A stretch of 64,000 nucleotides of DNA from assembly GCA_030647355.1 (NCBI GenBank), contig JAUSIS010000006.1, positions 26,221 to 90,220 of the forward strand. The letters are read 5' to 3'. This DNA comes from a bacterium. GTDB lineage: Bacteria; Patescibacteriota; UBA1384; VFKW01. A program made the translations under genes and the position numbers. Every line of letters begins with the position of its first letter. Position 1 is the stretch's first letter. A model generated the notes under the pieces. It had not been told where the DNA came from. It did no database searches and was given only the letters and a program-made list of their open reading frames with translations. Shown piece by piece: positions 1 through 64,000 of this stretch.

Positions 1-1200
1 ATCGGTAATTATGGTCTGGAAGCATATTATAATGAAGCGCTGGAAGGCAGTATGGGGATAAGGGTATCGAGTCGCGATAGTCGCGGGAGAAAGATAGCGA
101 CTATCAAAAATGAAGTAAATAAGGAAGATGGAGCTGATATTATCCTTGAGACAGAGCATAATGTGCAGTTTAAGGCCGAAGAGGTTATAGCTAATGCAGT
201 TAAAGATCATGGGGCGGATCGGGGCAGTATGATAGTGATGGATACGCGTACAGGAGGTATTTTAGCGATGGCAAATGTCCCTTCTTATGACCCAAATAAT
301 TATTCAAAAGTAGCTAAGGATTCACTTGAAATATTTAGAAATCCTGCAATATCGGAGGCTTGGGAGCCGGGCTCGATTATGAAACCGCTGGTAATGGGGG
401 CGGCACTGGACCAGGGGCTGGTAACTCCTGATACAACAGGCGATTATGATAGTTGTGTCACGGTACAAGGATATAAGATTTGTACGGCGACTAAGAAAGC
501 ATTCGGGCATGAAACAATGACTCAAGTGCTGGAGAATTCGGATAATGTTGCAATGGTCTCGGTTGGTGACAAGTTGGGTAATGAAATGTTATTTAGGTAT
601 CTGAAGGCGCTGGGTTTTGGGGAAAAAGAGAGGGTTGATCTTCAGGGAGAAGCGATGGGGATGTTATCTGATTTTAAAAAATGGCGCGATTTGACACGAT
701 CTACTATTGTATTTGGACAAGGAATGACGGTAACACCTTTGCAAATGGTCAATGCTTATGCGGCGGTTGCAAATAAAGGTGTGCTGGTTAAGCCGCATGT
801 AGTAAAGGAGATTAAAAATTCCGATGGTTCGGTTACGAGTATCAAGCGGGAAGATATTCGACGAGTTTTTAAGGGAGAGACGGCAGCGGAACTAACGCAA
901 ATGTTGATTTCTGTAGTTGAAAAGGGGCATGGAAAGAGAGCGGGAGTGAAGGGGTATTGGGTGGCAGGTAAAACGGGCACCGCCCAAATTCCTAATCCGG
1001 ACGGTGGCTATTATGAAGATCGGCAGGTGGGATCTTTTGCAGGATTTTTCCCGGCGGATAATCCCCGATTTGCTATGATAGTAAAAATAGATAATCCTAA
1101 GAATACTCAATGGGCGGAGAGTTCGGCGGCACCTACATTTGGTCAAATGGCTCAGTGGCTTTTGAGTTACTATCGTATTGCGCCGAATCGAAATAATTAG
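1..1200 (+). CDS. ftsI: Penicillin-binding protein transpeptidase (FtsI/PBP3-like), 5'-truncated by window edge
   Basis: Frame 1 is open from nt 1 (IGNYGLEAYYNEALEG...). SxN motif (SDN) and KTG motif (GKTGTAQ) present. First gene of the dcw cluster. Confidence 0.85.
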   Translation: MGNYGLEAYYNEALEGSMGIRVSSRDSRGRKIATIKNEVNKEDGADIILETEHNVQFKAEEVIANAVKDHGADRGSMIVMDTRTGGILAMANVPSYDPNNYSKVAKDSLEIFRNPAISEAWEPGSIMKPLVMGAALDQGLVTPDTTGDYDSCVTVQGYKICTATKKAFGHETMTQVLENSDNVAMVSVGDKLGNEMLFRYLKALGFGEKERVDLQGEAMGMLSDFKKWRDLTRSTIVFGQGMTVTPLQMVNAYAAVANKGVLVKPHVVKEIKNSDGSVTSIKREDIRRVFKGETAAELTQMLISVVEKGHGKRAGVKGYWVAGKTGTAQIPNPDGGYYEDRQVGSFAGFFPADNPRFAMIVKIDNPKNTQWAESSAAPTFGQMAQWLLSYYRIAPNRNN

Positions 1201-1231
1201 TAAAATGATGGGCAGTTGATTATAGGATAAA

Positions 1232-2305
1232 ATGAAGATATATTTTAGGAAGTTTCTAGAGAGAAAACTAGGTAAATGGGCAAAGCAAGCTTGGCTGGTT
1301 ACGAGGCCCGAGGTTATAGCGATTACAGGTAGTACTGCCAAGACATCAACTAAAGAAGCAATTTGCGCTGTTATGAGGGCGCAATTTGGGGGTGAAGTGT
1401 TTTGCAGTCCGGGAAATATGAACAGTGAGTTTGGTATGCCACTAGCGATATTGGGATTCAATAGATCGGTAAAGTTTTTTGAATTCCCCATTATCTTACT
1501 GAAAGGTTGGCTAAGGATAAGATCGAAGAGGAAATTTCCTCATTGGTGGGTTTTGGAAATGGGCTCAGATAAGCCGGGTGATATCAAATATCTCACCAGT
1601 TTAGTCCAGCCGAATTCAGGTGTAATCACAACAGTTGGTCCGGTTCACTTGCAGGCATTGGGATCAATCGAGGGAGTTTATGAGGAGAAAGTGGATTTAG
1701 TGCGAGCGGTTAAAAATGATGGGGCGGTATTTTTGAATAGAATGAACAATTTAGTCACGAAGATGGCTGATCAAGCTAAGGGAAGAGTGATTTATTATAG
1801 CGGGAACCCTGATGAAATTGCCCAATCGGCGGCAGAAGCGGTTGGCCGATATTATAAAATTGATGAGCAAAAGATCGAGCAAACATTAGCAAATTTTAAG
1901 TCTCTAGATGGACGGATGAGTGTTGTTGAAGGTATAAATGGCTCTGTAATTATTGACGATTCTTATAATTCAAATCCTCTTTCAATGGAAGTAGCTTTGT
2001 ATTGTCTTGATAAACTAGCTAAGGCAAGGGGAGCCAAGCGCAAAATAGTAATTGTGGGCGATATGCTGGAGCTGGGTAATTATACCAAAGAGGCGCATAG
2101 GGTTATGAAAGAGGCAATTGAACGGGTTGCCGATTATACGGTAGGAATAGGTCCGCTTGTAAAAGATTTGCAGTTAAATGAGTGGTATGAAGATTCTGAT
2201 GCTAAAATATCGGTCTTGAATCAGATAGGTGAAGGTGATATTATTCTGGTGAAAGCCTCACGAGGTATTCACTTGGATAATATTGTAAAAAGATTAAAGA
2301 AATGA
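1232..2305 (+). CDS. murF: UDP-N-acetylmuramoyl-tripeptide--D-alanyl-D-alanine ligase MurF
   Basis: Mur ligase ATP-binding motif ITGSTAKTSTKE. Mur ligase C-terminal domain. dcw-cluster position. Confidence 0.85.
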   Translation: MKIYFRKFLERKLGKWAKQAWLVTRPEVIAITGSTAKTSTKEAICAVMRAQFGGEVFCSPGNMNSEFGMPLAILGFNRSVKFFEFPIILLKGWLRIRSKRKFPHWWVLEMGSDKPGDIKYLTSLVQPNSGVITTVGPVHLQALGSIEGVYEEKVDLVRAVKNDGAVFLNRMNNLVTKMADQAKGRVIYYSGNPDEIAQSAAEAVGRYYKIDEQKIEQTLANFKSLDGRMSVVEGINGSVIIDDSYNSNPLSMEVALYCLDKLAKARGAKRKIVIVGDMLELGNYTKEAHRVMKEAIERVADYTVGIGPLVKDLQLNEWYEDSDAKISVLNQIGEGDIILVKASRGIHLDNIVKRLKK

Positions 2306-2313
2306 GGGTCTAG

Positions 2314-3360
2314 ATGCAGTCATTTAATGTTTCAGACATAAGCATAATTAAGATACTATTTATGACAGCTGTTTCGTTTATTGTTGCTATGGTATGGACT
2401 CCTTTTTTGACTAATTTTTTATATAAGAATAGATTTGGTAAGAAGATTAGAGATACGGGATTTGATAATAACAGGGCGCCCATTTTCTATTCTTTACATA
2501 AAGGCAAGGAAAATACGCCGGTCATGGGTGGATTACTAATTTGGGTGACGGTCGCTGTGTTGGCTTTTTGGTTTAGTCGTTATCCGCAAACAAGCTATCT
2601 AAGTCGCAGTGCGACTTGGTTGCCTTTGGCGGCTTTGATCGGATCGGGGGTGATTGGGGCAATTGATGATATTTTTAATATTAAAGGGATTGGTCCCCAC
2701 AGAGGAGGGTTGAAGTTTGGTATACGTTTATTGCTCTATTTATTAATTGCCTGTTTTGCTGCTTGGTGGTTTTATAGCAAACTGGGTTGGAGTGAGATAC
2801 ATGTGCCGGCAATAGGCGATTTTAATATTGGACTATGGTATGTGCCTCTGTTTATAGGAGTTTTGATTTTTACAGCTTTTTCATCTAATCAAACTGATGG
2901 TTTAGATGGACTAGCCGGGGGGATTTTTGCTACCTCGTTTGCTTCTTACGCTTTAATTGCATTAATGATTGGGAATGTATCATTGGCAATTTTTTGCGGA
3001 ACGATTATGGGAGCGTTGTTGGCATTCTTGTGGTTTAATATCTATCCAGCCAGATTTTTTATGGGAGATACCGGAGTAATGGCGCTAGGTATGACTCTGG
3101 GAATAGTGGCTTTTTTGACTAATACGGTAGTCGTATTGCCTCTAATCGGCTTTGTTTTTTATGCCGAGGGGATCACTACTATTATCCAAATTGCATCAAA
3201 AAAGCTAAGGCATGGAAAAAAGGTATTTTTATCAGCACCGATTCATCATCACTTTGAGGCATTGGGATGGCCGGAAACCAAAGTAACGATGAGGTTTTGG
3301 ATCATTTCCTGGATTGCGGCTGTTGTGGGGGTGGCTGTCGCTCTTTTGGGCGGAGGTTAA
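2314..3360 (+). CDS. mraY: Phospho-N-acetylmuramoyl-pentapeptide transferase MraY
   Basis: Polytopic membrane protein with the NQTDGLDGLAGG motif typical of MraY/WecA. dcw-cluster position. Confidence 0.9.
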   Translation: MQSFNVSDISIIKILFMTAVSFIVAMVWTPFLTNFLYKNRFGKKIRDTGFDNNRAPIFYSLHKGKENTPVMGGLLIWVTVAVLAFWFSRYPQTSYLSRSATWLPLAALIGSGVIGAIDDIFNIKGIGPHRGGLKFGIRLLLYLLIACFAAWWFYSKLGWSEIHVPAIGDFNIGLWYVPLFIGVLIFTAFSSNQTDGLDGLAGGIFATSFASYALIALMIGNVSLAIFCGTIMGALLAFLWFNIYPARFFMGDTGVMALGMTLGIVAFLTNTVVVLPLIGFVFYAEGITTIIQIASKKLRHGKKVFLSAPIHHHFEALGWPETKVTMRFWIISWIAAVVGVAVALLGGG

Positions 3361-3432
3361 TCTCTAGTTAATTTTCTTGTTTGCGGTGGAATGGCCATCT
3401 GTTTTATGGTATTATGGAACGGAGGTAGAGAT

Positions 3433-4806
3433 ATGTACGATTGGACTAGAATGTGTGTGGGAATGCTCGGGGCAGGGATTGAGAATATATCGCTGACGCG
3501 TTATTTATTAGCGCAAGGTGCCAAAGTAATTGTTTATGATCAAAATGATCCAGCTTTGGTTGGTGAAAAGATGGGCAATTTGGAAAGTGACAATTTGATT
3601 ATTGTGGCAGGAAAGAATTATGTAGAGAAACTCTCTAAGCATGATTTATTCTTTCGTTCGCCTGGTATGCCCTTGGGATATGCTCAAGAGATAACTAAGC
3701 AAAATGGGAAACTCTCTAGTGCAATGCAGCTCTTTTTTGAACTTTGTCCGGCTAAAATTATCGGCGTAACCGGAACTAAGGGCAAAGGAACTGTGAGCAG
3801 TTTAATATTTGAAATATTAAGTCGTAGGAAGTCCAATGTATATTTAGCGGGCAATATCGGCAGGGCACCTTTTGACTTTATTGATGATTTAAAAGAGAAT
3901 GATTGGGTTGTAATGGAGATATCCAGTTTTCAGCTTGAAGATATGACTCTTAGTCCACATATAGCAGTGGTTTTAAATATTACGCCGGACCATTTAGCAG
4001 CTTCAACACAGAACAATCCAAATTACCACAAGAATTTTGATGAGTATGTTATGGCTAAGAAAAAGATATTGGAGTATCAAAAAATGGATGATTATGCTGT
4101 TATTGTGGCAAGTGAGATTGGGAAGCAGATTAAGAAGGTAACTGCCGCTGAAGTTTATGTAGTAGCGGGGGATTCTCGGAGTGGTTGTGTAATAATAGAG
4201 AATAAATTTGTTGTTCGGCTTGGTGGTAAGCTGGTTGAGATCATTGGTACTAATGAAGTTAAGTTATTGGGGCAGCACAACTTGATTAATATACAAGCTG
4301 CTATTATGGCCTCATTTTTAGCAGGAGCAAATAGAGACGATATTGGCCAAGTGGTCGCAGACTTTAAGGGTCTTCCCCATAGATTGGAGTTTGTGCGTGA
4401 AGTAGGAGGTAAAGAATTTTATGATGACTCATATGCGACCGACCCCGATGCAGCAGTTGCGGCGATCAGATCTTTTATCCAACCGGTTGTTTTAATCTGT
4501 GGGGGGGCTTCGAAAGGCGCTGACTTTGACGAATTGGCTCAGGCGATCAAGGCTTCTTCGGTAAAAGCGGCGATACTGATGGGGGATGAAGCAGATAGAA
4601 TAGAAAAAGCTTTGGAAGAAGCTAATGCAGATCTAGCTCTCGAGAAAAATCTAGTTGGCATGAAAGATATAGTTGGAAGAGCAAATGAGCTGGCTAAGAT
4701 AGGAGATGTGGTTTTGCTTTCTCCTGGCTGTGCTAGTTTTGGACTGTTTGAATCGGCTAGAGATAGGGGAGAACAATTTCAGAGGACAGTTAATGGGATC
4801 AAGTGA
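3433..4806 (+). CDS. murD: UDP-N-acetylmuramoylalanine--D-glutamate ligase MurD
   Basis: GVTGTKGKGT P-loop, Mur ligase middle and C-terminal domains. The ORF opens at 3391; the ATG at 3433 has a better RBS (GGAGGTAGAGAT). Confidence 0.85.
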   Translation: MYDWTRMCVGMLGAGIENISLTRYLLAQGAKVIVYDQNDPALVGEKMGNLESDNLIIVAGKNYVEKLSKHDLFFRSPGMPLGYAQEITKQNGKLSSAMQLFFELCPAKIIGVTGTKGKGTVSSLIFEILSRRKSNVYLAGNIGRAPFDFIDDLKENDWVVMEISSFQLEDMTLSPHIAVVLNITPDHLAASTQNNPNYHKNFDEYVMAKKKILEYQKMDDYAVIVASEIGKQIKKVTAAEVYVVAGDSRSGCVIIENKFVVRLGGKLVEIIGTNEVKLLGQHNLINIQAAIMASFLAGANRDDIGQVVADFKGLPHRLEFVREVGGKEFYDDSYATDPDAAVAAIRSFIQPVVLICGGASKGADFDELAQAIKASSVKAAILMGDEADRIEKALEEANADLALEKNLVGMKDIVGRANELAKIGDVVLLSPGCASFGLFESARDRGEQFQRTVNGIK

Positions 4807-5930
4807 TCCAGGAGGGCTGGGTGCTGGAACGTTATAGACGAATTGGTCATGGTTTTGATTATTGGCTTGCATTAGTAATTTTTGTGTTGTCGGTTTTTGG
4901 TGTTATTATGATATTTTCCGCTTCGGCGGTTGTCTCGTATGAGCGATTTAATAGTCCTTACGGCTATGCTTCGAAGCAGGCAATGGCACTCGGAATAGGG
5001 TTAGTTGCTTGGTTTGTCATGACGATGATTGATTATCGTTTTTGGCAGAAAAAAGCAACTGTGTTTCTAGTAATCACGATTGTTCTATTGCTGGCTGTGT
5101 TCTTGCCCGGAATAGGGATTGAACGCAATGGAGCCCATCGGTGGATTGACTTAGGATCGTTTTCTTTACAGCCGTCGGAACTGATTAAATTGTTTTTTCT
5201 GATGTATATTTCGGCCTGGCTATCGAAAAAAGGAGAAAAAATTAACGATTTAAATAAAGGGATAATTCCTTTTGTTATTATCCTTTTAGTTGTAATTTTT
5301 TTGATTATGAAAGAGCCTGATATGGGGACCATGTCTGTTATAGCGGTGTTCTCTATGGCTGTGTTTTTTGTTTCAGGAGTAGCATGGCATTATTTATTAA
5401 TTTTTATGGCAGGAGCAATTGCTCTATTTAGAGTATTAATTTATGCAGCTCCCTATCGTCTGCAAAGATTGATGGTTTTTTTAAATCCTAATCAAGCCCA
5501 AAGTGGAGCCGGTTATCATATTAATCAGGCGCTGCTTGCTTTGGGGTCTGGCGGGCTTCTGGGTTTGGGCTTTGGACAAAGTAAACAAAAATATTTATTT
5601 TTGCCGGAAGCGCATACGGATTCGATATTTGCTATAATTGGTGAAGAATTAGGATTTTTGCGAGCGGCATTAGTGATCCTAGCTTTTGTATTTATAGCTT
5701 GGAGAGGGCTGGAAATAGCAAAAAGAGCTCCGGATAAATTCGGTCAGCTGGTTGCTACCGGAATCACTGTCTGGTTTATTTGGCAGGCGTTCGTAAATAT
5801 CGGAGCAATGCTCGGTTTGCTTCCACTTACCGGCGTTCCTCTGCCGTTTATTAGTTATGGAGGTACGTCTTTGGTTGTGAGTTTTGCAGCAGCAGGGATT
5901 CTATTAAATATTTCCAAACAGACTACATAA
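4803..5930 (+). CDS. ftsW: SEDS-family peptidoglycan glycosyltransferase / cell-division protein FtsW
   Basis: ~10-TM SEDS protein with the conserved C-terminal region (GLLPLTGVPLPFISYGGTS). Sits between murD and murG. Confidence 0.85.
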   Translation: MIQEGWVLERYRRIGHGFDYWLALVIFVLSVFGVIMIFSASAVVSYERFNSPYGYASKQAMALGIGLVAWFVMTMIDYRFWQKKATVFLVITIVLLLAVFLPGIGIERNGAHRWIDLGSFSLQPSELIKLFFLMYISAWLSKKGEKINDLNKGIIPFVIILLVVIFLIMKEPDMGTMSVIAVFSMAVFFVSGVAWHYLLIFMAGAIALFRVLIYAAPYRLQRLMVFLNPNQAQSGAGYHINQALLALGSGGLLGLGFGQSKQKYLFLPEAHTDSIFAIIGEELGFLRAALVILAFVFIAWRGLEIAKRAPDKFGQLVATGITVWFIWQAFVNIGAMLGLLPLTGVPLPFISYGGTSLVVSFAAAGILLNISKQTT

Positions 5931-5945
5931 ATAAACGGAGATCAT

Positions 5946-7076
5946 ATGTCGGTAAATTTTTATAAATACAAATTTGTTCTAACGGGCGGCGGAACGGGTG
6001 GGCATATAATGCCGCTTATCGCTATGTTCGATTATTTGCAGGAATATCCAGTAGAAATCATTTATATTGGTGAATCGGGGGGCAGGGAAGAAAAGATTGC
6101 CGAACAAAATAATATTATTTTTAAAGGGATTGCCGCTGGAAAGTTACGGCGATTCAATGACATAGGATCACTGCTTAGTAACTTTTTAGATATTTTTCGA
6201 ACTATCATAGGAATAATCCAGTCACTTAATTTTTTAGTTCAATTTCGTCCTAATGCAATTCTCTCAAAGGGTGGCTATGTCAGTTTGCCTGTGGTGATAG
6301 CAGGGTGGGTACTCAAGATTCCCGTTCTCGTGCATGAATCTGATATGGAAATGGGGTTGACAAACAAATTTAGCTTGAAGTTCACTAAGTTTCTTGCAAC
6401 CGGCTTCCCCATTGAGAATTATTCAAAATGGGAGGATTTAAAAATGGTTTTTACCGGTACGCCGATTGACCGGGATTTTTTCAATCTCAAGGCTACAAGC
6501 AGTGATTATGAATTCTTTGGGTTCAACTCGAGAAAACCTGTGTTATTAGTTACCGGTGGTTTACAAGGAGCGCATGTTATAAATGAGAGTATAAGAAAAA
6601 TATTGCCAAAGTTGCTTGAGAATTGGCAGATTATACATCTCAGCGGCGAAGGTGATTATGATATATTTATAGATATAAAGGCGAATTTGGATAAGTATGA
6701 AGATCGTTATTCGGTATTTCCTATACTGGGTAAGGATAGAATTAAAGCCATGCGAATAGCGTCGCTTGTGGTAAGTAGAGCTAGTGCCACGACTTTGGCT
6801 GAATTATCCAGTATGGCGAAGCCGGTAATATTGATACCCTTATCTTCTGCGGCATCTGATCATCAAAATAAAAATGCTAGAGTGTTTGAGAGCCAAGGCG
6901 CGGCAACAATTATATCTGAAAAAGAGTTGACTGGAGATAAGCTTTATGAAACAATTAGGTCCCTTGGGGAGAACAGGGGTAAATTAGACGCTATGGGGAA
7001 AGCCATGGAGACATTTAGCAAACCGGAGGCGGGAAAGTTACTTATGGAACAATTAATTCAGATGATTCATGAATGA
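5946..7076 (+). CDS. murG: Undecaprenyl-PP-MurNAc-pentapeptide-UDP-GlcNAc GlcNAc transferase MurG
   Basis: N-terminal G-loop LTGGGTGGHIMP. GT28 C-terminal domain. Confidence 0.9.
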   Translation: MSVNFYKYKFVLTGGGTGGHIMPLIAMFDYLQEYPVEIIYIGESGGREEKIAEQNNIIFKGIAAGKLRRFNDIGSLLSNFLDIFRTIIGIIQSLNFLVQFRPNAILSKGGYVSLPVVIAGWVLKIPVLVHESDMEMGLTNKFSLKFTKFLATGFPIENYSKWEDLKMVFTGTPIDRDFFNLKATSSDYEFFGFNSRKPVLLVTGGLQGAHVINESIRKILPKLLENWQIIHLSGEGDYDIFIDIKANLDKYEDRYSVFPILGKDRIKAMRIASLVVSRASATTLAELSSMAKPVILIPLSSAASDHQNKNARVFESQGAATIISEKELTGDKLYETIRSLGENRGKLDAMGKAMETFSKPEAGKLLMEQLIQMIHE

Positions 7077-8490
7077 AGAGGTAAGTATGAAGCATGTGCA
7101 TTTTATCGGGATAGGCGGGGTTGGTATGTCAGCTTTGGCAATCATCGCGCAGCAAAAAGGAATGAAAGTTACCGGATCGGATGTTGAGGACATTTACTTT
7201 ATTGGCGATATGCTCAAGGACAATCATATTAATTGGAAACCTTTTAGTGTGGAAAACCTGAAGGATAAACCGGATATTGTGGTAGTGGGAGCGGCGTGGG
7301 ATGAGAAGAATGTTGAGGTTCAGGAAGCTAAAAAACAACATTTGACTATCAAGACGTATTCAGAATTTTTAGGTGAAATAATGCAGGATTATAAAGGTGT
7401 CGCAGTTGCTGGTATTCATGGTAAGACGACCACAACGGCTATGATTGCTTTTTTACTTGCGAGCGCAAAAATGAGTCCTAGTTTTTTGATTGGATGCAGA
7501 GTAGCTCCTAATTTAGGCAGTAACGCTAGGTTAGGAGAAGGTGAATATTTTATTACAGAGGCGGATGAATATAAAAAATCGTCGAGCGATTTTACCAGTA
7601 AGTTTTTAGATCTTAAGCCGGAGATAGCGGTTGTAACGAGTATCGAAATGGATCACCCGGATATTTTTGAAACTGTTGAGGATGTCTACAGAGCATTTTA
7701 TCGTTTTGCTTGTAAAGTGCCTAGGTCGGGATTGGTTATTGGGTGTGTTGATTGCGACAAAGTGAAGAAACTGTCATTGAGTCTAGCTGATAGACGTTTT
7801 GAATCGTATGGGTTTTCTTATGGAGCCGACTGGCGGATTATTGAATACCAAGTTGAACCCGGAGAGCAATCCTTTAGTATTAAAAGAGATAAACAGATAT
7901 ATGGGCCGTTTAAGTTGACGATTCCCGGGGAGCATAATATTCTTAATGCGACCGCAGCTATAATAGTTTGTTTAAAAATCGGAGTTAAGCCGGCAACTCT
8001 ACAGCGCTATTTGCCTGAATTTTCCGGAGTTGAGAGACGCTTTCAGGTTCTAGGAGAAAGGGAAGGGGTTGTGGTTGTAGATGATTATGCACATCACCCT
8101 ACATCAATTAGGGCGACGTTACAAGGAGCTAGGTCCTTTTATCCTAATAGAAAAATTTGCTGCGTGTTTCAACCGCATACATATAGCAGAACGAAAGAAC
8201 TACTTGATGAATTTGCTAAGTCCTTTGATGGCGCTGATCTTGTTTTGATCACAGATATTTATGCTTCAGCAAGAGAAAAATCAGGGAGAATTCATGCCAG
8301 GCATTTGGTGGAGGAAACCAAGAAATACAATAGTCATGTATATTATGTCAGTAAATTAGACGAAGCAGTTGATTTCTTAAAAGAGAATCTAGAGCGGGGA
8401 GATGTGTTGGTGGTGATGGGGGCGGGTGATATATACAAGGTAGGAATGGATTATTTGAATTTACCTGTTTCGGCGGATTTGAAGGATTAA
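7069..8490 (+). CDS. murC: UDP-N-acetylmuramate--L-alanine ligase MurC
   Basis: HFIGIGGVGMSALA and GIHGKTTTTAMIA motifs. An alternative start is the ATG at 7087. Confidence 0.9.
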   Translation: MNEEVSMKHVHFIGIGGVGMSALAIIAQQKGMKVTGSDVEDIYFIGDMLKDNHINWKPFSVENLKDKPDIVVVGAAWDEKNVEVQEAKKQHLTIKTYSEFLGEIMQDYKGVAVAGIHGKTTTTAMIAFLLASAKMSPSFLIGCRVAPNLGSNARLGEGEYFITEADEYKKSSSDFTSKFLDLKPEIAVVTSIEMDHPDIFETVEDVYRAFYRFACKVPRSGLVIGCVDCDKVKKLSLSLADRRFESYGFSYGADWRIIEYQVEPGEQSFSIKRDKQIYGPFKLTIPGEHNILNATAAIIVCLKIGVKPATLQRYLPEFSGVERRFQVLGEREGVVVVDDYAHHPTSIRATLQGARSFYPNRKICCVFQPHTYSRTKELLDEFAKSFDGADLVLITDIYASAREKSGRIHARHLVEETKKYNSHVYYVSKLDEAVDFLKENLERGDVLVVMGAGDIYKVGMDYLNLPVSADLKD

Positions 8491-8502
8491 TTTGGAGAAA
8501 AT

Positions 8503-9489
8503 ATGGAAATAGCCAAGCAATTAAAGGAGCAACTGGGAGAAAAGCTTGAGGAACATCTAGGCCTTAGAGATTATACTACTATGAAAGTAGGAGGGGTGGC
8601 GGATTATGTTTTTAGTGCATCAACAGTGTCCGAGCTGGTTAATGCTGTGCAGGCGGCGGTTAATTTGGATATTCCTTATTTAGTCCTTGGGGGTGGCAGT
8701 AATGTGATTATTAGTGATTATGGCTTTCCTGGAATGGTGATTTTTAATCGCTCCTCAAATGTTGCTTTTCTGCAAGATAGATCACAAGTGATGTCTGATT
8801 CAGGAGTTTATTTATCGCATTTGATAACTTCGGCGGCAGCAAAAGAATATGGTGGACTTGAATTTTTAGTAGGGGTACCCGGTACTGTCGGAGGGGCTGC
8901 TTATAACAATGTATCGTGCTGGGGAGGAGAATTTAGCGACTATGTTCGTAGTCTTACAATTCTTTTGCCCGGGGAAGAAAAGGGTGAGAGGTGTCGGACA
9001 GTTAATATTGAGGCGCAAGATATGAAATTTGGTTATCATAGTTCCTGGCTCAAAGAAAATTCAGGAAAAAATGTAGGACGGAAACCAGTTATTTTATCAG
9101 TTAAACTTCAGTTAGCAAGTTTGCGCCGAGAGGAGATAATGAGACGAATCAAACAGTATCAACAAATGAGATTGTCTAAACAGCCACTTGGGGAGCATTC
9201 TGCTGGTAGTATTTTTAAGAATCCATCAGGATTTGAAGCGACTGCTAGCGAGGATAAAAATTATTCAGCTGGTTTCTTGATTGATAAATCAGGGGGAAAA
9301 CGGTTGAGGGTGGGTGGTGCTCAAGTATCTAAAAAACATGCGAATTTTATTGTAAATACAGGTAAAGCGACGGCTATGGATGTGAGACAGCTGATTGAAC
9401 AGATTCAAGAATTAGTGAGGGAGAAGAAGGGAATTACATTGGAAGAAGAGATAGAATTTATTGGGGAATGGTCAAAGGAGCAAGGATGA
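8503..9489 (+). CDS. murB: UDP-N-acetylenolpyruvoylglucosamine reductase MurB
   Basis: FAD-binding PCMH-type domain (TMKVGGVADY..LVLGGGSN) and MurB C-terminal domain. Confidence 0.85.
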   Translation: MEIAKQLKEQLGEKLEEHLGLRDYTTMKVGGVADYVFSASTVSELVNAVQAAVNLDIPYLVLGGGSNVIISDYGFPGMVIFNRSSNVAFLQDRSQVMSDSGVYLSHLITSAAAKEYGGLEFLVGVPGTVGGAAYNNVSCWGGEFSDYVRSLTILLPGEEKGERCRTVNIEAQDMKFGYHSSWLKENSGKNVGRKPVILSVKLQLASLRREEIMRRIKQYQQMRLSKQPLGEHSAGSIFKNPSGFEATASEDKNYSAGFLIDKSGGKRLRVGGAQVSKKHANFIVNTGKATAMDVRQLIEQIQELVREKKGITLEEEIEFIGEWSKEQG

Positions 9490-10427
9490 AAAAGAAGCTG
9501 CATGTTGCCTTGCTTGCGGGGGGGCTGTCCAGTGAGCGAGAGGTTTCGCTTCGTTCCGGGGAGAAGGTGGCTGAGGCGTTGAAATCTCTCGGTCATCAGG
9601 TAAGGATTTATGATCCGGCGACCGACCTAAGGAAAATTATTAATGAGCGAGATTGGGTAGATGTGGTTTTTCCAGCTTTACATGGAAAATACGGAGAGGA
9701 TGGCACTATTCAGGGTTTTTTAGAATTACTTGATTTACCATATGTGGGCAGTGGTGTGCTGGCGAGCGCGCTTGCGATTGACAAACTTAAGTCAGTCGAT
9801 GTATATAGGGCTGCAGGATTGCCGACTGCGAGGTCATTTTTGATTGCCGGTAGTAGTGTAGATTGCGATAGGGTAGAAACGGAGATTGGTTTTCCCTGTG
9901 TAATTAAGCCGGTTACTAATGGATCAAGTATTGGCGTTGAGATAGTTGATAAAAAAGAGCATCTTTCTGACGCATACCGTCGGGTTAGAAAACTAGAAGA
10001 TAGGGTGATGATTGAGGAATATATATCGGGCAGAGAGATTACGGTTGGAGTGATTGGAAATGAAGAGTCTAAAGCATTGCCAGTTTTAGAAATTAAGCCA
10101 AAAAGTAGATTTTTTGATTATGATGCAAAATATAATGGTGAGACAGAAGAAGTGGTGCCGGACGATATTGATACGTCCATACTTAAGAAAGCACAAGATT
10201 ATGCTGTTCTGGCGCATAAGATACTTGGTTGCAGAGGCTTGTCTAGAACAGACTTTATTGTCAGGGATAAGGAGGTAATTGTGCTCGAGACTAATACTAT
10301 GCCCGGGATGACGAGCGAGAGTTTACTACCTAAGGCGGACATGGCGGCGGGCGTTACGTTTCCAGAATTAATTGAGCAATTGTTGGAATTGTCTTTGGAG
10401 GGAAAAAATGGGTTGGCGCAGAAATAA
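9486..10427 (+). CDS. ddl: D-alanine--D-alanine ligase
   Basis: ATP-grasp fold (HGKYGEDGTIQGFLEL, C-terminal E..NTMPGMT). The ORF opens at 9468; the ATG at 9486 follows the RBS GGAGCAAGG. Confidence 0.85.
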   Translation: MKKKLHVALLAGGLSSEREVSLRSGEKVAEALKSLGHQVRIYDPATDLRKIINERDWVDVVFPALHGKYGEDGTIQGFLELLDLPYVGSGVLASALAIDKLKSVDVYRAAGLPTARSFLIAGSSVDCDRVETEIGFPCVIKPVTNGSSIGVEIVDKKEHLSDAYRRVRKLEDRVMIEEYISGREITVGVIGNEESKALPVLEIKPKSRFFDYDAKYNGETEEVVPDDIDTSILKKAQDYAVLAHKILGCRGLSRTDFIVRDKEVIVLETNTMPGMTSESLLPKADMAAGVTFPELIEQLLELSLEGKNGLAQK

Positions 10428-11202
10428 AGGAGCTGGGATCGGGCGCAATCCCATAATTATTAGTACTACTCCTAGGGAGCCGATGGCGTTGTATATTCCG
10501 AAATCTGTCGTGAATATTTTTTTGTTTTTATTAATAGTTACCGGTCTGTTTTACATCTTTTTTGTAAGTGATTATTTTAAGGTAAAGAGGGTAGTCTTTG
10601 AGGGTAGTATAACAAGTGAAGGGCGAGCGGCGGCTGAAAAATCGAGAGGTAAAAATATTTTTTATGTCAATAATTATAGATTGGCAGACGAGGTACGTAA
10701 GGTCTATCCGCAGGCATACTGGGTAAAAATCTATAGGGGATTGCCTGATGTTATCAAAGTCGTTACAGCTGAAAGAACGGTTTCGTTGATCTGGCAGTCT
10801 AACGATCAATATTACTTAGTGGACGATATGGGCATAGCGTTCAGAGCAATCGGAACTCTGGCTAGTAACGAGAAGTGGCAAGCTCTGCCTTTGGTTATTG
10901 ACATAGGCAATTTTAAAGTCGAACTAGGGAAAAGGTTGATTTCTTCACGTTTTATTGATTTTATTTCATATATACATGATAATTTTTCTGAAGTTGAGGG
11001 AAGTAAGCTTGTCAGGATCGAGGTAGCGGAGACGTCTTTCCACCCAGTATTAGTTACGGATTTGGGGTGGAAGGTATTACTCGATAGTAATAGTCCAGCG
11101 AAGGATCAGTTGGACGATTTGAAGCTAATTTTAAATAAGCATAAAGGTGATATTCATGAGTATGTTGATTTGCGAATCGAAGGATGGGGTTATTACAAAT
11201 AA
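10408..11202 (+). CDS. ftsQ: FtsQ/DivIB-like cell division protein (N-terminal TM anchor, POTRA-like domain)
   Basis: Single TM helix followed by a domain with the YQAYWVKIYRGLPDVIKVVTAER pattern. Terminal dcw position after ddl. Start chosen by the RBS GGAGGGAAAAA. Confidence 0.6.
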   Translation: MGWRRNKGAGIGRNPIIISTTPREPMALYIPKSVVNIFLFLLIVTGLFYIFFVSDYFKVKRVVFEGSITSEGRAAAEKSRGKNIFYVNNYRLADEVRKVYPQAYWVKIYRGLPDVIKVVTAERTVSLIWQSNDQYYLVDDMGIAFRAIGTLASNEKWQALPLVIDIGNFKVELGKRLISSRFIDFISYIHDNFSEVEGSKLVRIEVAETSFHPVLVTDLGWKVLLDSNSPAKDQLDDLKLILNKHKGDIHEYVDLRIEGWGYYK

Positions 11203-12868
11203 AGAGTGGGTAATAGCTCCTAAATTATCTTCGAATATAATAAAACAAATACTTTTAGCTCGAGGGATTAAGGAATCTGAGCATGATGTTTTTTTGAACC
11301 CGAAATATGATGAAGGATTGATTGACCCTTTTAAACTAAAGGGAATGAAGAAGGCGGTTGATAGGATTGAAAAGGCTATTTTGAATGAAGAGAAAGTGGG
11401 TATTTTTGGTGATTATGATGCTGATGGGATACCGGCAACCGCCCTCTTGAATGATATTTTGGTATTGCATGGTTCGGAAGTTTGTACTTTTATTCCCAGA
11501 AGAAATGAAGGTTATGGTTTGAGCAGGCGAGGTATTCAAGAATTGGCTAGCAAGGGAGTAAAGCTAATAATTACAGTTGACTTAGGTATTACGGGTAAAG
11601 AGGAGATTGCTTTTGCAAAAGCGCAAGGTATAGATATAATTGTCAGCGATCATCATGAGCCCATTGAAGCGTTGTTTCCTGTTGATGCTTGTAGCGTGAT
11701 TAATCCTAAGCAAAAGGGTTGTAAGTATCCTTTTAAGGAACTATCTGGTACTGCGGTGGCATTCAAACTGGTGAGTGCGTTATGTTTGCGTAGTAGGCGA
11801 TTGAGCGATAGTCAATTAAAATGGTATTTGGATCTAGTGGCGATCAGCATCTTCTGCGATATGGTTCCGCTTTTGGGTGAGAATCGGATATTTGGTAAAT
11901 TTGGCTTGATTGTATTGCAGAAGACTAAAAGGTTAGGTTTAGATAAGTTATATAAAGTGGCTTCTATCGTCAAAGATCAGATTACTCCTTATACTGTCGG
12001 ATTTGGGATTGGTCCTAGACTAAATGCCCCAGGAAGGATGGGAGACTGTGAAGATTCGCTTAAATTACTTATGACACAGGATGATAAGGAGGCATTAGAT
12101 ATTGCTAGACGGCTAGATGATACTAATACTAAGAGACAAAACTTACTTAAAGAAGTATTGGAGGAAGCATTAGGTATTGTTGAAGAGGAAGGGTTGGATA
12201 GAAATAAGATAATTTTAGTGGCAAAAGAAGGGTGGCCCGAAGGAATCATCGGGTTAGTGGCAGGCAGGATAGCAGAAAAATATAATCGTCCGGCTTTTGT
12301 TATAGGATTTAAAGATGGTATAGGGAGGGGGAGTGCCAGATCGCCGGAAGGAATTGATTTGGTGAAAGTCCTGAATTACTGCAGGAAATATTTGATTAAA
12401 CATGGTGGTCATTCGATGGCAGCCGGTTTGACTATCAAAACTCAACACATCGCAATTTTCTATAAAAAACTGCTGGCGATTGCCGAAAGCGAGATATCGT
12501 CGAAAAGCTTGACGGGGAGGATTTATTGCGACTGCAAGGTTAATTTGGATGATATTGATTGGGGATTTTTTCGAGAATTAAGAAAGCTTGAACCTTTCGG
12601 CTCAGGGAATCCAAGGCCGGTTTTTGTCACTAACAATCTCACTTGCGGTAAGATTACGGTAATGGGTAAAACTGGTGAGCATCTGAAGATCGAATTATCT
12701 GATGGAAAGACAACGCGTTGTGCAGTTGGTTTTGGTTTGGCTGGCAAGTTTAGTAACTTGTCTGTAGGCGGGAAGATAGACATCGCATATTCGGTTGATA
12801 GAAATGACTGGCAAGGAAAAGAAAGTTTGCAATTGAAGATTTTAGATATTAAACTCAGGATGGATTAA
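11147..12868 (+). CDS. recJ: Single-stranded-DNA-specific exonuclease RecJ
   Basis: DHH family motifs (GDYDADG, VSDHHEP), DHHA1 domain (GGGHSMAAG), C-terminal OB-fold. Confidence 0.85.
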   Translation: MIFMSMLICESKDGVITNKEWVIAPKLSSNIIKQILLARGIKESEHDVFLNPKYDEGLIDPFKLKGMKKAVDRIEKAILNEEKVGIFGDYDADGIPATALLNDILVLHGSEVCTFIPRRNEGYGLSRRGIQELASKGVKLIITVDLGITGKEEIAFAKAQGIDIIVSDHHEPIEALFPVDACSVINPKQKGCKYPFKELSGTAVAFKLVSALCLRSRRLSDSQLKWYLDLVAISIFCDMVPLLGENRIFGKFGLIVLQKTKRLGLDKLYKVASIVKDQITPYTVGFGIGPRLNAPGRMGDCEDSLKLLMTQDDKEALDIARRLDDTNTKRQNLLKEVLEEALGIVEEEGLDRNKIILVAKEGWPEGIIGLVAGRIAEKYNRPAFVIGFKDGIGRGSARSPEGIDLVKVLNYCRKYLIKHGGHSMAAGLTIKTQHIAIFYKKLLAIAESEISSKSLTGRIYCDCKVNLDDIDWGFFRELRKLEPFGSGNPRPVFVTNNLTCGKITVMGKTGEHLKIELSDGKTTRCAVGFGLAGKFSNLSVGGKIDIAYSVDRNDWQGKESLQLKILDIKLRMD

Positions 12869-12899
12869 CAAGTACCTAAGTAAGCTGGAAAGAGTAGAT

Positions 12900-14186
12900 A
12901 TGAAGCAAATTAATTTAGTTTATGTTTGTGAAAACTGCGGAGAAGAGAGTTCTAAGTGGAGCGGCAGATGCAGTAATTGCGGGCAATGGAATTCTCTAGT
13001 GGAGATGAGAGGCCTTAATAAAAAAAATAAGGCAGCGCGAGGAGATCTTGCTTCTCCAATTAGTATTAATGCCATTGGTATTGGTAATTTTATTAATATT
13101 TCAACTGGTCTTGGGGAATTTGATCGAGTAATCGGAGGCGGAATTGTGCCCGGTTCGTTACTACTTTTAGCGGGTGACCCCGGGATTGGCAAGAGTACAT
13201 TACTTCTGATGGTGGCAGAACGGATGAAGGAAGTTTTATATGTCAGTGGTGAAGAATCTTGTGAACAGATTAAACTAAGAGCCGACAGGTTGAAAGTCAA
13301 AAATGGCGATATAAAAGTTTTAGCTGAGACTAATGTGAATTATATATGTGAGCTTATTAGTAAAGATAAACCGGCTTTAGTGGTTGTTGACTCTATACAG
13401 GCCATGTATGACGAGAATTTTCCCAGTACGCCGGGGAGTATCGTGCAGGTTAGAGAATGTGCATTAAAACTACAGAGGGTAGCAAAAACATTGCACATTC
13501 CGATTGTCTTAGTTGGTCATGCTACTAAAGACGGATCTGTGGCGGGGCCGCGAACGCTTGAGCATTTGGTGGATGCGGTTTTTTACTTGGAAGGAGATAG
13601 ATTTAAAGAAACGCGAATCCTCAGGGGAATTAAAAATCGGTTTGGTCCGACTGACGAGATAGGTATATTTGCGATGGAAGGCAGTGGCTTGAAAGAGATT
13701 CTCAATCCTTCGGAGTTATTTCTTGAGGAAAGGGTTGGCTCGTCTGGTTCGGTTGTGACGGCAACGATGGAAGGAAGCAGGCCTTTTTTGGTTGAGATTC
13801 AAGCGCTTACTGCCACGACAGTGTTCGGTTATCCACGGAGAACGGCAAGCGGATTTGATGCAAACCGGCTCCAGTTGTTGCTGGCTGTCTTAACAAATAA
13901 GGCGAAACTTCAGTTGCAAAATCAGGATGTATATATTAATGTGGTGGGTGGTTTCCAATTGAAAGAACCGGCTGTAGATTTAGCTGTCGCTATGGCAGTT
14001 GTATCTTCTTTTCACAATAAGGCGATTGATTCTAAGTTATGTGTGTTTGGTGAGATAGGTCTATCTGGGGAGATTCGAAATGTTCCGCAGGCTGATAAGA
14101 GGAAAAAAGAAGCAAAAAGACTTGGGTTTACGGAGATGACGCATGTCAGGAATGTTCACGATGTTATTAATCTGCTTTTTAAGTAG
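12900..14186 (+). CDS. radA: DNA repair protein RadA/Sms
   Basis: N-terminal C4 zinc finger (CENCG..CSNCGQW), Walker A GDPGIGKSTLLL, KNRFG motif, C-terminal Lon-protease-like domain. Confidence 0.9.
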   Translation: MKQINLVYVCENCGEESSKWSGRCSNCGQWNSLVEMRGLNKKNKAARGDLASPISINAIGIGNFINISTGLGEFDRVIGGGIVPGSLLLLAGDPGIGKSTLLLMVAERMKEVLYVSGEESCEQIKLRADRLKVKNGDIKVLAETNVNYICELISKDKPALVVVDSIQAMYDENFPSTPGSIVQVRECALKLQRVAKTLHIPIVLVGHATKDGSVAGPRTLEHLVDAVFYLEGDRFKETRILRGIKNRFGPTDEIGIFAMEGSGLKEILNPSELFLEERVGSSGSVVTATMEGSRPFLVEIQALTATTVFGYPRRTASGFDANRLQLLLAVLTNKAKLQLQNQDVYINVVGGFQLKEPAVDLAVAMAVVSSFHNKAIDSKLCVFGEIGLSGEIRNVPQADKRKKEAKRLGFTEMTHVRNVHDVINLLFK

Positions 14187-14200
14187 GTAGGAGAAATGCT

Positions 14201-15127
14201 ATGGAATTAGGGCTAACTTCTCAAAAGGATTTTACGTTTTTTATTATCATTCTTTTTATAGCGTTGGGTGCGTTGGTAGTAACACGCAAATTAATAAAGG
14301 TTGAGTTTCCTTACTTTTTTATGGGCGTTTTGGGGGCGGCGGTCGGGTTATTGGTGGGTAATTTATTGGGGAGATCGCTGGGTTTTCTACCGGGTCAGTA
14401 TGGCAAGTGGCTGCCATCTGTTGTGCAAATTTTTACAGCAGTAGCTGTATTTGATCTGTTTTTAGCTCAGTCTTACTCGGTTGCAAGGTATTTTGCTAAT
14501 ATTTTAAGTGACAAAGATATTCTTAATAATAAAGCAGAGATTATAGTTGATACTTCGGTTTTGGTAGATGGTAGGATAGAAGATTTAGCTTCGACGGGTT
14601 TTATTTCGGGAAAATTAATAATTCCTAAGTTTGTCTTACTAGAACTACAGAGTATCGCTGACTCTAAGGATTATTTGAAGCGAGTGAAGGGGCGTAGGGG
14701 ATTAGAGGTGCTAGCCAATCTTCAAAGAAATCGTCATGTGAGCATTGAAATTTCCGAAGATCGAATGCGGGATAAAGATAAGGTAGATAATAAGCTGGTT
14801 AAGATCGCCAAAGAGCGTGGGGGCAGGATATTAACAGTTGATTTCAATCTTAGCCAGGTAGCACAGATACAGAATGTGGAAACATTGAATCTGAATGCAC
14901 TGGCGTCAGCTGTTAAGTCGCAATTGATTCCCGGGGAAGATATTGAGGTGAAGGTTGTGCAGAAAGGCAAAGAGAAAGGGCAGGGTGTCGGTTATCTTGA
15001 AGATGGCACGATGATAGTGGTTGATGGGGGCGATAAGCATGTAGGGGAGAGCTTGGACTGCCAAGTGGTACGGATCTATCAAACGACTACCGGTAAGATG
15101 ATTTTTGTAGAACCTAAGGTTAACTAG
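14201..15127 (+). CDS. PIN and TRAM domain membrane protein (YacL-like)
   Basis: Two N-terminal TM helices, PIN domain (IIVDTSVLVDGRIEDL), C-terminal TRAM-like beta domain. Architecture matches the B. subtilis YacL family. Confidence 0.7.
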   Translation: MELGLTSQKDFTFFIIILFIALGALVVTRKLIKVEFPYFFMGVLGAAVGLLVGNLLGRSLGFLPGQYGKWLPSVVQIFTAVAVFDLFLAQSYSVARYFANILSDKDILNNKAEIIVDTSVLVDGRIEDLASTGFISGKLIIPKFVLLELQSIADSKDYLKRVKGRRGLEVLANLQRNRHVSIEISEDRMRDKDKVDNKLVKIAKERGGRILTVDFNLSQVAQIQNVETLNLNALASAVKSQLIPGEDIEVKVVQKGKEKGQGVGYLEDGTMIVVDGGDKHVGESLDCQVVRIYQTTTGKMIFVEPKVN

Positions 15128-15152
15128 ATAGAAATATGTCAATTGATTTGGT

Positions 15153-17954
15153 TTAGAAGCATTGTTGTGGGGATTTATTTTGATTTTGGTTATTGGAAGA
15201 ATCAACCCCTTGAACTGTAAAACATTTTTGTCCATTAGGAAGTCCTGCGAAAGCGCCTGGCATATAAGAACCAGGTGTAGCTGCATATTCGCCTTTGAGA
15301 GATCCTATATTTCCGTTTGAAGTTGAGAAGTATACCCGTACCTTAACCAGATCGGCATCCGATGGATTAGTCCAAAAAATGCTGGCAGAATTATTTGTCG
15401 TAGTACTATGGGTAACATCAATGATTGCATCTCCGGGAGGAGTGACATCGGCGCCGACTGTAATGGTAATAGAACTTTTTGCGCTGATTCCACTGGCATT
15501 GACTCGTGCCGAAAGTTCATGAGCTCCAGTGCTTAATTGATTAGCATTGTATGTTAGGACATAAGGACTTGTGTGGACGGTACCAATTGTATTTGTCCCA
15601 TCAATTATAAATTCAACATTATCTATGGTGCCAGCGTTATAGGAAGCGTCCGCTCTTATAGTGAAGAATCCCGAAACAGAAGCATTATCAGCTGGCTCGG
15701 TAATATTGATGATAGGTTTGACAACTTCTTCCAACTTACAGTATCTGGTGGGTGAGGGAATATACATGCCATTTGACTTGGCCCAGGCTTTAACAGGATT
15801 TTCCCAGCCGGGTTTATCAGGGAATTCTGAATGGATGTTGGAAAAGACTTTTTCTTCCACTTGACTTGCAGGCATATTTTTAGGTGCGAGAAGATTGTTG
15901 GACTTACAAACCCTTAATTTGACATTCACATCGTCTCTTTCGGTAGGAACTTGCCATTTAGCAAAGATGTCCGTAATGAATTCCTTGGAGAGTGAGCTGC
16001 GCAGTTTGTTAGAGTATTTTTCGACTGTCAGCTCTTGGATTTCTGCGGGTCTTGAGAATTTTTCGACTGGCTGACCTTTAAGGGTAGATTCCATAAATTG
16101 ATGCCAAATTGGTGCTGCTCCAATAGAACCGCCCGATGGTGACATCGGTTTACCGCTATTATTGCCTACCCATACTGCAGTGACGAGCTGGGGGGTGTAG
16201 CCCACGGTCCAGGCATCTTTATAATCATTTGAGGTACCAGTTTTAGCGGCAACCGGGCGGTCTTTCAAGCTTAGGTTATTCATAGTGAAACTGAAGACTG
16301 GTTTTTTAGCATTTAAATCCGATAGTACATCACTTATTTCGTAGGCAACTTGTGGGTCTAGCACTTTCCTGTCGTTTTCTTTTGGTTTCCACTCTTCAAG
16401 CACTCGGCCGTTGGCATCAGTTACCTTAAGTATTGGCGTTGTTTTGGCCAGGGTTCCACTATTAGCAAACACACCATAGGCGGTTGCCATATCAAGTGGG
16501 CGCACTTCCCCGGCGCCTAGAGCTAAAGACAGACCATAACGACTAGGGTCGGTTAATGTAGTAATACCCATATTGTCAGCGGTTTCCAGCATCTTATCAA
16601 TGCCAACCAATCCGAGGGCTTTGACGGCTGGAATATTTAGGGAGTTCCCAAGAGCATATCTTATAGTAACCGGGCCACGGAAACGTCCATCATAGTTTTT
16701 GGGAACATACTTACCAAAATCTGTTTGCAGGTCGAACAAGATTGAACCAGGATTATATTTACCTTGAAGGAGTGTGGCGTAGACAATTGGTTTAATAGAA
16801 GAACCTGGCTGGCGTTTGGCAGTAGTTACATTATAGTTGCCGTCGTTTTTGGTATCAAAATAGTCTAGAGAACCAACCATGGCGATAATCTGTCCGGTCT
16901 TAGGATCCAGGGCAACAAGACCCGTGTTGGATGCTCCATATTTTTTCAGATGAGCGGTAGAATCGCTGACGGCTTTCTCGGCTAGAGCTTGTTTGTCCAT
17001 ATCTAGTGTGGTAGTAACTTTCAATCCACCGCTTTCGACCATTTTCTCGCCGTATTTTTCGACGAGCACTTCTTTCACATACATAACAAAATGTGGTGCT
17101 TTAATATTTTCTCGACGAGGAATGAATTGTATAGGTAAGGCTTGAGTAGCGAGCTTTTGTTTTTTAGTGATGTAGCCTTGTTCCTGCATCTTTAATAAAG
17201 TTATATTTCGTCTATCTTTAAGGAGGTCTTGGTGATTGTAGAAGTAGGTTGGCATTTGGACAAGTGAAGCGAGAGTGGCAGCCTCGTCTAGAGTTAAATC
17301 TTGGGCATGTTTATTGTAATAGATACTGGCAGCTGCTTCGACGCCGTAGGCGTTTGAGCCATAAGGAATTTCGTTGAGGTACTTGGTAAGAATTTCCTCC
17401 TTACTGTACATGATTTCAATTTCTAGAGCTAAAATGAGTTCTTTTATTTTACGAGTCAGGCTTTTTTCATTGGTTAGGAGCGCATTTTTGACGAATTGTT
17501 GGGTGATAGTTGAGCCCCCATATCTTTTGTTGGCTAAATTACTGAAGACAGCGCGCGCTAAACCACGAAAGTCTACACCAATGTGGTGGTAGAAGTCTTT
17601 GTCTTCGAGGGCAACAGTTGCCTGTCGCATATAGAGCGGCATTTGTTCCTTAGTGATAACTGTGCGTTTAAATTCGCCGGATATTGAATATAATGGTGTC
17701 TTACTATCCCTGGCGTAGATCTGACTTGATTGAGACACATAACGATGTTTGATTTTGCCCGGAGTAGGCAGATCTTTAGAAAACCAGGCGAACAGGAGAG
17801 CTATGCCAAATAGGATAATTAGAAAAGAGTAGAGAGCAATATTGGCAATCGATCGGAGTGTAAAAATCTTTTTATGTTTAGATAGTGTTTTAGTAAGCTT
17901 TTGGAGATTTAGGGGGTTAGAAAAATTACTGCGAAATTTTTTTTGTTTTTTCAT
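15153..17954 (-). CDS. Class A penicillin-binding protein (PBP1A-type glycosyltransferase + transpeptidase) with a ~260-aa C-terminal Ig/FN3-like extension
   Basis: GT51 motifs EDKDFYHHIGVD and GGSTITQQ. Transpeptidase motifs SIKP, SLN, KTGTS. N-terminal TM anchor. C-terminal repeats look like beta-sandwich domains. Confidence 0.85.
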   Translation of the reverse strand: MKKQKKFRSNFSNPLNLQKLTKTLSKHKKIFTLRSIANIALYSFLIILFGIALLFAWFSKDLPTPGKIKHRYVSQSSQIYARDSKTPLYSISGEFKRTVITKEQMPLYMRQATVALEDKDFYHHIGVDFRGLARAVFSNLANKRYGGSTITQQFVKNALLTNEKSLTRKIKELILALEIEIMYSKEEILTKYLNEIPYGSNAYGVEAAASIYYNKHAQDLTLDEAATLASLVQMPTYFYNHQDLLKDRRNITLLKMQEQGYITKKQKLATQALPIQFIPRRENIKAPHFVMYVKEVLVEKYGEKMVESGGLKVTTTLDMDKQALAEKAVSDSTAHLKKYGASNTGLVALDPKTGQIIAMVGSLDYFDTKNDGNYNVTTAKRQPGSSIKPIVYATLLQGKYNPGSILFDLQTDFGKYVPKNYDGRFRGPVTIRYALGNSLNIPAVKALGLVGIDKMLETADNMGITTLTDPSRYGLSLALGAGEVRPLDMATAYGVFANSGTLAKTTPILKVTDANGRVLEEWKPKENDRKVLDPQVAYEISDVLSDLNAKKPVFSFTMNNLSLKDRPVAAKTGTSNDYKDAWTVGYTPQLVTAVWVGNNSGKPMSPSGGSIGAAPIWHQFMESTLKGQPVEKFSRPAEIQELTVEKYSNKLRSSLSKEFITDIFAKWQVPTERDDVNVKLRVCKSNNLLAPKNMPASQVEEKVFSNIHSEFPDKPGWENPVKAWAKSNGMYIPSPTRYCKLEEVVKPIINITEPADNASVSGFFTIRADASYNAGTIDNVEFIIDGTNTIGTVHTSPYVLTYNANQLSTGAHELSARVNASGISAKSSITITVGADVTPPGDAIIDVTHSTTTNNSASIFWTNPSDADLVKVRVYFSTSNGNIGSLKGEYAATPGSYMPGAFAGLPNGQKCFTVQGVDSSNNQNQNKSPQQCF

Positions 17955-18024
17955 CTTAACTCCACTTTACATTATACTATATTAGATTAAAATAAAAATA
18001 ATAAAGTATTAAGAGAGGTTTTTC

Positions 18025-19206
18025 ATGAGACATGATTTGTTAAAGAGGGCAGTAGCCGAAGTAATAGAGCAGAGATCGTTGGAAGAGAAACTAAAACGAG
18101 GTGATAAGCTTAGGATTAAATTAGGGGTTGATCCGACATCGCCCGATATTCATTTGGGTCATATGGTAGTTATTAATAAGCTACGAGAGTTTCAGCAAAT
18201 CGGTCACAAGATTATTTTAATCATTGGTGACTACACGGCTAGGATTGGTGATCCAAGTGGAAAAAAGAAAACCCGTCCAATATTAACAGAAAAAGAGATT
18301 GAGTCAAATTCTAAGACATATTTAAAGCAAGTTGGGAAGGTATTAAATGTTTCTGCTTCGGAAGTGGTACGGAATTCCAAATGGTTTTCTAAATTTTCAT
18401 TTGCCGATTGGCTGGATTTATTATCAAAATTTACGGTTGCTCAGATACTAGAAAGGGATGATTTTTCTAATAGATTCAAATCTGGCATTGATATCGGAAT
18501 GCATGAGTTAGTGTATCCTGCAATGCAGGCATATGATTCAATTATGGTCAAATCGGATTTGGAAATCGGTGGAACTGACCAGAAGTTTAATATGCTGGCT
18601 GGACGAGATTTGCAAAGGAAAATGGGGCAAAAGCCGCAGGATATAATAACGGTTCCGATTTTGGTTGGGACCGATGGCAGGGAGAAGATGTCTAAGAGTT
18701 TAGGAAATGCAATCGGTGTAGCAGAAAAGCCAACTGAGATCTATGGAAAAGTGATGTCAATTCCCGATAACTTAATACTGCCGTTTTTCTCTTTGGCAAC
18801 TGATATTTCAGATGGTGGGTTGAAAATGGTAGAGAAAGAGCTGGTTGAAGGGGCTAACCCGAGGGATGTAAAAGCGCGGTTGGCATATCTGATAGTTGAG
18901 ACGTATTATGACAGCGAGCAAGCGTCTTTAGCGGGTGAGTATTTTGATGAAACTTGTCGTGATAAGAAAATCCCTAATAAGATGCCTATATTGGAAATAA
19001 AGAGAAATTTTTCTGGGAGTATAACAGATTTAATAAGTATAGCCGATCACAAACTGAGTAAAAGCCAAGTACGACGGTTGATTGATCAGGGGGGGGTTAA
19101 GATAGATGGCCAAGTTGTTCGAGGGGCAAGTGAAAAAATTTCAGTTATAGGGGGAATGAAATTGCAGATTGGAAAAAGAAGGTTCTTCCGAGTTAAATTC
19201 GAGTAA
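18025..19206 (+). CDS. tyrS: Tyrosyl-tRNA synthetase with C-terminal S4 domain
   Basis: HIGH-class motif (PDIHLGH), KMSKS motif, C-terminal S4-like RNA-binding domain (SKSQVRRLIDQGGVKIDG). Confidence 0.85.
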   Translation: MRHDLLKRAVAEVIEQRSLEEKLKRGDKLRIKLGVDPTSPDIHLGHMVVINKLREFQQIGHKIILIIGDYTARIGDPSGKKKTRPILTEKEIESNSKTYLKQVGKVLNVSASEVVRNSKWFSKFSFADWLDLLSKFTVAQILERDDFSNRFKSGIDIGMHELVYPAMQAYDSIMVKSDLEIGGTDQKFNMLAGRDLQRKMGQKPQDIITVPILVGTDGREKMSKSLGNAIGVAEKPTEIYGKVMSIPDNLILPFFSLATDISDGGLKMVEKELVEGANPRDVKARLAYLIVETYYDSEQASLAGEYFDETCRDKKIPNKMPILEIKRNFSGSITDLISIADHKLSKSQVRRLIDQGGVKIDGQVVRGASEKISVIGGMKLQIGKRRFFRVKFE

Positions 19207-19212
19207 GTTGTG

Positions 19213-21306
19213 TTAATAAGTAGTGCTAAATAAATAATTGTCAGTTGCGATCCATATTTTCCTCAAAATTGGCTGAACAAAAATATCTTTGATTTGTTTG
19301 GTATTTATTTTGATTTGTTTTATGTATTCGCCTTTTTTGTCGGTAACTATGATTTTATTTTGCTCAACTAAAAAGAAGAAGTCATTTTGCGGAGTCGTGT
19401 ATAGTATTGATGGATGTTGGGGGACTAAAGTTGGGGAAGGGAATTTACTATAAGTTAATTCGGTCAAGTTTGTTTTTTGGATTCTATAAATTTTACCTGA
19501 TTTCGACAGGGTATAAATAGAACTGTCAATAGTGATATCGGTCATTTCGGATAGAATACTTGTATCTTTACTGGTTAAATATGGGACTGCTGAATTGTAC
19601 CTACCTTCTTGGTTGGAAGGTGTATATTTCCATATTTGACTGTTTTTAGGGCTTAGAAGGTATAAATTGTTACTAAAAGTTGCTATTGCGGTTGCTGATT
19701 TCCAGATTTCATTGGAATTGATTGTGTTCACTTGCGCCTTATTCGGTAGAGATTCAAACATTTTTTGCTCGGCAGTTAGTATTATATATGACTGGTTACT
19801 AGTCGGGCCAGCAACTGCCACAATGTTTCCGGAGTTAGAGGGAAGTTTGGATGTTGATTTAAACCTTGATTCGTTAGAAGCTTTTTTGAATATTGATCCT
19901 ATCTGGGTGAAGGCATAGGTATTGTTACCGAGGATTGATACTTTGAGCGTTTTGGGAGGAAGTTGAATTTTATTAGCTGGGAGATCTATCTCTGTACTTT
20001 TTGTAAGTAATTGATATTTTGATTTGGAGTTATTTAGTAGTTCTTTTTCTTGGCTGGTTAATTTACGATCGGATAATTGACTAATAATTTCTTCCAACAT
20101 GGAAATTGCTTCTTTGTCTGAGGCACTTTTGGTGAGGTTATATTTTGTTTGGAGATTTGTTAGGGTAGTATTTTTGGTTGTATTGGGATTTACTTGTGGT
20201 TTGGCAGTATGTTTAATTTCAAGAATGATACTGGTAACCAGGATAATGATTAGGCAGCCAATAATAATGGGGTATATTGGTAGTTTGGACAGATTAATTT
20301 TTGGAAATCGGTTGTAGTGGTGAACTTTGACGGGATGTGGAGCGGTGTTGTTTTCGTCCTTGAGATTTGGGATTTTGTTTACTAAGGGTAGGTGCTTCAG
20401 TTTTTTTATTGCCAATTGAGATAGAGATAATATCGCAGGGGATTTTGCAGATATTTCTTTTTTACTCCAAGCGAAGAATGACCTAATCGTTTTGGTGGTA
20501 GCGGTTAGAATAATTAATGATGTCGGAATAACTTTTTTTTTCAATAGGTTGCCGGCTTTTCTCGGTAAAGACTGGTTTGTTTCGTCAAGGTATATTGTAT
20601 CCGGTACGTTTGACAAGGGTTCGTTGGCAATATCTTCTTTTGTAGTTGTTTCTATGAGGATGAGGTTAGTGTCAACCGGATTTGGTTGGGATAATATACG
20701 GGCTAGATTAATTGAAGCATCTTCAAGGGAATTTATTTCAAGTAGTTGTTTTAGTTCTTGTTTGGTGGTGTGGGAGAAGATTTTCTGGTTAGCCAAAGCT
20801 ATCAAATCGTTTTTTTCTAAGGCGCCGCTGGTAATATTTGAAAATGTACAGAGTGGATGAATACCTTCTTCGCCGTTGGCGGTATCGGGGGTGATATTCG
20901 AGGTTTTACCTTCGCGGATAAGGAGGCTGATAGTTTTCCCCACACTTGCTATATGCATTTCGTCTTTATAAATGAGAGCAATTACGCCATTAAGATTGCC
21001 TATCCAATCTGTCTGCCCGTCTTGGGTGTAGTTGGCGAGTACTTCGTTGGTTTTTCGGAGGGCTTGTTCAAAATTTGCCGAAGCATTATCATCAGTCAAG
21101 CGGAAATATTCGCGAGCGGTGGTATTAATGATACTCTGGCCAATTTGGGCATTAGAGTATTGGTCGCTAGATATTTCAATCAAGGAGAATAAGCAACCAG
21201 CGTATCCCTCTTTTTCTTCGGACGAGGGATGGATTTGGCAGGTGAGAAATTGATCTTTGGGTGGTTTTCTGGTTGTTAGTCTCTGGGTTTTCAGCGCATA
21301 GACCAT
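19213..21306 (-). CDS. Hypothetical bitopic membrane protein. Cytoplasmic N-terminal domain weakly PP2C/SpoIIE-like; large extracytoplasmic C-terminal domain.
   Basis: N-terminal ~200 aa resemble a degenerate PP2C fold (GNLNGVIALIYKDEMHIASVGKTISLLIREG) but lack a clear DGxGG metal motif. Single TM (IYPIIIGCLIIILVTSIILEI). ~330-aa Ser/Thr/Asn-rich C-terminal domain. Confidence 0.4.
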   Translation of the reverse strand: MVYALKTQRLTTRKPPKDQFLTCQIHPSSEEKEGYAGCLFSLIEISSDQYSNAQIGQSIINTTAREYFRLTDDNASANFEQALRKTNEVLANYTQDGQTDWIGNLNGVIALIYKDEMHIASVGKTISLLIREGKTSNITPDTANGEEGIHPLCTFSNITSGALEKNDLIALANQKIFSHTTKQELKQLLEINSLEDASINLARILSQPNPVDTNLILIETTTKEDIANEPLSNVPDTIYLDETNQSLPRKAGNLLKKKVIPTSLIILTATTKTIRSFFAWSKKEISAKSPAILSLSQLAIKKLKHLPLVNKIPNLKDENNTAPHPVKVHHYNRFPKINLSKLPIYPIIIGCLIIILVTSIILEIKHTAKPQVNPNTTKNTTLTNLQTKYNLTKSASDKEAISMLEEIISQLSDRKLTSQEKELLNNSKSKYQLLTKSTEIDLPANKIQLPPKTLKVSILGNNTYAFTQIGSIFKKASNESRFKSTSKLPSNSGNIVAVAGPTSNQSYIILTAEQKMFESLPNKAQVNTINSNEIWKSATAIATFSNNLYLLSPKNSQIWKYTPSNQEGRYNSAVPYLTSKDTSILSEMTDITIDSSIYTLSKSGKIYRIQKTNLTELTYSKFPSPTLVPQHPSILYTTPQNDFFFLVEQNKIIVTDKKGEYIKQIKINTKQIKDIFVQPILRKIWIATDNYLFSTTY

Positions 21307-21396
21307 GAAATATCCCTCCAGTTATGTGAATATTATATCACATTGGGCGATATATGTGCGGTTTGGCGACGGATTAAAATTGCTACTTTCTTTTTG

Positions 21397-21470
21397 TCGG
21401 GGCAGGCAGACTTGAACTGCCGACCTCTGGACCCCCAGCCCAGCGCACTAGCCAACTGTGCTATGCCCCG
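21397..21470 (-). tRNA. tRNA-Pro (anticodon GGG)
   Basis: Manual cloverleaf on the minus strand: acceptor CGGGGCA/TGCCCCG, D stem GCAC/GTGC, anticodon stem CTGGG/TCCAG, loop CUGGGGG, T stem GGCAG/CTGCC, T loop TTCAAGT. 74 nt, no encoded CCA. Confidence 0.8.
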
Positions 21471-21482
21471 TTGAGTAAAAGT

Positions 21483-21540
21483 TGAGCGTACTAGCCTCCG
21501 CCTCCGCAGCTGGCGGATGTGCTATGCCCTGCAAGGTTTT
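21483..21540. repeat. Degenerate copy of repeat family F2 (CCGCC-N4-GGCGG hairpin module)
   Basis: CTCCGCCTCCGCAGCTGGCGGATGTGCTATGCCC resembles the inner hairpin and 3' part of F2 copy 61125-61240 and the 41-nt palindromic insert in topA/recR. Confidence 0.45.
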
Positions 21541-21731
21541 TATGGCTCTAATCGGGCTACAAATTGGCCCAGGTATGTGCTATTTGCTTTGAGCAAATAT
21601 GGTGGATGTTCTGTCTTCGACACCACAGTGCCGAAGAACAGCGAACTTCCATATGAATTGGTGTTGACCCAAAATGTAGCCGATTAATTAGAGCCGAATT
21701 GATTATATAATTTCTCGAGTGCTACGGCAAG

Positions 21732-22334
21732 CTAAACAATTAACTGAACAATAGTTGTTACAATTGAAAATATAACTCCGGGGGCAAACGAAACTAGGAT
21801 GATGAGCCCAATCAGAAAAAACATTGAGTTAGCCTCAATGATTTCATAGGTGCGAGGGGGGGCCACTGCTCGTAGGATTTGCGATCCATCGAGTGGTGGC
21901 AGTGGAATAAGATTGAAGATGGCTAGGTATATATTAATAGTGATCGCTAAAATGAGAATTTGATAAAATATGTTTGTTTCCGGAATGAAGATGCGAACGA
22001 TGATGCCAAAAAAAATAGCAAGTAGGATATTACTAATGGGGCCAGAGAGAGAGGAAAGTAGTAGATCTCGATTTGGATTTCTAAAATTACGATCGTTTAT
22101 CGGAACTGGTTTGCCCCAACCAAAAGCAGGAAGCTTGAGTAGGATTAAGATGACTAACATGGTGGTGCCTATAGGATCCCAGTGCGCTAAAGGATTTAAA
22201 CTAATACGCCCTTCTAATCGGGCGGTAGGATCTCCTAGCCGGTTAGCCATCCAGGCATGCGACAATTCGTGGACAGAAAAACTCAAAAGTATTATGGCAA
22301 TTAAGACAATTGTGAAGCTAATAGTATAAGGCAT
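21732..22334 (-). CDS. Site-2 protease family zinc metalloprotease (peptidase M50)
   Basis: HELSHA (HExxH) in a TM helix and the LPLPPLDG motif. Polytopic membrane protein. Confidence 0.8.
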   Translation of the reverse strand: MPYTISFTIVLIAIILLSFSVHELSHAWMANRLGDPTARLEGRISLNPLAHWDPIGTTMLVILILLKLPAFGWGKPVPINDRNFRNPNRDLLLSSLSGPISNILLAIFFGIIVRIFIPETNIFYQILILAITINIYLAIFNLIPLPPLDGSQILRAVAPPRTYEIIEANSMFFLIGLIILVSFAPGVIFSIVTTIVQLIV

Positions 22335-22423
22335 TGATATTTTCCCTTAGTTTTGGTATAATAATTTTGTTATCTTGATTAAATATAACAAATAGTAGTT
22401 GTAGTAACAATGGAGGATTTGAG

Positions 22424-22612
22424 ATGTTAGTTTGTCAAATTTGCAGTAAAATGCCGGTTAAGGCGGGGATTGGCAGGCACTTGCACTCCGGTAAATGGAG
22501 ACATAGAGGGCCGGAAACTAAAAGAACTGTGAAGCCGAATTTACAAAAATGGAATGGCTTAGTTTTGTGTACGCGGTGTATGCGTTCGATGAATAAAGAA
22601 AAAGTTAAGTAA
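22424..22612 (+). CDS. rpmB: 50S ribosomal protein L28
   Basis: 62 aa, basic. CQIC..K....G...H pattern and PNLQKW.. match bL28. Confidence 0.75.
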   Translation: MLVCQICSKMPVKAGIGRHLHSGKWRHRGPETKRTVKPNLQKWNGLVLCTRCMRSMNKEKVK

Positions 22613-22625
22613 GATAATTCTTAAA

Positions 22626-22656
22626 CAAAAAAACTCCTGAATAGGAGTTTTTTTGT
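22626..22656. terminator. Bidirectional intrinsic terminator between rpmB (+) and the zinc-ribbon gene (-)
   Basis: AAAAAACTCCTGAATAGGAGTTTTTTTG: hairpin flanked by an A-run and a T-run. Confidence 0.75.
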
Positions 22657-22668
22657 TTGCTACTTTAA

Positions 22669-22959
22669 TTATTCAGCAGCTTTGCGTTTTCCTCGTTCAG
22701 CTTCGAAACACTCGGCACAGAGAACGTTTTGAGGATCTCTAGGCTGGAAAGGAACCTGACCAGCTTTACCACAGTTTTTGCAAGTGATATCGTACATTCT
22801 ATCACTAGAACGTTTTTCTTCCTTGCGTTGTTTGCGGCATTCTGGGCAGCGGGTTGGGGAATTGGAAAAACCTTTTTCTTCGTAGAATTTCTGCTCGCCG
22901 GCAGTCCAGACAAAGTCTTTTCCACAGTCCTTACAAGTGAGGGTTTTATCTTCGAACAT
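22669..22959 (-). CDS. Tandem CxxC zinc-ribbon protein, function unknown
   Basis: Two repeats of C-x2-C-x17-C-x2-C (CKDCGKDF...RCPECRKQRK and CKNCGK...LCAECFEAER). Basic, 96 aa. Confidence 0.6.
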   Translation of the reverse strand: MFEDKTLTCKDCGKDFVWTAGEQKFYEEKGFSNSPTRCPECRKQRKEEKRSSDRMYDITCKNCGKAGQVPFQPRDPQNVLCAECFEAERGKRKAAE

Positions 22960-23318
22960 GCTTACCTCTTTACAACTTTCCTAGGGCGTCGACCCGTCCC
23001 CGGGAGGCATTACTTATCTCTGCCTCAGAGGGTTTGATGTTTAGTCTCATTTGTAAGAATTTTGGTGATTTTCCAATTTCCAGATTTTGGAGAGCTAAAC
23101 TTACTAACCGCTTAAAGTATAGCACAATATTAAATAATAGTCAATGAAGCCTCTCGGGCTGAAGCCCGGAGTTTTCTTGTTCTGTGACATAGAAAGTCTT
23201 TGTTATTACCCCTAAGCCCAGGATCTTGTTTGTCGAGGTTTAGGTTGGCAGATAGGCTTGGAAATAATTAAACCCTCGGCTTTTATGAAAATGGTTTTCA
23301 TAGTATTATGGCATTGCT

Positions 23319-23996
23319 ATGGATTACAAAACTTTTTTAGCTAAGCAGTTTGATACCAAGCGAATTTCCCATGCCTACATGATCGTTGGGAAGTATTTTG
23401 ATGTTGAAGCGCTTGGTGACTATGTCTCTGGTTTATTAGGATGTTCCAGGGAAGATACGTTAAGAATTGAAGGATCTAATGGTATTGCGATACACGAAAT
23501 TAAGGTATTGAAACGGGAGCTTGGCTTTGTACCATTTAATAGTGATAGAAAAGTTGCTATAATTACTCCAGCTGATAATTTGACAGTTGAGGCACAGAAT
23601 GCACTGCTGAAAATACTTGAGGAACCTGCGGAAAAATCAGTGGTTTTACTAGTAGTTGAGCATGAAGATAGGATATTGCCGACTGTTGCCTCCAGATGTC
23701 AGCGTATCAGGATTATACCTGATCCTCTACTAATAAATGAGAAGATTCCATCGAGCCTAATTGAGGGGACAATGGGAATTAGAGATAGGTTTGATGTTGC
23801 ACAGACTTTGGCGGTGGACGACAAGGTAGCCAGAGTCCTTGACGGTTGGCTTATTGAGTTGGGTAATTTATTGGTTAATGAACCAAATAATAAGCATTTA
23901 TTAGGCCTGATACCAGAGGTTAATAAGGTTCAAAATATACTGAGGACTAATGCCAATACACGATTAGTTCTGGAGAACTTACTGTTGAGGTTTTAG
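23319..23996 (+). CDS. holB: DNA polymerase III delta' subunit-like clamp-loader protein (short form)
   Basis: AAA+ box without an intact Walker A. Sensor motifs AQNALLKILEEP and SRCQ. Confidence 0.65.
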   Translation: MDYKTFLAKQFDTKRISHAYMIVGKYFDVEALGDYVSGLLGCSREDTLRIEGSNGIAIHEIKVLKRELGFVPFNSDRKVAIITPADNLTVEAQNALLKILEEPAEKSVVLLVVEHEDRILPTVASRCQRIRIIPDPLLINEKIPSSLIEGTMGIRDRFDVAQTLAVDDKVARVLDGWLIELGNLLVNEPNNKHLLGLIPEVNKVQNILRTNANTRLVLENLLLRF

Positions 23997-24004
23997 GAGA
24001 TAAG

Positions 24005-24676
24005 ATGGGGATCTTAGGGATATCAATAATACTTTCAATTGCGGTGATTATTTTTATCGTTGCCCGGCGCTTACCTGATACGCGTTATGTAGAACAGCAT
24101 CCAAGATATAACAAGCCGTTTAGTTCACCATTTATCAGTAAAATAAGTGATTTTTTTCGGGGTGTTCTAGGTAAGTTGCCTATAATTAGAAGTAGAAACT
24201 GGAGAGGGGCAGATACAAAACCAGAAAGCGGTGAGCTGGAGAAAGAACTGAAGAAGCCTGAGGATAGAGATTTTTGGATTGAAAGCGGTGGTGATCCGAG
24301 CAGTCGTCTGAAGCCCGGTCTGGTTGTAAAAGCATATTTCGAGGAGGCAGAGGCGGCTTTTCAAGCGAAAGATTATCGCAAAGCAGAAGCATTATTTATA
24401 GAGATTGCAAAAGATCACCCCGGAGATGTAAAGGTATTTAACAGACTAGGTGTGATATATTTAGAGCAGAAGAATTACGAGGATGCCATAGAAGCATTCT
24501 CTACAGCCTTGAGATTTGATAAAACAGTTGCCAGCAGGTTTTATAATTTGGCTTTAGCGCATATTGGGCAGGGCAACTGCGCCGATGCAAAAAAAAATCT
24601 GAAAGAGGCACTTTTATTAACACCCGGGAATGAAAAGTATAAGAAGGTACTTGAACAAATCGAAAAAAAATGCTAA
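24005..24676 (+). CDS. TPR-repeat protein with N-terminal TM anchor
   Basis: N-terminal hydrophobic helix. C-terminal TPR-like repeats (AEAAFQAKDYRKAEALFIEIAKDHPGDVKVFNRLGVIYLEQKNYEDAIEAF). Confidence 0.6.
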   Translation: MGILGISIILSIAVIIFIVARRLPDTRYVEQHPRYNKPFSSPFISKISDFFRGVLGKLPIIRSRNWRGADTKPESGELEKELKKPEDRDFWIESGGDPSSRLKPGLVVKAYFEEAEAAFQAKDYRKAEALFIEIAKDHPGDVKVFNRLGVIYLEQKNYEDAIEAFSTALRFDKTVASRFYNLALAHIGQGNCADAKKNLKEALLLTPGNEKYKKVLEQIEKKC

Positions 24677-24798
24677 AATATTTTGAGGGCATTTTTTTAT
24701 ATAATGGGAGTTGTAACTTATAAAGTAACTGCTGAAGCGGGGGAATGTTTGCCTTGTATCAACGCAGTTTAGAGGTTAGGGTTTCTCATTGAGACTAT

Positions 24799-24821
24799 GC
24801 CGCCTTAGCTCAGTGGTAGAG
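24799..24821 (+). pseudogene. 5' fragment (acceptor + D arm) of a second tRNA-Thr copy
   Basis: GCCGCCTTAGCTCAGTGGTAGAG is identical to nt 1-23 of the intact tRNA-Thr at 24875, followed by CCCTCACC. Confidence 0.7.
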
Positions 24822-24874
24822 TCCCTCACCTTTTAATCTTACAAGTCATAAGGTTAGAGTTCTTCACAGGATAA

Positions 24875-24946
24875 GCCGCCTTAGCTCAGTGGTAGAGCAA
24901 CACTTTTGTAAAGTGAAGGTCCCGAGTCCGAATCTCGGAGGCGGCT
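24875..24946 (+). tRNA. tRNA-Thr (anticodon UGU). T-loop is unusual (TCCGAAT, C at position 55).
   Basis: Manual cloverleaf: acceptor GCCGCCT/AGGCGGC, D stem GCTC/GAGC, anticodon loop UUUGUAA, T stem CCGAG/CTCGG. Confidence 0.7.
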
Positions 24947-24962
24947 CTGAAAGGTGAGGGAT

Positions 24963-25001
24963 AAAGTGAAGGTCCCGAGTTCGAACCCCGGAGGCGGCTC
25001 T
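24963..25001 (+). pseudogene. 3' fragment (anticodon 3' strand, variable and T arms, acceptor 3' strand) of a second tRNA-Thr copy, with canonical TTCGAAC T-loop
   Basis: AAAGTGAAGGTCCCGAGTTCGAACCCCGGAGGCGGCTCT, preceded by GGTGAGGG, the inverted partner of the CCCTCACC that follows the 5' fragment. Confidence 0.7.
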
Positions 25002-25169
25002 GGTGAGGGGTAAATAGTAGATCGTAGGTTCAAATATTTCCATTGTCTTTGCTGATGAGATTATAGGGTTCAAGTCGCTTCTTTCGGCTTAAAATCGTAA
25101 ATTGAAGCCAACAGCGAACCAATTAACTGAGTATTGTTGTATGTTCGCTATTGGCAGTAGCTTAAGATA

Positions 25170-25253
25170 GCCGGGGTGGCGGAGCGGTCAATCGCACCTG
25201 ACTGTAAATCAGGCGGCCTAGTGTCTACGGGAGTTCGAATCTCTCCCCCGGCA
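25170..25253 (+). tRNA. tRNA-Tyr (anticodon GUA), long variable arm
   Basis: Acceptor GCCGGGG/CCCCGGC, D stem GGCG/TCGC, anticodon stem CCTGA/TCAGG, loop CUGUAAA, long variable arm, T loop TTCGAAT, discriminator A. Confidence 0.8.
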
Positions 25254-25295
25254 CCGGAAGTGAGTTGCAGCTTATACTCTAACTCATTGATTTTT

Positions 25296-25368
25296 GCCGA
25301 TGTAGCTCAGTTGGTAGAGCAACTCCATGGTAAGGAGTAGGTCACCGGTTCAAATCCGGTCATCGGCT
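25296..25368 (+). tRNA. tRNA-Thr (anticodon GGU)
   Basis: Acceptor GCCGATG/CATCGGC, D stem GCTC/GAGC, anticodon stem ACTCC/GGAGT, loop AUGGUAA, T stem ACCGG/CCGGT, T loop TTCAAAT. Confidence 0.8.
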
Positions 25369-25436
25369 CAAAGTTATTGACATAACTTTACTAAAACACC
25401 AGAGTTAATGATGATTGAGGAGAATAATGGCTAAAA

Positions 25437-25591
25437 AAGAAAAAAGACAATTAATTACCTTGGCCTGTAGTAAGTGTCACGCAAGAAATTATCACACAGA
25501 AAAGAGCGTCTTGAATACCGTAGAGAGATTAGAAGTGAGTAAGTATTGCAGTAAGTGCCGTAGTCATGCGATGCATAAAGAGGCTAAGTAG
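25437..25591 (+). CDS. rpmG: 50S ribosomal protein L33
   Basis: 51-aa ORF missing from the supplied track (MAKKEKRQLITLACSKCHARNYHTEKS...HAMHKEAK). C4 zinc-ribbon form of bL33. RBS GAGGAGAATA. Classical position immediately upstream of tRNA-Trp. Confidence 0.75.
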
Positions 25592-25598
25592 GAGCAAT

Positions 25599-25673
25599 GG
25601 GGGCATAGTACAACGGTTAGTATGGCGGTCTCCAAAACCGCAGATTGAGGTTCGATTCCTCATGCCCCTGCCA
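25599..25673 (+). tRNA. tRNA-Trp (anticodon CCA), 3' CCA encoded
   Basis: Acceptor GGGGGCA/TGCCCCT (G1-U72), anticodon stem GCGGT/ACCGC, loop CUCCAAA, T stem TGAGG/CCTCA, T loop TTCGATT, then G + CCA. Confidence 0.75.
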
Positions 25674-25880
25674 AGAAAAGGTGAGGGACGATTCCTACAG
25701 CTCCTGCCAACAATGTGAGGGATGACTTCTTCCGCTCTTGTGAAATTAAGGGAAATTTTTCTATTATTTCTCTGGTCAGGAATTATATATAATAATCCCG
25801 ACAGCGCTAGTTAAGTTGTTATTTGACAAAGAAATTGTGCTTGATATAATTTATTTGTATTTGAACTATTAGGAGGGGTT

Positions 25881-26522
25881 ATGTTAAATGGCGAAACAGT
25901 TGCGCCTGTATCTGCTGGTAGTGCGAGTGCAGAGAACGGTGTAAAAGAAGTGTCCTCAAATCAAGAAGAAGCGAAGCAAGAAGATAAATCACCCGAAATT
26001 CAGTCAGTTAAAGTTACATCTGTTGGTTCTTTAGGCGCACTTGTATTGATTGCTACAGTGATCGCTCTTTTAGGAACGGGCGCATTATTTTTATATAAAA
26101 CTTCCAGAGCCAGTAAGTTGGTTCAAGAAGAGAAAAATTATAAGACGATTTCTGACCAGCTTAACTCGGCGGACTTAAAAAAACTTGCCGCTAATCTTCA
26201 AGAAGTTCAGCAAGGTCAAGAAAGTTTGACGACCGCTTTAAATCAGAAAGTATATTGGTCAAAGTTTTGGACTGTTTTGAGTAGCGTTACTCCAACAGCT
26301 GTTTATTATAATTCTCTTTCTATGGATTCAAATGGAGTAGTATCTTTAACGGGTTCGGCAAGTGATCTGTCAAGTATAGCTAAATTTATGGTTAGCCTGA
26401 AGAAATCTCCGGTTTTCAAAGATATTAAATTGGGGAATACATCAGTGAGAGAGAGTGGTGGGACGGTCAGCACGTTATTTTCGGCAACTTTTACTGTTAA
26501 TGCGGAAGAATTAAAAAAATAA
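25881..26522 (+). CDS. pilN: Type IV pilus assembly protein PilN-like (bitopic)
   Basis: Cytoplasmic N-terminus, single TM (LGALVLIATVIALLGTGALFLY), coiled coil, periplasmic domain. RBS AGGAGGGG. First gene of the pil locus. Confidence 0.55.
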   Translation: MLNGETVAPVSAGSASAENGVKEVSSNQEEAKQEDKSPEIQSVKVTSVGSLGALVLIATVIALLGTGALFLYKTSRASKLVQEEKNYKTISDQLNSADLKKLAANLQEVQQGQESLTTALNQKVYWSKFWTVLSSVTPTAVYYNSLSMDSNGVVSLTGSASDLSSIAKFMVSLKKSPVFKDIKLGNTSVRESGGTVSTLFSATFTVNAEELKK

Positions 26523-26547
26523 CTAATAGATTATTGGAGGAGGGGTT

Positions 26548-27081
26548 ATGGGTAATAAATTTGTGCCTTTAGGTATAATAATTATCGCTATTTTGGCTTT
26601 GGTTACTATAAAACCTTATGCTTTTGAGGTTAGGGCGACTAATGCAAAAATACAGGCTTTTCGCGAGCAGACTAAACGCACTCAGGATAAGATTAATAAG
26701 TTAAATGATCTGAAACCGACACTTGAAGAGTATAAGACTAAGATTGACGATCTGCGTCTAGCTATGCCGGCATCCCAGCAGATACCGGAAGTGCTTGTGA
26801 TGGTGGAAGCTATCGCAAGGGATACGGGATTAACTATCTCCGGTTTAGATATCCAGCCTGGCTCAGATGAGGGGGAAGTAGGTGTCAATATGTCGGCGGT
26901 CGGGTCATATGATAATTTGTCTTACTTCACTGCTAAATTGGAAAAGAATCTTCGTCCAATCCGGATTAAAAGTATGAGTTTGAGTTCATCGGCGGGGGAT
27001 TCACAGCTATCGGTTGCGGTTAGTTATGGAATACAATATCAGGGAATTAATGATCAGCAAGTAGCTGAACAGATTGATTAA
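26548..27081 (+). CDS. pilO: Type IV pilus assembly protein PilO-like
   Basis: N-terminal TM, coiled coil, PilO-like periplasmic domain (PEVLVMVEAIARDTGLTISGLDIQ). Confidence 0.55.
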   Translation: MGNKFVPLGIIIIAILALVTIKPYAFEVRATNAKIQAFREQTKRTQDKINKLNDLKPTLEEYKTKIDDLRLAMPASQQIPEVLVMVEAIARDTGLTISGLDIQPGSDEGEVGVNMSAVGSYDNLSYFTAKLEKNLRPIRIKSMSLSSSAGDSQLSVAVSYGIQYQGINDQQVAEQID

Positions 27082-27090
27082 AGGAGGATT

Positions 27091-27357
27091 ATGAATAAAA
27101 GTATTGAAATAACGTTTGGTTTCTTAGTTATAATTTTGGTGGTTGTTGGTTTTATAGTGGCGGGTGTTGCAACTTTTCCCAATAAAGATGAGATAGCTAA
27201 TGCCCGAACTGTGACCGATGAGCAAATCACAATGCCTCAGGATATTTCCACAATGAAAGTTCTTGATAAGATAAAAGACTTAGAGCGCAATGGAACTCTT
27301 CCTGTGGATGTGACTGCTGGCGAATTAGGCAGGGCCAATCCCTTTGCGCCGGTTTAA
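27091..27357 (+). CDS. Small bitopic membrane protein within the pil locus (possible PilP-like)
   Basis: 88 aa with an N-terminal TM helix and RBS AAGGAGG. No recognisable catalytic motif. Confidence 0.35.
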   Translation: MNKSIEITFGFLVIILVVVGFIVAGVATFPNKDEIANARTVTDEQITMPQDISTMKVLDKIKDLERNGTLPVDVTAGELGRANPFAPV

Positions 27358-27383
27358 TCGGTAGTGTGATGGAAAAGTAATGT

Positions 27384-29909
27384 TTGTGGGATAGTTTAAT
27401 GGTAGATAGCAACATGTCCAATAATTCAGTGCATACTGCTGGTGTGCAGAATCATTTTATTGACACATTGGTCAACCTTGGTTTTGTCGACAGAAAAAAA
27501 TTGGATGGATTTGAATCGAAGAGTGAAGCTGAGATTGTCAAATTCATTGCTAATGGAATTTGTACCACAGAGCAGATTGCTCAAGCTTTCAGTACATATT
27601 ATGGTTTACCTTTTGTGCGGATTAAAGGACGCTCAGTTGATCCTAATGTACTGAAGCTAATTTCTAAAGAAGATGCTAAGACCTATCAGATTATTGCTTA
27701 TGGTCTAACAGATAAGAATCTTGAAATAGGTATAGGAAACCCGACTATTTTACAGGGCCAGCCCCCGGCTGCCCTGACTAAACTTGCTTCTGAGGGGTAT
27801 AGCACAACTCTATCAATCATTCCTGAAGACGAAATAGAATGGGCACTTAATTTATATTCTTCAGATAGTACTTTGCTACTAAATAGTGCAAGCAATATCT
27901 CCCAACCGAGTCAATCGGGTATGAGTGTTAGCCAGAGCGGTACGCAAGGAAGCGCGCCTTTTGTTGATTTAACCAAACTTACTATTCCAAAAGAAGTTTT
28001 GATGAAGTTTCCTAAAGAAGTGGCGGAAAAATATAACATGGTTGTATTTGACACAGAACCTCCAATTAATGTAACTAAAGCGTCTAAGAAGATTAAAGTA
28101 GCTCTATTGGGTCCTGAAGATTCTCAGGCAAGAGAGATTCTAGAGTTTATTAAGAGAAGAAATAATTTAGAGGTAGAGAAATATAAGTGTAATCAAGAGG
28201 GGTTGACTAAGTCATTGAGCGGTTATGAGCCAGTAATTCCTTCCCATCCGCTTGAGCAACAAGCTAAGCCTGAGCTGAAAAAGGATGCGGGTGATAAGGA
28301 AGAAGAAAAAAAAGACGAAATTGGTAAAAAAGATGAAGATAATAAACCCAAAATAAACCAAGATGAGCCTAAAGTAATTTCTGAAGTACAAGTGCATGAA
28401 GAGAATCTTTCAAGTGATAAAAAAATTGGCCAGATGCAAGAGATTGCATCTTCTGTACTTAAGCCAGAGGCGGCGCGGCTGAAAGAAGGATTGGCGACTC
28501 CTTATAGCCCGCCACCTAGCAGTTCTTCCGCTTTGTCAGATAACGAGAGTGATACTAAGGCAGAAGTAGTGCCCGAGGTTAAGTCTGAAGATATTGATAC
28601 TAAAGCTGGATTGCAATCTGGGGCGGACGTGGATAGCGGCAATATGGAAGAGAATAATTTGGATAAATTCTTGTCGCGTCCGGTGGATAAACTAGAAGAT
28701 TTAGAGTCGGTTATTAAGGCGGGTATGATACCGGAAATTGTAGCGGCGATGGTGAGTTTAGGTATTGTAATGGAGATTAGTGATATACATATTGAAGCAA
28801 CAACGGAAAATCTACGTTTGCGTTATAGAATTGACGGTATTTTGAAGGATATTATCAAGATGCCTTTGTCGCTTCATGCGCCGCTTGTGTCCAGAATAAA
28901 AATATTATCAAAACTAAAAATTGACGAGCAGCGCGTGCCTCAAGATGGACGGTTTAATGTGATTGCTAGGAAGCATGAGATCGATCTTCGTGTTTCTACT
29001 TTACCAACTGTACATGGAGAAAAAGTCGTCATGCGTATTTTGGATAAAAGCGTAGGTATTCTGACGCTAGAAGATATGGGTATTACCGGAGTGGGTTTTG
29101 ATGTTGTTGCTAAAAATATAAAGAAACCTTATGGAGTTATTTTGGCAACTGGTCCAACCGGGTCTGGAAAATCTACTACTCTCTATGCAATTTTACAGAG
29201 GATCTCAACTACCGCTGTCAATGTTATTACCCTCGAGGATCCCGTGGAGTATGAGATTTCCGGTATTAATCAAACCCAAGTTAAGCCTCAGATTGGTTTT
29301 ACTTTTGCCGAAGGACTGAGGGCGGTTCTAAGGCAGGATCCAAATATTATAATGGTGGGGGAGATTCGTGATTTAGAAACTGCAGCGATGGCGACGCACG
29401 CTGCTCTAACTGGTCATTTGGTGTTGTCTACATTACACACTAATGATTCGGCTGGCGCTTTGCCGCGTCTTATTAATATGGGGGTTGAGCCATTTTTAAT
29501 TACTTCTTCGGTCAATTGTATTATTGCCCAACGTTTAGTGCGAAAAGTGTGTCCTAAGTGTAAAGCAAAAGTAGAGTTGCCGGAGGCATTAATCGAGGAT
29601 ATATTGAAGGAAATTTCCAAAATTTCCGATACGAAAATCGCTGCTATGAAAAAAAATGATTTGATTTTTTATCATGGCTCGGGTTGCTCTGAATGTACCA
29701 ATGGCTATCATGGGAGAATAGGTATATACGAGGTCTTGGAGATGAACGAGAAGATTGAGGAACTGGCAGTGTCTAAGCAGCCGGCTAGCGCGATATTGGA
29801 GCAGGCGTGTAAAGATGGCATGGTTACTATGAAGCAGGATGGGATTTTGAAGGCATTGAAGGGTATTACGACTATGGATGAAGTATTGCGTGTTACATCT
29901 AGCGATTAG
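27384..29909 (+). CDS. pilB: Type IV pilus assembly ATPase PilB/GspE with a long charged low-complexity linker
   Basis: N-terminal GSPII_E_N-like domain. ~170-aa K/E/D/S-rich linker. Walker A GPTGSGKSTT, Asp box, Walker B, tetracysteine motif (CPKCK..CSEC). Confidence 0.85.
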   Translation: MWDSLMVDSNMSNNSVHTAGVQNHFIDTLVNLGFVDRKKLDGFESKSEAEIVKFIANGICTTEQIAQAFSTYYGLPFVRIKGRSVDPNVLKLISKEDAKTYQIIAYGLTDKNLEIGIGNPTILQGQPPAALTKLASEGYSTTLSIIPEDEIEWALNLYSSDSTLLLNSASNISQPSQSGMSVSQSGTQGSAPFVDLTKLTIPKEVLMKFPKEVAEKYNMVVFDTEPPINVTKASKKIKVALLGPEDSQAREILEFIKRRNNLEVEKYKCNQEGLTKSLSGYEPVIPSHPLEQQAKPELKKDAGDKEEEKKDEIGKKDEDNKPKINQDEPKVISEVQVHEENLSSDKKIGQMQEIASSVLKPEAARLKEGLATPYSPPPSSSSALSDNESDTKAEVVPEVKSEDIDTKAGLQSGADVDSGNMEENNLDKFLSRPVDKLEDLESVIKAGMIPEIVAAMVSLGIVMEISDIHIEATTENLRLRYRIDGILKDIIKMPLSLHAPLVSRIKILSKLKIDEQRVPQDGRFNVIARKHEIDLRVSTLPTVHGEKVVMRILDKSVGILTLEDMGITGVGFDVVAKNIKKPYGVILATGPTGSGKSTTLYAILQRISTTAVNVITLEDPVEYEISGINQTQVKPQIGFTFAEGLRAVLRQDPNIIMVGEIRDLETAAMATHAALTGHLVLSTLHTNDSAGALPRLINMGVEPFLITSSVNCIIAQRLVRKVCPKCKAKVELPEALIEDILKEISKISDTKIAAMKKNDLIFYHGSGCSECTNGYHGRIGIYEVLEMNEKIEELAVSKQPASAILEQACKDGMVTMKQDGILKALKGITTMDEVLRVTSSD

Positions 29910-30040
29910 TGCCCGATTTGATTATTGGTAAAAAAGATTTACAATATATATAGTGATTTAATTAATATAATATTCCGATTCGCTTGCCGTTTGCAAACTA
30001 ATGCAGATAGAGGGGAATCGGGTAAAGGTCGTCCGGCTAT

Positions 30041-31135
30041 TTGGCAGGACTGACCACAGGAGGGATTATGGCAGATACTTTAGCAGCGGAGATGAAGTCA
30101 CTTTTGGACCAAGCAATTGATAAGCGGGCGAGTGATTTGCATTTAACAGTAGGACTTCCACCTACTTTGCGTATTGACGGGCGCTTGATTGCGGTGGCCG
30201 ATAAAGGGGTTTTGAACGCCGAGGATTGCGAAAAACTGATTTTGAGCATTATGCTGCCGGAGCAGATTGAGAAATTAAGACAGAGAAAAGAGATAGATTT
30301 TTCTTTTGGCTACCAGCAGATGCGTTTTCGTACCAATGTCTTTTACCAAAAAGGGTATCTATCTGCCGCGCTTCGTTCGATCAGTCTAAAAATCAAAACT
30401 ATCGAAGAACTTGGCTTGCCTCCGATTTTGGAGAAATTTACTCTGCCAAGTCAGGGATTTGTGATTATTACCGGTCCGACTGGTCATGGAAAGTCCACAA
30501 CTCTGGCGGCATTAATTGAACATATCAATCAAACTCGCTCTGAACATATAATCACAATCGAAGACCCAATCGAGTATGTTTTTGAGCACAAGAAAAGTAT
30601 TGTCACTCAGAGGGAAATTAGCAGTGATAGTAATTCCTTTGCCCGAGCTTTGCGCAGCGCGCTGCGCCAAGATCCGGATGTTATTCTAGTGGGTGAAATG
30701 CGTGATCTGGAAACGATTGATGCGGCTTTAACGCTGGCTGAAACGGGGCATTTGGTCTTTACGACACTGCATACTAATTCAGCTTCACAGACTGCCGATC
30801 GTATTATTGATGTTTTCCCGCCACATCAGCAGCAACAGATCAGAATGCAGCTGGCTAATGTACTTTTAGGAGTGATATCGCAGAGATTATTGCCGAGGAT
30901 TTCCGGAGGCAGGGTGCTGGCGTGTGAGATTATGATGGCTAATTCGGCGGTGAGAAATACGATTAGAGAAGGAAAGACACATCAGTTGCCGAATGTTATT
31001 CAGACTAGTGCTTCCGAGGGTATGATCAGTTTGGATAAAGTTTTAGCTGAATTGGTTAGTAAAGGTGAGATTACTATAGATGATGCTTTGGCTTGGTCGC
31101 TTGATCCTAAGGCATTTAAAATGATGGTGTATTAA
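30041..31135 (+). CDS. pilT: Twitching-motility (pilus retraction) ATPase PilT
   Basis: Walker A GPTGHGKSTT, PilT-type AIRNLIRE-like region (AVRNTIREGKTHQL). ~350 aa, no tetracysteine motif. Confidence 0.85.
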   Translation: MAGLTTGGIMADTLAAEMKSLLDQAIDKRASDLHLTVGLPPTLRIDGRLIAVADKGVLNAEDCEKLILSIMLPEQIEKLRQRKEIDFSFGYQQMRFRTNVFYQKGYLSAALRSISLKIKTIEELGLPPILEKFTLPSQGFVIITGPTGHGKSTTLAALIEHINQTRSEHIITIEDPIEYVFEHKKSIVTQREISSDSNSFARALRSALRQDPDVILVGEMRDLETIDAALTLAETGHLVFTTLHTNSASQTADRIIDVFPPHQQQQIRMQLANVLLGVISQRLLPRISGGRVLACEIMMANSAVRNTIREGKTHQLPNVIQTSASEGMISLDKVLAELVSKGEITIDDALAWSLDPKAFKMMVY

Positions 31136-31304
31136 AAATCCGAAGGATTTTTAATAAGCTTGTAAGCAGTAAGAAGTAAGTAATAAGCAGTAAGAAAATA
31201 TTGTTCGAGCGAAGTCGAGAACTACAAGGGATATGGATCCTGAAACAAGTTCGGGATGACGAATAACTTCTCGACAAGCTCGAAGAATAGCTCGGAGGGA
31301 AAAA

Positions 31305-32378
31305 GTGGCGCGGAGTTTAGTACAACAATATCTTCCATTTTTGACCAATGTCTCGATACGAGATAAGGCGTTTGTTGCCAGGCAGTTGGCGACAATGCTG
31401 GAGTCGGGAATTCCGCTGGCGCAATCCGTTTCTATTATTGGTGTGCAGGCGAGCAATGATATTATGCAAGAGACAATGGCGGCTATTGTTCATGATCTTG
31501 AGCATGGTTTAAACTTTTCGACTGCTATAGGTAAACACCCCAGACTTTTTAGTCGAGTTTTTGTCTCTGCAGTTAGGGCGGGTGAGGCGTCGGGGCGATT
31601 AGACAGTGTGCTGGGGGAATTAGCTTCTCAGCTTGAGAAGGATACTGATGCGACATCGAAGATAAAAGGCGCTCTGATGTATCCGGCATTTATCTTCGGT
31701 GCAATGATTGTCACGGTTGTGATTATGATGGTTAAGATCGTACCGCAGCTGGAGTCGGTATTTATGGAAAATAACGCTCAATTACCATTTACCACGACAG
31801 TAATTATGTCACTTAGCCGATCAATGGTGGCGTATTGGTGGATATATCTTATCGCCGTTAGCTTTACTGTATGGGGACTGGGTTTTTATCTGAAAACAGA
31901 TTCAGGGCGGGAACATTGGAATACCTTAAAAATCAGGATGCCTATAATCGGGACGATTAATAAAGGAAATTATATGGCGCGGTTTGCCAGAACTCTGTCT
32001 ATGCTTATTGCGTCAGGTGTGCCGATTATTGAGTCGCTGAAAATAGTGGCAGATTCGATTGATAACGATATTTATAGAGAGGGTTTACTCCGGGTAGCTT
32101 ATGACGTTTCGCGGGGTGTTCCGATATCAGTGCCACTACAGAGGGATAAAAATTTTCCAATGATAGTTTCTCAGATGGCAATTGTGGGCGAGCAGACTGG
32201 TAAAATGGATGAAGTGTTTTCCAAATTGGCACATTATTACGAAGGTCAGACAGAGGATAAGATTAAAGGTATGGCTTCTCTTCTGGAGCCGGCTGTTTTG
32301 GTAGTCATAGGTCTAGGTGCAGCATTTGTTGTTTTTGCCATCATTATGCCGCTTTACAATCTGACCAGTGTTATGTAA
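31305..32378 (+). CDS. pilC: Type IV pilus inner-membrane platform protein PilC/GspF
   Basis: Two GspF-type repeats, each with cytoplasmic helices and TM segments. Confidence 0.8.
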   Translation: MARSLVQQYLPFLTNVSIRDKAFVARQLATMLESGIPLAQSVSIIGVQASNDIMQETMAAIVHDLEHGLNFSTAIGKHPRLFSRVFVSAVRAGEASGRLDSVLGELASQLEKDTDATSKIKGALMYPAFIFGAMIVTVVIMMVKIVPQLESVFMENNAQLPFTTTVIMSLSRSMVAYWWIYLIAVSFTVWGLGFYLKTDSGREHWNTLKIRMPIIGTINKGNYMARFARTLSMLIASGVPIIESLKIVADSIDNDIYREGLLRVAYDVSRGVPISVPLQRDKNFPMIVSQMAIVGEQTGKMDEVFSKLAHYYEGQTEDKIKGMASLLEPAVLVVIGLGAAFVVFAIIMPLYNLTSVM

Positions 32379-32445
32379 CAATTAAGCTGGTAAGAAATAA
32401 GCAGTAAGCTGGTAAGAATTAAGAAATAATGAATGAGGAAAAGAG

Positions 32446-32856
32446 ATGACGACGGAAGATAAAAAAGAGATAGTAGAAATAGTAGGGAATGTGGTAGAGG
32501 AGAAAGTTTTCCCTCGTTTTGACGAACAAGAAAAAAGAATGGTGAAGCTGTTTGTGCAGGCGGAAAAAAATACTGATAGGAAGATTGATGAATTGGCGAT
32601 AATGATGAATGGTCAATTTCAGAAGATAGATGAAAGGTTTGGCAACTTAGAAAACAGAATGGAAGGTATGGAAGGTAGGATGGAAGGTATGGAAGGTAGG
32701 ATGAGTGGTATAGAAGGTAGGATGAGTGGCTTGGAAGAAAGAATGGATCGGATTGAGAGAAAATTGGATGCGGAGATTGAAAGACATGATAGATTGTCGG
32801 TGAAGTCGGAAGATCACGGGAAGAGGATAGGAGTTTTGGAGGTAGCTGGGAGTTAA
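32446..32856 (+). CDS. Coiled-coil protein encoded partly by tandem 15-nt repeats (MEGMEGR..)
   Basis: Residues 60-100 are (M/I)EG(R/M)M repeats, encoded by tandem DNA repeats at 32653-32745. Helical, with no catalytic motifs. Confidence 0.4.
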   Translation: MTTEDKKEIVEIVGNVVEEKVFPRFDEQEKRMVKLFVQAEKNTDRKIDELAIMMNGQFQKIDERFGNLENRMEGMEGRMEGMEGRMSGIEGRMSGLEERMDRIERKLDAEIERHDRLSVKSEDHGKRIGVLEVAGS

Positions 32857-33172
32857 GTGGCAAGAGATATAGGGCAAAGGCCTTGTTCTCTGGTTGCTTA
32901 AAACCCCTCACCCTTTAAGCAAAGGATGAGGGATAATAAGGAGGTTCCCAGCTCTTTCTGAGCTTGTCAATATCTGTGTGTTGTTGGGACATTATGGCGA
33001 TATTAGCAGATAAGGATGATGAGTTGAGAAAGGGCTGGGTAGGTCGGTAACCGACAACGGTATTTTCATTCGTTTATTTGCAGCCAGAAATGGGAAAATG
33101 TCAAATGACAAATTTCCAATGTCAAATAATTAACCCGCCGTCGCTGAAGCTATGGCGGGCGAAGGAGAAAAA

Positions 33173-33673
33173 ATGAGAAAAAAAGGTTTTACACTTATCG
33201 AACTTTTGGTGGTTATTGCCATCATTGGTATCTTAGCGGCAACAGTCTTGATCGGTATGCGATCGGCTCGTTCCAAAGCCAGAGATACGCAGAGGAAAAA
33301 CAATGTCAGATCGGTAATAAATATGCTAGAGTTGTATTATGATGACAATGTATCTGCGGGTTATCCAGCTACGACCTTAGCTGCCACTTGCTATAACGTG
33401 AATGGTTTGTCTGATGGTGATGCCAGCGGAGGCATTTCAGTCTTAGTGTCTGCGTTAAACGCTACAGCTGCATATGATATATCTGATATTACACAGAGCG
33501 ATGATCAGGCTGCAAGATATGGTTTTACTACCACTCTTACCGGTGCAACACCAGATCGCGTGAACAACGGTGCTTGTGCTGCAATGCTTCCAGCACAAGC
33601 ACAAGGGCCAGTCTATGTTGGTCAAAACATGGAGGCCCAGGGTAATGCATTTGAGGCACAGACGGCTCAATAG
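33173..33673 (+). CDS. pilA: Type IV major pilin (PilA-like) with class III signal peptide
   Basis: MRKKG|FTLIELLVVIAIIGILAA: prepilin peptidase cleavage motif with Glu+5. Cys pair near the C-terminus. Confidence 0.85.
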   Translation: MRKKGFTLIELLVVIAIIGILAATVLIGMRSARSKARDTQRKNNVRSVINMLELYYDDNVSAGYPATTLAATCYNVNGLSDGDASGGISVLVSALNATAAYDISDITQSDDQAARYGFTTTLTGATPDRVNNGACAAMLPAQAQGPVYVGQNMEAQGNAFEAQTAQ

Positions 33674-33720
33674 TCGGTATTTAGAGGGGAGGAGGTCCTC
33701 CTCCTTTCGAGTGTGTTAAA

Positions 33721-33752
33721 AAGAGTCCCGATAGTACATCGGGACTCTTTGG
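33721..33752 (+). terminator. Intrinsic terminator downstream of the major pilin gene
   Basis: AGAGTCCCGATAGTACATCGGGACTCTTTGGG: 10-bp GC-rich stem plus a T tract. Confidence 0.7.
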
Positions 33753-33769
33753 GTGTAGGGGAGGGGATT

Positions 33770-34110
33770 GCTTTGTCGCTTCGCTCCTCGCAATGACAGA
33801 GAACTGCTGTTCGCAGTGACACGGAAAGTGGAGAAGATTGCCGCGCTTCGCTCGCAATGACAGGAAAGTAAGATTGCCGCGCTACGCTCGCAATGACAGA
33901 AGGGAGATTGCTTCGGACGACACTCGCAATGACAAAGGAAGCTTCTCGCAATGACAAAGGAGAGATTGCTTCGGACGACGCTCGCAATGACACGGAAAGT
34001 GGAGAAGATTGCCGCGCTGCGCTCGTAATGACATAAGCACACTCGCGATGTTCGTCAGAAAGATTGCTTCGTCGCTACGCTCCTCGCAATGACACGGAAA
34101 AAACGCTGGT
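33770..34110. repeat. Cluster of ~7 hairpin repeat units (GATTGC-N12-17-GCAATGACA), the last one a long perfect palindrome
   Basis: Repeated GATTGCCGCGCT(T/A)CGCTCGCAATGACA and GATTGCTTCGGACGAC(A/G)CTCGCAATGACA units separated by 6-12 nt. 34067-34130 forms a ~28-bp inverted repeat. Confidence 0.85.
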
Positions 34111-34148
34111 CATTGCGAGCGAACAGCGAAGCAATCTATAATGGAAAT

Positions 34149-34445
34149 ATGAAAGATAAAAATTATTACGTATATTTTATGATGAATTTCAGTAATACGG
34201 TTATTTATGTGGGAGTAACTAATGATTTAGCGAGAAGAGTTTACGAGCACAAAAATAAGCTTATTGATGGGTTTACTAAAAAATATAATGTAAATAAACT
34301 TGTGTATTATGAAGAGTATGATGATCCGCTGATCGCAATCGCCAGAGAAAAACAGATAAAAGCTGGATCGAGGGATAAAAAGATGAGGTTGATTGCGAAA
34401 GATAATCCAAGGTTTGAAGATTTGTACGATGGTTTGTTTGGTTGA
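34149..34445 (+). CDS. GIY-YIG domain nuclease family protein (~98 aa)
   Basis: YYVYFMMNFSNTVIYVGVTNDLARRVYEHK is a canonical GIY-YIG core. The ORF opens at 34089 inside the repeat; the Met at 34149 is the likely start. Flanked on both sides by the hairpin repeats. Confidence 0.8.
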   Translation: MKDKNYYVYFMMNFSNTVIYVGVTNDLARRVYEHKNKLIDGFTKKYNVNKLVYYEEYDDPLIAIAREKQIKAGSRDKKMRLIAKDNPRFEDLYDGLFG

Positions 34446-34446
34446 G

Positions 34447-34605
34447 AAAGAAGATTGCCGCGCTTCGCTCGCAATGACAGAGGGGAGATTGCTTCGGACG
34501 ACACTCGCAATGACAAAGGAAGCTTCTCGCAATGACAAAGGAGAGATTGCTTCGGACGACACTCGCAATGACAGAAATAGTGCTTGCGATGACGAAGGAA
34601 AGGTA
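34447..34605. repeat. Second cluster of GATTGC..GCAATGACA hairpin repeats (4-5 units)
   Basis: Same units as 33770-34110, starting immediately after the GIY-YIG stop codon. Confidence 0.85.
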
Positions 34606-34664
34606 TTATTTGGAAATTTTGTTAATTCTAGGATATAATAGATTTAAGTAGTAAGGAGCGGATT

Positions 34665-35465
34665 ATGACAATTTTGATAGTGTTTATCTTTGGGTTAATG
34701 GTAGGATCTTTTTTAAATGTGGTGATACTGCGCATGGATGAGCTGGAGACTATTGTAAATACCCGATCTCACTGCCCGAAGTGTAAAAAAGATTTGTCTT
34801 GGTATGATCTGGTGCCTCTCTTGAGTTTTTTGTTGCTTCGGACGCGGTGCCGATATTGTAAGGAAAAAATTTCTTTGCAATATCCCTTGGTTGAACTGGG
34901 GACGGCTCTGGGCTTTGCGGCAGTATATCAATTTGTAGTGAACCAAGGGATTGGATTCGAGTGGCAGGTAATCAGTTTGATATTTTATCTTCTGATAGTA
35001 TCTTTTTTGGTGGTATTGTTTGTTTATGATCTTAGGAAATATTTGGTACCGGATGAGATCGTTTGGCCGGCAATTATCTTAACGGTTATTTTTCAAGTAT
35101 TGGCAATTCAATTCATACCGGATTACAGATTGAACTGGATGGATTTGCTATTGGGAGGATTAATCGGCGCTGGAGTGCCGGCATTACTTTCTATTCCGTC
35201 TAAAGGGAAATGGATGGGGTATGGCGACATCGCGATCGGAGCGCTTTTAGGGCTGGTGCTCGGTTATCCGCTAGCGATAGTAGGGCTTTTTATGGCGTTT
35301 TGTGCTGGCGGCTTGGTCGGAGTTGTGTTGATATTGGCAGGGTATAAGAAATTGACTTCGGCGGTGCCTTTCGGTCCTTTTTTAACCGCAGGAACTTTTG
35401 CTGCCTTGCTTTATGGGGAAAGAATACTTAATTGGTATCTGGGTTTTTTCGGACTTCGTTATTAG
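34665..35465 (+). CDS. pilD: Prepilin peptidase (A24 family) PilD
   Basis: N-terminal CxxC..CxxC zinc-binding region (CPKCKK..CRYCKE). Polytopic membrane protein with catalytic-Asp context (YDLRKYLVPDE, GYGDIAIGALLG). Confidence 0.85.
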   Translation: MTILIVFIFGLMVGSFLNVVILRMDELETIVNTRSHCPKCKKDLSWYDLVPLLSFLLLRTRCRYCKEKISLQYPLVELGTALGFAAVYQFVVNQGIGFEWQVISLIFYLLIVSFLVVLFVYDLRKYLVPDEIVWPAIILTVIFQVLAIQFIPDYRLNWMDLLLGGLIGAGVPALLSIPSKGKWMGYGDIAIGALLGLVLGYPLAIVGLFMAFCAGGLVGVVLILAGYKKLTSAVPFGPFLTAGTFAALLYGERILNWYLGFFGLRY

Positions 35466-35590
35466 AGGTTACTTCTCGACTTTGCTCAAAGAATAATGCC
35501 AGGCAGTAAGAAATAAACTGGGACAGGGAAAGATTGCCACGCTACGCTCGCAATGACACAGAAATAGTACTCGCAATGACAAGGAGGGGA
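35466..35590. repeat. Composite intergenic repeat: ACTTCTCGAC.. motif + GCAGTAAGAAATAAACTG motif + two GATTGC..GCAATGACA hairpin units
   Basis: Each module recurs elsewhere in the window (31140-31300, 49424-49460, 33770-34110). Confidence 0.7.
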
Positions 35591-35643
35591 TATACAAGCT
35601 TTGGTGGGTTATGTTATGATAGAGAAAAGTGAGCGGAGGGGAA

Positions 35644-36204
35644 GTGAGAGCTCGAAAAAGTAAATTTGGTTTTACCTTGATTGAATTGATGATTACGATC
35701 TCGATTATGGGTATTTTGACAGTCGTGATGATTCCAGCGATTAGGAGTTTTGATAGGCGAAATAAGGTTACATCGGCGGCGGAGCAACTAAAGTCAGCGA
35801 TTCTGGAGGCGAGAAATTATTCAATGTCGCCAAGATTTAGCGATACAAATATTGACCGTTATAGTGTTATGATGGATTTGAGTCAAACTCCGGTTGAGTA
35901 TGAAGTCGGCTATTTTGAAAAGACGACTAATACTTGGCACAGTATTGCACCAAGAAAATTACCTAAAGGTGTTACTGTTGATCAGCGCTATCCTGACGAT
36001 GCTAATCCAAATGATATGGAGATTGGGTTTATGGTTCCTGCTGCTTCGGTCAAGTTTGAGAATTTATTTGATTACACGAACCAAACAACTTGGCCGGCGG
36101 CTAGTGGTATTGGTACGGTGAAGTTATGTGGCGAAAGTGCATCTTGCGGGGATAGTAAAACAGTTAAGATTAACAGTTATACTGGCTTAGTATTGATTGA
36201 ATGA
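35644..36204 (+). CDS. Type IV minor pilin / pseudopilin (FimT/GspH-like)
   Basis: Class III signal peptide VRARKSK|FGFTLIELMITISIMGIL. GTG start at 35644 behind the RBS GGAGGGG (the ORF opens at 35629). Confidence 0.75.
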   Translation: MRARKSKFGFTLIELMITISIMGILTVVMIPAIRSFDRRNKVTSAAEQLKSAILEARNYSMSPRFSDTNIDRYSVMMDLSQTPVEYEVGYFEKTTNTWHSIAPRKLPKGVTVDQRYPDDANPNDMEIGFMVPAASVKFENLFDYTNQTTWPAASGIGTVKLCGESASCGDSKTVKINSYTGLVLIE

Positions 36205-36224
36205 TTGTAATTTAGGGAGAAGGT

Positions 36225-36755
36225 ATGTTAATTGCAAAACATAAGATAGGAAATCACAGAAAAGGGTTTGGCATATTAGAGGTAATGATTGCCAGTATGA
36301 TTTTAGTTACAGTAGTCGGAGCGGTGGTGGCGATGGGGAGTGCCAGTGTGAGGGGTGGGTTGACGGCTTCCGATAAGACAACTGCCTACAATTTGGCGCA
36401 AGAGTGTTTGGAGAAGGCGCGGTCCGTGAGAGATGGCAATTGGGTGGATCAGAACATCCCTACGGCTACAGAGTGGAATACCAATCTAACCACAGCAAAT
36501 TTATCAATGTTAAGCGAATGTAAAACTACCTCGGTGGGTACACCGCAAGTTGAGTATACGAGAGGGGTAGTCGTAACAAATGTGCCGTGGTTTGATCCCA
36601 CTTCGGGAGATCCGCCTCAATATGGTGTTCCACTTCAGGATATCCCCGAAGATATGGTACAACAAATTACTGTAACAGTGAGTTGGTTGGGTGAGAATAG
36701 CAATCAGAGTTTGACGGGCAGCACTTATTTAACCGACTGGAAGATGATCAATTAG
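36225..36755 (+). CDS. Type IV minor pilin PilV-like
   Basis: HRKG|FGILEVMIASMIL is the classical PilV-type N-terminus. ~150-aa globular C-terminal domain. Confidence 0.7.
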   Translation: MLIAKHKIGNHRKGFGILEVMIASMILVTVVGAVVAMGSASVRGGLTASDKTTAYNLAQECLEKARSVRDGNWVDQNIPTATEWNTNLTTANLSMLSECKTTSVGTPQVEYTRGVVVTNVPWFDPTSGDPPQYGVPLQDIPEDMVQQITVTVSWLGENSNQSLTGSTYLTDWKMIN

Positions 36756-36791
36756 GTGACAGGTAACAGGGAACAGGAGACAGGAGAGTAA

Positions 36792-37922
36792 ATGGGTGGG
36801 AATTATAAAGAATTGAGTGTTTGGCAAAAGAGCGTGGAGCTGGTGAATGATGTTTATTTACTGACACGTAAATTTCCTAGTGAAGATAAATTTGGTATTG
36901 CACAGCAGATGGAGAGGGCGTCAGTGTCTATCCCTTCGAATATTGCCGAAGGACATCGTAGACAGCATAAAAATGAGTATGTACAGTTTTTACATATAGC
37001 TTTAGCTTCTGCTTCGGAGTTGGAAACTCAGCTAGAAATATGTAGGAGGTTTGACCATTTGAAGAGTTATAAATTTGAAGCGATTGGTGACCGACTTGAG
37101 GAGATAATAAAAATGTTGCATGGCTTAATAAAAGCAGTTAAATCTACTCATACCTGTGATCTGAAACCTCATGCCTCCAGGGGGTATACCTTGGTGGAGA
37201 TACTGGTTGCGTCCACGATATTTGTCAGCGTGGTTGGAATGGGAATTGCTACGTATTCTTCTGCCAGCGGTTTTCAGTCCAAATCGGCGGTTATTCGAGA
37301 GACCAACCAGGCGGCTCGCTATGCGATGGATACGATTGTCAGAGATATAAGGTTAGCTGATAGTTCGGTTGCTTACACAAAGACCATAGGCCCGGATGAT
37401 TATGTATATACTTTTAAGGGGTTTGCTTTTGAGCAAGCTGGCGGAGGTTTAGATACTACCAATAATTCACTTACACAATATACAGGGATAAAGGTTTATC
37501 GGAAAGGAAGTGGTGATTGCAAGGATTTTGTTCAGGAAGTTTATTATTGGATACAATCAAATACGATATCTCAGCAAATCTCCTATTATAATCATACAAA
37601 CGCGAGTGATAAGGATAGTCCAGCTGATTATAATAGTCCTGTTTCCCTTTTATCTGGTTGCACGGTCTCTTCGGCAGCCATACTGTCCGATAGAGTACAG
37701 CTTAGGGTTGATCCAGTGACCAGTGTTACTCAGGCTTTTTTTCAGGGTCAGTCGGCGTTTGATGTGGAAAAGAATAGCGCTCCGTTTTCGATTGCAAATT
37801 TAGCGCCATACCTCAAAGCATCAATGGATGTAGTGCCGATTCATAGTGCCCTTAGTCCTGGAGAAGAAAGTAGGACCATTCATCTTGAGACGACGGTGAC
37901 ACCGCGATTAGTATCATTTTAA
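36792..37922 (+). CDS. Chimeric ORF: N-terminal four-helix-bundle (TIGR02436 / '23S rRNA intervening-sequence protein') domain fused in frame to a PilW-like minor pilin
   Basis: aa 1-115 (LSVWQKSVELVNDVYLLTRKFPSEDKFGIAQQMERASVSIPSNIAEG..ELETQL) match the four-helix-bundle family. From aa ~125, RG|YTLVEILVASTIFVSVVG is a prepilin N-terminus. An internal Met (MLHGLIKAV.., nt ~37110) could be an alternative pilin start. Confidence 0.6.
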   Translation: MGGNYKELSVWQKSVELVNDVYLLTRKFPSEDKFGIAQQMERASVSIPSNIAEGHRRQHKNEYVQFLHIALASASELETQLEICRRFDHLKSYKFEAIGDRLEEIIKMLHGLIKAVKSTHTCDLKPHASRGYTLVEILVASTIFVSVVGMGIATYSSASGFQSKSAVIRETNQAARYAMDTIVRDIRLADSSVAYTKTIGPDDYVYTFKGFAFEQAGGGLDTTNNSLTQYTGIKVYRKGSGDCKDFVQEVYYWIQSNTISQQISYYNHTNASDKDSPADYNSPVSLLSGCTVSSAAILSDRVQLRVDPVTSVTQAFFQGQSAFDVEKNSAPFSIANLAPYLKASMDVVPIHSALSPGEESRTIHLETTVTPRLVSF

Positions 37923-37924
37923 GT

Positions 37925-38827
37925 TTGGAGCAGACAATGATGTTATTTTTGAAAAGAAAAACCGGTAGTGCGATACTTATTGTGATGCTTTTGATTACAG
38001 TTTTGTCGTCAGTGGCTTTGACTGTTGGTTATTTGGCGATGGCAGAAGTGATGATGGAAACCAATTCCCAAGACGGGATGGTTGCCTACTATGCGGCGGA
38101 AGCGGGGATTGAAGACGGGTTACTCCGGTTTAGATATGATAATAATGTCCAGGTAGGGAGTTTTATCACAGGAGCGGAAAGAGTAGAACGAGTAGATATA
38201 GACGAGACAGATGGGAGTGTGGCTCGGCAACCTATTGTTAATCCGGCTAATTCTCCCGGAGATTCTCTTAGGCAGACATATGACCTGAGGATTAAGTATA
38301 AATCAATTAATGAGGAAGCAATATCTCCGGATATGGACCATTTTGTAAATACTGAGTTAAATAATGATGAGACAGAAAAATTGCTCAAAAAAGACGAATC
38401 ATTGAATGTGTTGGGTTTTGATGTGAATTCCCGACTATATATTAAATTCGTTCGCGATGCCGATGATACTGACCCTATTTGTTCAATAGACCCAACTAAA
38501 TGTTTTATTCAGATTAGAGGGACGAATATAGGGACGGAATTTATTCCTTATTCACAAAGCGACCAATCGGCAACTTCTTATGTTATCAACGCGGGAAGCT
38601 CTGTACTGATTAAATCTTGGGGTATGGATGTCAGGTATGGAATTGCAGCCGAGAGAATCAGCGATTCAAGCGTCATTTCTTTGGATGAAGGTATAACGAC
38701 CATAGAGGCGACTGGGTATTATGGAAGCGCTAAGAGGCGGCTTCAGGCGACTATTGATAGAAAAACAGGGAAATTGCTGGAGATATTTGACTTTACGCTG
38801 AATAGCCAGACAGGGAATATTCAATAG
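37925..38827 (+). CDS. Type IV pilus minor pilin PilX-like
   Basis: N-terminal hydrophobic segment (GSAILIVMLLITVLSSVALTVGYLAMAE) followed by AEAG, as in PilX N-terminal domains. Position after the PilW-like gene. Confidence 0.55.
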   Translation: MEQTMMLFLKRKTGSAILIVMLLITVLSSVALTVGYLAMAEVMMETNSQDGMVAYYAAEAGIEDGLLRFRYDNNVQVGSFITGAERVERVDIDETDGSVARQPIVNPANSPGDSLRQTYDLRIKYKSINEEAISPDMDHFVNTELNNDETEKLLKKDESLNVLGFDVNSRLYIKFVRDADDTDPICSIDPTKCFIQIRGTNIGTEFIPYSQSDQSATSYVINAGSSVLIKSWGMDVRYGIAAERISDSSVISLDEGITTIEATGYYGSAKRRLQATIDRKTGKLLEIFDFTLNSQTGNIQ

Positions 38828-38919
38828 TATCAGGAATATCAAGTATTGGGTGCGTTTCTTCCAGTCATCGCGAGGAATGTAATGACGCGGCGATCTGATG
38901 AGAGGATGATGTATGTAGT

Positions 38920-39110
38920 AGATTGCTTCGTCGCTACGCTCCTCGCAATGACACAGGAAAGTAAGATTGCCGCGCTACGCTCGCAATGACGAAGGAAGCT
39001 CCTCGCAATGACACAGGAAAGTAAGATTGCCGCGCTACGCTCGCAATGACAGGAAAGTAAGATTGCCACGCTTCGCTCGCAATGACACAGGAATGAGCTC
39101 GCAACGACAA
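38920..39110. repeat. Tandem array of ~36-nt GATTGC..GCAATGACA(GGAAAGTAA) hairpin repeats (4-5 units)
   Basis: GATTGCCGCGCTACGCTCGCAATGACAGGAAAGTAA repeated head-to-tail with minor variants. Same family as 33770-34605 and 35530-35590. Confidence 0.85.
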
Positions 39111-39138
39111 GGAAGGGGTTATATTAGGGAGATAGAAT

Positions 39139-39549
39139 ATGAAATTGATTGTAAATACTGACGGGGGGGCGAGGGGAAACCCGGGGCCGGCGGGTATTGG
39201 TGTTGTGGTGGAAAGATGTGGTAATATAGTCTATGAAGCGTCTAAGTATATCGGTGAGACGACTAATAACCAGGCAGAATACCGGGCGCTTATTGAAGCT
39301 TTGGAGTGGGTTTCGGAAAATAGAGAGAATGAGGAAGAAGTAGAATGCCGGTTGGATAGTGAACTGGTTGTGAAACAGTTGAATGGCGAGTATAGGTTGA
39401 AAAATGAAGGGCTTAGACCGCTTTATCAGCGGGTGGTAGATTTAAGACAGAAAATCGGCGGAAGAATGATGTTTTGTCATGTGGGACGGGGGGAGAACAA
39501 ACGCGCTGATCGGTTGGTAAATAAAGCGATTGACTTGGCGCTAAAGTGA
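39139..39549 (+). CDS. rnhA: Ribonuclease HI (RNase H type 1), small form
   Basis: DGGARGNPGPAGIG (Asp in beta-1), TNNQAEYRALIEAL (catalytic Glu), C-terminal ..ENKRADRLVN (Asp). 136 aa. Confidence 0.8.
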   Translation: MKLIVNTDGGARGNPGPAGIGVVVERCGNIVYEASKYIGETTNNQAEYRALIEALEWVSENRENEEEVECRLDSELVVKQLNGEYRLKNEGLRPLYQRVVDLRQKIGGRMMFCHVGRGENKRADRLVNKAIDLALK

Positions 39550-39572
39550 TTGGTGGCTAAGGAGGAAGGTAT

Positions 39573-40460
39573 ATGAATAAAGTGATTGTTAAAATAAGAG
39601 GGAGAAGCCTGTTTGCCGGTTTTACTTTGATTGAATTACTAGTGGTGATCTCAATAATAGGAATACTGGCATCTGTAGTGTTGGTGGGGCTTAGGAGCGC
39701 TCGAGGGAAAGCATTTGACGTGAGGAGGAAGGCAGGCGTGTTGAGTATTAGTAATGCAGTACAGGCATATTCGTTGGATAATAATGAAACCGTGCCGGCT
39801 TATTGTAATTGGACTAGTCTCAAATATTATGAATTAATGGGTTCAACGGGTCTTTTGTGCGCTAGTACAACCTTGATTAATGCCGGATATTTTACGGATG
39901 CTTCGGGTTCTTCACCTATTCCTAAAGATCCGGTGTTTACCGGAATTGCTAAACCTTATTGGTATGTCAGTGATCTGGAAAATTATCTTCTGAATGCTAA
40001 ATTATCTACAGGTAAGTATTTTAGTGTAAAGGATGGTTCTGCAACTACAGTGGTGGCTACTTCATCGATTGCGGGCGATACTTCACCACCGACGATTTCA
40101 TGTGGCGGTGGTGATTGTGTGCCTTATGTACAGTTTAGCGCAACACAGGTTGGATTCTTGCCGGGACCAGAAATTTGGCGGATTACCTTGAAGACGGCAG
40201 CAACTGACAATGTTTGGCTGGCTGGCCATAAATTAAAATTTTATGCGGAAATGCCTTCTTATATTGATAATACACCGTTGAATCCACCAGGAGTAAATGG
40301 TGTATTTACATCGGCAAATAGTTATGATTACACTATCCCGGCGCTTCCGGTCCGCCCTCAGAAGATTGATGTATTTATTTACCCAGTTGATGCTAACGGA
40401 AATGGTAATAGTGACTATAATGTGGGAGCGCAGTTTACAGTACCATCTCCTCGTCTATAA
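39573..40460 (+). CDS. Large type IV pilin paralogue 1 (~295 aa)
   Basis: Class III signal SLFAG|FTLIELLVVISIIGILASVVLVG. Variable Ser/Thr/Gly-rich body. C-terminal motif shared with paralogues (..GNGNSDYNVGAQFTVPSP). Confidence 0.8.
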   Translation: MNKVIVKIRGRSLFAGFTLIELLVVISIIGILASVVLVGLRSARGKAFDVRRKAGVLSISNAVQAYSLDNNETVPAYCNWTSLKYYELMGSTGLLCASTTLINAGYFTDASGSSPIPKDPVFTGIAKPYWYVSDLENYLLNAKLSTGKYFSVKDGSATTVVATSSIAGDTSPPTISCGGGDCVPYVQFSATQVGFLPGPEIWRITLKTAATDNVWLAGHKLKFYAEMPSYIDNTPLNPPGVNGVFTSANSYDYTIPALPVRPQKIDVFIYPVDANGNGNSDYNVGAQFTVPSPRL

Positions 40461-40479
40461 TATAAATTGGGAGATCGCT

Positions 40480-41328
40480 TTGAGATTGAGTTTTCTGGTT
40501 ACTAGGGCAAAAGATAAGAAAAAGCTGATTGGTTTTACGCTGATTGAGATATTGGTAGTTATCTCGCTGATTGGGTTACTCGCGGCGATGATTTTGGTGG
40601 GGGTGAGGGGTTTTAGAGATAGAGCTCACGATGTACAAATAAGAGCGGATGTTAAGGGTATTGCAACATCGTTTGAATCGTATGGGATGGATAACGGTGA
40701 CAAATACCCAGAGAGTGTTAATAGCTGGGGTATTAAGTGTTTGGCTGAGCGGTTAGGTAGTGATACTTCGGTTGGCGGCGATTCGATATTGGTTCCTAGA
40801 TTCCTTAGTTCTATACCCACTTATGTACGTAATGGGAGCCTGCGCTATTATATGTATGCTAGTTGCGGGGATGAATATATGGTAGGGGCTACTATTTCGG
40901 GACCTGGTCGCCGCTTTGTGGCACGATCGGAAGGATTGGGGGGAACGACGGATCGCGATACAGACTTATTTTCACCGACTTTTCCCGGTGTTCTTCAGGC
41001 AAGGGCAGAGCGGGGTACTTCTACTCCTACGACCAATTGGACGTTATCGTTTAATCCTGCGACAGACGTTGGTGATGGGATTGCTTATTATGCGATTGAG
41101 CTTACCGATTATATTGGTAATGACCATGGAACTACAAAAATCTACAGATTAGTGGGGAAACCTTCTGATCCAATAACTAACCCAGTTCAGGTGCCTTTTG
41201 TTCTGACAGATCCATCCCCGTCCATGGATGACTTAGGAGGTCTTAAAGAATTCGGGGTGAAAATGTATGCTGTAGACAAAGCGCTAAATGCTTCCGTTGT
41301 TTGGGAAAGCGATATATTTGAGATATAG
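40480..41328 (+). CDS. Large type IV pilin paralogue 2
   Basis: KKKLIG|FTLIEILVVISLIGLLAAMILVG. The ORF opens at 40297 by read-through overlap with the previous gene; the true start is probably TTG/ATG near 40480-40500 behind GGGAG. C-terminal VQVPFVLTDPSP motif. Confidence 0.7.
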   Translation: MRLSFLVTRAKDKKKLIGFTLIEILVVISLIGLLAAMILVGVRGFRDRAHDVQIRADVKGIATSFESYGMDNGDKYPESVNSWGIKCLAERLGSDTSVGGDSILVPRFLSSIPTYVRNGSLRYYMYASCGDEYMVGATISGPGRRFVARSEGLGGTTDRDTDLFSPTFPGVLQARAERGTSTPTTNWTLSFNPATDVGDGIAYYAIELTDYIGNDHGTTKIYRLVGKPSDPITNPVQVPFVLTDPSPSMDDLGGLKEFGVKMYAVDKALNASVVWESDIFEI

Positions 41329-41378
41329 GTTTATATAAATAGGAAAAATATATGGTGTGTTTATTTAGGGACAATAAG

Positions 41379-42245
41379 ATGGATAGTAAAATTAGTTGTA
41401 TTAAAAGAAGGAAGAAATTAATTGGTTTTACATTAATAGAGCTGTTAGTGGTGATTTCGATTATAGGGCTCTTGGCGGCGATTGTTTTAATTGGAGTAAA
41501 AGCGGTTCGATCTAAGGCACAGGATGTTCAGACGAAGGCAGATGTAGCCTCAATATCACGCAGCCTGGAGGCCTATGCAGCAGAAAATGACGAGAACTAC
41601 CCAATTAGCAGAGGTTTGGCAACCGGATACTGCGGGACAGAAAAGTTGGGCGGAGATACTCCGTCCGGCGATGCGGAGGCGATGTTAAAAAGTAGCATTA
41701 CTACCATGCCAAGACCAGCTACTTCTTACGCGGTGGGAAACTATTATCTTTATCAGGGTTGCGGACAGACTTATACGCTAAGAGGAATGTTGCGTGATAG
41801 CTCCCAATATGTTTCAAAGGGTGATGGTACTACTTCTACAACAAGTGCTTCTGCCACGATTGACACCACTGCTCCAAACATCTCTATGCTGAGCAGTATT
41901 TATCCAGCTCGCAGGATGAATCCCAGGGGCGAAACAAGCAGTTGGGTAGTGGATATGTCGCCGCAAGTTTCCAATCCTACCGACATAGCTCAATACATAA
42001 TTACCGTATCCGGAGGCACCGGCAAAACAGCTATTGTGACAGGGACACCTTACTCGACTGTTAATTGGCCCTCTGAATGTCAGGATTGCGGCGGGGTAGT
42101 GCAGATACCTTTTACGACTTGGCGGGATTTTACAGAATCGATACCGGTAGACGGGTTATACTGCTTCAGCTACATTAAGGTGCAGGCGTTTGACGAATGG
42201 GGCAATTATAGTTTTAAATCCGCTAGCCCCTATTGCGAGATTTGA
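41379..42245 (+). CDS. Large type IV pilin paralogue 3
   Basis: RRKKLIG|FTLIELLVVISIIGLLAAIVLIG. C-terminal CQDCGGVVQIPFTTW motif. Confidence 0.8.
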   Translation: MDSKISCIKRRKKLIGFTLIELLVVISIIGLLAAIVLIGVKAVRSKAQDVQTKADVASISRSLEAYAAENDENYPISRGLATGYCGTEKLGGDTPSGDAEAMLKSSITTMPRPATSYAVGNYYLYQGCGQTYTLRGMLRDSSQYVSKGDGTTSTTSASATIDTTAPNISMLSSIYPARRMNPRGETSSWVVDMSPQVSNPTDIAQYIITVSGGTGKTAIVTGTPYSTVNWPSECQDCGGVVQIPFTTWRDFTESIPVDGLYCFSYIKVQAFDEWGNYSFKSASPYCEI

Positions 42246-42303
42246 GTCTGGATATGGTTATTTTTTAATTTTCTTTACCTTAGTTAGTATATTGGAGTTT
42301 CTA

Positions 42304-43185
42304 ATGTTATATTCAGAGACTCGAACGAGAGCACGAATTGCCGGTTTTACACTGATTGAGTTGTTGGTGGTGATTTCGATTATTGGGTTACTGGCGTCGG
42401 TGGTTTTGATAGGGATGAGATCGGTGCGCACTAAGTCATTTGATGTGCAGAAAAGAATGGATATTGCCTCTTTTTCCAAGATACTGGAAGGGTATGCAAT
42501 GGCGAATAGCGAAAAGTATCCTATCAGTCACAATGATGAGGGCGACGGGGGAGATTGTGCTATAGAAAAGCTTGGTCAGTTTCCGTTGCTAGGTGCCACC
42601 CCAATCATTGGTGCCGACATGACCTCGTTTCCAACCGTGAAGTACGAACCCGATCCAGAGTGGAAATATTATAAGTATGTCAGCTGCGGTGAAGGTTATA
42701 CCTTATGGTCAAAACTACTGGCAACTGGCAAACAATACGGTGTTAGGGTGACTAGCGCCGGTTCTCCTCCTACTTTCTTTACTAGGACAATTACTTCGGC
42801 ACCGGATATATCGGGCATTACGGTTCGTTTTGCGCGAAGGGAGTCATCGAATATAGCCACGAGTCATTGGTTGTTGGACATGAGTAATGCAAACATCGCT
42901 GGTATTGATCACTATACAATACACATAAGCGACGAGCCCGTAGTTTCGAGATGGGGCAGTGGTTATGGACCGATGACGACAGTCACGCCGTGTAACGGCG
43001 GTTGTGTTGGGAATGTCCAAATTCCGTTTGAGACATGGGATGTTTGGAATGGGGGTCCTATTCCACCGATACAATCGATTCCCGCTTCGCCTCCTTCATT
43101 ATATATTCAGTTTGTTAAGATATGGGGATTTGATGCATACGGCAATATGGCAGAGAAAACTTTCCCTGCCGGTGCGGGTGAGTGA
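42304..43185 (+). CDS. Large type IV pilin paralogue 4
   Basis: RARIAG|FTLIELLVVISIIGLLASVVLIG. C-terminal CNGGCVGNVQIPFETW motif. The ORF opens at 42190; the Met at 42304 is preferred. Confidence 0.8.
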   Translation: MLYSETRTRARIAGFTLIELLVVISIIGLLASVVLIGMRSVRTKSFDVQKRMDIASFSKILEGYAMANSEKYPISHNDEGDGGDCAIEKLGQFPLLGATPIIGADMTSFPTVKYEPDPEWKYYKYVSCGEGYTLWSKLLATGKQYGVRVTSAGSPPTFFTRTITSAPDISGITVRFARRESSNIATSHWLLDMSNANIAGIDHYTIHISDEPVVSRWGSGYGPMTTVTPCNGGCVGNVQIPFETWDVWNGGPIPPIQSIPASPPSLYIQFVKIWGFDAYGNMAEKTFPAGAGE

Positions 43186-43252
43186 TAGATATTCTTGAAT
43201 AAGATAATGAGCTAAGATATAATCGAAATATAAAGTGAAGGGTTAATTTGAT

Positions 43253-46207
43253 ATGGAAAAAACAAACGACAAGACTTTACCGCAAATAGAAGAAGAGATT
43301 TTAGATTTTTGGCAAAAAGAAAAGATTTTCGAGAAGAGCTTAGGGTTGCGAAAAGAGAGTCCCCGATTTAGTTTTTATGATGGACCGCCGTTTGCGACCG
43401 GCTCTCCTCATTATGGACATATTGTAGCGAGTGTGATAAAAGATGTGGTGCCCCGTTATTGGACAATGAAAGGCAAGTATGTGGAAAGAGTGTGGGGCTG
43501 GGATTGTCATGGATTGCCGATTGAAAACATTGCCGAAAAAGAACTGGGGATTACTCAAAAGAAACAGATTGAAGAAATTGGAGTTGATAAATTTGAGCAA
43601 GAGTGCCGCTCAAGGGTTTTGAGTTATGTCAGCGAGTGGGAGAAGGTAATACCTCGGCTTGGACGTTGGGTGGATATGAAAAATGCCTACAAAACGATGG
43701 ATTTGCCGTTTATGGAATCGGTTTGGTGGGTTTTCAAGGAACTTTGGGACAAGGGTTTAATATATGAGGGTTATCGTTCGATGTATATTTGTCCAAGATG
43801 CGAGACGACACTGTCGCAATCTGAGGTGGCGGAGGGATACCGAGACGTAAAAGATTTGTCGGTAATTGCCAAGTTTGAGTTGGAAGATGAACTTGGGACT
43901 TATTTATTGGCCTGGACAACAACACCATGGACACTGATTGGGAATGTTGCGCTGGCAATAAATCCAGGTATGGTTTATTGCAAGATAAAAGATAAAAAAG
44001 AGAAACTTCTCAACCCTTCGAGAACACTCAGGACAGGCAAGCTCGAAGAATATTATATATTGGCGAAAGACAGATTGGGATCAATATCTGGGGAGTATGA
44101 GATTTTGTCTGAGTTTTCTGGTGAAGAATTGGTTGGAAAGAGATATAAGCCGTTGTTTGATTATTATAATAAGCCCGAGACAAAGAATTCAGAAAATGGG
44201 TGGAAAGTTTATCCAGCTGATTTTGTAACCGAGCAGGACGGGACTGGTATTGTGCATATTGCACCGGCGTTTGGCGAAGATGACATGGAATTGGGCAAAG
44301 AGTTTGATTTACCATTTATTCAACATGTGGGGATGGATGGAGTGATAAAACCAGAAGTGAAGGATTTTGCCGGAATGCATGTCAAACCTACTTCCGATGT
44401 GCAGAAAACGGATGTAGAGATTATTAAATATTTGGCCAATAAAGGATTATTGTTTTATAAGGAACAGTTTGAGCATTCTTATCCGCATTGTTGGCGCTGT
44501 GATACACCTTTGATTAATTATGCTACTTCCTCTTGGTTTGTATCGGTAGCGAAAGTTAAAGAAGAGGCATTGAAATTGGCAAAGGAGATAAATTGGTCAC
44601 CGAAGTATATTAAAGAAGGAAGGTTTGGCAACTGGCTGGAGGGAGCGCGAGATTGGTCAATTTCCAGGCAGAGATATTGGGCGTCGGTGATACCAATTTG
44701 GCGATGTTCCGCTGAAAATGGCGGATGTGGGGAGATTCAGGTATTCGGATCGGTGGGGGAGTTGGAGAAAGCGTCCGGAAAGAAGATAGACGATCTGCAT
44801 AAATTTGCCATGGATAAGATAGAGGTGCCGTGCAAATGCGGTGGGGTAGCCAAAAGGATTCCCGATGTTTTGGATACTTGGTTTGATTCGGGCTCGATGC
44901 CTTATGCTCAGATACATTATCCTTTCGAAAATAAGGAAAAGTTTGAAAAATCTTTTCCGGCTGATTTTATCGGTGAGGGCGTAGATCAAACGCGCTGCTG
45001 GTTTTATTATCTGCATGTGATCGCCACAGCTATTAAAGATAAAATCCCTTATAAGAATGTTGTAGTGAATGGAATAGTACTGGCAGAAGACGGCAAGAAG
45101 ATGTCGAAAAAGTTGCAGAATTATCCTGATCCGACGGCGATACTAGATAAGTATGGAGCGGATGTTTTACGATTGTATTTACTATCTTCGCCGGTTATGG
45201 CAGGGGAAAATCTTAATTTTTCTGAAAAGGAAATGGCAGAATTTCAAAGAGGAATATTTAGAATGCTCTGGAATAGCTTTGAATTCTTCAATCTGTATCG
45301 GGAGGATTGGCAATCAAGCGATCAATATAAGCCGGTTGGTTTGCTTGACCGGTGGATTATTTCGGAATTAAATCAATTGATTGTGGATGTCAACCGCAGT
45401 ATGGAAAATTATGATCTAAATCGAGCGGCTAGGTCGTTTCAGCCGTTTGTTGATAATTTATCCAACTGGTATATTAGACGCTCTAGAAAACGTTTTGGCA
45501 GAAGCGAGGACCATGCGGATAGGAATTCGGCTTTTGGGACGCTAAGTTATGTATTGGTGGAATTGGCAAAACTAATGGCTCCGTTTGCTCCATTTATTAG
45601 CGAACATATTTTTAAAGACTTAACTGGTAGTGAATCTGTTCACCTAATTGATTATCCCGAAGCTAATAAAGAGCAAATCGATAAAGAGCTAAGTGAAAAG
45701 ATGAGAGAGGCGAGAGTGATTGTTGAGATGGGGTTATCTTGCAGGGCGATGCTAAATAAAATCTTCGGAACTAATGAATATAAAGTCAGGCAACCATTGA
45801 AGTCATTAAAATATGGTAATAAGGATAAGAAGTTGCCAAAATTGAGCGATGAGTTTGAAGAGATAATAAAAGATGAGGTTAATGTTAAGGAGCTTGTTTA
45901 CGATGAGCAGATGTTGGGGGTGGAGCTTGATAAGGAAATAACGGACGAATTAAGGGATGAGGGGATTTATCGGGAGATTGTCAGGCAGATACAGGATCTG
46001 AGGAAGGTGGCTGGTTATAAGGCGGGAGATAAAGCAGTTTTTGGCTTCCAAACTGAAGATATTAAAATCTCGAATTTGATTAAGCAAAAGAGTGAGGATA
46101 TACTGCAGGATACAGCGACTAGGCTAAGTGAAATAATGGAAAATGTTGATTGCGAAAAAGAGATTCAAATCGAAGGGAAGCCTTTAAGGTTAATGATTAC
46201 TAAATAG
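43253..46207 (+). CDS. ileS: Isoleucyl-tRNA synthetase (984 aa)
   Basis: HIGH motif (PHYGH), WSISRQRYW and GEGVDQTRCWFY (IleRS-type rather than ValRS), KMSKK motif (KMSKKLQNY), CP1 editing domain. Confidence 0.8.
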   Translation: MEKTNDKTLPQIEEEILDFWQKEKIFEKSLGLRKESPRFSFYDGPPFATGSPHYGHIVASVIKDVVPRYWTMKGKYVERVWGWDCHGLPIENIAEKELGITQKKQIEEIGVDKFEQECRSRVLSYVSEWEKVIPRLGRWVDMKNAYKTMDLPFMESVWWVFKELWDKGLIYEGYRSMYICPRCETTLSQSEVAEGYRDVKDLSVIAKFELEDELGTYLLAWTTTPWTLIGNVALAINPGMVYCKIKDKKEKLLNPSRTLRTGKLEEYYILAKDRLGSISGEYEILSEFSGEELVGKRYKPLFDYYNKPETKNSENGWKVYPADFVTEQDGTGIVHIAPAFGEDDMELGKEFDLPFIQHVGMDGVIKPEVKDFAGMHVKPTSDVQKTDVEIIKYLANKGLLFYKEQFEHSYPHCWRCDTPLINYATSSWFVSVAKVKEEALKLAKEINWSPKYIKEGRFGNWLEGARDWSISRQRYWASVIPIWRCSAENGGCGEIQVFGSVGELEKASGKKIDDLHKFAMDKIEVPCKCGGVAKRIPDVLDTWFDSGSMPYAQIHYPFENKEKFEKSFPADFIGEGVDQTRCWFYYLHVIATAIKDKIPYKNVVVNGIVLAEDGKKMSKKLQNYPDPTAILDKYGADVLRLYLLSSPVMAGENLNFSEKEMAEFQRGIFRMLWNSFEFFNLYREDWQSSDQYKPVGLLDRWIISELNQLIVDVNRSMENYDLNRAARSFQPFVDNLSNWYIRRSRKRFGRSEDHADRNSAFGTLSYVLVELAKLMAPFAPFISEHIFKDLTGSESVHLIDYPEANKEQIDKELSEKMREARVIVEMGLSCRAMLNKIFGTNEYKVRQPLKSLKYGNKDKKLPKLSDEFEEIIKDEVNVKELVYDEQMLGVELDKEITDELRDEGIYREIVRQIQDLRKVAGYKAGDKAVFGFQTEDIKISNLIKQKSEDILQDTATRLSEIMENVDCEKEIQIEGKPLRLMITK

Positions 46208-46221
46208 TAAGGTGGAGGAAG

Positions 46222-47331
46222 ATGAAACTACCCCGTTTTCAGACGGTTGATTGGATTATATACATAATACCAGTCTTGCTGGTTGTTACGGGTATAGCTA
46301 CGATTTATACCGTTAGTTTTGTCAATAAAGGAAATTCACTGGCATATTCCCAAGTAACTTCGATGGTAATCGGATTAGTATTAATGTTGGTTCTGACCTT
46401 TTTGGATTATAGGTTACTTAGAAGTCTAGCGATACCTGCTTATTTAGTTGGAGCGGCACTGTTGGGATTATTAATTGTTCCAAGTTTTCGATCGCTGCCG
46501 TTTGTTATTAGTAGTTTAGGATCTACCAGATGGATTGATTTAGGATTCTTTCAGCTGCAACCATCCGAATTATTTAAGTTTTTTCTAATATTGACTTTAG
46601 CGGCCTATTTTTCAAGGTTCGGAAAGAATATACGATGGTATCATGTGATTGGCGCGGCCTTAATCACATTAGTACCGGTTCTTATGACATTGAAACAGCC
46701 CGATTTGGGAACGGCGATGGTCTTAGTAATAATATTAGTTGCTAATTTAGTAGCCGTGTCGCTGTCAAAGATATATTACAAGGTGATGGGTTTGTTAGTT
46801 TTAATTGTTACGCCTTTGATGTGGTTTGTTTTGAAAGACTATCAAAAGGAAAGATTGCTCGTTTTCCTTAATCCCCAGCACGATCCGTCTGGATCGGGCT
46901 ACAATGTTTTGCAGTCAATTATCGCTGTGGGGAGTGGCGGTCTGACGGGGCGAGGTTTTGGTCAAGGATCACAAAGCCAGTTAAATTTTCTGCCGGTTGC
47001 TCATACCGATTTTGTTTTCGCCGGTTTGGCGGAAGCAACTGGTTTTGTGGGGGTGGTTGTGTTGATAGTGGCGTTTGTCGTTTTATTTGTCAGAATGATA
47101 AACGTTGCAAGGGTGTCAAAGGATGATTTTGGAATGTATCTGGCTATTGGGGCTGTTTCTATGCTATTGTTTCAATTTATTGTGAATATTGGAATGAACA
47201 TATCGCTTATGCCGGTTACGGGCATACCTTTGCCGTTTGTTTCATATGGCGGCACTTCTCTGATTATTAACTTTGTGTTGATTGGGATTTTGCAGAGCAT
47301 CTATTTGAGACATAAGAAAATCACTTTTTAG
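46222..47331 (+). CDS. rodA: SEDS-family protein, second paralogue (RodA-like)
   Basis: Polytopic with the conserved SEDS C-terminal region (TGIPLPFVSYGGTS). Paralogue of ftsW at 4803. Confidence 0.75.
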   Translation: MKLPRFQTVDWIIYIIPVLLVVTGIATIYTVSFVNKGNSLAYSQVTSMVIGLVLMLVLTFLDYRLLRSLAIPAYLVGAALLGLLIVPSFRSLPFVISSLGSTRWIDLGFFQLQPSELFKFFLILTLAAYFSRFGKNIRWYHVIGAALITLVPVLMTLKQPDLGTAMVLVIILVANLVAVSLSKIYYKVMGLLVLIVTPLMWFVLKDYQKERLLVFLNPQHDPSGSGYNVLQSIIAVGSGGLTGRGFGQGSQSQLNFLPVAHTDFVFAGLAEATGFVGVVVLIVAFVVLFVRMINVARVSKDDFGMYLAIGAVSMLLFQFIVNIGMNISLMPVTGIPLPFVSYGGTSLIINFVLIGILQSIYLRHKKITF

Positions 47332-47487
47332 CTAAGGTTGGTTCGGTTGGGATTGACGAAGCGAGTGGGTTATGGTATTCTTGAATTAGATTATTAATAG
47401 TGTTCTTGGCAAGCAATTGTCAAGATTTTATATGTTTAGTTAATTACTATACAAATGAAAACAGGCAATGGGTAGGGAAGGAGATAT

Positions 47488-47826
47488 ATGGCAGTTGTAA
47501 AGATAGCGGGCAAGCAGTTTGTTGTTAAAGACGGACAGCGTTTGAATGTTCCTTATCTTGATTTGGAGATTGGGAAATCATTGACAACGCAGGATTTATT
47601 GACGGGTAAAGATGTAGTTTTTGAAATTATCGAGCAAAAGCGCAGCGCAAAGGTTTTGGTGGTAAAGTTTCGCAACAAATCGAGATATCTGCGCGTGAAA
47701 GGTCAGAGAAATAAGGTTACTGTTGTGAAAAATATAAATAGTGAGAAAAAAGAAGTTGAGGAACCTAAAGTCAAAGTGAAAACAGCTGTAATTAAGAAAA
47801 GCACAAAAAGGACGGCTAGTAAATGA
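47488..47826 (+). CDS. rplU: 50S ribosomal protein L21
   Basis: MAVVKIAGKQFVVKDGQRL..KVLVVKFRNKSRYLRVKGQRNKVTVVKNIN aligns with bL21 (E. coli ..[31 protein letters not shown]). Lys-rich C-terminal tail. RBS GGAAGGAG. Confidence 0.65.
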   Translation: MAVVKIAGKQFVVKDGQRLNVPYLDLEIGKSLTTQDLLTGKDVVFEIIEQKRSAKVLVVKFRNKSRYLRVKGQRNKVTVVKNINSEKKEVEEPKVKVKTAVIKKSTKRTASK

Positions 47827-48020
47827 AGCGATTTATCTCATTTTTTAGGGAAGCATATGAAGAATTGCGGAAGGTTATGTGGCCTACTAGAGAGAAGGTG
47901 GTTCGCCATACTATAATTGTGCTGGCATCGGTAGTTGTCGTTATGTTAATTTTGGTAGTTATTGATTCAGGTTTAAGTAAGGGGATTAAGGCTTTGATAG
48001 CATTATCCCAGAGTAGATGA
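47823..48020 (+). CDS. secE: Preprotein translocase subunit SecE
   Basis: 65 aa, single C-terminal TM. REAYEELRKVMWPTREKVVRHTIIVL matches the SecE core. Immediately upstream of nusG. Confidence 0.8.
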   Translation: MKRFISFFREAYEELRKVMWPTREKVVRHTIIVLASVVVVMLILVVIDSGLSKGIKALIALSQSR

Positions 48021-48032
48021 CGGAGGATTTCA

Positions 48033-48857
48033 ATGAAAAAGAAGGATGAGAAAAAAGTTAAGACAGAGAAGGCGGAGGAAGTGGTTTCATCTCAAGTAGA
48101 AGCCGTTGAAGGAGAAGCTTTAGAAGAGATTAAAAGTGCTCCAGACGAGAATGTTGTGGCAAATGAGGATGCGGTTGAAGGGACTCCGGGTGGTGATGCT
48201 GTAGTAGGCGAGAATGAAACTGAAGGGGTTTCGAATGAGACTGTTGTTGTAAACGAGGATGAGGTTGGAGATATGGTTTCTTCGATGGGAAAATTGGATG
48301 AGAATTTGAAGTCCAAAACGATAAAACAGACTGGTGAGAAGGGGTGGTATGTGATTCACTCATATGCCGGTTATGAGGATCAGGTGGCTGAGAATTTGAA
48401 ACAGAGAATAGAAACTTTGCATATGAAAGATAAGATATTCAATGTTTTAGTTCCAAAAGAAAAGCAGATTGAAATAAAAAATGGCAAGAGGCGAACGGTT
48501 GAGAGAAGGATTTTCCCTGGCTATGTAATGGTGGAAATGATTGTAACAGATGATTCTTGGTATGTGGTCCGCAATACTCCCAATGTGACTGGTTTTATAG
48601 GGATGGGTGTTAGGCCGACGCCAATGCTTCCGGATGAAGTGGATAGAATAATGAAGAGAATGGGAGTTCAGGAATCCAAATACAAGATTGAGGTTGACGT
48701 TGATGATCTGGTTAAAATTGTTGATGGACCGCTTAAGGGATTTGAAGGCAAGGTGACGGAAGTGGATGAAGATAAGGGTAAGGTTAAGGTTTCGGTGAAT
48801 ATGTTTGGTAGGGAAACGCCAGTTAATTTGGATTCATTACAAGTTAAAAAGATATAA
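48033..48857 (+). CDS. nusG: Transcription termination/antitermination factor NusG with ~95-aa acidic N-terminal extension
   Basis: NGN domain (WYVIHSYAGYEDQV) and C-terminal KOW (VKIVDGPLKGFEGKV). N-terminal E/V/N-rich low-complexity region. Confidence 0.85.
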   Translation: MKKKDEKKVKTEKAEEVVSSQVEAVEGEALEEIKSAPDENVVANEDAVEGTPGGDAVVGENETEGVSNETVVVNEDEVGDMVSSMGKLDENLKSKTIKQTGEKGWYVIHSYAGYEDQVAENLKQRIETLHMKDKIFNVLVPKEKQIEIKNGKRRTVERRIFPGYVMVEMIVTDDSWYVVRNTPNVTGFIGMGVRPTPMLPDEVDRIMKRMGVQESKYKIEVDVDDLVKIVDGPLKGFEGKVTEVDEDKGKVKVSVNMFGRETPVNLDSLQVKKI

Positions 48858-48870
48858 GTAATTACGCGGT

Positions 48871-48965
48871 CTTATCCTCTTCGGGGAGCGTTACGCTTCC
48901 TCGGCTTGAGGCCGATGAGCGCTGCACTACGCTTAACTCCCCTTAGAAGACAAGACCGCGTTATA
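48871..48965. repeat. Repeat family F2, copy 1 (structured ~75-nt element)
   Basis: CGCGGTCTT..CTTCGGGGAGCGTTACGCTTCC-[hairpin CTCGGCTTGAGGCCGATGAG]-CGCTGCACTACGCTTAACTCCCC..AAGACCGCG. Paralogues at 54047 and 61125. Confidence 0.8.
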
Positions 48966-48997
48966 TAAACAATATTCGAGAGAAGGAAGAAGGATAA

Positions 48998-49423
48998 ATG
49001 GCGAAGAAGATAAAAACAATAGTAAAAGTGCAGGCACCGGCAGGTAAAGCAACTCCAGCGCCTCCGATTGGGCCGGCTTTGGGTCAACATGGTTTGAATA
49101 TCATGGAGTTTGTTAATGCGTTTAATGAAAAGACGCGCGAGATGGGAGATACGGTTGTTCCGGTTGAGATAACTGTTTATGAAGATCGAACATTTGATTT
49201 TATCTGTAAGACTCCGCCGGCTGCTATATTACTTGCCAAGGAGGCAGGGATAACCAAAGGTTCTTCCAACCCCAAGAAAGATAAAGTCGGTAAGGTATCG
49301 AAAGAACAGGTAAGGAAAATTGCTGAATTGAAATTGAAAGATCTGAATGCATATGATGTTGATGAGGCAGAGAAGATAATTCGTGGTACGGCTCGTTCGA
49401 TGGGGATTGAAGTAAAAGATTAA
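48998..49423 (+). CDS. rplK: 50S ribosomal protein L11
   Basis: [38 protein letters not shown] is near-canonical uL11. Confidence 0.9.
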
Positions 49424-49469
49424 GCCGATAAGCAGTAAGAAATAAACTGTTAAGTAATTTTGAATTATC

Positions 49470-49498
49470 AAAAAAAGCGACTAGATGTCGCTTTTTTT
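49470..49498 (+). terminator. Intrinsic terminator after rplK
   Basis: AAAAAAAGCGACTAGATGTCGCTTTTTTTG. Confidence 0.75.
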
Positions 49499-49811
49499 GT
49501 TCCCTCCATTACCTCCTTAACCTCCTTTAGGATTTTACGAGGCCCTAAAATATTTAAATTGTAGTCTCGTGTTAAGGTGTAATAGAGAGAATTATCGTGA
49601 TAAGGACGAAAACTCAGGAGGGGTAGAGTTTTCATACTCTTACCACGATAATTCCCACTACTACAGATAAATTATTAATTTTCAGCTCGATGTACTATTG
49701 TAGCATAAAAACAGGCGTTTGTCAAGGGGGTAAGAGAAAAAATTATGGTATACCACGATTAAATAAGGGAGGGGAATTGATAAATAGCGTTTGGCTTGTT
49801 AAGATTTATTT

Positions 49812-50900
49812 ATGCACAAAGCAGAACTTGAACTAATGTACTTGGCGGCAATAAGCGCGTGCTCGAGATTAGACTCTATAACTATTCAAGAGTTACTGAA
49901 TTTATTTATTAGCCCCATTGATCTCTGGAAAGCGAATGAATCCGAACTACGAAGCAAGGGAGTACCCGATAAAATTGTCCAGAATCTAGTTTGGTGGAAA
50001 AAAGAGTGTGTACCGGAGTGTTTGTGGAGTAGAATTAATGAATTAGGCTTGAAGGTTATTGGCTTCAAAGATACAGATTATCCTCAATTACTTTGCGAAA
50101 TACCGGATTTGCCTATTGTGTTATATGTGAAGGGGGAGCTTGATCCGCAAGATTTATATGTGGCAGTTGTGGGTAATAGGATGATTTCTCAATATGGCAT
50201 AAGAATGACGGAGCGAATTACCCAGACTTTGGTAAATGCAAGAGTGGTGATCGTCTCTGGTTTGGCATTAGGAGTTGATGGGATTGCGCATCGAGTGGCA
50301 GTGCAAAGTAAAGCAAAGACAGTTGCCGTATTGGCAAATGGTTTGGATCAGGTTTATCCGCCATCGCATAGCAATTTGGCTAAGCAGATCCTTGAAAACG
50401 GGGGCGCTTTAGTTAGTGAATATTCTCCCGGGACATTGCCACTGAAGCATCATTTTCTAGAGAGAAACCGGATAATTGCGGGTTTTTCTATGGGTACATT
50501 GATTGTTGAGGCGGGAAAGATATCGGGGGCTTTAAGAACTGCCGGATGTGCTTTGGAATATGGGCGATCGGTTTATGCTGTACCGGGCGATGCGGAGAGA
50601 CCACAGGCGGCGGGGGTGAATAATTTAATTAAGCAGGGTGCGATTCCAGTTACAACGGGAGAAGATATATTGGGCGATCTTAATATTCAAACCGAAGTTA
50701 AAGAGAGGAAGGATTCTGTAAAATTAACTGATCATGAGAAACTGGTTTTAGATGCGCTTAGTAGTGAGCCAGTGCATATCGATCTGTTAGCTCGCGAGAT
50801 TAAATTAGAAATTTCGGTCTTGAGCGTTATATTAATCGGGCTTGAAATGAGGGATCTGGCTAAGAATGTAGGTGGTATGAATTATATAAAAATTGAATGA
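49812..50900 (+). CDS. dprA: DNA processing protein DprA (Smf)
   Basis: Rossmann-like DprA domain (VAVVGNRMISQYG, SGLALGVDGIAHR) and C-terminal winged-helix-like region. Confidence 0.8.
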   Translation: MHKAELELMYLAAISACSRLDSITIQELLNLFISPIDLWKANESELRSKGVPDKIVQNLVWWKKECVPECLWSRINELGLKVIGFKDTDYPQLLCEIPDLPIVLYVKGELDPQDLYVAVVGNRMISQYGIRMTERITQTLVNARVVIVSGLALGVDGIAHRVAVQSKAKTVAVLANGLDQVYPPSHSNLAKQILENGGALVSEYSPGTLPLKHHFLERNRIIAGFSMGTLIVEAGKISGALRTAGCALEYGRSVYAVPGDAERPQAAGVNNLIKQGAIPVTTGEDILGDLNIQTEVKERKDSVKLTDHEKLVLDALSSEPVHIDLLAREIKLEISVLSVILIGLEMRDLAKNVGGMNYIKIE

Positions 50901-50962
50901 ATTTCTAGGGCATTGATTTGTAAGTTTGGATGTTATAACATATAGTAATGTTTAGGAGGAAA

Positions 50963-53248
50963 ATGTCTAAATCCTTGGTTATAGTCGAAAGTCCGGCTAA
51001 AGCAAAGACAATTGAGAAATACTTAGGGAGCGGCTATAAAGTGCTGGCTTCTTTTGGTCATGTCAGGGATCTGCCTAAGAGTAAGTTGGGTGTTGATGTT
51101 AAGAAGAATTTTGAGCCAACATATATTGTGCCAACTAAAGCCAAGAAGGTATTGGCGAGTTTGAAAAGCGAGGCGGAAAAATCGGAAAAAATTTATCTGG
51201 CAACAGACTTTGACCGGGAAGGCGAAGCGATTGCTTGGCATATAATGCAAGCCACCGGCTCGCAAACTCAAAGCTCAATCCGCCAGCTGGCGGACAAAAC
51301 TCAAAAATATGGGAGGGTAACTTTCCATGAGATTACAAAGGAGGCAATTGTGCAAGCGTTTGAGCACCCACGCGAGATTGATATGGATTTAGTGGACGCT
51401 CAACAAGCCCGCAGAGTGCTTGATCGGCTCGTTGGCTATAAATTGAGCCCATTTCTTTGGAGAAAGGTGTATACGGGGCTCTCTGCGGGCAGAGTGCAGT
51501 CTGTAGCAGTGCGTTTGGTGGTAGATAGGGAGAGGGAAATAGAAGCTTTTAAGGTGCGGGAGTATTGGACTATTGAAGCGATTTTTTCCAAGAAACCGGA
51601 CAAGATTAAATTTGGCGCAACTTTAACTAAAATAGACGACAAACCTTTCAAGGAGGTGGATCAGAAGAAATTGGCGGAAGATCTGGTTAAGGATATTGAA
51701 GGGGGCAAATATAGCATTCTAGATATACAGAAAGCTGCTAAGACGAGAAGCCCAGCGCCGCCGTTTTCTACTTCAACATTACAACAGGAAGCAAATAGAA
51801 AGTTGCGTTTTTCAGCTAAGCAAACCATGACTTTAGCCCAGCATCTGTATGAGGGTGTAGACCTTGGAAGCGAGGGGTCTGCCGGATTGATTACGTATAT
51901 GAGAACGGATTCATATAATCTAGCCGAGAGCGCAATTCGTGAAGCTCGTCAGGTAATAGGTAAGGAGTTTGGTAAGGAATATGTGCCGCAGTCATCCAGA
52001 TTATATAAAACAAAAGCAAAGGGTGCTCAAGAAGCACATGAGGCGATTAGGCCTACTTTATTTAGCAGGACTCCGGACAGTGTGAGGAAATTTTTAGATA
52101 GTAGTCATTACAAACTTTATAAATTAATTTGGGAACGGGCGATTGCGTCCCAGATGGCAGATGCCCAAGTTGAAGAGACGGTAGCACAGATTGAGTCAAA
52201 AGGGGCTAGTAAGGTGTATGTCTTTACAGCCAAAGGAGCTATTGTCACTTTTGCCGGATTTTTAAAGGTGCATGAGGAAGGCAGGGATGAGATAGAAGAG
52301 GATGGCCTGTCTTTACTGCCTGATTTGGAGGTAGGAGAATCAGTGCATTTGGAAAATGTCGATGGAAGACAGCATTTTACTCAGCCACCGGGGCGATATA
52401 CGGAAGCTACTTTGGTGAAAGAGTTGGAGAAGAGGGGAATCGGCAGACCGTCAACTTATGCGCCTATTATGAGTACTATTGTTGATCGAGGTTATGTCCA
52501 AAAGTTAGAGGGCAGGTTTCATCCGCAGGATGTGGGACTTGTGGTTACAGATTTACTGACCGAGCATTTCCCGGCTATTGTTGACTATCAGTTTACCGCT
52601 AAAATGGAGGAAGAACTTGATGATATTGCAGAGGGTAAGCTGAAATGGCAGCCGGTGGTCAAAGAATTTTATGAACCATTGGCAAAAACTCTTGATGAAA
52701 AAATGGAGACAGTTGAGAAAAAGGATATAACCGAGGAAAAGACTGATGAAAAATGTCCTGAATGTAAGAAGGATTTGGTTATAAAACTTGGGCGTTTTGG
52801 GAAGTTTTATGCCTGTTCAGGTTACCCAGAATGTGAATATACACGGCCATATCTGGAGAACGAAGAGGGCGAAGCAATGTCGGCAAAAGAGGTTAAGGAG
52901 CTGACTGATGAAAAATGTCCAAAATGCGGGGCTCAGTTAGCGGTAAAACAGGGGAGATTTGGCAAGTTTTTAGGATGCAGTGAATATCCCAAGTGTCACT
53001 TTACTAAACAGATTGGAGCAGGGGAGCCAGTTAAATGTACAGAATGCGCCGGAGAGATAGTTATGAAGCGCACCAGGAGAGGGAAGCCATTTTGGGGGTG
53101 CTCAAACTATCCAAAATGCACACTAGCCTTCTGGAACGAACCTGTTGATAAAAGATGTCCAAAATGCAAGGCGATTATGGTAAAATCCGGGAAGGATAAG
53201 GTTAAATGCAGTAAGTGCGAGTATGAAGAGACTGCAAATAGCAGTTAG
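50963..53248 (+). CDS. topA: DNA topoisomerase I with four C-terminal zinc ribbons
   Basis: TOPRIM (LVIVESPAKAKTI, DFDREGEAIAW), Tyr-containing domain III, four CxxC..CxxC ribbons at the C-terminus. Start at the ATG at 50963 behind AGGAGGA. Carries the 41-nt palindromic insert at 51262-51305 in frame. Confidence 0.9.
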   Translation: MSKSLVIVESPAKAKTIEKYLGSGYKVLASFGHVRDLPKSKLGVDVKKNFEPTYIVPTKAKKVLASLKSEAEKSEKIYLATDFDREGEAIAWHIMQATGSQTQSSIRQLADKTQKYGRVTFHEITKEAIVQAFEHPREIDMDLVDAQQARRVLDRLVGYKLSPFLWRKVYTGLSAGRVQSVAVRLVVDREREIEAFKVREYWTIEAIFSKKPDKIKFGATLTKIDDKPFKEVDQKKLAEDLVKDIEGGKYSILDIQKAAKTRSPAPPFSTSTLQQEANRKLRFSAKQTMTLAQHLYEGVDLGSEGSAGLITYMRTDSYNLAESAIREARQVIGKEFGKEYVPQSSRLYKTKAKGAQEAHEAIRPTLFSRTPDSVRKFLDSSHYKLYKLIWERAIASQMADAQVEETVAQIESKGASKVYVFTAKGAIVTFAGFLKVHEEGRDEIEEDGLSLLPDLEVGESVHLENVDGRQHFTQPPGRYTEATLVKELEKRGIGRPSTYAPIMSTIVDRGYVQKLEGRFHPQDVGLVVTDLLTEHFPAIVDYQFTAKMEEELDDIAEGKLKWQPVVKEFYEPLAKTLDEKMETVEKKDITEEKTDEKCPECKKDLVIKLGRFGKFYACSGYPECEYTRPYLENEEGEAMSAKEVKELTDEKCPKCGAQLAVKQGRFGKFLGCSEYPKCHFTKQIGAGEPVKCTECAGEIVMKRTRRGKPFWGCSNYPKCTLAFWNEPVDKRCPKCKAIMVKSGKDKVKCSKCEYEETANSS

Positions 53249-53255
53249 ATACCCT

Positions 53256-53366
53256 TCTTTTAAGGCACGTGTTCGTCCGCTCCAGCGGCGGACGCCACTC
53301 TCTCTCGACTAGTGACCCGCATCTGCGGGACCAAGCTCACTGCGTCTGCGAGAGGTCTTAAAGAAG
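53256..53366. repeat. Repeat family F1, copy a (structured ~100-nt element)
   Basis: CACGTGTTC-[GTCCGCTCCAGCGGCGGAC]-GCCACTCTCTCTCGAC-[..CCCGCATCTGCGGG..]CCAAGCTCACTGCGTCTGCGAGAGGTC, flanked by the inverted repeats TTCTTTTAAG/CTTAAAGAAG. Confidence 0.8.
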
Positions 53367-53410
53367 AATATCTAACTGCTAATAAGGTGAAAAAAGAAGG
53401 AAGAGAAAAG

Positions 53411-54046
53411 ATGGCGGGGAGTATTCCTAAATCAGTACGAGATTTAATTGAAGAATTTGGTAAGCTGCCTGGGATAGGTCCAAAAACAGCTAGCCGGCTA
53501 ACTTTCTATTTATTAACAAAACCTGAGGAGGACGTGGAACGGTTGGCGAAATCGGTTGACGGTCTTAAGAAGAATCTGATTATTTGCTCTGAATGTTATA
53601 ATATCGCCGAAAGTGATCCATGCTCTATTTGTGGCGATCAAGCAAGAGAGAAAGAAAAGGTATGCGTAGTAGAGGAACCCTTGGATGTAGTGGCGATAGA
53701 GAAAACGGGGTTTGATGGCAGATATCATGTTTTGGGCGGGGTGATCTCTCCGATAAACGGAATTGGTCCGGAGAACCTTCGAATGGCAGAATTATTCAAT
53801 CGTATAAAAGGCAAGGGTGTGAAAGAGGTTATTTTGGCGACCGATCCTTCCTTAGAAGGTGAGGCCACCGCTATGTATATAAGCAACTATGTTGCTAAAT
53901 TCAAATCTCAATCCGCCAGCTGGCGGACAAATCTCAAAAATTTAAAAGTTACTAGAATTGCCCGCGGTTTACCTGTGGGAGGGGATTTGGAATATGCAGA
54001 TGAAATGACTTTGACGAGGGCATTGGAGGGAAGGAAAGAGTACTGA
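53411..54046 (+). CDS. recR: Recombination protein RecR
   Basis: HhH (LPGIGPKTASRL), C4 zinc finger (CSECYN..CSIC), Toprim domain, C-terminal GLPVGGDLEYAD. The annotated ORF start at 53312 only translates the F1 repeat; the Met at 53411 is the real start. Carries the second copy of the 41-nt insert (53903-53946). Confidence 0.85.
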   Translation: MAGSIPKSVRDLIEEFGKLPGIGPKTASRLTFYLLTKPEEDVERLAKSVDGLKKNLIICSECYNIAESDPCSICGDQAREKEKVCVVEEPLDVVAIEKTGFDGRYHVLGGVISPINGIGPENLRMAELFNRIKGKGVKEVILATDPSLEGEATAMYISNYVAKFKSQSASWRTNLKNLKVTRIARGLPVGGDLEYADEMTLTRALEGRKEY

Positions 54047-54150
54047 TTATGGGGGGAACATTTATTCGGAGAGCGTTTCGCTTCCCGATACAGTTGTGTC
54101 GGGAGCACTGCACTTCGCTTAACTCTCCTCATAAAAATTCCCCTCGTTAT
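54047..54150. repeat. Repeat family F2, copy 2
   Basis: GGGGGGAA..TTCGGAGAGCGTTTCGCTTCC-[CGATACAGTTGTGTCGGG]-AGCACTGCACTTCGCTTAACTCTCC..TTCCCCTC. Confidence 0.8.
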
Positions 54151-54298
54151 ACTGGAGGTGAAAGTCGGTCTGCGAAAGATAACTTACTTTTAATCAGAGA
54201 TAAGAGTTGTGAACCAGGGTAATTAAGTAGAAGAGGATTGACATATTTTGAGATAATAAGAGATAATCTGTATAATAGAAAAAATATGGAGGAGAATA

Positions 54299-54508
54299 AT
54301 GAATGAGATTCCAGTATTTTATTGTCTAGAGTGTGGATATGTTGGAAATGCTCCGGGAATATGTCCTCAATGCAGTGCGACATTAGTAGCTGATGATATG
54401 AATTTGCCCAATGAAAAAGAAGAGGATGGCAAGTATGATGAGGCTGTATTAGAAGATGAGGAAGAGGATGATGAGTTGCCGGAAGATAAGTTTGAGGATG
54501 AAGAGTAG
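54299..54508 (+). CDS. Small zinc-ribbon protein with a poly-acidic C-terminal tail
   Basis: CLECGY..CPQC ribbon followed by EEDGKYDEAVLEDEEEDDELPEDKFEDEE. RBS GGAGGAGAATA. Confidence 0.5.
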   Translation: MNEIPVFYCLECGYVGNAPGICPQCSATLVADDMNLPNEKEEDGKYDEAVLEDEEEDDELPEDKFEDEE

Positions 54509-54516
54509 GTTAGGTA

Positions 54517-54637
54517 GGCTGTTTGTCATCATGACACGCGTTCATCCGTTCCAGCGACGGGATGCCGCTCTATCTCGGCAGTTGACCCTTCGGAACCAAG
54601 CTCAACTGCCTCCGATAGGTCACTATGACAAACAGCC
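54517..54637. repeat. Repeat family F1, copy b, flanked by the 13-bp inverted repeat GGCTGTTTGTCAT/ATGACAAACAGCC
   Basis: CACGCGTTC-[ATCCGTTCCAGCGACGGGAT]-GCCGCTCTATCTCGGC-[..]CCAAGCTCAACTGCCTCCGATAGGTC. Confidence 0.8.
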
Positions 54638-54717
54638 TTCCCAAAGATGGAGAAGTAGCATTTTGGTCTGCGAGAGACTTTTTAGTCTGACAAGTCATTT
54701 CTTAGAGAGAAGAGGCA

Positions 54718-56079
54718 ATGAAACAAATATATTTGTATAATACACTGACCCGCAAGAAGGAAGGGTTTAAGGCTATTTGCGATATGAAAGTTAAGCTCTA
54801 TGCCTGTGGTTTGACGGTGTACAGCGAGGCACATATTGGTAATTTGAGAGCCTATATTTTTGACGATCTCCTGCGTAGAGTACTTGAGTCGGACGGCTAT
54901 GAGGTTAAGCATGCAATGAATGTGACCGATGTAGGGCATTTAGTCGGCGATGGTGACGAGGGTGAGGATAAGCTGGAGCTTGGGGCAAGGCGAGAGAAAA
55001 CCGATCCCTTGGCGTTGGCTCGAAAATACGAAGAGAAGTTTTTTGAGGATCTAAGGAATCTGAATGTTGAGTTGCCCCATAAAGTTGTTCGTGCTACAGA
55101 AGCAATTAAGGAACAGATTGAACTCATAAAGTTACTAGAGGAGAAAGGTTATACATATAAAGATGAGTTTGCGATTTATTTTGATACTTCCAAGCTGTTG
55201 GATTATGGCAAATTAACTGGCCAGAAGTTAGAGGAAAAAAAGGTAGGGGCGAGGGAAGAGGTGGTGGTAGATTCGGGTAAAAAGAATCCTCAAGACTTTG
55301 CTCTTTGGTTCTTTTTGGCTGGAAAATATGAAGATCACATTTTACATTGGCCATCCCCTTGGGGAGAGGGTTTCCCAGGTTGGCATATCGAATGTTCAGC
55401 GATTTCGCGGGCGACATTGGGTCAGCCATTTGATATTCATTTAGGTGGCGTTGATCATATTGGTACTCATCATACAAATGAAATTGCGCAGAGCGAAGCG
55501 GCTTACGGTTTGCCACTGGCGCATTTCTGGTTGCACAATGAGTATCTAATGGTGGATGGGCAGAAGATGTCTAAAAGCTTAGGTAATGTTTACACTCTAG
55601 CTGATTTGAAAAAGAAGGGATTTGATCCTGTGGATTTCCGGTACTTTATTTTGGGTGGTCATTATCGTTCGAAATTGAATTTTACATGGCAGGCGCTGGA
55701 AGGAGCGAGGGCGACACTAAGGAAGATACGGGCATTGGAAGATATTCCTTCAGCACTTGAAAATTCGGGAAAAGAGGATATTAAAGCTAAGGTGCGGGCG
55801 GCTTTATTTGATGATTTAGATACTCCACGAGCTTTAGCGATACTTCATGAAGCGAATGATTTTTCGTTATGGAAGGACTTTGAGAATGTCTTGGCTTTAG
55901 ATATTGAAGCAGTTGAGACAAGAGAGATTCCGTCTGAGGTGCGAGATCTAGCCAAGAGGCGAGAAGAAGCGAGGGGAAAAAAAGACTGGCAATCGGCTGA
56001 TCAGATAAGAGGTGAGATAGAAAAGCTTGGTTATGGTGTGGAAGATACTGGGGAGGGAATTAAGCTTAGGCGTAAATAA
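54718..56079 (+). CDS. cysS: Cysteinyl-tRNA synthetase
   Basis: HIGH motif (EAHIGNLR), zinc-binding Cys/His (CGL, HIEC), KMSKS (KMSKSLGN). 453 aa. Confidence 0.9.
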   Translation: MKQIYLYNTLTRKKEGFKAICDMKVKLYACGLTVYSEAHIGNLRAYIFDDLLRRVLESDGYEVKHAMNVTDVGHLVGDGDEGEDKLELGARREKTDPLALARKYEEKFFEDLRNLNVELPHKVVRATEAIKEQIELIKLLEEKGYTYKDEFAIYFDTSKLLDYGKLTGQKLEEKKVGAREEVVVDSGKKNPQDFALWFFLAGKYEDHILHWPSPWGEGFPGWHIECSAISRATLGQPFDIHLGGVDHIGTHHTNEIAQSEAAYGLPLAHFWLHNEYLMVDGQKMSKSLGNVYTLADLKKKGFDPVDFRYFILGGHYRSKLNFTWQALEGARATLRKIRALEDIPSALENSGKEDIKAKVRAALFDDLDTPRALAILHEANDFSLWKDFENVLALDIEAVETREIPSEVRDLAKRREEARGKKDWQSADQIRGEIEKLGYGVEDTGEGIKLRRK

Positions 56080-56094
56080 TTGGGGCAATCTATC

Positions 56095-56123
56095 TTGACA
56101 TTTGGACAGTAGTGTGCTATACT
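56095..56123 (+). promoter_or_regulatory. Near-consensus sigma70-type promoter (TTGACA-17-TATACT)
   Basis: -35 TTGACA at 56095-56100, 17-nt spacer, -10 TATACT at 56118-56123. Directly downstream of the cysS stop. Confidence 0.6.
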
Positions 56124-56464
56124 AGCGCATAACAAAGGAAAAAAAGGAGGGCTCGTAAAGAGTCTTTCTTTGTTAGTACTTTGAGAAGGTTCAACTTAGA
56201 TGGAGTTTGTAAATACTAAGTTGGGATGTGTGTTAAAAATTTGGTGGTTGAAGTCTTGGCTGGGAATTGTGGGGCCTGATTCGTTAAATATTATGAATCA
56301 ATTTTACCTTCCTTTGCCTTTCGGGGTACTGCTCTGATGTAAATCGGGGTAGGTCCTGGTCAAGACCTTGCTCACCAAATAGTTATGTCCCGGTGGCAAG
56401 TTACATATGTATAATCACCGTAAGGTGTTTAGATATACGATCTTTGAGAAGAAAATAAAACAAC

Positions 56465-57595
56465 GTGGCCAGAGGTGGCCAAAGGAGGATGGAATCCATG
56501 AGAATGCTGAATGCTGTTTTGATTGTGCTGGTAGTGATGCCGATGCTGGCTAGTGTCAGTGTGGCACATACGACTTTGTTTCCACACACGCATAAGATCG
56601 CGGTGCTGGACGGTACGCTGGAGATTGGTATGTATCGCAACCGCGATACTGGCAATCCTAGGAACTTCATAGGCTATGTTCCGTTTGCAATAGTGAACGG
56701 ACAGCCTGTATCTGAAGGTGATGTGCCGGCCAAAGTCTGGCTTGAGATCACGTGGCGGGCATTGACCCCTCCTAGCAAGAAGGATTGCGATAAGGGGAGG
56801 AAGATGCAGATTCGCATTTCGAGTGATTCGGACTGCGATGAGCCTCGCCGACATGGACAGCCCGACGGAGTAGAGCTTTTCCGATCGTCGGATAACGCCC
56901 TGGAGCTCAGAGGCTTTCATTATATAGCAAAGTCTGAGTCTACGGGCGTGTGGTTCGACTTACTCGGAAAGAAAGACGAGATAGGCAATTCAAAGCTCGT
57001 CACTCTGAGAGTAACTCCTGTTTCCGTGAATGAGTGGATTGAAAACCCGGGTGGCGACTGCATGTCGCAGCTCGGCGGAACTCCACAAAGACAGGAATCT
57101 CAACCACAATCTGTCCCCGATTGGCGCGGTAAGACAGATCGTCAGCAGTATGACGATCGCGACTATGACAAGCGTAATGACAGTGACCAGGAAGATCGCG
57201 ATTGGGACACTCGACGAGATCAAGATCGGGATGATCGTGACTGGGACACTCGCGATAAGCGCGACCAGGATGATTATCGTGACAGTGAATCGCAAAACTG
57301 GAAGCCTCTCGAGGTTAACCATAAAGTCAAGGGTAAAGCCCTTGAAGTTAGGTTGGTTGACCGTAAGGGTGGAAAGTTCTGCGGTACCGGAACGATCATG
57401 ATTTCGGCCGGAGACGTTACGGTGGAGAGATCTGTCCGTGATGGGCGTTACCTGAGTGATGGTCGCTGGTGTGACTTTGATGGATCGTTTACGATCCCAA
57501 ATCGCACTGGGAGATACCGACAATTCAGAGTTGTAGCCGTTGGTTTCGAGAGATTCGAGATTGATGGCGACTGCGTGAAAGTCTGTGGAAAGTAG
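56465..57595 (+). CDS. Secreted hypothetical protein with an Asp/Arg-rich (DRDWDTR..) low-complexity segment; GC-rich
   Basis: Signal peptide MRMLNAVLIVLVVMPMLASVSVAHT. Central DRDYDKRNDSDQEDRDWDTRRDQDRDDRDWDTRDKRDQDDYRD. Local GC ~50% versus ~40% elsewhere. Confidence 0.5.
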   Translation: MARGGQRRMESMRMLNAVLIVLVVMPMLASVSVAHTTLFPHTHKIAVLDGTLEIGMYRNRDTGNPRNFIGYVPFAIVNGQPVSEGDVPAKVWLEITWRALTPPSKKDCDKGRKMQIRISSDSDCDEPRRHGQPDGVELFRSSDNALELRGFHYIAKSESTGVWFDLLGKKDEIGNSKLVTLRVTPVSVNEWIENPGGDCMSQLGGTPQRQESQPQSVPDWRGKTDRQQYDDRDYDKRNDSDQEDRDWDTRRDQDRDDRDWDTRDKRDQDDYRDSESQNWKPLEVNHKVKGKALEVRLVDRKGGKFCGTGTIMISAGDVTVERSVRDGRYLSDGRWCDFDGSFTIPNRTGRYRQFRVVAVGFERFEIDGDCVKVCGK

Positions 57596-57598
57596 GAG

Positions 57599-58513
57599 GT
57601 GTCCGAAATGAAGCAAGTAATGGTAGTAACACTGTTGGTACTTCTCGCCCTATCCGGGCTTGCCTGGGCAGGAGCGGAGATTGGCGATTTCGATACCGGA
57701 TCCTCTTACCAGGATAACGGGGATCGTGATCGTGATCGTAATGATGATAGCTACAAGCTGGAAGACCGGACGGACTCTGGCTCGAAAGAGACTGACCGTA
57801 AGACAGAGTTCCAGAGGTTCAACTTCAAGTCCGTCTATTACGTAGATCCTGCGGCAATCGTTGCTCAAGGCAAGCTTGAAGAGCTGCGAGGTAAGAATAT
57901 CATGTGTCTTTCTCTTCGAAGGAGTACGATGGCTGGTGGCCATGCGAATGACCTTCAGGTCGACTTCTTCTGGGGGGATTTCCCGGACAGGGTCTATGAG
58001 AAGAACGGCAGAATCTTCTACGACTGGTGCGACAACCAGTTGGTTGCAGTCGCATTGGAGCAGGACATAAATATATCGGTGAAGTCTGAATTCATCACTT
58101 ATGTCCAGAAGATATGCGAGAAGTACATTGAGAGTCGCGGTTACAGCTTGCCAAGCTATCCTAAGGAGGAATACGCTCTGAAAGTTAAGAAGCCGCATTA
58201 CTTCCGAAGGCCCGGCGGCGGACAACCGGCTAGCCTGGACTACTATGCTGAACGGCATCAAGGGATCGTGCAAATCCTTCTTGGCGCCGTCTGGAACATC
58301 GGCGGTGGGACGCGTATAAACAATGATGTGAAGGGCGGACAAGGCGGCCAAGGTGGCGAAGGCGGTGAAGGCGGGAATGGCTATGGGGCTGCAGCGGCAG
58401 CCGCCTCGTCATCTGCCGCTGTCGGAGGAGCTGCTGTGACGCCGACGAGTGCTACCAGTTTCCATGGGGAAACGTCGGGTGCCACAGGCTCGGCTGCCGA
58501 CGGCGGCCAATAA
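57599..58513 (+). CDS. Secreted hypothetical protein with DRDRDRND segment and Gly/Ala-rich C-terminus; GC-rich
   Basis: Signal peptide MKQVMVVTLLVLLALSGLAWAGAE. GDRDRDRNDD near the N-terminus. C-terminal GGQGGQGGEGGEGGNGYGAAAAAASSSAAVGGAAV. Confidence 0.5.
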   Translation: MSEMKQVMVVTLLVLLALSGLAWAGAEIGDFDTGSSYQDNGDRDRDRNDDSYKLEDRTDSGSKETDRKTEFQRFNFKSVYYVDPAAIVAQGKLEELRGKNIMCLSLRRSTMAGGHANDLQVDFFWGDFPDRVYEKNGRIFYDWCDNQLVAVALEQDINISVKSEFITYVQKICEKYIESRGYSLPSYPKEEYALKVKKPHYFRRPGGGQPASLDYYAERHQGIVQILLGAVWNIGGGTRINNDVKGGQGGQGGEGGEGGNGYGAAAAAASSSAAVGGAAVTPTSATSFHGETSGATGSAADGGQ

Positions 58514-58811
58514 CAACAACTAGCCCAGCTTCGGCTGAGGCGGTGAAGGGGAGGAGGTCTTAATTCCTCCCCTTCACACTGACTTTCTTGAAGATGAATT
58601 TGGTTAATTCTATATAGGATTAACGAAATGCATCTTTTAGAATCATCTAGGAGATGAGAGTGGGTCTATCGTCAAATACCATTTTGGCTGCAAATTGACA
58701 TTACGGTCTGCAAATTCACAAAAGCTCCTTAGCTTATCTACTATTGATAAACTTCGTCCCTTTTGCAAATTTTCGACTGCGTACTGAACAATTTTCGCTT
58801 CAAAAGCGTAT

Positions 58812-59483
58812 TTGACGATAGACCCAAGTAATATAACTGGAGGTTATATGACCAAACTACATTATGGGGGGATTGCCCTAGGTCTGGTGCTAGCTTTGTC
58901 CGTGGCAAACGTGGCATTAGCGAGCACGTCTTCGACCAGCTCTACTTCTGCATCAGGTGGGTCGAGCGCAGTAGTGGTCTCCGGCAATAGTGCCGGTGCG
59001 ACCTCGGAGCATAGTGAAACTTCTGGTACAAGCGGTACCAGCGGAAGCGGTACTTCAACTACCACTTCCAACACTCCTCCCAGCCAGCCTAGTTCGGGTG
59101 GAACAAGTTCAACTTCTTCTACCAGTGCATCTGGCGGATCGAGTGCTGCGGTAGTATCTGGTAATGGTGCTGCTGCTACGTCAGAACATTCCGAGACTTC
59201 TGGATCAAGCGGATCCAGTTCAGGTAGTTCTTCGAGTTCTACTCCTAGCTCTACCTCGAGTACTTCGTCTTCGGGTGGTTCTAGCGCAGCTGTCGCTACT
59301 TCTACTCCTAAAACTACGCCCACAAAAACCGTAGTTACAACTACCGAAACGGCTTCTGGAACATTGCCTCAAGCCGGTGCTTCAGTAGCATTCCCTGCAT
59401 TACTCGCTGTTCTAAGCGGTGCGGCAGGTATCTATTGGAAGCAAAAAGGAGCTGGTGGATTTATCCTAAATCCTAAGTTCTAA
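58812..59483 (+). CDS. Ser/Thr/Gly-rich cell-surface protein with a C-terminal sortase-type sorting signal (LPQAG + TM + KQKG)
   Basis: Signal peptide. Two internal ~55-aa repeats (SSTSSTSASGGSSA(V/A)VVSGN..ATSEHSETSG). C-terminus GTLPQAGASVAFPALLAVLSGAAGIYWKQKG. Confidence 0.55.
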   Translation: MTIDPSNITGGYMTKLHYGGIALGLVLALSVANVALASTSSTSSTSASGGSSAVVVSGNSAGATSEHSETSGTSGTSGSGTSTTTSNTPPSQPSSGGTSSTSSTSASGGSSAAVVSGNGAAATSEHSETSGSSGSSSGSSSSSTPSSTSSTSSSGGSSAAVATSTPKTTPTKTVVTTTETASGTLPQAGASVAFPALLAVLSGAAGIYWKQKGAGGFILNPKF

Positions 59484-59496
59484 GAGGAATAGTAAA

Positions 59497-59526
59497 GAAA
59501 AAACACCCAATTGGGTGTTTTTTCTT
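59497..59526 (+). terminator. Intrinsic terminator after the surface-protein gene
   Basis: AAAAAACACCCAATTGGGTGTTTTTTC. Confidence 0.75.
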
Positions 59527-59643
59527 ATGTCTAAGATCGGTTTTGCCCGCTCGGTCTGCGGGATGCCCTTTCAGGGAAGATACCTTACATAACTTGCCCA
59601 AGAGGTTGAGAAGTGGTAACATTAACCTGTAGTAGGAGATTTT

Positions 59644-60621
59644 GTGGATATACAAAAAAGGAAAGAAGATCTTAGAGAGCTTTTGAAGATTGGTCCAAAA
59701 GAAGCAAGAATTAATGAGATTCAGGAGAAAATGAGCGATCCTTCTTTTTGGTCTGATCGGGAAAAATCTCTGGTATTAACTCAAGAGCTGACGACTCTGC
59801 AGGGTATTATTAAAAAATTTGATGGTGCCAATGACGAGAAATCTATTGAGGGATTAGAAACACAAGCTTTACTTTCCGGAGAATATGATTTGAATAACGC
59901 GATTATTTCTTTAAGCGCAGGGGCGGGCGGGACAGAAGCGCAGGACTGGACTGAGATGCTATTTCGTATGTATGGCCGCTGGGCGGAAAGAAAAGAGTTT
60001 AAGTTTGAGGTACTTAGTATGTCAGAAGGCGAAGAAGCAGGATTGAAGAGCGCTACAGCAAGAGTAATGGGGCCATTTGCGTATGGTTATTTATCTTGTG
60101 AAGCAGGGGTTCATCGTCTTGTCCGGTTATCGCCGTTTGATGCCGATCATGCTCGGCATACTTCTTTTGCACTTTTGGAAGTGACTCCGGAAATTGATAA
60201 AGCAGAGGTAGAAATTGATCCAAAAGATTTAAAGATTGATGTATTTCGATCAGGTGGGCATGGCGGTCAAAGTGTTAACACAACTGATTCAGCGGTGCGA
60301 ATAACGCATTTGCCGACTGGTATTGTGGTTACTTGCCAGAATGAGCGCTCGCAATTGCAAAACAGAGAGATGGCGCTAAAGATATTAAAGTCTCGGCTTA
60401 TGATTAAGGAAAAGGCGCAAAAGAAGGCGCAGGAAAGGAAGATTAAGGGGGAGCTGGAATCGGCCGAGTGGGGGAGTCAGATAAGATCGTATGTTTTGCA
60501 CCCTTATCAAATGGTTAAAGATCACCGCACAGAATATGAAACAGCTAATACGCAGGCAGTTCTTGGTGGAGATATTGATGGGTTTATTGAAGCATGTTTA
60601 AAGAAGAGAGCTCTAGAGTAA
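59644..60621 (+). CDS. prfB: Peptide chain release factor 2 (short N-terminus, GTG start, no +1 frameshift found)
   Basis: SPF motif (LVRLSPFDA), GGQ motif (SGGHGGQSVN). Alignment to E. coli RF2 begins after the position of its frameshift site. RBS TAGGAG 6 nt before the GTG. Confidence 0.8.
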   Translation: MDIQKRKEDLRELLKIGPKEARINEIQEKMSDPSFWSDREKSLVLTQELTTLQGIIKKFDGANDEKSIEGLETQALLSGEYDLNNAIISLSAGAGGTEAQDWTEMLFRMYGRWAERKEFKFEVLSMSEGEEAGLKSATARVMGPFAYGYLSCEAGVHRLVRLSPFDADHARHTSFALLEVTPEIDKAEVEIDPKDLKIDVFRSGGHGGQSVNTTDSAVRITHLPTGIVVTCQNERSQLQNREMALKILKSRLMIKEKAQKKAQERKIKGELESAEWGSQIRSYVLHPYQMVKDHRTEYETANTQAVLGGDIDGFIEACLKKRALE

Positions 60622-60633
60622 TCGCAATATCTT

Positions 60634-60769
60634 CGCCTTTCGAAGCACGCGTTCAATTTTTCCAGCGAAAATTGCCGCTCTATCTCGGCTCGCAACCCAG
60701 CCCTTTTTACAAAAGAGCTGGGACCAAGCTTGCTTCACCTCCGATAGGCATCTCAATGGAAGATATTGC
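60634..60769. repeat. Repeat family F1, copy c, flanked by the 11-bp inverted repeat GCAATATCTTC/GAAGATATTGC
   Basis: CACGCGTTC-[AATTTTTCCAGCGAAAATT]-GCCGCTCTATCTCGGC-[..CCCAGCCC.TTT.AGAGCTGGG..]ACCAAGCTTGCTTCACCTCCGATAGGC. Confidence 0.8.
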
Positions 60770-60818
60770 TCTTTAGAAGTTGCAAGACTATAATAACAAG
60801 GTAAGAAAGGAAGAAAAT

Positions 60819-61124
60819 ATGTTTGATAAAGCAAAGCAGATGTACGATCTGCAGAAGAAAGCAAAAGCAATGCAAAAGGAATTGAAGGCGACAGAGATTG
60901 AGGCGAAAAGTACGGACGGGCGGGTTACAATTATTTTTAACGGCGAACAGAGACTGCAGGACATTCAAATTGATGAATCTTTGATGGGAAAGGATAATAA
61001 AATAGAGTTGGAGAAATTACTTGAAAGAACCATAAATGAAGCGATCTCGAGAGCCCAAGTAGTAGCGGCGGAGAAGACAAAAGCGATTATGAAGGATATG
61101 AATTTAAATATACCGGGAATGTAA
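60819..61124 (+). CDS. ybaB: Nucleoid-associated protein YbaB/EbfC family
   Basis: MFDKAKQMYDLQKKAKAMQKEL...VTIIFNGEQRLQDIQIDESLM matches the YbaB pattern. The ORF opens at 60780; the Met at 60819 is preferred. Confidence 0.75.
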   Translation: MFDKAKQMYDLQKKAKAMQKELKATEIEAKSTDGRVTIIFNGEQRLQDIQIDESLMGKDNKIELEKLLERTINEAISRAQVVAAEKTKAIMKDMNLNIPGM

Positions 61125-61240
61125 CTCGGCGATGAGGGTATAAGCTATTCGGGAAGCGTTTCTCCGCCATCCGCCAATCGGCGGAGGCGGATGCACTACG
61201 CTTAACTTCCCTCATAGCACATACCCTCATCTTAATTGCT
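61125..61240. repeat. Repeat family F2, copy 3, closed by the perfect 11-bp helix GATGAGGGTAT/ATACCCTCATC
   Basis: ..TTCGGGAAGCGTTTCTCCGCCATCCGCCAATCGGCGGAGGCGGATGCACTACGCTTAACTTCCCTCATAGCAC.. Confidence 0.8.
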
Positions 61241-61269
61241 TTGATATTCTGCAGAGGAAGGAGAAGGGG

Positions 61270-61833
61270 ATGAAAATGATTGTGGGGTTGGGAAACCCAG
61301 GTGAAAAATATAAAAATACAAGACATAATGTTGGTTTTTTAGTTCTCGACGAGTTAGCGAGGCATTTTGGGGCGACTTTCAAATTGGAAAAGAAATTTGA
61401 AGCTGAGATATTGAAGACCACGTTGACTGGTGAAGAGGTTTTATTGGTTAAGCCAATGGCGTTTATGAATCTGTCAGGATCTGTGGTTAGAGATTTAGTT
61501 AATTTTTATAAGATCGATTTGTCGGATGTTTGGGTTATTTATGATGATATTGATCTTCCGTTGGGTGAAATCAGGGTACGGAAAGAGGGACGATCGGGTG
61601 GTCATAAAGGTTTGGAATCTATTATTGAGGAATTAAAGACAGATCAAATTTCGAGGATAAAAATCGGGATTGGCCGACCGGATGATGAACGTGAAGCTGA
61701 AGATTACGTACTGGAGTCATTTGAAAACGACGAGCTGCCAATTATTAAAACAGTAATAAGTAAGGTAGGGGAGTTAGTTTTAGTGGCGCTTGAGCAGGAT
61801 AACCTTGACAGTAAGAGCATTTCTATCATATAA
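61270..61833 (+). CDS. pth: Peptidyl-tRNA hydrolase
   Basis: MIVGLGNPGEKYKNTRHNVGF with catalytic His, GHKG region. 187 aa. Confidence 0.9.
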   Translation: MKMIVGLGNPGEKYKNTRHNVGFLVLDELARHFGATFKLEKKFEAEILKTTLTGEEVLLVKPMAFMNLSGSVVRDLVNFYKIDLSDVWVIYDDIDLPLGEIRVRKEGRSGGHKGLESIIEELKTDQISRIKIGIGRPDDEREAEDYVLESFENDELPIIKTVISKVGELVLVALEQDNLDSKSISII

Positions 61834-61987
61834 TAAGGTGTAATTTTAATATGTGGGACCCCGCTCTTTCTAAGCTTGAAAATCTATCCGGCTGTTTATG
61901 GCTAAGTGGTAAATAAGCTGGCGTGGATTATTTGAGTTTTGAAAGGGCGGGGGTTAGTACCACTGCCCGAATGGGCAAGGAGTAATA

Positions 61988-62866
61988 ATGCCAAAGAAGA
62001 AACAGGTTAAAGAGGAGCAGGACAATCCTGTCGTAGAAGTTGAAGAAGAAGCATTAGTTGATTCGGAAGAGGACAGAGAAGAAGAGAAAAACTTGGGAAT
62101 AGATGACACTGACGAAAATTTACAGGAGGAGACTCAAATAAAAAAAGTAGTAGGGGATGTAGCGGGACTACCTTCTGAGGTGGCTGCTATTAATACTGAT
62201 AATGAGACTGCCCGAGAGGCAACTAAAAAAGTTCAAGGGACAACGAATAAAAATAAATCGAGAAGCAAAAGATACATTACCGCTGTTAGTAAGGTTGATA
62301 AAAATAAGAAATACACGATTGACGAAGCTATAGAATTAGCAAAAGAAACTTCGAGTACGAAGTTTGAAGGATCGGTTGAGTTGCATGTAAAACTATCCGA
62401 GAAAAAAAGCAAGAAAAAAGGAACTGATGAATTGGCTCGAGGGATTTTGCATCTACCGCATGGAATGGGGAAAGAGCTGAAAGTTATTGTCTTAGACGAA
62501 AACAAGATCGAAGAAATTGCTAAAACAAAGAAAGTTGATTTTGATGTGGCGATAGCTACTCCCGCTTTGATGCCTAAAATGGGTAAGATCGCCAAGATTT
62601 TAGGTCCAAAAGGAAAAATGCCAAATCCAAAGACCGGGACTGTGAGTGATGATCCCGAGAAAGTAAAAGAAGAAATTAAGAATGGTAAGGTAGAATATAA
62701 GGTAGATGCTAATAATGTTGTTCACCAGATGATCGGAAAGACCAGTTGGGATAGTATAAAACTCAAAGAGAATTTTCAAGTAGTGATGCAGGCGTTGCCT
62801 AAAAATAGAGTGCAATCTGTCGCTCTTTCGACGACGATGGGACCGGGGATTAAAGTAGAGTACTAA
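61988..62866 (+). CDS. rplA: 50S ribosomal protein L1 with ~90-aa acidic/lysine-rich N-terminal extension
   Basis: From residue ~95: KRYITAVSKVDKNKKYTIDEAIELAKE..FEGSVELHVKL..PHG...KVIV is the uL1 core. The N-terminus is EEE/KK low complexity. Confidence 0.8.
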   Translation: MPKKKQVKEEQDNPVVEVEEEALVDSEEDREEEKNLGIDDTDENLQEETQIKKVVGDVAGLPSEVAAINTDNETAREATKKVQGTTNKNKSRSKRYITAVSKVDKNKKYTIDEAIELAKETSSTKFEGSVELHVKLSEKKSKKKGTDELARGILHLPHGMGKELKVIVLDENKIEEIAKTKKVDFDVAIATPALMPKMGKIAKILGPKGKMPNPKTGTVSDDPEKVKEEIKNGKVEYKVDANNVVHQMIGKTSWDSIKLKENFQVVMQALPKNRVQSVALSTTMGPGIKVEY

Positions 62867-62867
62867 T

Positions 62868-63000
62868 TCAAGAGTATATCTTTCAAAGACACGCGTTCGT
62901 CCGCTCCTGCGGCGGATGCCGCTCGCCCTCGGATTCCTTTCGCCTTCGGCGAACCAAGCAAGAAATCCTGCGAGAGGTCTTCTCAAAACATACTCTTGAA
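62868..63000. repeat. Repeat family F1, copy d, flanked by the inverted repeat TTCAAGAGTAT/ATACTCTTGAA
   Basis: ACACGCGTTC-[GTCCGCTCCTGCGGCGGAT]-GCCGCTCGCCCTCGGA-[TTCCTTTCGCCTTCGGCGAA]-CCAAGCAAGAAATCCTGCGAGAGGTC. Confidence 0.8.
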
Positions 63001-63084
63001 TTCAAAGAGAGAGTGGAAAAGGGTAACAAAAAAATAGTTTGTAGGTACTTTAAGTAGTAGTTGGTTTTTCCATTAGAGTTTTTG

Positions 63085-63459
63085 TTACAATTGAGCAATA
63101 GGGGTGAATATACCTTCCTTGACTATTACGGTAGGTGGGCAACCTGGCGACATACCCTTGGTGATTTGAACAGTACCTTCTGTGTTTTTATATGTAACGA
63201 GTATTGTTTTTCTGTCCATGTTGACAATTGCGCAGGTAGAACCGATTCCACGAACCATTTTACTGGATTGGTCGGAGTAAGTTTGCAAGGAATCGTCAAT
63301 AGGGTAAAAAGTGACGTTTGCCAAAGGAGTGGCTTGGGTGATTTTTGGTGTTGGAACAGGCGTTGCAGTATTATATTGCATCATATAAATAATTGCTCCT
63401 GCTGTTAGTAAGGTAATGGTAACAAGGATGATTAATAAAACCAAGGTTCGCTTTTCCAT
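63085..63459 (-). CDS. Hypothetical N-terminally anchored small protein, the only minus-strand gene in this ribosomal region
   Basis: TM anchor LVLLIILVTITLLTAGAIIYMM, then a Pro/Thr linker and a ~80-aa domain with two Cys. No known motif. Confidence 0.4.
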   Translation of the reverse strand: MEKRTLVLLIILVTITLLTAGAIIYMMQYNTATPVPTPKITQATPLANVTFYPIDDSLQTYSDQSSKMVRGIGSTCAIVNMDRKTILVTYKNTEGTVQITKGMSPGCPPTVIVKEGIFTPIAQL

Positions 63460-63472
63460 TATGTCCTCCTTG

Positions 63473-63501
63473 TTGACATTGTAGAGTATTTTTCGTATAA
63501 T
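63473..63501 (+). promoter_or_regulatory. Consensus sigma70-type promoter TTGACA-17-TATAAT driving rplJ
   Basis: -35 TTGACA at 63473-63478, 17-nt spacer, -10 TATAAT at 63496-63501. Confidence 0.65.
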
Positions 63502-63507
63502 TAAAAC

Positions 63508-63674
63508 ACAATTCCGATGACACTATGTTCCTATTTGGATAATGTTCGGTATCCAGCCCTTTGCGCTTTGGCGCCAAAGAGCTGGACTGACGCATAGAGA
63601 GGAGAATAACTCATTTTTGAGAGGTCGATTCTTCGGTAGTCATTGGCACCGGATTTTTTAAATTAAGGAGAATG
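63508..63674 (+). promoter_or_regulatory. Candidate L10 (rplJ) autoregulatory leader
   Basis: ~165-nt 5' UTR between the promoter and the rplJ ATG. Contains a GC-rich extended hairpin (CCAGCCCTTTGCGCTTTGGCGCCAAAGAGCTGGACTG). This position is where the L10(L12)4-binding leader occurs in bacteria. Confidence 0.4.
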
Positions 63675-64000
63675 ATGGCTCTAACGAGAGACGAAAAAAC
63701 CCAACAAATCGAGAAAATTGGCGAAAATATTAATCAATCTAAAGCGGTTGTTTTTGCTGAATATCGCGGAATTAACATGAAAGATAATCAAAATCTCCGC
63801 AGTATACTTCGCCAATCTGGAATTGATTTTAAGGTCATCAAGGCAACGCTTCTGAAACTGGCATTAAAAAAGCAAAAAATTGAAGTGCCGGCTGAGATAA
63901 TGGATAAACCGTTAGCGGTGGCCTTTGGTTATGATGACGAGGTTATGCCAGCCAAGTTGATTGCAGAGTCGGCAAAAAAAATTGAATCGCTCAAGATAAT
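63675..64000 (+). CDS. rplJ: 50S ribosomal protein L10, 3'-truncated by window edge
   Basis: MALTRDEKTQQIEKIGENINQSKAVVFAEYRGINMKDNQNLRSILRQSGIDFKVIKATLLKLAL matches the uL10 N-terminal domain. Confidence 0.8.
   Translation, partial: MALTRDEKTQQIEKIGENINQSKAVVFAEYRGINMKDNQNLRSILRQSGIDFKVIKATLLKLALKKQKIEVPAEIMDKPLAVAFGYDDEVMPAKLIAESAKKIESLKI

Follow-up and report, generated by a model that had tools for sequence, protein, structure and literature searches.

An intact tRNA-Thr(UGU) gene nested among broken copies of itself: possible scars of recombination at tRNA loops in a bacterium of the candidate phyla radiation

Organization of the tRNA-Thr(UGU) locus

One apparently working tRNA-Thr(UGU) gene lies amid at least four broken copies of tRNA-Thr genes in the window analyzed here, a 64-kb stretch of DNA. 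The gene order is tRNA-Pro (minus strand), an M50 peptidase, a zinc-ribbon protein, DNA polymerase III delta', a TPR protein (GenBank MDO8513148.1) and a tRNA cluster, Thr(UGU)-Tyr-Thr(GGU), followed by L33 and tRNA-Trp. The features of the locus, together with the related ones found elsewhere in the window, are the following:

21505-21529, minus strand: tRNA-Pro 5' piece, 48 nt upstream of the tRNA-Pro gene (21396-21470)
24773-24798, plus strand: U1, the upstream flank of the tRNA-Thr 5' piece; its first 16 nt resemble U2, the flank of the intact gene
24799-24821, plus strand: dead tRNA-Thr 5' piece, positions 1-23 (acceptor strand and D-arm), GCCGCCTTAGCTCAGTGGTAGAG; 23/23 identical to 24875-24897
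24822-24833, plus strand: left arm, TCCCTCACCTTT, directly abutting the 5' piece; its reverse complement, without mismatch, is the right arm (24950-24961)
24834-24874, plus strand: 41-nt spacer that includes U2 and abuts the 5' side of the intact gene (from the sequence)
24875-24946, plus strand: intact tRNA-Thr(UGU), the only gene of the set that looks functional (ARAGORN, Rfam)
24947-24949, plus strand: trailer CTG, between the intact gene and the right arm
24950-24961, plus strand: right arm, AAAGGTGAGGGA, directly abutting the 3' piece (repeat comparison)
24962-25010, plus strand: F1, a young 3' piece (positions 36-73, at 24962-24999) with its own CTG at 25000-25002 (profile match, E = 8e-7)
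25003-25010, plus strand: shortened arm of F1, GTGAGGGG (from the sequence)
25010-25051, plus strand: F2, an older 3' half of a different allele, from the anticodon loop to the 3' end (match to the gene of the relative L022)
25066-25103, plus strand: F3, the oldest piece, comprising the T-arm, the 3' strand of the acceptor stem and the apparent original trailer (match to L022)
25674-25755, plus strand: debris at tRNA-Trp, consisting of AGA and the 12-mer (25677-25688), a 3'-end copy from the T-loop, a shortened arm and a possible third unit (similarity)
32905-32932, plus strand: 28-nt hairpin of both arms, CCCTCACCCTTT-AAGC-AAAGGATGAGGG (regular-expression and fuzzy searches)

ARAGORN calls the intact gene, which encodes no CCA, as tRNA-Thr(UGU) at 24875-24947, and its 24875-24946 portion scores 66.2 bits in Rfam (threshold 29). 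The nested pieces exceed chance, and a tRNA-Thr profile that was built from the tRNAs of relatives only and then run over the whole window recovered the 3' and the 5' piece with E-values of 8e-7 and 8e-5, respectively. The geometry of a 5' piece, an inverted-repeat arm, the intact gene, a second arm and a 3' piece is that described in an earlier, sequence-only reading of this DNA, which also correctly gave about 12 nt as missing from the two outer fragments taken together: the gap spans positions 24-35 and removes two of the anticodon's three bases. The inverted repeat that this reading placed at the junctions exists as well but is a perfect 12-bp repeat rather than one of 8 bp. Two additional 3' pieces downstream (F2 and F3) and the debris at tRNA-Trp and tRNA-Pro had been overlooked.

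The 5' piece, F1 and the intact gene represent a single allele, with three differences in 64 nt; F1 with its CTG (24962-25002) is identical to 24909-24949 of the inner copy at 38 of 41 positions. The trailer was duplicated along with F1, with a 4-nt gap (CTG-AAAG-GTGAGGGA compared with CTG-GTGAGGGG). The spacers are short, in the range of 8-52 nt: 52 nt from the 5' piece to the inner gene, 15 nt from the inner gene to F1 and about 11 nt from F1 to F2. On the upstream side, the 16 nt of U1 are 81% identical to 24851-24866 (p about 0.008), and the U1 motif AGAGGTTAGGGTTTCTCATTGA also matches the region upstream of tRNA-Thr(CGU) in the relative L028 (p about 0.003); the similarity of the spacer and U2 to native upstream flanks is weak and non-significant (p of 0.07 for L023 and 0.05 for L026). 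We considered two further assignments and rejected both. The 5' piece with the next 53 nt (76 nt in all) is not a full-length decayed tRNA, the remainder being unlike any Thr tRNA (p of 0.2-0.65), and U1 and U2 show no significant resemblance to decayed 3' halves (p > 0.8). Tandem Repeats Finder gave no output on 24600-25300 because the copies are too diverged.

An intron-like intervening sequence or a split gene, one of the options raised in the sequence-only reading, found no backing: ARAGORN and Rfam see the inner gene alone, an intron-aware ARAGORN run (introns of 0-300 nt) returned this gene only and did not call the joined halves a tRNA, and neither a group I core nor a bulge-helix-bulge motif was detected by Rfam (E up to 10) or by ARAGORN with the same intron range.

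The left half of the nest is reproduced exactly and independently in the Logan assembly of SRR13727527, in which a contig (L001) runs from the 5' piece across its junction with the left arm to the anticodon of the inner gene. The end of this contig is uninformative with regard to the nest because the contigs of relatives also stop inside tRNA genes. The right half comes from a single assembly, an exact look-up of the L33 protein for a second assembly of this half having returned no record, and the nest as a whole is seen in one genome only.

Two tRNA-Thr alleles at one locus

The pieces located farther downstream belong to a different allele. F2, which restarts at GTAAA in the anticodon loop and matches the profile at model positions 34-61, is 72% identical to the 3' half and trailer of the L022 gene (score of 17 compared with 6.6 +/- 1.2 for shuffled sequences, p <= 0.0005) and shows no significant match to the adjacent inner gene in the shuffle test; it is followed by a degenerate version of the F1-type trailer. 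F3 matches the T-arm, acceptor strand and trailer of L022 (15 compared with 7.3 +/- 1.3, p about 0.001). The allele of F2 and F3 is that of the closest relative, L022, the T-arm of which is shared by L040.

The allele of the inner gene, the 5' piece and F1 is close to that of the syntenic L041 gene and is 93-97% identical to the tRNA-Thr(CGU) genes of L026-L028, the inner gene reaching 97% with that of L026. Over its 5' 48 nt, the inner gene differs from the syntenic L041 gene at one position, and the two have the C55 T-loop in common. This T-loop, TCCGAAT, had been called aberrant in the sequence-only reading, but it is also present in the L026 tRNA-Thr(CGU) and in both Thr tRNA genes of L041 and is, by these comparisons, a lineage trait and not decay. 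The T-loop of the outer 3' piece is canonical, as had been noted, although its T-stem contains an A52-C62 mismatch. Decay of the pieces increases with the distance from the intact gene, and the nest is the youngest layer of a bigger pile of pieces. The two alleles imply that a gene of the second allele formerly occupied the locus and has since been replaced or lost.

Shared junction sequence and debris at other tRNA genes

The 12-mer AAAGGTGAGGGA occurs in three exact copies in the 64 kb, each directly adjoining the broken end of a tRNA piece, namely, the Thr 3' piece, the Thr 5' piece (inverted) and the Trp 3' piece. In all, there are four copies of the arm in the window; at tRNA-Trp and after F1, the right arm stands alone, and neither a left arm nor an upstream 5' piece was found at these two sites. 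The arms of the hairpin at 32905 are versions of the 12-mer with one-base changes. As DNA, this hairpin folds with -9.3 kcal/mol (z = -2.6), and tRNA-derived sequence in its flanks is non-significant. We examined the possibility that it is the dif site of the chromosome and discarded it: the GC skew of the window is uniformly positive, and hence there is no terminus in the window. Nor is the 12-mer a general motif of tRNA trailers, given that the trailers of tRNA-Tyr, tRNA-Thr(GGU) and tRNA-Pro score at background. No arms were found near the tRNA genes of relatives.

At tRNA-Trp, the segment 25689-25722 corresponds to the 3' end of the tRNA with its trailer (score of 18.5 compared with 6.4 +/- 1.2, p <= 0.0003); this copy consists of the last 21 nt of the tRNA, starting from C56 in the T-loop, followed by ACAATGTGAGGGA. 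The second Trp unit carries a co-duplicated trailer, and a third unit is possible (p about 0.05). The repeated units are 49-53 nt long at Thr and 34-36 nt long at Trp, and each ends with GTGAGGGR. The tRNA-Pro 5' piece is exact at 12 of 12 nt to positions 3-14 and then continues into a degenerate D-arm (p about 0.001). Altogether, cognate pieces accompany three of the five tRNA genes in the window. The other short-range direct repeats of at least 12 nt in the window are protein repeats, arrays of dispersed repeats or matches at chance level. Neither between the pieces, which are only 14-52 nt apart, nor among the ORFs tested at 11-40 kb did we detect an integrase, a transposase or any other recombinase; the other ORFs tested in this range are housekeeping or type IV pilus genes, with products that include repair and cell-wall proteins and tRNA synthetases.

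Related genomes and viral contigs

The gene order through the TPR gene is common to the relatives L022, L023, L024, L040, L041 and L042. The relatives of the TPR protein are labelled Saccharibacteria, Berkelbacteria or Patescibacteria, and genome and metagenome scans along with a protein search yielded none with more than 57% identity. A single, plain tRNA-Thr(UGU) gene is present in five syntenic relatives (L022, L040, L041, L042 and L005) and also in L002 and L004; L023 and L024 have an uninterrupted tRNA-Thr 5' part, after which the contig ends. Accordingly, the comparison with related genomes that had been proposed on the basis of the sequence gives one uninterrupted gene wherever relatives span the locus. 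In relatives, such as L002, Thr isoacceptor genes stand side by side.

Debris of a comparable kind is present at other tRNA genes of two relatives. In L042, copies of tRNA 3' ends follow a 221-nt insert at tRNA-Tyr and a 160-nt insert at tRNA-Trp; these copies are 17-20 nt long, cognate, and start in the T-loop. The two inserts have in common a 49-nt block with 88% identity (E = 3e-11) and a second block of 29 nt, and neither matches an Rfam family. The Tyr insert holds an inverted 13-nt copy of its own T-arm, and the Trp inserts of L042 and L004, read by eye, appear to hold an inverted T-arm copy as well. In L004, the tRNA-Trp 3' piece starts in the T-loop and lies beyond a 98-nt insert downstream of the gene.

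A search of viral contigs with the 23-mer of the 5' piece identified two (L037 and L038) in which a tRNA-Thr(UGU) 5' half, broken off in the anticodon loop, comes immediately after a tyrosine integrase gene; the hosts are unrelated. Scans of viral contigs for a phage attP with the 3' half or the junctions produced nothing or chance matches.

Possible origin of the broken tRNA gene copies

We tentatively favor the explanation, to which we assign a probability of roughly 0.45, that a live tRNA-Thr(UGU) gene is surrounded here by inert scars, left where tRNA loops were hit repeatedly by insertion or recombination. Under this scenario, short foreign or mobile DNA would enter tRNA loops in a site-specific manner, and each insertion would rebuild the gene while the old part is pushed outward, as in the case of elements with tyrosine integrases. 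The inserted DNA would then be lost almost completely, the 12-mer being a remnant of its end, and further units could be added when the gene and one of its displaced pieces cross over unequally. F1 and the second Trp unit are best attributed to such crossing-over, under insertion or local duplication alike, because the trailers travel with them. A complication for this scenario is that an element supplying nothing but a 3' half of the new allele could not have matched it to a 5' half of the old one, so that a complete gene must have been introduced or retained at some point, once or more. The outer pieces, the older pieces and the arms probably have no present function; most likely, they are co-transcribed with the gene and trimmed off.

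Several features are consistent with scars of this kind. The end-fragments are in direct orientation, with the 5' piece upstream and the 3' pieces downstream; F1 and F2 begin at position 35/36, in the anticodon loop, and the Trp copy begins at C56, in the T-loop. Integration into tRNA genes is detected by the Islander method from direct end-fragments on the expected sides (PMC4383910; PMC9897764), and the anticodon loop and the T-loop are the two main classes of crossover in Islander (PMC4383910). The difference of F2 and F3 in allele, the presence of the 12-mer at two genes, that of one insert at two genes of L042, the restriction of the debris to tRNA genes and its lack of conservation among relatives also appear to argue for this reading, and L037 and L038 show that an integrating element can bear a tRNA-Thr 5' half. 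On displaced tRNA-gene fragments left by integrating elements, PMC4383910 cites Williams (2002). The resemblance to the islands and prophages of tyrosine integrases thus extends to an intact gene accompanied by direct cognate end-fragments, 3' downstream and 5' upstream, to starts in the anticodon loop and T-loop, to serial layers and to the outward displacement of an older allele. The differences are substantial as well: Islander requires an intervening element of 2-200 kb, with a tyrosine integrase gene separating the tRNA gene from its fragment (PMC4383910; PMC9897764), whereas here there is no element or integrase, the spacers are 8-52 nt long, the trailers were copied along with the pieces, the 5' pieces stop within the D-arm, and the same 12-mer is found at the junctions of two different tRNA genes.

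The evidence against the scars is of several kinds. No integrase or transposase turned up between the pieces or in the ORFs tested at 11-40 kb, the spacers are tiny and regular, and the loss of inserted DNA down to 8-15 nt, with "3 nt plus 12-mer" left at two loci, would be hard to achieve by random deletion. Trailers duplicated together with F1 and with the second Trp unit would be expected from plain tandem duplication. Neither 5' piece stops at a classic crossover site: that of Thr ends at position 23, in the D-stem, and that of Pro in the D-loop. Finally, the viral contigs scanned held neither the junction sequences nor the 3' half. Two proposals of the sequence-only reading can be judged against the same data. 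A footprint of recombination at an attachment site is the best fit, by geometry only, and no integrase lies between the pieces or in the ORFs tested at 11-40 kb. A single 140-nt insertion accounts for the arms being flush with the breakpoints but leaves unexplained the 3' pieces of the older allele, the co-duplicated trailers and the 12-mer at tRNA-Trp.

The recombination scars are favored over purely local partial duplication, a serious rival, in which replication slippage, template switching and unequal crossing-over at the hairpin-rich tRNA gene would copy its ends in tandem with no mobile element involved, and the older pieces would be the remains of a tandem paralogous tRNA-Thr gene. Units of 34-53 nt, tiny spacers, trailers carried along, the TAAA microhomology at the junction of F1 and F2 and the lack of a recombinase gene nearby (among the ORFs tested at 11-40 kb) all fit such an origin, as does the adjacency of Thr isoacceptor genes in relatives, for example, in L002; the left arm, moreover, could be a short insert templated by the complementary strand 116 nt away. 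Local duplication is less compatible with the same 12-mer lying at the breakpoints of two unrelated tRNA genes and recurring in a hairpin 8 kb away, or with one insert sequence at two tRNA genes of L042, which slippage cannot yield. Furthermore, the 5' piece is 100% identical over 23 nt and its flank is weakly similar, unlike the outcome of a simple tandem duplication. The closest parallel to local duplication is found in the arrays of trnF(GAA) pseudogenes in the plastids of Brassicaceae, Solanaceae and Asteraceae (PMC3786074), which, like the present locus, contain partial copies of 32-73 bp beside a functional gene, with a short common bordering motif and no mobile element (PMC3786074). These arrays, however, are organellar, occur solely on the upstream side and are built of pieces without acceptor stems (PMC3786074), whereas here end-fragments of two alleles lie on both sides, the motif is inverted and recurs at a second tRNA gene, and F2 and F3, being of the L022-type allele, are not derived from the adjacent gene.

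Read as recombination debris, the locus is a variant of a known phenomenon that is marked by recurrent junction sequences. The 12-mer shared between the junctions at tRNA-Thr and at a neighboring tRNA gene hints at a small insertion process, so far undescribed, in these bacteria. A far-reaching version of this idea, which we consider improbable, is that this lineage of the candidate phyla radiation hosts an undescribed family of very small, non-coding mobile DNA that enters the anticodon loop or the T-loop of tRNA genes and restores the gene, the end of which it duplicates or brings along. The 12-mer arms and the 160-221-nt inserts of L042 would then be traces of this family, and the nest would be a piece with a whole replacement tRNA-Thr gene between 12-bp inverted ends.

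Even less probable, in our assessment, is that the nest is a single 140-nt cassette (24822-24961) with 12-bp inverted ends and a replacement tRNA-Thr, harmlessly inserted in the anticodon arm of a resident gene, with the Trp arm and the hairpin being its kin or remains. The known elements closest to such a cassette are miniature inverted-repeat elements and cis-mobilisable elements, the latter being deletion derivatives of integrative elements that retain their attachment sites alone; both kinds are small and non-coding, have inverted repeats or attachment sites at their ends, and rely on an enzyme from another locus. The inverted repeats of 12 bp, which are perfect and directly adjoin the two outer breakpoints, recall such termini, further copies of the arms lie at 25677 and in the compact hairpin at 32905, the allele that the inner gene has in common with its 5' and 3' pieces (3 differences in 64 nt) fits a single event, and the flanks TAGAG and TAAAG agree at four of five positions. 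The flanks GGTAGAG and TAAAGTG, however, include no clean target-site duplication, the target has lost 12 nt, the ORFs tested (11-40 kb) yielded no transposase, and there are only four arm copies in 64 kb; right arms stand alone at tRNA-Trp and after F1. In addition, the trailer of the cassette is homologous to the outer trailer, so that the "insert" is a copy of the same locus and not foreign DNA. Compared with miniature inverted-repeat elements, there is likewise no target-site duplication, the copies are few, no partner enzyme was found, and the cargo is a complete tRNA gene.

An assembly artefact, in which a metagenome assembler would have threaded reads from several strains or several tRNA genes into a false nested path, is very unlikely: tRNA genes do interrupt assemblies, as in the short Logan contigs of relatives, every one of which stops within such a gene, and the right half has no independent assembly, but the SRR13727527 assembly is an exact match from the 5' piece through the arm junction to the inner 5' half, the copies differ by substitutions and a 4-nt gap, unlike an artefact of k-mer loops, and the decay is graded by distance, with like debris at two other tRNA genes and in other genomes.

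Split tRNAs are known in Nanoarchaeum equitans, and group I introns occur in the anticodon loops of bacterial tRNAs; such genes resemble the nest in having a 5' half and a stretch complementary to one that precedes the 3' half, but here the halves are incomplete, the nest is not conserved, and a complete gene lies between them. That the outer halves are functional, whether as a tRNA with an intron, a split tRNA or a tRNA-like RNA, with the 12-bp helix joining them after excision of the inner tRNA, seems least credible of all, even though the arms, like the outer acceptor strands, are paired in the predicted fold and the half/complement/complement/half layout recalls the split genes of N. equitans, given that the halves lack positions 24-35, two anticodon bases among them, Rfam and ARAGORN with intron options find nothing, the outer T-stem is mismatched, the nest is absent from all syntenic relatives and the z-score for the fold of the whole region is only -2.2. 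To our knowledge, bacteria lack the archaeal splicing endonuclease.

Implications

A fragment of a tRNA gene is not always the edge of a genomic island, and nested pieces such as those described here can be mistaken for introns or split genes. Element-free cognate end-pieces are found within 350 nt of three of the five tRNA genes in the window and at tRNA genes of two related genomes. The recurring inserts and junction sequences suggest that tRNA loops in these small genomes are hot spots of a recombination process. The locus also documents how one tRNA-Thr allele gave way to another, which is nearly identical to the tRNA-Thr(CGU) of other organisms. Should a mobile agent be confirmed, it would represent a new class of small elements that hit essential genes without harm.

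T-loop and upstream motif of the tRNA-Thr genes

The T-loop TCCGAAT, with C at position 55 as opposed to the near-universal T, is common to the tRNA-Thr genes of the lineage. It is found in the intact tRNA-Thr(UGU) gene nested between outer 5' and 3' tRNA-Thr pieces (window 24875-24946), in two genes of the syntenic relative GCA_034680565.1 (L041 4297-4371 and 4485-4559) and in the tRNA-Thr(CGU) gene of L026 (2056-2130). The nest is preceded by a short motif:

Window 24771-24792: AG(A/C)GGTTAGGG..TTCTCATTGA, upstream of the tRNA-Thr 5' piece

On an unrelated metagenome contig, a tRNA-Thr(CGU) gene has the same motif in its upstream region (L028 1762-1785; p about 0.003).

tRNA fragments and repeats elsewhere in the window

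Fragments or repeats also lie beside other tRNA genes:

Window 25674-25755: decaying tandem copy of the tRNA-Trp 3' end, after the gene, beginning in the T-loop
Window 25094-25119 and 25143-25168: imperfect inverted repeat, 26 nt, directly upstream of tRNA-Tyr
Window 21505-21529, minus strand: tRNA-Pro 5' piece, 48 nt upstream of the gene, 12/12 exact and then degenerate in the D-arm

The 26-nt repeat may be another direct-plus-inverted pair of tRNA debris. Every unit of the tRNA-Trp debris terminates in GTGAGGGA, and its first spacer also contains the 12-mer that forms the junction arms of the tRNA-Thr nest. The left arm of the 26-nt repeat is similar to a Thr anticodon-loop piece (TCGTAAATTGAAG). 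Further upstream of tRNA-Pro, at about 21566-21585, there may be a second, weaker piece, ATAGCACA...CTGGGCC.

Other features of the window

Window 32905-32932: 28-nt hairpin CCCTCACCCTTT-AAGC-AAAGGATGAGGG, composed of both junction arms
Window 33787-34540, 35547 and 38938-39050: short dispersed repeat in dense arrays, with CTCGCAATGACA and AGATTGC as units and a spacing of 22, 36 or 58 nt
Window 36792-37922: ORF whose N-terminal domain is of the 23S-rRNA-intervening-sequence/bAvd type, among pilin-like genes

The hairpin is intergenic, surrounded by pilus genes, and its flanks are not tRNA-like; it was rejected as a terminus marker. The dispersed-repeat arrays lie on both sides of a small GIY-YIG nuclease ORF (34089-34445). 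The ORF adjoining the bAvd-type ORF showed no reverse transcriptase. Throughout the window (1-64000), the GC skew stays strongly positive, between +0.15 and +0.33, and almost all of the predicted genes are on the plus strand.

Inserts and tRNA fragments in related genomes

L042 4152-4372: non-coding insert after tRNA-Tyr, syntenic relative
L042 4871-5030: non-coding insert after tRNA-Trp, same relative
L004 7063-7179: tRNA-Trp gene with a 3' piece 98 nt further downstream, Berkelbacteria genome
L004 6721-6760: short tRNA-like remnant with a CCA end, directly after tRNA-Thr(UGU)
L041 3819-4295: HNH endonuclease ORF, inserted between the TPR gene and tRNA-Thr(UGU), syntenic relative GCA_034680565.1

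The two L042 inserts, neither of which has an Rfam match, are homologous to each other over a 49-nt block (88% identity), and each is followed downstream by a direct copy, 17-20 nt long, of the 3' end of the respective tRNA. Inside the Tyr insert, the T-arm of tRNA-Tyr is repeated in inverted orientation. The Trp insert likewise appears to contain an inverted T-arm copy, and in L004 such a copy appears to lie between tRNA-Trp and its 3' piece. The HNH ORF, at the same locus as the tRNA-Thr nest, may represent a homing endonuclease of the free-standing kind.

Integrase-linked tRNA-Thr 5' halves in viral contigs

L037 4642-5800 and L038 6759-8000: tRNA-Thr(UGU) 5' half immediately after a tyrosine integrase gene, viral contigs of unrelated hosts

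Both 5' halves end in the anticodon loop, and these loci look like attachment sites that carry a 5' half instead of a 3' half.

Follow-up and report, generated by a model that had tools for sequence, protein, structure and literature searches.

A small gene for a GIY-YIG nuclease lies among short hairpin-like repeats in a stretch of bacterial DNA of 64 kb, here called the window. The neighbouring genes form a type IV pilus locus, with PilB-like, PilT-like and PilC-like genes, a pilin, a prepilin peptidase and minor pilins. A PADLOC search gave no defence-system match. The question is whether the nuclease gene and the repeats belong together and, if so, what kind of system they form.

Repeats and nuclease gene in the window

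The repeat pattern reported in the preliminary description is real. Exact matches to GATTGC-N10-20-GCAATGAC occur 15 times in the 64-kb window, against 0.02 expected, with 14 on the forward strand and one on the reverse strand (34109-34136), and all are found in positions 33766-39086. The tail TCGCAATGACA, allowing at most one mismatch, occurs 22 times in the window against 1.2 expected. The inventory of the window comprises 15 units with an ATTGC stem, one with an ATCGC stem, one degenerate unit and seven half units consisting of the tail only, see Table 1. The units fall into four clusters (33766-34136, 34453-34593, 35532-35580 and 38864-39108), every one of them intergenic, located where the preliminary description had placed them and occupying both sides of the GIY-YIG gene. 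According to the inventory, hairpin units are absent from the other ~58 kb of the window. The cluster at 35532-35580 has the prepilin peptidase gene on one side and the minor-pilin genes on the other.

Table 1. Positions of the repeat units, repeat blocks and nuclease gene in the window.
Feature	Position	Strand	Basis or remark
Array 5' of the module	33766-34093	+	pattern scan, inventory; purine-rich spacers
Full units of the upstream array	33766-97, 33836-61, 33872-97, 33906-33, 33964-91, 34062-93	+	
Degenerate unit of the upstream array	34007-34032		
Half units of the upstream array	33810-20, 33945-55		
132-nt composite block of units, copy 1	33870-34001	+	direct repeat of 34451-34582
Hairpin unit upstream of the gene	34109-34136	-	on the + strand reads GTCATTGCGAG..CGAAGCAATC
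ssn-like gene, 98-aa single-domain GIY-YIG nuclease (predicted)	34149-34445	+	PF01541, homologs
132-nt composite block of units, copy 2	34451-34582	+	
Hairpin unit downstream of the gene	34453-34478	+	canonical downstream unit in homolog loci
Array 3' of the module	34487-34593	+	full units 34487-514, 34545-72; half units 34526-36, 34583-93
Small cluster	35532-35580	+	full unit 35532-57, half unit 35570-80
Unit with ATCGC/GCGAT stem (compensatory variant)	38864-38895	-	inventory
Array 3' of the minor-pilin genes	38921-39108	+	full units 38921-52, 38965-90, 39025-50, 39061-86
Half units of the array downstream of the minor-pilin genes	39002-12, 39098-108		

The directional tags, GTC at the 5' side and C at the 3' side, are present in each of the 16 full units of the window. 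Of the 15 ATTGC-stem units, 14 read GTC..C on the reverse strand; the remaining one, directly upstream of the gene, reads it on the forward strand, as does the ATCGC unit at 38864-38895. This ATCGC unit stands head to head with the next unit, 25 nt apart, forming a gene-less doublet. The spacers between units are 8-25 nt long, purine-rich and themselves repeated. A segmental duplication of the repeats is visible in the two copies of the 132-nt block, which form a direct repeat of 95% identity, 581 nt apart, bracketing the GIY-YIG gene.

The units had been described as small hairpins. Taken singly, they are weak hairpins with a 5-bp stem and are as stable as shuffled sequence (z -0.9 to +0.6). 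The stem is backed by covariation between lineages, see below, and not by energy. Strong folding is confined to the opposed pair 34062-34093(+)/34109-34136(-), with -23.3 kcal/mol and z -5.3, in which perfect arms of 11 and 10 bp surround a non-matching centre. What had been taken for a 28-bp palindrome at 34067-34130 is thus two opposed units. The units also encode pseudo-peptides (...SLAMT, CHCERS...), which gives rise to a class of spurious ORFs; the recurrent peptides LSCHCERSAAI, VIASEARQS and ASLAMT noted before are found in such ORFs. Peptides of this kind are common in MAG annotations.

The protein of 98 aa matches PF01541 over aa 5-78 (E 2e-15), with no further domain found. The mechanical ORF covers 34089-34445 and does begin inside a repeat, as stated earlier; however, an alignment with 31 homologs sets the real start at 34149. 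Among the 32 homologs, including the window protein, Y20, R30 and E67 are invariant and Y9 is nearly invariant. The possibility of a GIY-YIG pseudogene can be rejected given the intact ORF, the domain match and the conserved residues. An exact TATAAT is present at 34137-34142, 3' of the upstream unit and 6 nt upstream of the ATG. With up to one mismatch this motif occurs between the upstream unit and the start in 26 of 43 genes, compared with 50% in shuffled sequence, and it is not enriched.

The AlphaFold2 model of the protein is compact (pLDDT 92), and its nearest solved folds are UPF0213 (1ZG2), Slx1 and UvrC-N. The identification as Slx1 is rejected, as the protein stops at residue 98 and the RING finger domain is absent, so that the similarity is one of fold only. 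The labels homing endonuclease and Slx1 used in the preliminary description were imprecise for a protein that is single-domain and probably of Ssn type, see below. More than 8000 homologs are found in many phyla. The best 120 have 61-73% identity, and among these the hosts include Omnitrophota, Patescibacteria, Ignavibacteriota, Bacteroidota and cyanobacteria. In a GIY-YIG survey from 2006 the minimal bacterial proteins were viewed as vertically inherited repair enzymes. Literature searches with the repeat strings, the pseudo-peptides, and GIY-YIG together with MITE, REP, RAYT or YhbQ returned nothing relevant.

Association of unit and gene across genomes

A search with the alignment of 32 sequences, run on contigs that represent each species by one genome, gave 80 loci with relatives of the window protein; these loci come from more than 15 phyla. 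Both flanks of the gene have the 9-mer core CGCAATGAC at a distance of up to 400 bp in 56 of the 80 loci; counting loci with a core on one flank or both, the number is 62. There are 17 loci in which the flanking pair are the sole cores in up to ~20 kb. The core density is 5-9 per kb close to the gene (7-9 per kb in the first 60 bp) and 0.03-0.06 per kb at a distance of 3-10 kb. The control consists of 80 unselected pilus loci (535 kb), the set obtained with the prepilin peptidase as query, which yielded relatives of at most 47% identity and no close relative of the locus. These loci hold four cores, which is the chance level. The link between the repeat and the GIY-YIG gene is specific. The earlier proposal of a nuclease with target repeats, or of a MITE-like family, is supported by this strong enrichment around GIY-YIG genes elsewhere.

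The gene is not an obligate neighbour of each array, because none of 85 IMG/VR stretches with ATTGC-type tandem units (GC 38-68%) holds a homolog of it. If the enzyme acts on those repeats it must consequently act in trans. The scarcity of the gene at loci selected by their repeats, 0 of 85 for ATTGC units and 3 of 120 for the Neisseria repeat NTS described below, agrees with a trans-acting enzyme. The same-strand arrangement of the window arrays is not general, since the orientation of units relative to neighbouring genes in other loci shows no bias (47 vs 41, p 0.59).

The order in the window, i.e. inverted unit, gene and direct unit, is the canonical layout of the homolog loci. The two units bounding the gene form an inverted pair with 20-nt arms that are 90% complementary, enclosing a module of 370 bp. 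In the canonical module, the 5' part reads GTCATTGCGAG-[centre]-CGWRGCAATCT, followed by a variable spacer (median ~14 nt) and the ATG, while in the 3' part the stop codon often abuts GATTGCYWCG-[centre]-CTCGCAATGAC. The module length is 363-579 bp with a median of 401 in 36 clean cases. Conservation falls to background directly outside the two ends, and some modules (L161, L163) have perfect terminal inverted repeats of 33 bp that include the variable centre.

The gaps of head-to-head pairs are bimodal, with 60 pairs at <40 nt, all gene-less, and 42 at 250-480 nt, with the gene inside. Tail-to-tail pairs almost never enclose a gene, and only two of them have a gap of 250-480 nt. Gene-less head-to-head doublets such as the one in the window are common in other loci, e.g., L174. 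In one Gastranaerophilales MAG the module is duplicated: no other locus is as close to L149 and L154 as these two are to each other, and they are homologous over a block of 373 bp only (79% nucleotide identity), which has the units as its limits. The sharp ends, this duplicate within one genome and the patchy phyletic spread hint at mobility of unit, gene and unit together.

Loci without the TTGC core have the same unit with another complementary stem (ATTTC/GAAAT, ATTCC/GGAAT, ATCCC/GGGAT, ATCCT/AGGAT, ATCTC/GAGAT or ACCCC/GGGGT). A covariation scan was made in which the three inner stem positions were left free. The TGC/GCA stems give 605 matches, and every other stem class with several copies is fully complementary (TTC/GAA, TCC/GGA, TCT/AGA, CTC/GAG, CCT/AGG, TAC/GTA and others). 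Among the 1563 matches that are non-TGC on both sides, 177 show full pairing of these three positions, where 1.6% would be expected. The 5-bp stem is kept by compensatory pairs between lineages. Protein clade tracks the type of stem and not the host; for example, proteins with TTC, TCC, CTC and TCT stems form one cluster across host phyla.

The centres of the units are 10-66 nt long with peaks at 12 and 18, and those of at least 14 nt fold 2.6 kcal/mol better than shuffled sequence. Of the ATTGC..GCAAT hairpins, which come from 166 sources, about 90% follow the expected pattern of GTC at the 5' side and C at the 3' side, as judged by a C or G at the flanking position. The 3' flank of the units is purine-rich and strand-asymmetric.

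A predicted Ssn-type nuclease and its motifs

A system of this kind is known from Neisseria. SsnA of N. meningitidis is a 94-aa single-domain GIY-YIG protein (CDD cd10448) with the catalytic residues Y6, Y17 and E64 (Chenal et al. 2025, Nat Commun, PMC11893778). It binds the repeat NTS, CGTCATTCCCGCGMAVGCGGGAATCYRG, solely as single-stranded DNA and on one strand, and nicks a few nucleotides 5' of the motif. The characterised homologs from Neisseria and Wolbachia ignore double-stranded DNA, RNA and the opposite strand. Cutting is governed by three bases 5' of the palindrome and binding by the C after it, while the loop is irrelevant and may be extended or split. The genes of Ssn homologs are flanked by "Ssn-related motifs" (SRM), and in Neisseria nuclease and repeats restrict transformation by motif-bearing DNA at surface-protein loci. 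The same authors liken the NTS-ssnA-NTS layout to insertion sequences and REP/BIME, and expect many divergent pairs of enzyme and motif (PMC11893778).

The protein link to Ssn was made via a homolog beside an exact NTS core, which serves as a proxy for SsnA (CAX49033.1). Among 120 stretches with an exact NTS core, three carry a flanked GIY-YIG gene whose product is 40-46% identical to the window protein. For the one used as proxy (L282) the identity is 46% (E 1e-27, aa 3-92), and the gene is preceded by TTGTCATTCCCGCGAAGGCGGGAATCCAG, which is the NTS consensus except for the first base. The window locus has a single-domain protein of <150 aa, the catalytic Tyr/Tyr/Glu, inverted hairpins within 500 bp on both sides, and the GTC/C tags. 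Its repeats do not match the published SRM string, HGTCWYN(0-2)YYVSBRHN(0-5)WNVSBRGN(0-2)RNCYNB, a search aid built from 29 genomes rather than a definition, which matches the NTS consensus. This string has no match in the window and none within 500 bp of 81 genes of this clade, i.e., the published motif description detects 0 of 81 genes and misses the whole clade.

From the comparison of sequences we conclude that the window most probably, at roughly 85%, contains an Ssn-type nuclease gene together with its cognate single-strand hairpin motifs (SRM). The same activity as in the Ssn homologs can be inferred from homology. Judging from the Neisseria and Wolbachia homologs, the 98-aa protein would bind the strand 5'-GTC-stem-centre-stem-C when this is single-stranded and folded, would nick a few nucleotides 5' of the motif, and would leave double-stranded DNA, RNA and the opposite strand untouched. 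The variable centres of 10-66 nt fit the irrelevant and extendable hairpin centre of the homologs. Single-stranded DNA bearing the motif may thus be cut next to the genes for the pilin, the prepilin peptidase and the minor pilins; the substrate could be incoming transforming DNA, and possibly also replication or repair intermediates. By a further step from Neisseria, recombination at the pilus genes might be reduced or altered by such cutting, which is the effect known from N. meningitidis.

The arrays around the pilin, prepilin-peptidase and minor-pilin genes echo the situation in Neisseria, where repeats and nuclease limit transformation at surface-protein loci. It can be speculated, although we consider it rather doubtful, that the ATTGC units and their nucleases jointly represent a large uncharted branch of Ssn, missed by the search string and spread over more than 15 phyla, including Patescibacteria-like genomes. 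Its own hairpin grammar would consist of a 5-bp stem, a GAG/CGWR loop and a centre tolerating insertions of up to 66 nt. According to this speculation the module of ~370-400 bp would be autonomously mobile, and the arrays would mark type IV pilus or competence loci and control uptake-driven recombination there. If this is true, the autonomous unit-gene-unit module would rank among the smallest known mobile elements. Apart from this speculation, the analysis yields a testable candidate for a new pair of enzyme and motif (GTC-ATTGC..GCAAT-C) in a nuclease family that is under development as a single-stranded DNA tool.

Alternative explanations and known systems

A tentative possibility, compatible with the Ssn-type reading, is that the module of ~370-400 bp is a selfish and still active mini-transposon. 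It would be autonomous, its nuclease would cut both ends, and the gene-less doublets and arrays would be MITE-like non-autonomous derivatives without host function. The loss of conservation exactly beyond GTCATTGCGAG and CTCGCAATGAC, the perfect 33-bp inverted repeats in two loci and the 60 gene-less head-to-head doublets with gaps <40 nt are all consistent with such an element. So are the paralogs of one MAG, closest to each other and homologous in the module only, and the protein identity of 55-68% over more than 15 phyla, which does not follow taxonomy. The comparison with insertion sequences made in the Ssn paper itself (PMC11893778) also points this way. However, no strand-transfer or ligation activity is known for a 98-aa GIY-YIG nuclease, and inspection of the module flanks by eye revealed no target-site duplication. 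Further, the 79% nucleotide identity of the paralogs gives no sign of recent movement, and direct tandem arrays and half units are unlike cut-and-paste MITEs.

It is unlikely that the repeats are REP-like host elements, i.e., terminators, mRNA stabilisers or protein-binding sites, and that the GIY-YIG gene just prefers to insert in palindromes. Some insertion sequences are known to target REP sequences, the units in the window are strictly intergenic, and the gene is found in 0 of 85 repeat-selected loci. However, stem type and protein clade co-vary, many loci contain no unit besides the flanking pair in up to ~20 kb, and the asymmetric GTC and C tags coincide with the bases on which cutting and binding depend in the characterised enzyme. 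An orientation bias relative to genes is absent, and single units are too unstable for terminators and have no T-run at the 3' side. A classical homing endonuclease that cuts double-stranded gene-less doublets and copies itself by repair is very unlikely. In its favour, the protein has the GIY-YIG fold, the gene is always between head-to-head units, and gene-less doublets exist that could be empty sites. Against it, the protein is a single 98-aa domain without a DNA-binding extension, whereas GIY-YIG homing endonucleases combine the nuclease domain with DNA-binding modules (NUMOD etc.) and mostly occur in introns or phages, the model of group I intron endonucleases (TIGR01453) gives 18.6 bits where the cut-off is 56, and the characterised homologs do not touch double-stranded DNA (PMC11893778). 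An array of small structured RNAs or a CRISPR-like array is hardly credible, even if repeats are regular, spacers short and the purine-rich 3' flank strand-asymmetric. Rfam has no match at the gathering threshold or with E up to 5, and the characterised Ssn enzymes do not bind RNA (PMC11893778). The spacers of 8-25 nt are purine-rich and repeated, whereas CRISPR spacers are unique and at least 25 nt long; no cas genes were seen in the locus, where the neighbours are pilus genes. The preliminary description was therefore right in rejecting CRISPR.

Among known systems, REP/BIME elements with RAYT (REPtrons, REPINs) resemble the preferred Ssn-type system in having a small nuclease gene between inverted short hairpin repeats, and many gene-less copies as singlets, inverted doublets and clusters. 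A single-stranded hairpin is recognised there as well, with a directional tag adjoining the stem. However, this is an analogy only and an identity with REP/RAYT is rejected, as the flanked gene encodes a GIY-YIG enzyme and not a Y1 HUH transposase, and the tag is GTC..C and not GTAG or CGTC. A RAYT gene was not noticed among the genes of the locus. Members of IS200/IS605 are likewise very small elements with hairpin ends recognised as single-stranded DNA, but here TnpA is absent, the hairpins form an opposed pair with one on each strand, and the fold has no known transposition chemistry. UPF0213 (YhbQ, BH0048; PDB 1ZG2) and eukaryotic Slx1 are the closest solved folds and share the minimal GIY-YIG domain. 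The identity to them is only 19-26%, and cognate repeats are not described for either; Slx1, unlike the window protein, also has a RING finger domain and a Slx4 partner.

The closest likeness is to Ssn/NTS. Both have a single-domain GIY-YIG protein of ~95 aa whose gene is found between inverted hairpin repeats, and both have units with the grammar GTC, palindromic stem, free centre, stem and C. In both, the repeats cluster intergenically near surface or pilus genes, and enzyme and motif co-vary. However, the stem in the window is ATTGC and not ATTCCCGCG, and where NTS has a 9-bp stem, the outer stem of units of the window type is short (5 bp), their internal loop (GAG / CGWR) is conserved, and their centre varies from 10 to 66 nt. 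The hosts are also different, being mostly beyond Pseudomonadati (Patescibacteria, Omnitrophota, Chloroflexota, cyanobacteria and Bacteroidota), and tandem arrays are found here, while the word "tandem" is absent from the text of PMC11893778. Thus, the kind of system is already described, and the sequence variant and host group are outside the coverage of that paper. The new points are that the units are invisible to the published search string and that their arrays are found inside a type IV pilus locus.

Inheritance and possible loss of the nuclease module

The module, consisting of an inverted hairpin unit, the ssn-like GIY-YIG nuclease gene and a direct unit, is found at the same syntenic position in L092 and L126, two unit-flanked loci from a set of 80 that carry relatives of this gene. 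The hosts are one Bacteroidetes MAG and one Ignavibacteriaceae MAG, and the flanking sequence of the two loci is similar on both sides of the module, which has therefore been passed on vertically at that site for some time. In the window, the nuclease gene also lies between two copies of a longer direct repeat built of hairpin units, see the table below. Recombination between these 132-nt copies would remove the nuclease gene and leave a single array.

Features in and around the pilus locus and tRNA genes of the window
Feature	Position	Strand	Evidence or remark
Direct repeat of hairpin units, 132 nt	33870-34001 and 34451-34582		95% identical; copies on either side of nuclease gene
Small coiled-coil protein	32446-32856	+	tandem MEGR(M/S)GIEGR repeats, DNA 32659-32737
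Mechanical ORF, four-helix-bundle domain and pilin-like protein	36792-37922	+	domain match, N-methylation motif
RNase H-like gene	39139-39549	+	PF13456 RVT_3, E 8e-15; PF00075, E 7e-13
tRNA genes, cluster of four	24875-25670	+
tRNA gene, one more	21397-21470	-

Upstream box and half units

An exact TATAAT (34137-34142) immediately follows the upstream unit, 6 nt ahead of the ATG of the nuclease gene, and this spacing suggests that the transcript is leaderless. Boxes of the TATAAT type showed no enrichment over shuffled controls in a comparison of 43 homolog loci.

In L015 and L037, two stretches with tandem units from the repeat-selected IMG/VR set, a half unit (the tail only) is perfectly complementary to the beginning of the inverted unit that follows it (GCACCTCGCAATGAC..GTCATTGCGAGGTGC), so a half unit may provide an alternative 5' half for a shared hairpin.

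Other genes of the pilus locus

The RNase H-like gene of the pilus locus starts 30 nt past the last hairpin half unit. The coiled-coil gene is placed between the PilC-like and pilin genes; its internal repeats have a 21-nt period and 3.5 copies, and its product has a weak match to DUF7310, under the Pfam cut-off. The five tRNA genes of the window bear no relation to the repeat-nuclease finding.

Immediately upstream of the four-helix-bundle ORF, about five copies of a heptamer (AGGNGAC/AGGTAAC, 36754-36787) look similar to the purine-rich GACAGG spacers between the units of the hairpin arrays, but have no stem. The N-terminal part of this ORF (aa 6-111) matches PF05635, the '23S rRNA intervening sequence protein' or bAvd-like four-helix bundle (E 1e-37), and is followed in frame, without an intervening stop codon, by a pilin-like part with the N-methylation motif ..SRG|YTLVEILVAS (aa 128-150). 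Either a small selfish-looking gene has been inserted before a minor-pilin gene, or the internal ATG at 37114 is the true start of the pilin.

Follow-up and report, generated by a model that had tools for sequence, protein, structure and literature searches.

A four-helix-bundle cassette in frame with a GspJ/PilW-like minor pilin gene in a type IV pilus operon

The locus described here raises the question of how a minor pilin that starts with a domain of another protein family could still be made and processed. In the window, by which we mean the whole stretch of 64,000 nucleotides that was analysed and which comes from a metagenome-assembled genome, this pilin carries an N-terminal four-helix-bundle (4HB) domain in one continuous reading frame. 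The first-pass annotation had described a complete 4HB joined in frame to a class III prepilin N-terminus, and this observation is confirmed: the frame is open throughout, from ATG to TAA, and runs from the 4HB (PF05635/TIGR02436, aa 6-117) through a prepilin signal (..SRG/YTLVEILV, the slash marking the cleavage site) into a GspJ/PilW-like minor pilin. The TIGR02436 search suggested at that stage gives a match to the full model (125.7 bits against a cut-off of 24; aa 10-117, model positions 1-109 of 109), as does PF05635 (129.1 bits against 33.8; aa 6-111, model positions 1-106 of 106), and no second 4HB copy occurs in the 64 kb. A stop codon or frameshift between the two modules, which had been named as a refutation, is absent at contig level from an independent assembly (Logan, run SRR13727527, locus L004), which is 100% identical to the window over positions 35529-38946 (3,418 bp); the lack of a stop is therefore not an artefact of one assembler. 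In the public record the whole 376-aa product is labelled 'four helix bundle protein', so that the operon appears to be without its GspJ/PilW-like core minor pilin. The features of the locus are collected in Table 1.

Table 1. Features of the fused gene, its cassette and the neighbouring genes (positions in the window).
Feature	Positions	Strand	Description or basis
GIY-YIG gene	34089-34445		Pfam E 2.6e-15
Prepilin peptidase, PilD-type	34665-35465	+	A24 N-terminal domain and peptidase A24; PF06750 E 1.1e-33, PF01478 E 2e-11
First minor pilin, GspH/FimU-like	35629-36204	+	N_methyl 30.3 bits (above cut-off)
Second minor pilin, PilV/GspI-like	36225-36755	+	TIGR02523 PilV E 1.9e-5, under cut-off
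5' arm of cassette	36754-36788	+	Five tandem heptamers: AGGTGAC AGGTAAC AGGGAAC AGGAGAC AGGAGAG (consensus AGGNNAC)
Fused ORF	36792-37922	+	376 aa, ATG to TAA, no interrupting stop
4HB coding part (aa 1-118)	36792-37145	+	PF05635, TIGR02436
Putative internal pilin start	37098-37115	+	GAGGAG 37098-37103, 9-nt spacer, ATG 37113-37115 (M108)
3' arm of cassette	37149-37176	+	Four degenerate inverse heptamers (NNNNCCT): CATACCT GTGATCT GAAACCT CATGCCT
Remnant of original leader and cleavage site	37179-37187	+	AGG GGG / TAT = R130 G131 / Y132
Mature GspJ/PilW-like minor pilin (Y132-F376) and stop	37185-37922	+	Orthologue alignment, AF2, PDB match
Fourth minor pilin, PilX/GspK-like	37925-38827	+	PilX_N E 3.5e-4, GspK E 0.016 (both under cut-off); synteny

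The pilin part is 33-51% identical to its orthologues (P0002-P0006, P0127). Its mature form is modelled by AF2 with a pLDDT of 87.8, and its best PDB match is the GspJ protein XcpW (5bw0_E, prob 0.99, E 0.03). The GspJ-like fold goes together with the third place in an H-I-J-K minor-pilin set; the sequence models for GspJ/PilW stay below their cut-offs (NF006453, 16.3 bits against 295; TIGR01711, 13.1 against 64.85), and the first pilin of the set likewise matches the gspH model TIGR01708 under its cut-off (E 2.5e-7). The C-terminus of the PilV-like protein, ..YLTDWKMIN, is conserved in loci L001-L003, L085, L086 and L111, the PilX/GspK-like gene begins 2 nt past the fused ORF, and the PilD-type gene lies 1.3 kb upstream of it, in a position equivalent to that in L001-L003, L085 and L108. 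A GIY-YIG gene and the repeat arrays around it, to which attention had also been drawn, are both real according to Pfam and a repeat scan, and their connection to the fusion comes down to a mere co-occurrence of separate insertions.

The 4HB is contained in a cassette of 423 bp (36754-37176) with the layout of a 23S rRNA intervening sequence (IVS), namely repeats, an ORF of ~120 codons and inverse repeats. As in IVS-type cassettes, tandem short repeats stand directly 5' of the ORF (period 7 and 4.9 copies according to TRF), and the heptamer-phased AGG pattern is confined to this arm within the window, for which 0.01 matches are expected by chance. The corresponding CCT pattern is restricted to the 3' arm on the forward strand and the 5' arm on the reverse strand (0.02 matches expected). 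The last two heptamers provide the Shine-Dalgarno (SD) sequence of the 4HB gene, AGGAG (36782-36786), which lies 5 nt from the ATG and has an SD score of 5. The TAG stop of pilV (36753-36755) overlaps the first heptamer, and the entire pilV-pilW spacer is taken up by the cassette; the native ribosome-binding site and start codon of pilW are gone. At the other end, the 3' arm is translated in the fused frame (..HTCDLKPHAS..), while both of the frames not used contain a TGA within it (37157 and 37162); as the arm has no in-frame stop, the 4HB ORF continues into pilW. A 12-nt inverted repeat, 83% complementary, links the 3' arm with positions 36754-36765. The arm-to-arm complementarity of the cassette is nevertheless at chance level (local score 15), and the 3' boundary therefore rests on the phasing of the heptamers and on the point at which homology to the orthologues resumes. 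The RNA of the cassette folds no better than shuffled sequences (z = -0.17), though its ends pair in the minimum-energy fold, and with the fold energy at shuffle level and the complementarity at chance we do not claim processing at an IVS-like terminal stem, which would be an RNase III site. The cassette contains no terminator-like sites, and promoter and terminator scans gave nothing above chance.

Inverted repeat-array flanks are a trait of the family to which this cassette belongs. In 61 4HB loci from GTDB the flanks are inverted copies of each other (median local score 30.5, against 14 for cross-locus pairs), and together with the window 32 of 62 loci exceed the 99th percentile of the cross-locus control. 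Tandem arrays, mostly of period 7, occur in 21 of the 61 upstream and 24 of the 61 downstream flanks, compared with 7 of 519 control segments, and the genes themselves occupy intergenic gaps of 415-540 bp (interquartile range). A general association between 4HB cassettes and pilin genes was considered and discarded, a pilin gene adjoining the cassette in 1 of 80 loci.

As for the pilin, an N-terminal module was looked for in orthologous genes, as the first-pass annotation had proposed, and is absent from all eight nearest full-length homologues (P0002-P0006, P0127, P0131 and P0132), which are 223-293 aa long, have leaders of 4-19 aa and in several cases start at a TTG after GGAGG. Six syntenic loci (L001-L003 and L108-L110) keep the gene order without a cassette, pilV and pilW being separated by 8-104 bp or overlapping by 4 bp. 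Together with the repeat arrays flanking the 4HB, the module-free homologues and the cassette-free loci support an in-frame insertion, one of the options initially put forward. The searches found no close relative of the window genome, and consequently the event and its age cannot be reconstructed, nor can it be called recent. The 104-bp spacer of L001, which carries GTAAGC-like repeats, was rejected as a cassette remnant, its similarity to either arm being at chance, and a PilW-alignment scan of metagenome contigs, swamped by the generic pilin N-terminus, returned only 21 weak, uninformative loci.

Processing of the fused product depends on its prepilin signal and on the start used. The cleavage site is placed by the orthologues, which read MKNRG/YTLVEIL or MRNRG/YTLVEIL and have AGG GGA TAT at this point in their DNA. 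The signal of the window pilin, ..SRG/YTLVEILVASTIFVSVVGMGIA, has G131 at -1, E at +5 and a hydrophobic helix, and is canonical by eye; the models for the motif at aa 128-151 score slightly below their cut-offs (N_methyl, 19.9 against 21.2 bits; TIGR02532, 16.2 against 16.3). What is missing is a short hydrophilic leader: 131 aa separate the start of the ORF from the cleavage site, or 24 aa if the count begins at the last canonical ATG in this frame. Long pilin leaders are known, of roughly 15-30 aa and unstructured. An internal Met had been pointed out near nt 37110, and this is the in-frame ATG 37113-37115, from which the leader is exactly 24 aa; with the adjacent TTG 37116 it constitutes the last canonical starts ahead of the cleavage site. 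To judge from the sequence before it, it is a possible alternative start for the pilin. Its SD score is 5, and scores of at least 5 are found at 8% of the internal in-frame ATGs in the window; an SD-like sequence precedes the equivalent helix-4 Met in 1 of 69 homologous 4HB genes. As GAGGAG encodes a Glu-Glu pair that is common in the helix, the likeness to an SD sequence could be fortuitous. A start at CTG 37161, giving an 8-aa leader, is unlikely with an SD score of 0.

The explanation that we consider probable is that of an inserted selfish cassette, past which the pilin is produced by read-through and/or from the internal ATG, the mature form being freed by the neighbouring peptidase. Within the type IV pilus operon, the cassette would have replaced the whole spacer that separated the PilV/GspI-like from the PilW/GspJ-like gene, with its 5' arm starting within the pilV stop and its 3' arm stopping two codons short of the pilin cleavage site, and pilW would thereby have been stripped of its native ribosome-binding site and start codon and of the first codons of its leader. 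Two mutually compatible routes would then be the sole ways left for PilW synthesis. Read-through from ATG 36792, with the SD sequence supplied by the 5' arm, would yield a 376-aa precursor with a 131-aa cytoplasmic leader, predicted to be folded, while internal initiation at ATG 37113 after GAGGAG would yield a prepilin with a 24-aa leader. [quoted passage not shown] The ORF, its domains, the anatomy of the cassette, its absence from orthologous loci and comparable leaders encoded by arms elsewhere are observed directly; the cleavage of the 131-aa leader, the start in use and the selfish nature of the 4HB part are inferred. Because the mature pilin would be unchanged after the predicted cleavage, the insertion and the fusion would be tolerable, and the fusion is probably harmless, the front end of the pilin being removed by the peptidase anyway. 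The 4HB part would then be selfish cargo and not a component of the pilus; the 117-aa domain, predicted to fold, may oligomerise. The full-length AF2 model, in which this part has helices at 6-26, 33-45, 56-89 and 95-121, has a pLDDT below 50 there with no alignment depth (58.7 overall), and its sole use is for counting helices.

In another lineage, the equivalent junction is occupied by a different type of 4HB cassette, with arms of 9-mers and a protein 28-36% identical to that of the window. The cassettes of this second type are found fused to the pilin, separate from it, overlapping it or with their ORF lost, and in every case their 3' arm encodes a long pilin leader. Locus L085 (pilin P0218) is a fusion whose leader has up to ~150 aa if counted from the likely 4HB start, or 26 aa if an internal TTG is the start. 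In L086 the 4HB is a separate ORF (three stops), and the leader is up to 55 aa, or 15 aa from a GTG start; in L112-114, from three samples, the 4HB ORF overlaps the pilin (stop/start) and the leader has 30 aa; in L111 the 4HB ORF is missing and the leader has 33 aa. The Gly at -1 and the Glu at +5 are retained in all of these loci, and pilW-like genes with cassette-encoded leaders thus persist across several lineages and samples. The premise that a prepilin leader must be shorter than 30 aa is weakened by these leaders, which measure at least 15 aa if the GTG is the start and 30-55 aa when counted from the nearest ATG. Conservation of the fusion among many relatives, which would have made it an established architecture, is not seen: P0218/L085 is the single further one, and it belongs to a distant lineage and has a cassette type unlike that of the window.

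Both cassette types could in principle go back to a single insertion in an ancestor of the window, L085, L086 and L112 lineages, followed by many losses. The shared junction with its similarly tight boundaries (in the window, as in L085 and L086, the pilV stop is where the 5' arm starts) and the high divergence of the pilin parts (22-29%) would fit such an event, but we regard it as unlikely, considering that the 4HB proteins of L085, L086 and L112 are 55-62% identical among themselves and that of the window, at 28-36% to them, is closer to 4HBs of unrelated phyla (50-55%). The arm repeats are also unlike each other (7-mer AGGNNAC against 9-mer AACGTTCCA), and no cassette of any kind is present at the loci examined for the nearest PilW relatives (L001-L003, L108 and L109), the spacer of L001 being without similarity to the window arms.

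Somewhat less credible still is that pilW was killed by the insertion and is an intact-looking recent pseudogene, the pilin being lacking or substituted. This would account for the loss of the native SD sequence and start codon, and for the lack of a canonical start within fewer than 24 codons of the cleavage site, CTG 37161 having no SD sequence. It sits poorly, however, with 245 of 245 mature codons being open, with the retention of all family-invariant residues and with the confident AF2 model. Moreover, an SD-like internal start exists, a good SD sequence stands before the 4HB start, ribosomes cannot terminate before 37920, and comparable arrangements are maintained in diverged lineages and samples.

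An improbable reading is that of a true, selected bifunctional protein, in which the 4HB would either remain permanently in the cytoplasm as part of a membrane-anchored pilin-like protein or be delivered in stoichiometric amounts with the minor pilin, and would contribute to the working of the pilus or to DNA uptake. The second in-frame fusion to a PilW-like pilin (P0218/L085), at the syntenic position in a remote lineage, and the sharing of one junction by two cassette types point in this direction, as does locus L017, where a 4HB cassette ends 22 nt ahead of another prepilin-like gene. Against this stand the eight nearest homologues without the domain, the other lineage in which it is separate (L086), overlapping (L112-114) or absent (L111), and the rarity of pilin neighbours among 4HB loci. 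Furthermore, an arm of 14 codons would be open in frame by chance about once in six cases by our own estimate, and the intact cleavage motif leads one to expect that the two parts are separated. Finally, a sequence or assembly error hiding a stop or frameshift between a ~122-aa 4HB gene and pilW is very improbable: although the TGA codons in the other frames of the 3' arm would yield a 4HB of canonical length and the source is a metagenome-assembled genome, the second assembly is identical, the HMM alignment keeps the frame to aa 117-118 and so confines the fault to ~12 nt that are free of homopolymers, pilW would lack a nearby start even given such a stop, and another natural fusion is known in L085.

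With the inserted cassette as the preferred reading, the locus amounts to a local variation on known elements, of moderate interest, and indicates no new molecular system. It shows the rRNA-IVS protein family moving as a compact cassette whose arms are inverted short repeats, colonising spacers in protein-coding operons too, where an arm can join the neighbouring gene, and the window fusion forms with the L085, L086, L112 and L111 series a natural experiment on the length and structure of prepilin leaders. A more far-reaching idea, which we put forward with considerable doubt, is that IVS-type cassettes repeatedly hit the pilV-pilW junction, that their 3' arms are co-opted as leaders and that, where the frame is open, the peptidase acts as a polyprotein-processing enzyme. 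If true, the cut would fall behind a folded domain of 117 aa (window) or ~130 aa (L085) and would release an Avd-like 4HB and a minor pilin; the leader would be the longest of class III known, by far, and the element the first selfish cassette whose expression is tied to pilin maturation and buffered by it. Literature searches turned up neither a 4HB-pilin fusion nor a peptidase cut downstream of a long N-terminal fusion.

Among known systems, the closest in layout is the IVS of 23S rRNA, found in Leptospira and in Coxiella burnetii, whose S23p protein shares the family PF05635 with the window ORF. The Coxiella IVS has 428 nt, with tandem heptamers 5' of its ORF, and RNase III cuts its terminal inverted repeats (PMC4990558). 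The window cassette is of similar size and likewise has heptamers immediately in front of its ORF and an inverse repeat behind it. It lies, however, between two protein-coding pilus genes (Rfam finds tRNAs only and no rRNA), and its terminal stem is degenerate, so that excision by RNase III is not predicted. The SD sequence, which is poor in the Coxiella ORF, is good in the window 4HB, and the 3' arm differs in being translated within the following gene. The free-standing 4HB genes of Patescibacteria, Bacteroidota and others, to whose proteins from many phyla the window 4HB is 44-55% identical, share with it the gap of about 430 bp and the short-repeat flanks. They encode small proteins of about 110-150 aa (116-151 aa for the best 120 homologues), and in the best 120 homologues and all 61 loci they end at most 43 codons past the domain (4-43 in the loci), whereas the window ORF and L085 run on, the former to 376 aa.

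A distant homologue, related through the four-helix-bundle family, is Avd (bAvd), the accessory protein of diversity-generating retroelements (DGRs; PF22296, E 3.6e-7), with the window 4HB below both cut-offs (PF22296, 31.1 bits against 40; NF033474, 38.6 against 80). The long ORFs scanned, from ~9 kb before to ~6 kb after the fused ORF, comprise RNase H, one GIY-YIG gene and otherwise pilus genes; a reverse transcriptase is not among them, and in view of this and of the Avd scores a DGR/Avd identity was rejected. On the pilin side, the window protein resembles GspJ/XcpW and PilW in its class III signal, long N-terminal helix and beta-rich head, and as in those systems it is third in an H-I-J-K-like set beside PilD, PilB, PilT and PilC. 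It differs from them in its leader, which is about 5-20 aa in GspJ/XcpW and PilW, and here 24 aa or more, counted from the last canonical start, with a maximum of 131 aa. Pilin leaders and the active site of the peptidase are cytoplasmic, and leader length is variable (reviewed in PMC10191384). The leaders of type IVb pilins and of the major pilins of Streptococcus sanguinis also exceed the usual 5-10 aa and are removed by PilD-type peptidases on the cytoplasmic side, as predicted for the window pilin (PMC10191384); the read-through precursor would differ from these in having a folded domain of 117 aa, as predicted, for a leader.

The reading frame at 36792-37922 of the window runs from ATG to TAA over 376 codons with no internal stop, and it joins a complete four-helix-bundle domain (4HB) in frame to a prepilin of PilW-like type, as the first-pass annotation had read it. 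Residues 6-111 match the Pfam family PF05635 (23S rRNA intervening-sequence protein) over the full model (129 bits), and the HMM check that had been suggested, with TIGR02436, gave an end-to-end match over residues 10-117 (126 bits). The 4HB is followed by a 14-residue tail (KSTHTCDLKPHASR) and by G131/YTLVEILVASTIFVSVVGMG (here and below, the slash marks the cleavage site), a class III (prepilin) signal with Glu at +5, for which generic prepilin motif models score slightly below their cut-offs. For the pilin part by itself AF2 gives a confident model (pLDDT 87.8, pTM 0.81) that combines an N-terminal helix of 54 residues with a head rich in beta structure; the PDB entry that matches it best is the Pseudomonas GspJ, XcpW (5bw0_E, prob 0.99, E 0.03). 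The modelled fold and the gene order support a putative GspJ/PilW-class minor pilin; GspJ/PilW sequence models do not support this identity. No further 4HB gene was found in the window. An identity of the 4HB with DGR Avd was rejected: scores stay below the cut-off, and the neighbouring ORFs that were scanned include no reverse transcriptase. The public record of the fused protein is MDO8513163.1, "MAG: four helix bundle protein [bacterium]".

The fused ORF sits within a type IV pilus cluster (see the table), where the gaps between the four minor-pilin genes are, in order, 20, 36 and 2 bp. The four further pilin-like genes between RNase H and the Ile-tRNA synthetase are large (about 260-300 aa each) and carry the N_methyl motif; in L002 and L003, two syntenic loci, these neighbours adjoin directly without the extra genes. 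In two of the four, mechanical ORF calls begin too far upstream, which places the motif at aa 79 and aa 48, so a listed long "leader" is often merely an unused upstream start. Direct repeats of ~36 nt (unit roughly GATTGCCGCGCTWCGCTCGCAATGACAGGAAAGTAA) form arrays at 33667-34042 and 34450-34640, on both sides of a GIY-YIG gene (34089-34445, 118 aa), and the arrays reappear downstream of the PilX-like gene at 38839-39110. L002 and L003 have neither arrays nor GIY-YIG gene, and the independent assembly L004 breaks at the arrays. At 33096-33127, 25 nt ahead of the gene for the major pilin, stands a heptamer tandem repeat (AAATGTC x 4.6), possibly a regulatory element or a lone arm of a cassette, and the PilV-like CDS holds an imperfect 32-nt tandem duplication (36598-36658, 1.9 copies, 80% matches).

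Features of the pilus cluster and of the 4HB cassettes
Feature	Sequence	Position	Strand or detail
PilB-type ATPase	window	27384-29909	
PilT-type ATPase	window	30041-31135	
PilC	window	31305-32378	
Major pilin	window	33152-33673	
PilD-type prepilin peptidase	window	34665-35465	
Minor pilin, GspH/FimU-like	window	starts 35629	
Minor pilin, PilV/GspI-like	window	starts 36225	
5' arm	window	36754-36788	AGGTGAC AGGTAAC AGGGAAC AGGAGAC AGGAGAG (TRF)
Fused 4HB-pilin ORF	window	36792-37922	+
3' arm, after 4HB domain	window	37149-37176	CATACCT GTGATCT GAAACCT CATGCCT
Minor pilin, PilX/GspK-like	window	starts 37925	
RNase H	window	starts 39139	
Four further pilin-like genes	window	39573-43185	
Ile-tRNA synthetase	window	starts 43253	
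9-mer cassette	L085	5053-5520	fused in frame
9-mer cassette	L086	40-745	separate ORF with three stops
9-mer cassette	L112, also L113, L114	1-510 (L112)	stop/start overlap ATGTTTAG
9-mer cassette	L111	432-600	ORF missing, arm remnant

With the pilin part as query, 5.8 billion proteins yielded, besides the query's own protein, five orthologues (230-257 aa), and a sixth came from a profile search. Exhaustive HMM searching of 1.84 billion representatives gave 2,177 relatives. The 4HB module is no trait of this pilin family, and aligned close members have short leaders (e.g. MKNRG/YTLVEIL, MRNRG/YTLVEIL, MSFKKIKKQAG/FTLIEIL). Six syntenic loci (L001-L003, L108-L110) keep the gene order of the window and contain no cassette, the pilV-pilW junction being an 8-104-bp spacer or a 4-bp overlap. 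In L002 and L003, pilW starts with TTG after GGAGG and continues AGG GGA TAT, and this R-G-Y codon string also follows the cassette in the window. Among the three options first offered for the fusion, insertion is the one that gained support, with an alternative start possible. A conserved architecture is not borne out, and the earlier interpretation is supported in part.

Each of the best 120 among 6,398 4HB homologues is a free-standing protein of 116-151 aa with at most 55% identity, and together they come from many phyla; that search left out the query's own protein (P0001) although it is in the collection, so the word-based candidate step can miss even identical sequences. In 80 homologous 4HB loci fetched from GTDB genomes the flanks follow a common plan: a short repeat stands in tandem ahead of the gene and returns as its reverse complement behind it, with a unit (7-9 nt) whose sequence varies between loci. 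Inverted complementarity of the flanks has a same-locus median score of 30.5 versus 14 for cross-locus pairs, and 32 of 62 loci (window included) exceed the 99th percentile of the cross-locus control. Of 61 loci, 21 have a tandem array (mostly of period 7) in the upstream flank and 24 in the downstream flank, versus 7 of 519 control segments, and the gap that the 4HB gene occupies between its neighbours measures 415-540 bp (interquartile range). The C-terminal tail and stop codon of these free-standing ORFs are often encoded by the 3' array. We found no papers treating this inverted-array plan as a general feature of free-standing 4HB genes. Nor is a link to pilins general, since 1 of the 80 loci adjoins a prepilin-like gene (L017 1455-1915, Paceibacterota MAG JBAZLC010000008.1). 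Its cassette has heptamer arms AGGTTTT and AAAACCT and is followed after 22 nt by ATGGGGTTCACCCTTATCGAG, a prepilin-like ORF with a two-residue leader (MG/FTLIE) and no visible Shine-Dalgarno (SD) sequence.

In the window, the 5' arm begins right at the TAG stop (36753-36755) of the pilV-like gene, and its final units supply AGGAG 5 nt ahead of ATG 36792. Besides this arm, heptamer-phased CCT/AGG occurs in the 64 kb only at the 3' arm (chance expectation 0.02), in opposite strand sense. The cassette unit measures 423 bp and occupies the entire pilV-pilW spacer. Its 3' arm is degenerate, arm complementarity is at chance level except for one 12-nt inverted repeat, the RNA fold of the cassette is unremarkable, and IVS-like excision is not predicted. 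The 3' arm stops two codons ahead of G131, and consequently the SD, start codon and first leader codons of pilW are missing. Most simply, the stop-free in-frame junction reflects the way in which the arm adjoins the leader or was trimmed to meet it; by our own rough estimate, an open in-frame 14-codon arm would arise by chance in ~1/6 of cases (1/3 for frame x about 0.5 for no stop). The explanation we consider probable is that a selfish IVS-type cassette overwrote the start region of pilW, the consequence being buffered by cleavage of the pilin leader.

Parallel cases bear on whether this was a single ancient insertion. In all proteins listed by the exhaustive search the pilin motif starts at or before residue 37, with three exceptions: the window protein (residue 125), P0218 (171) and P0152 (52). 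P0218, in pilus locus L085 of another lineage, is the second protein found in which a 4HB runs in frame into a PilW-like pilin; it occupies the corresponding position by synteny, with pilV-like and PilX-like genes on either side and then RNase H. In L086 a separate 118-aa 4HB gene lies directly upstream of P0152; the two share a frame but are divided by three stops, and the long 3' array encodes a 55-aa N-terminal extension of P0152. For P0170 (L112-L114, three different samples) the 4HB stop overlaps the pilin ATG and the 30-aa leader is arm-encoded, while P0177 (L111) has no 4HB ORF and a 33-aa leader with a 12-nt arm motif common to L085 and L086 (p about 0.01-0.03), which suggests a cassette scar. 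The 3' arm encodes the pilin leader in all four states, over at least 15-33 aa and, in the fusion at L085, as many as ~150 aa. The shared junction would suit one ancient event; however, the 4HBs of the 9-mer type share 55-62% identity with each other and just 28-36% with that of the window, and their arm repeats are 9-mers (AACGTTCCA), those of the window heptamers. The window insertion therefore looks independent, and a single origin is unlikely. A preferred landing site or chance may lie behind two cassette types at one junction.

A dead pilW is a somewhat less likely explanation again: the gene's own start signals are gone, and possible routes to its product are visible. The SD score at ATG 36792 is 5 and ribosomes meet no stop before 37920, so a 376-aa precursor is made if the 4HB is translated. 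The internal Met noted earlier for its 24-aa leader is ATG 37113 (M108), 24 codons ahead of the cleavage site, with GAGGAG upstream at 9-nt distance (SD score 5). Within the window 44% of the likely gene starts attain this score, against 8% of internal in-frame ATGs, and of 69 homologous 4HB genes only one has it before the equivalent, invariant Met; judged from these signals, ATG 37113 is a possible alternative or additional pilin start. After it and the adjoining TTG 37116 no further canonical in-frame start occurs ahead of the cleavage site, hence a leader of at least 23-24 aa. The premise that the peptidase requires fewer than 30 aa is weak. Prepilin leaders remain cytoplasmic, are cut off there by the peptidase and vary in length (PMC10191384). 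An N-terminal cytoplasmic domain is thus topologically compatible with normal insertion and cleavage, and we infer that the peptidase would accept a 4HB-bearing leader. In the open-access literature we found neither a 4HB-pilin fusion nor peptidase cleavage behind a folded N-terminal domain. A fusion maintained by selection is slightly more doubtful than a dead gene. Sequence error is very improbable, for although the other two frames of the 3' arm hold TGA at 37157 and 37162 and a one-base shift there would give a 4HB of canonical length, 35529-38946 is identical in an independent assembly of run SRR13727527.

The chief value of the cassette insertion lies in its consequence for annotation and in a natural test of leader-length tolerance. 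In the 428-nt 23S IVS of Coxiella, tandem heptamers stand ahead of the S23p ORF and RNase III cuts the inverted repeats at the ends (PMC4990558), and rRNA insertions of CPR bacteria are also reported to contain 23S_rRNA_IVP ORFs (10.1101/2024.02.27.582315). The GTDB 4HB loci share the Coxiella architecture, but outside rRNA. The N-terminal part of the fused ORF is a PF05635/TIGR02436 member by sequence, yet it departs from the small free-standing protein typical of the family. Although not an rRNA IVS, since no rRNA is present here, the window element appears to be built and to work like one.
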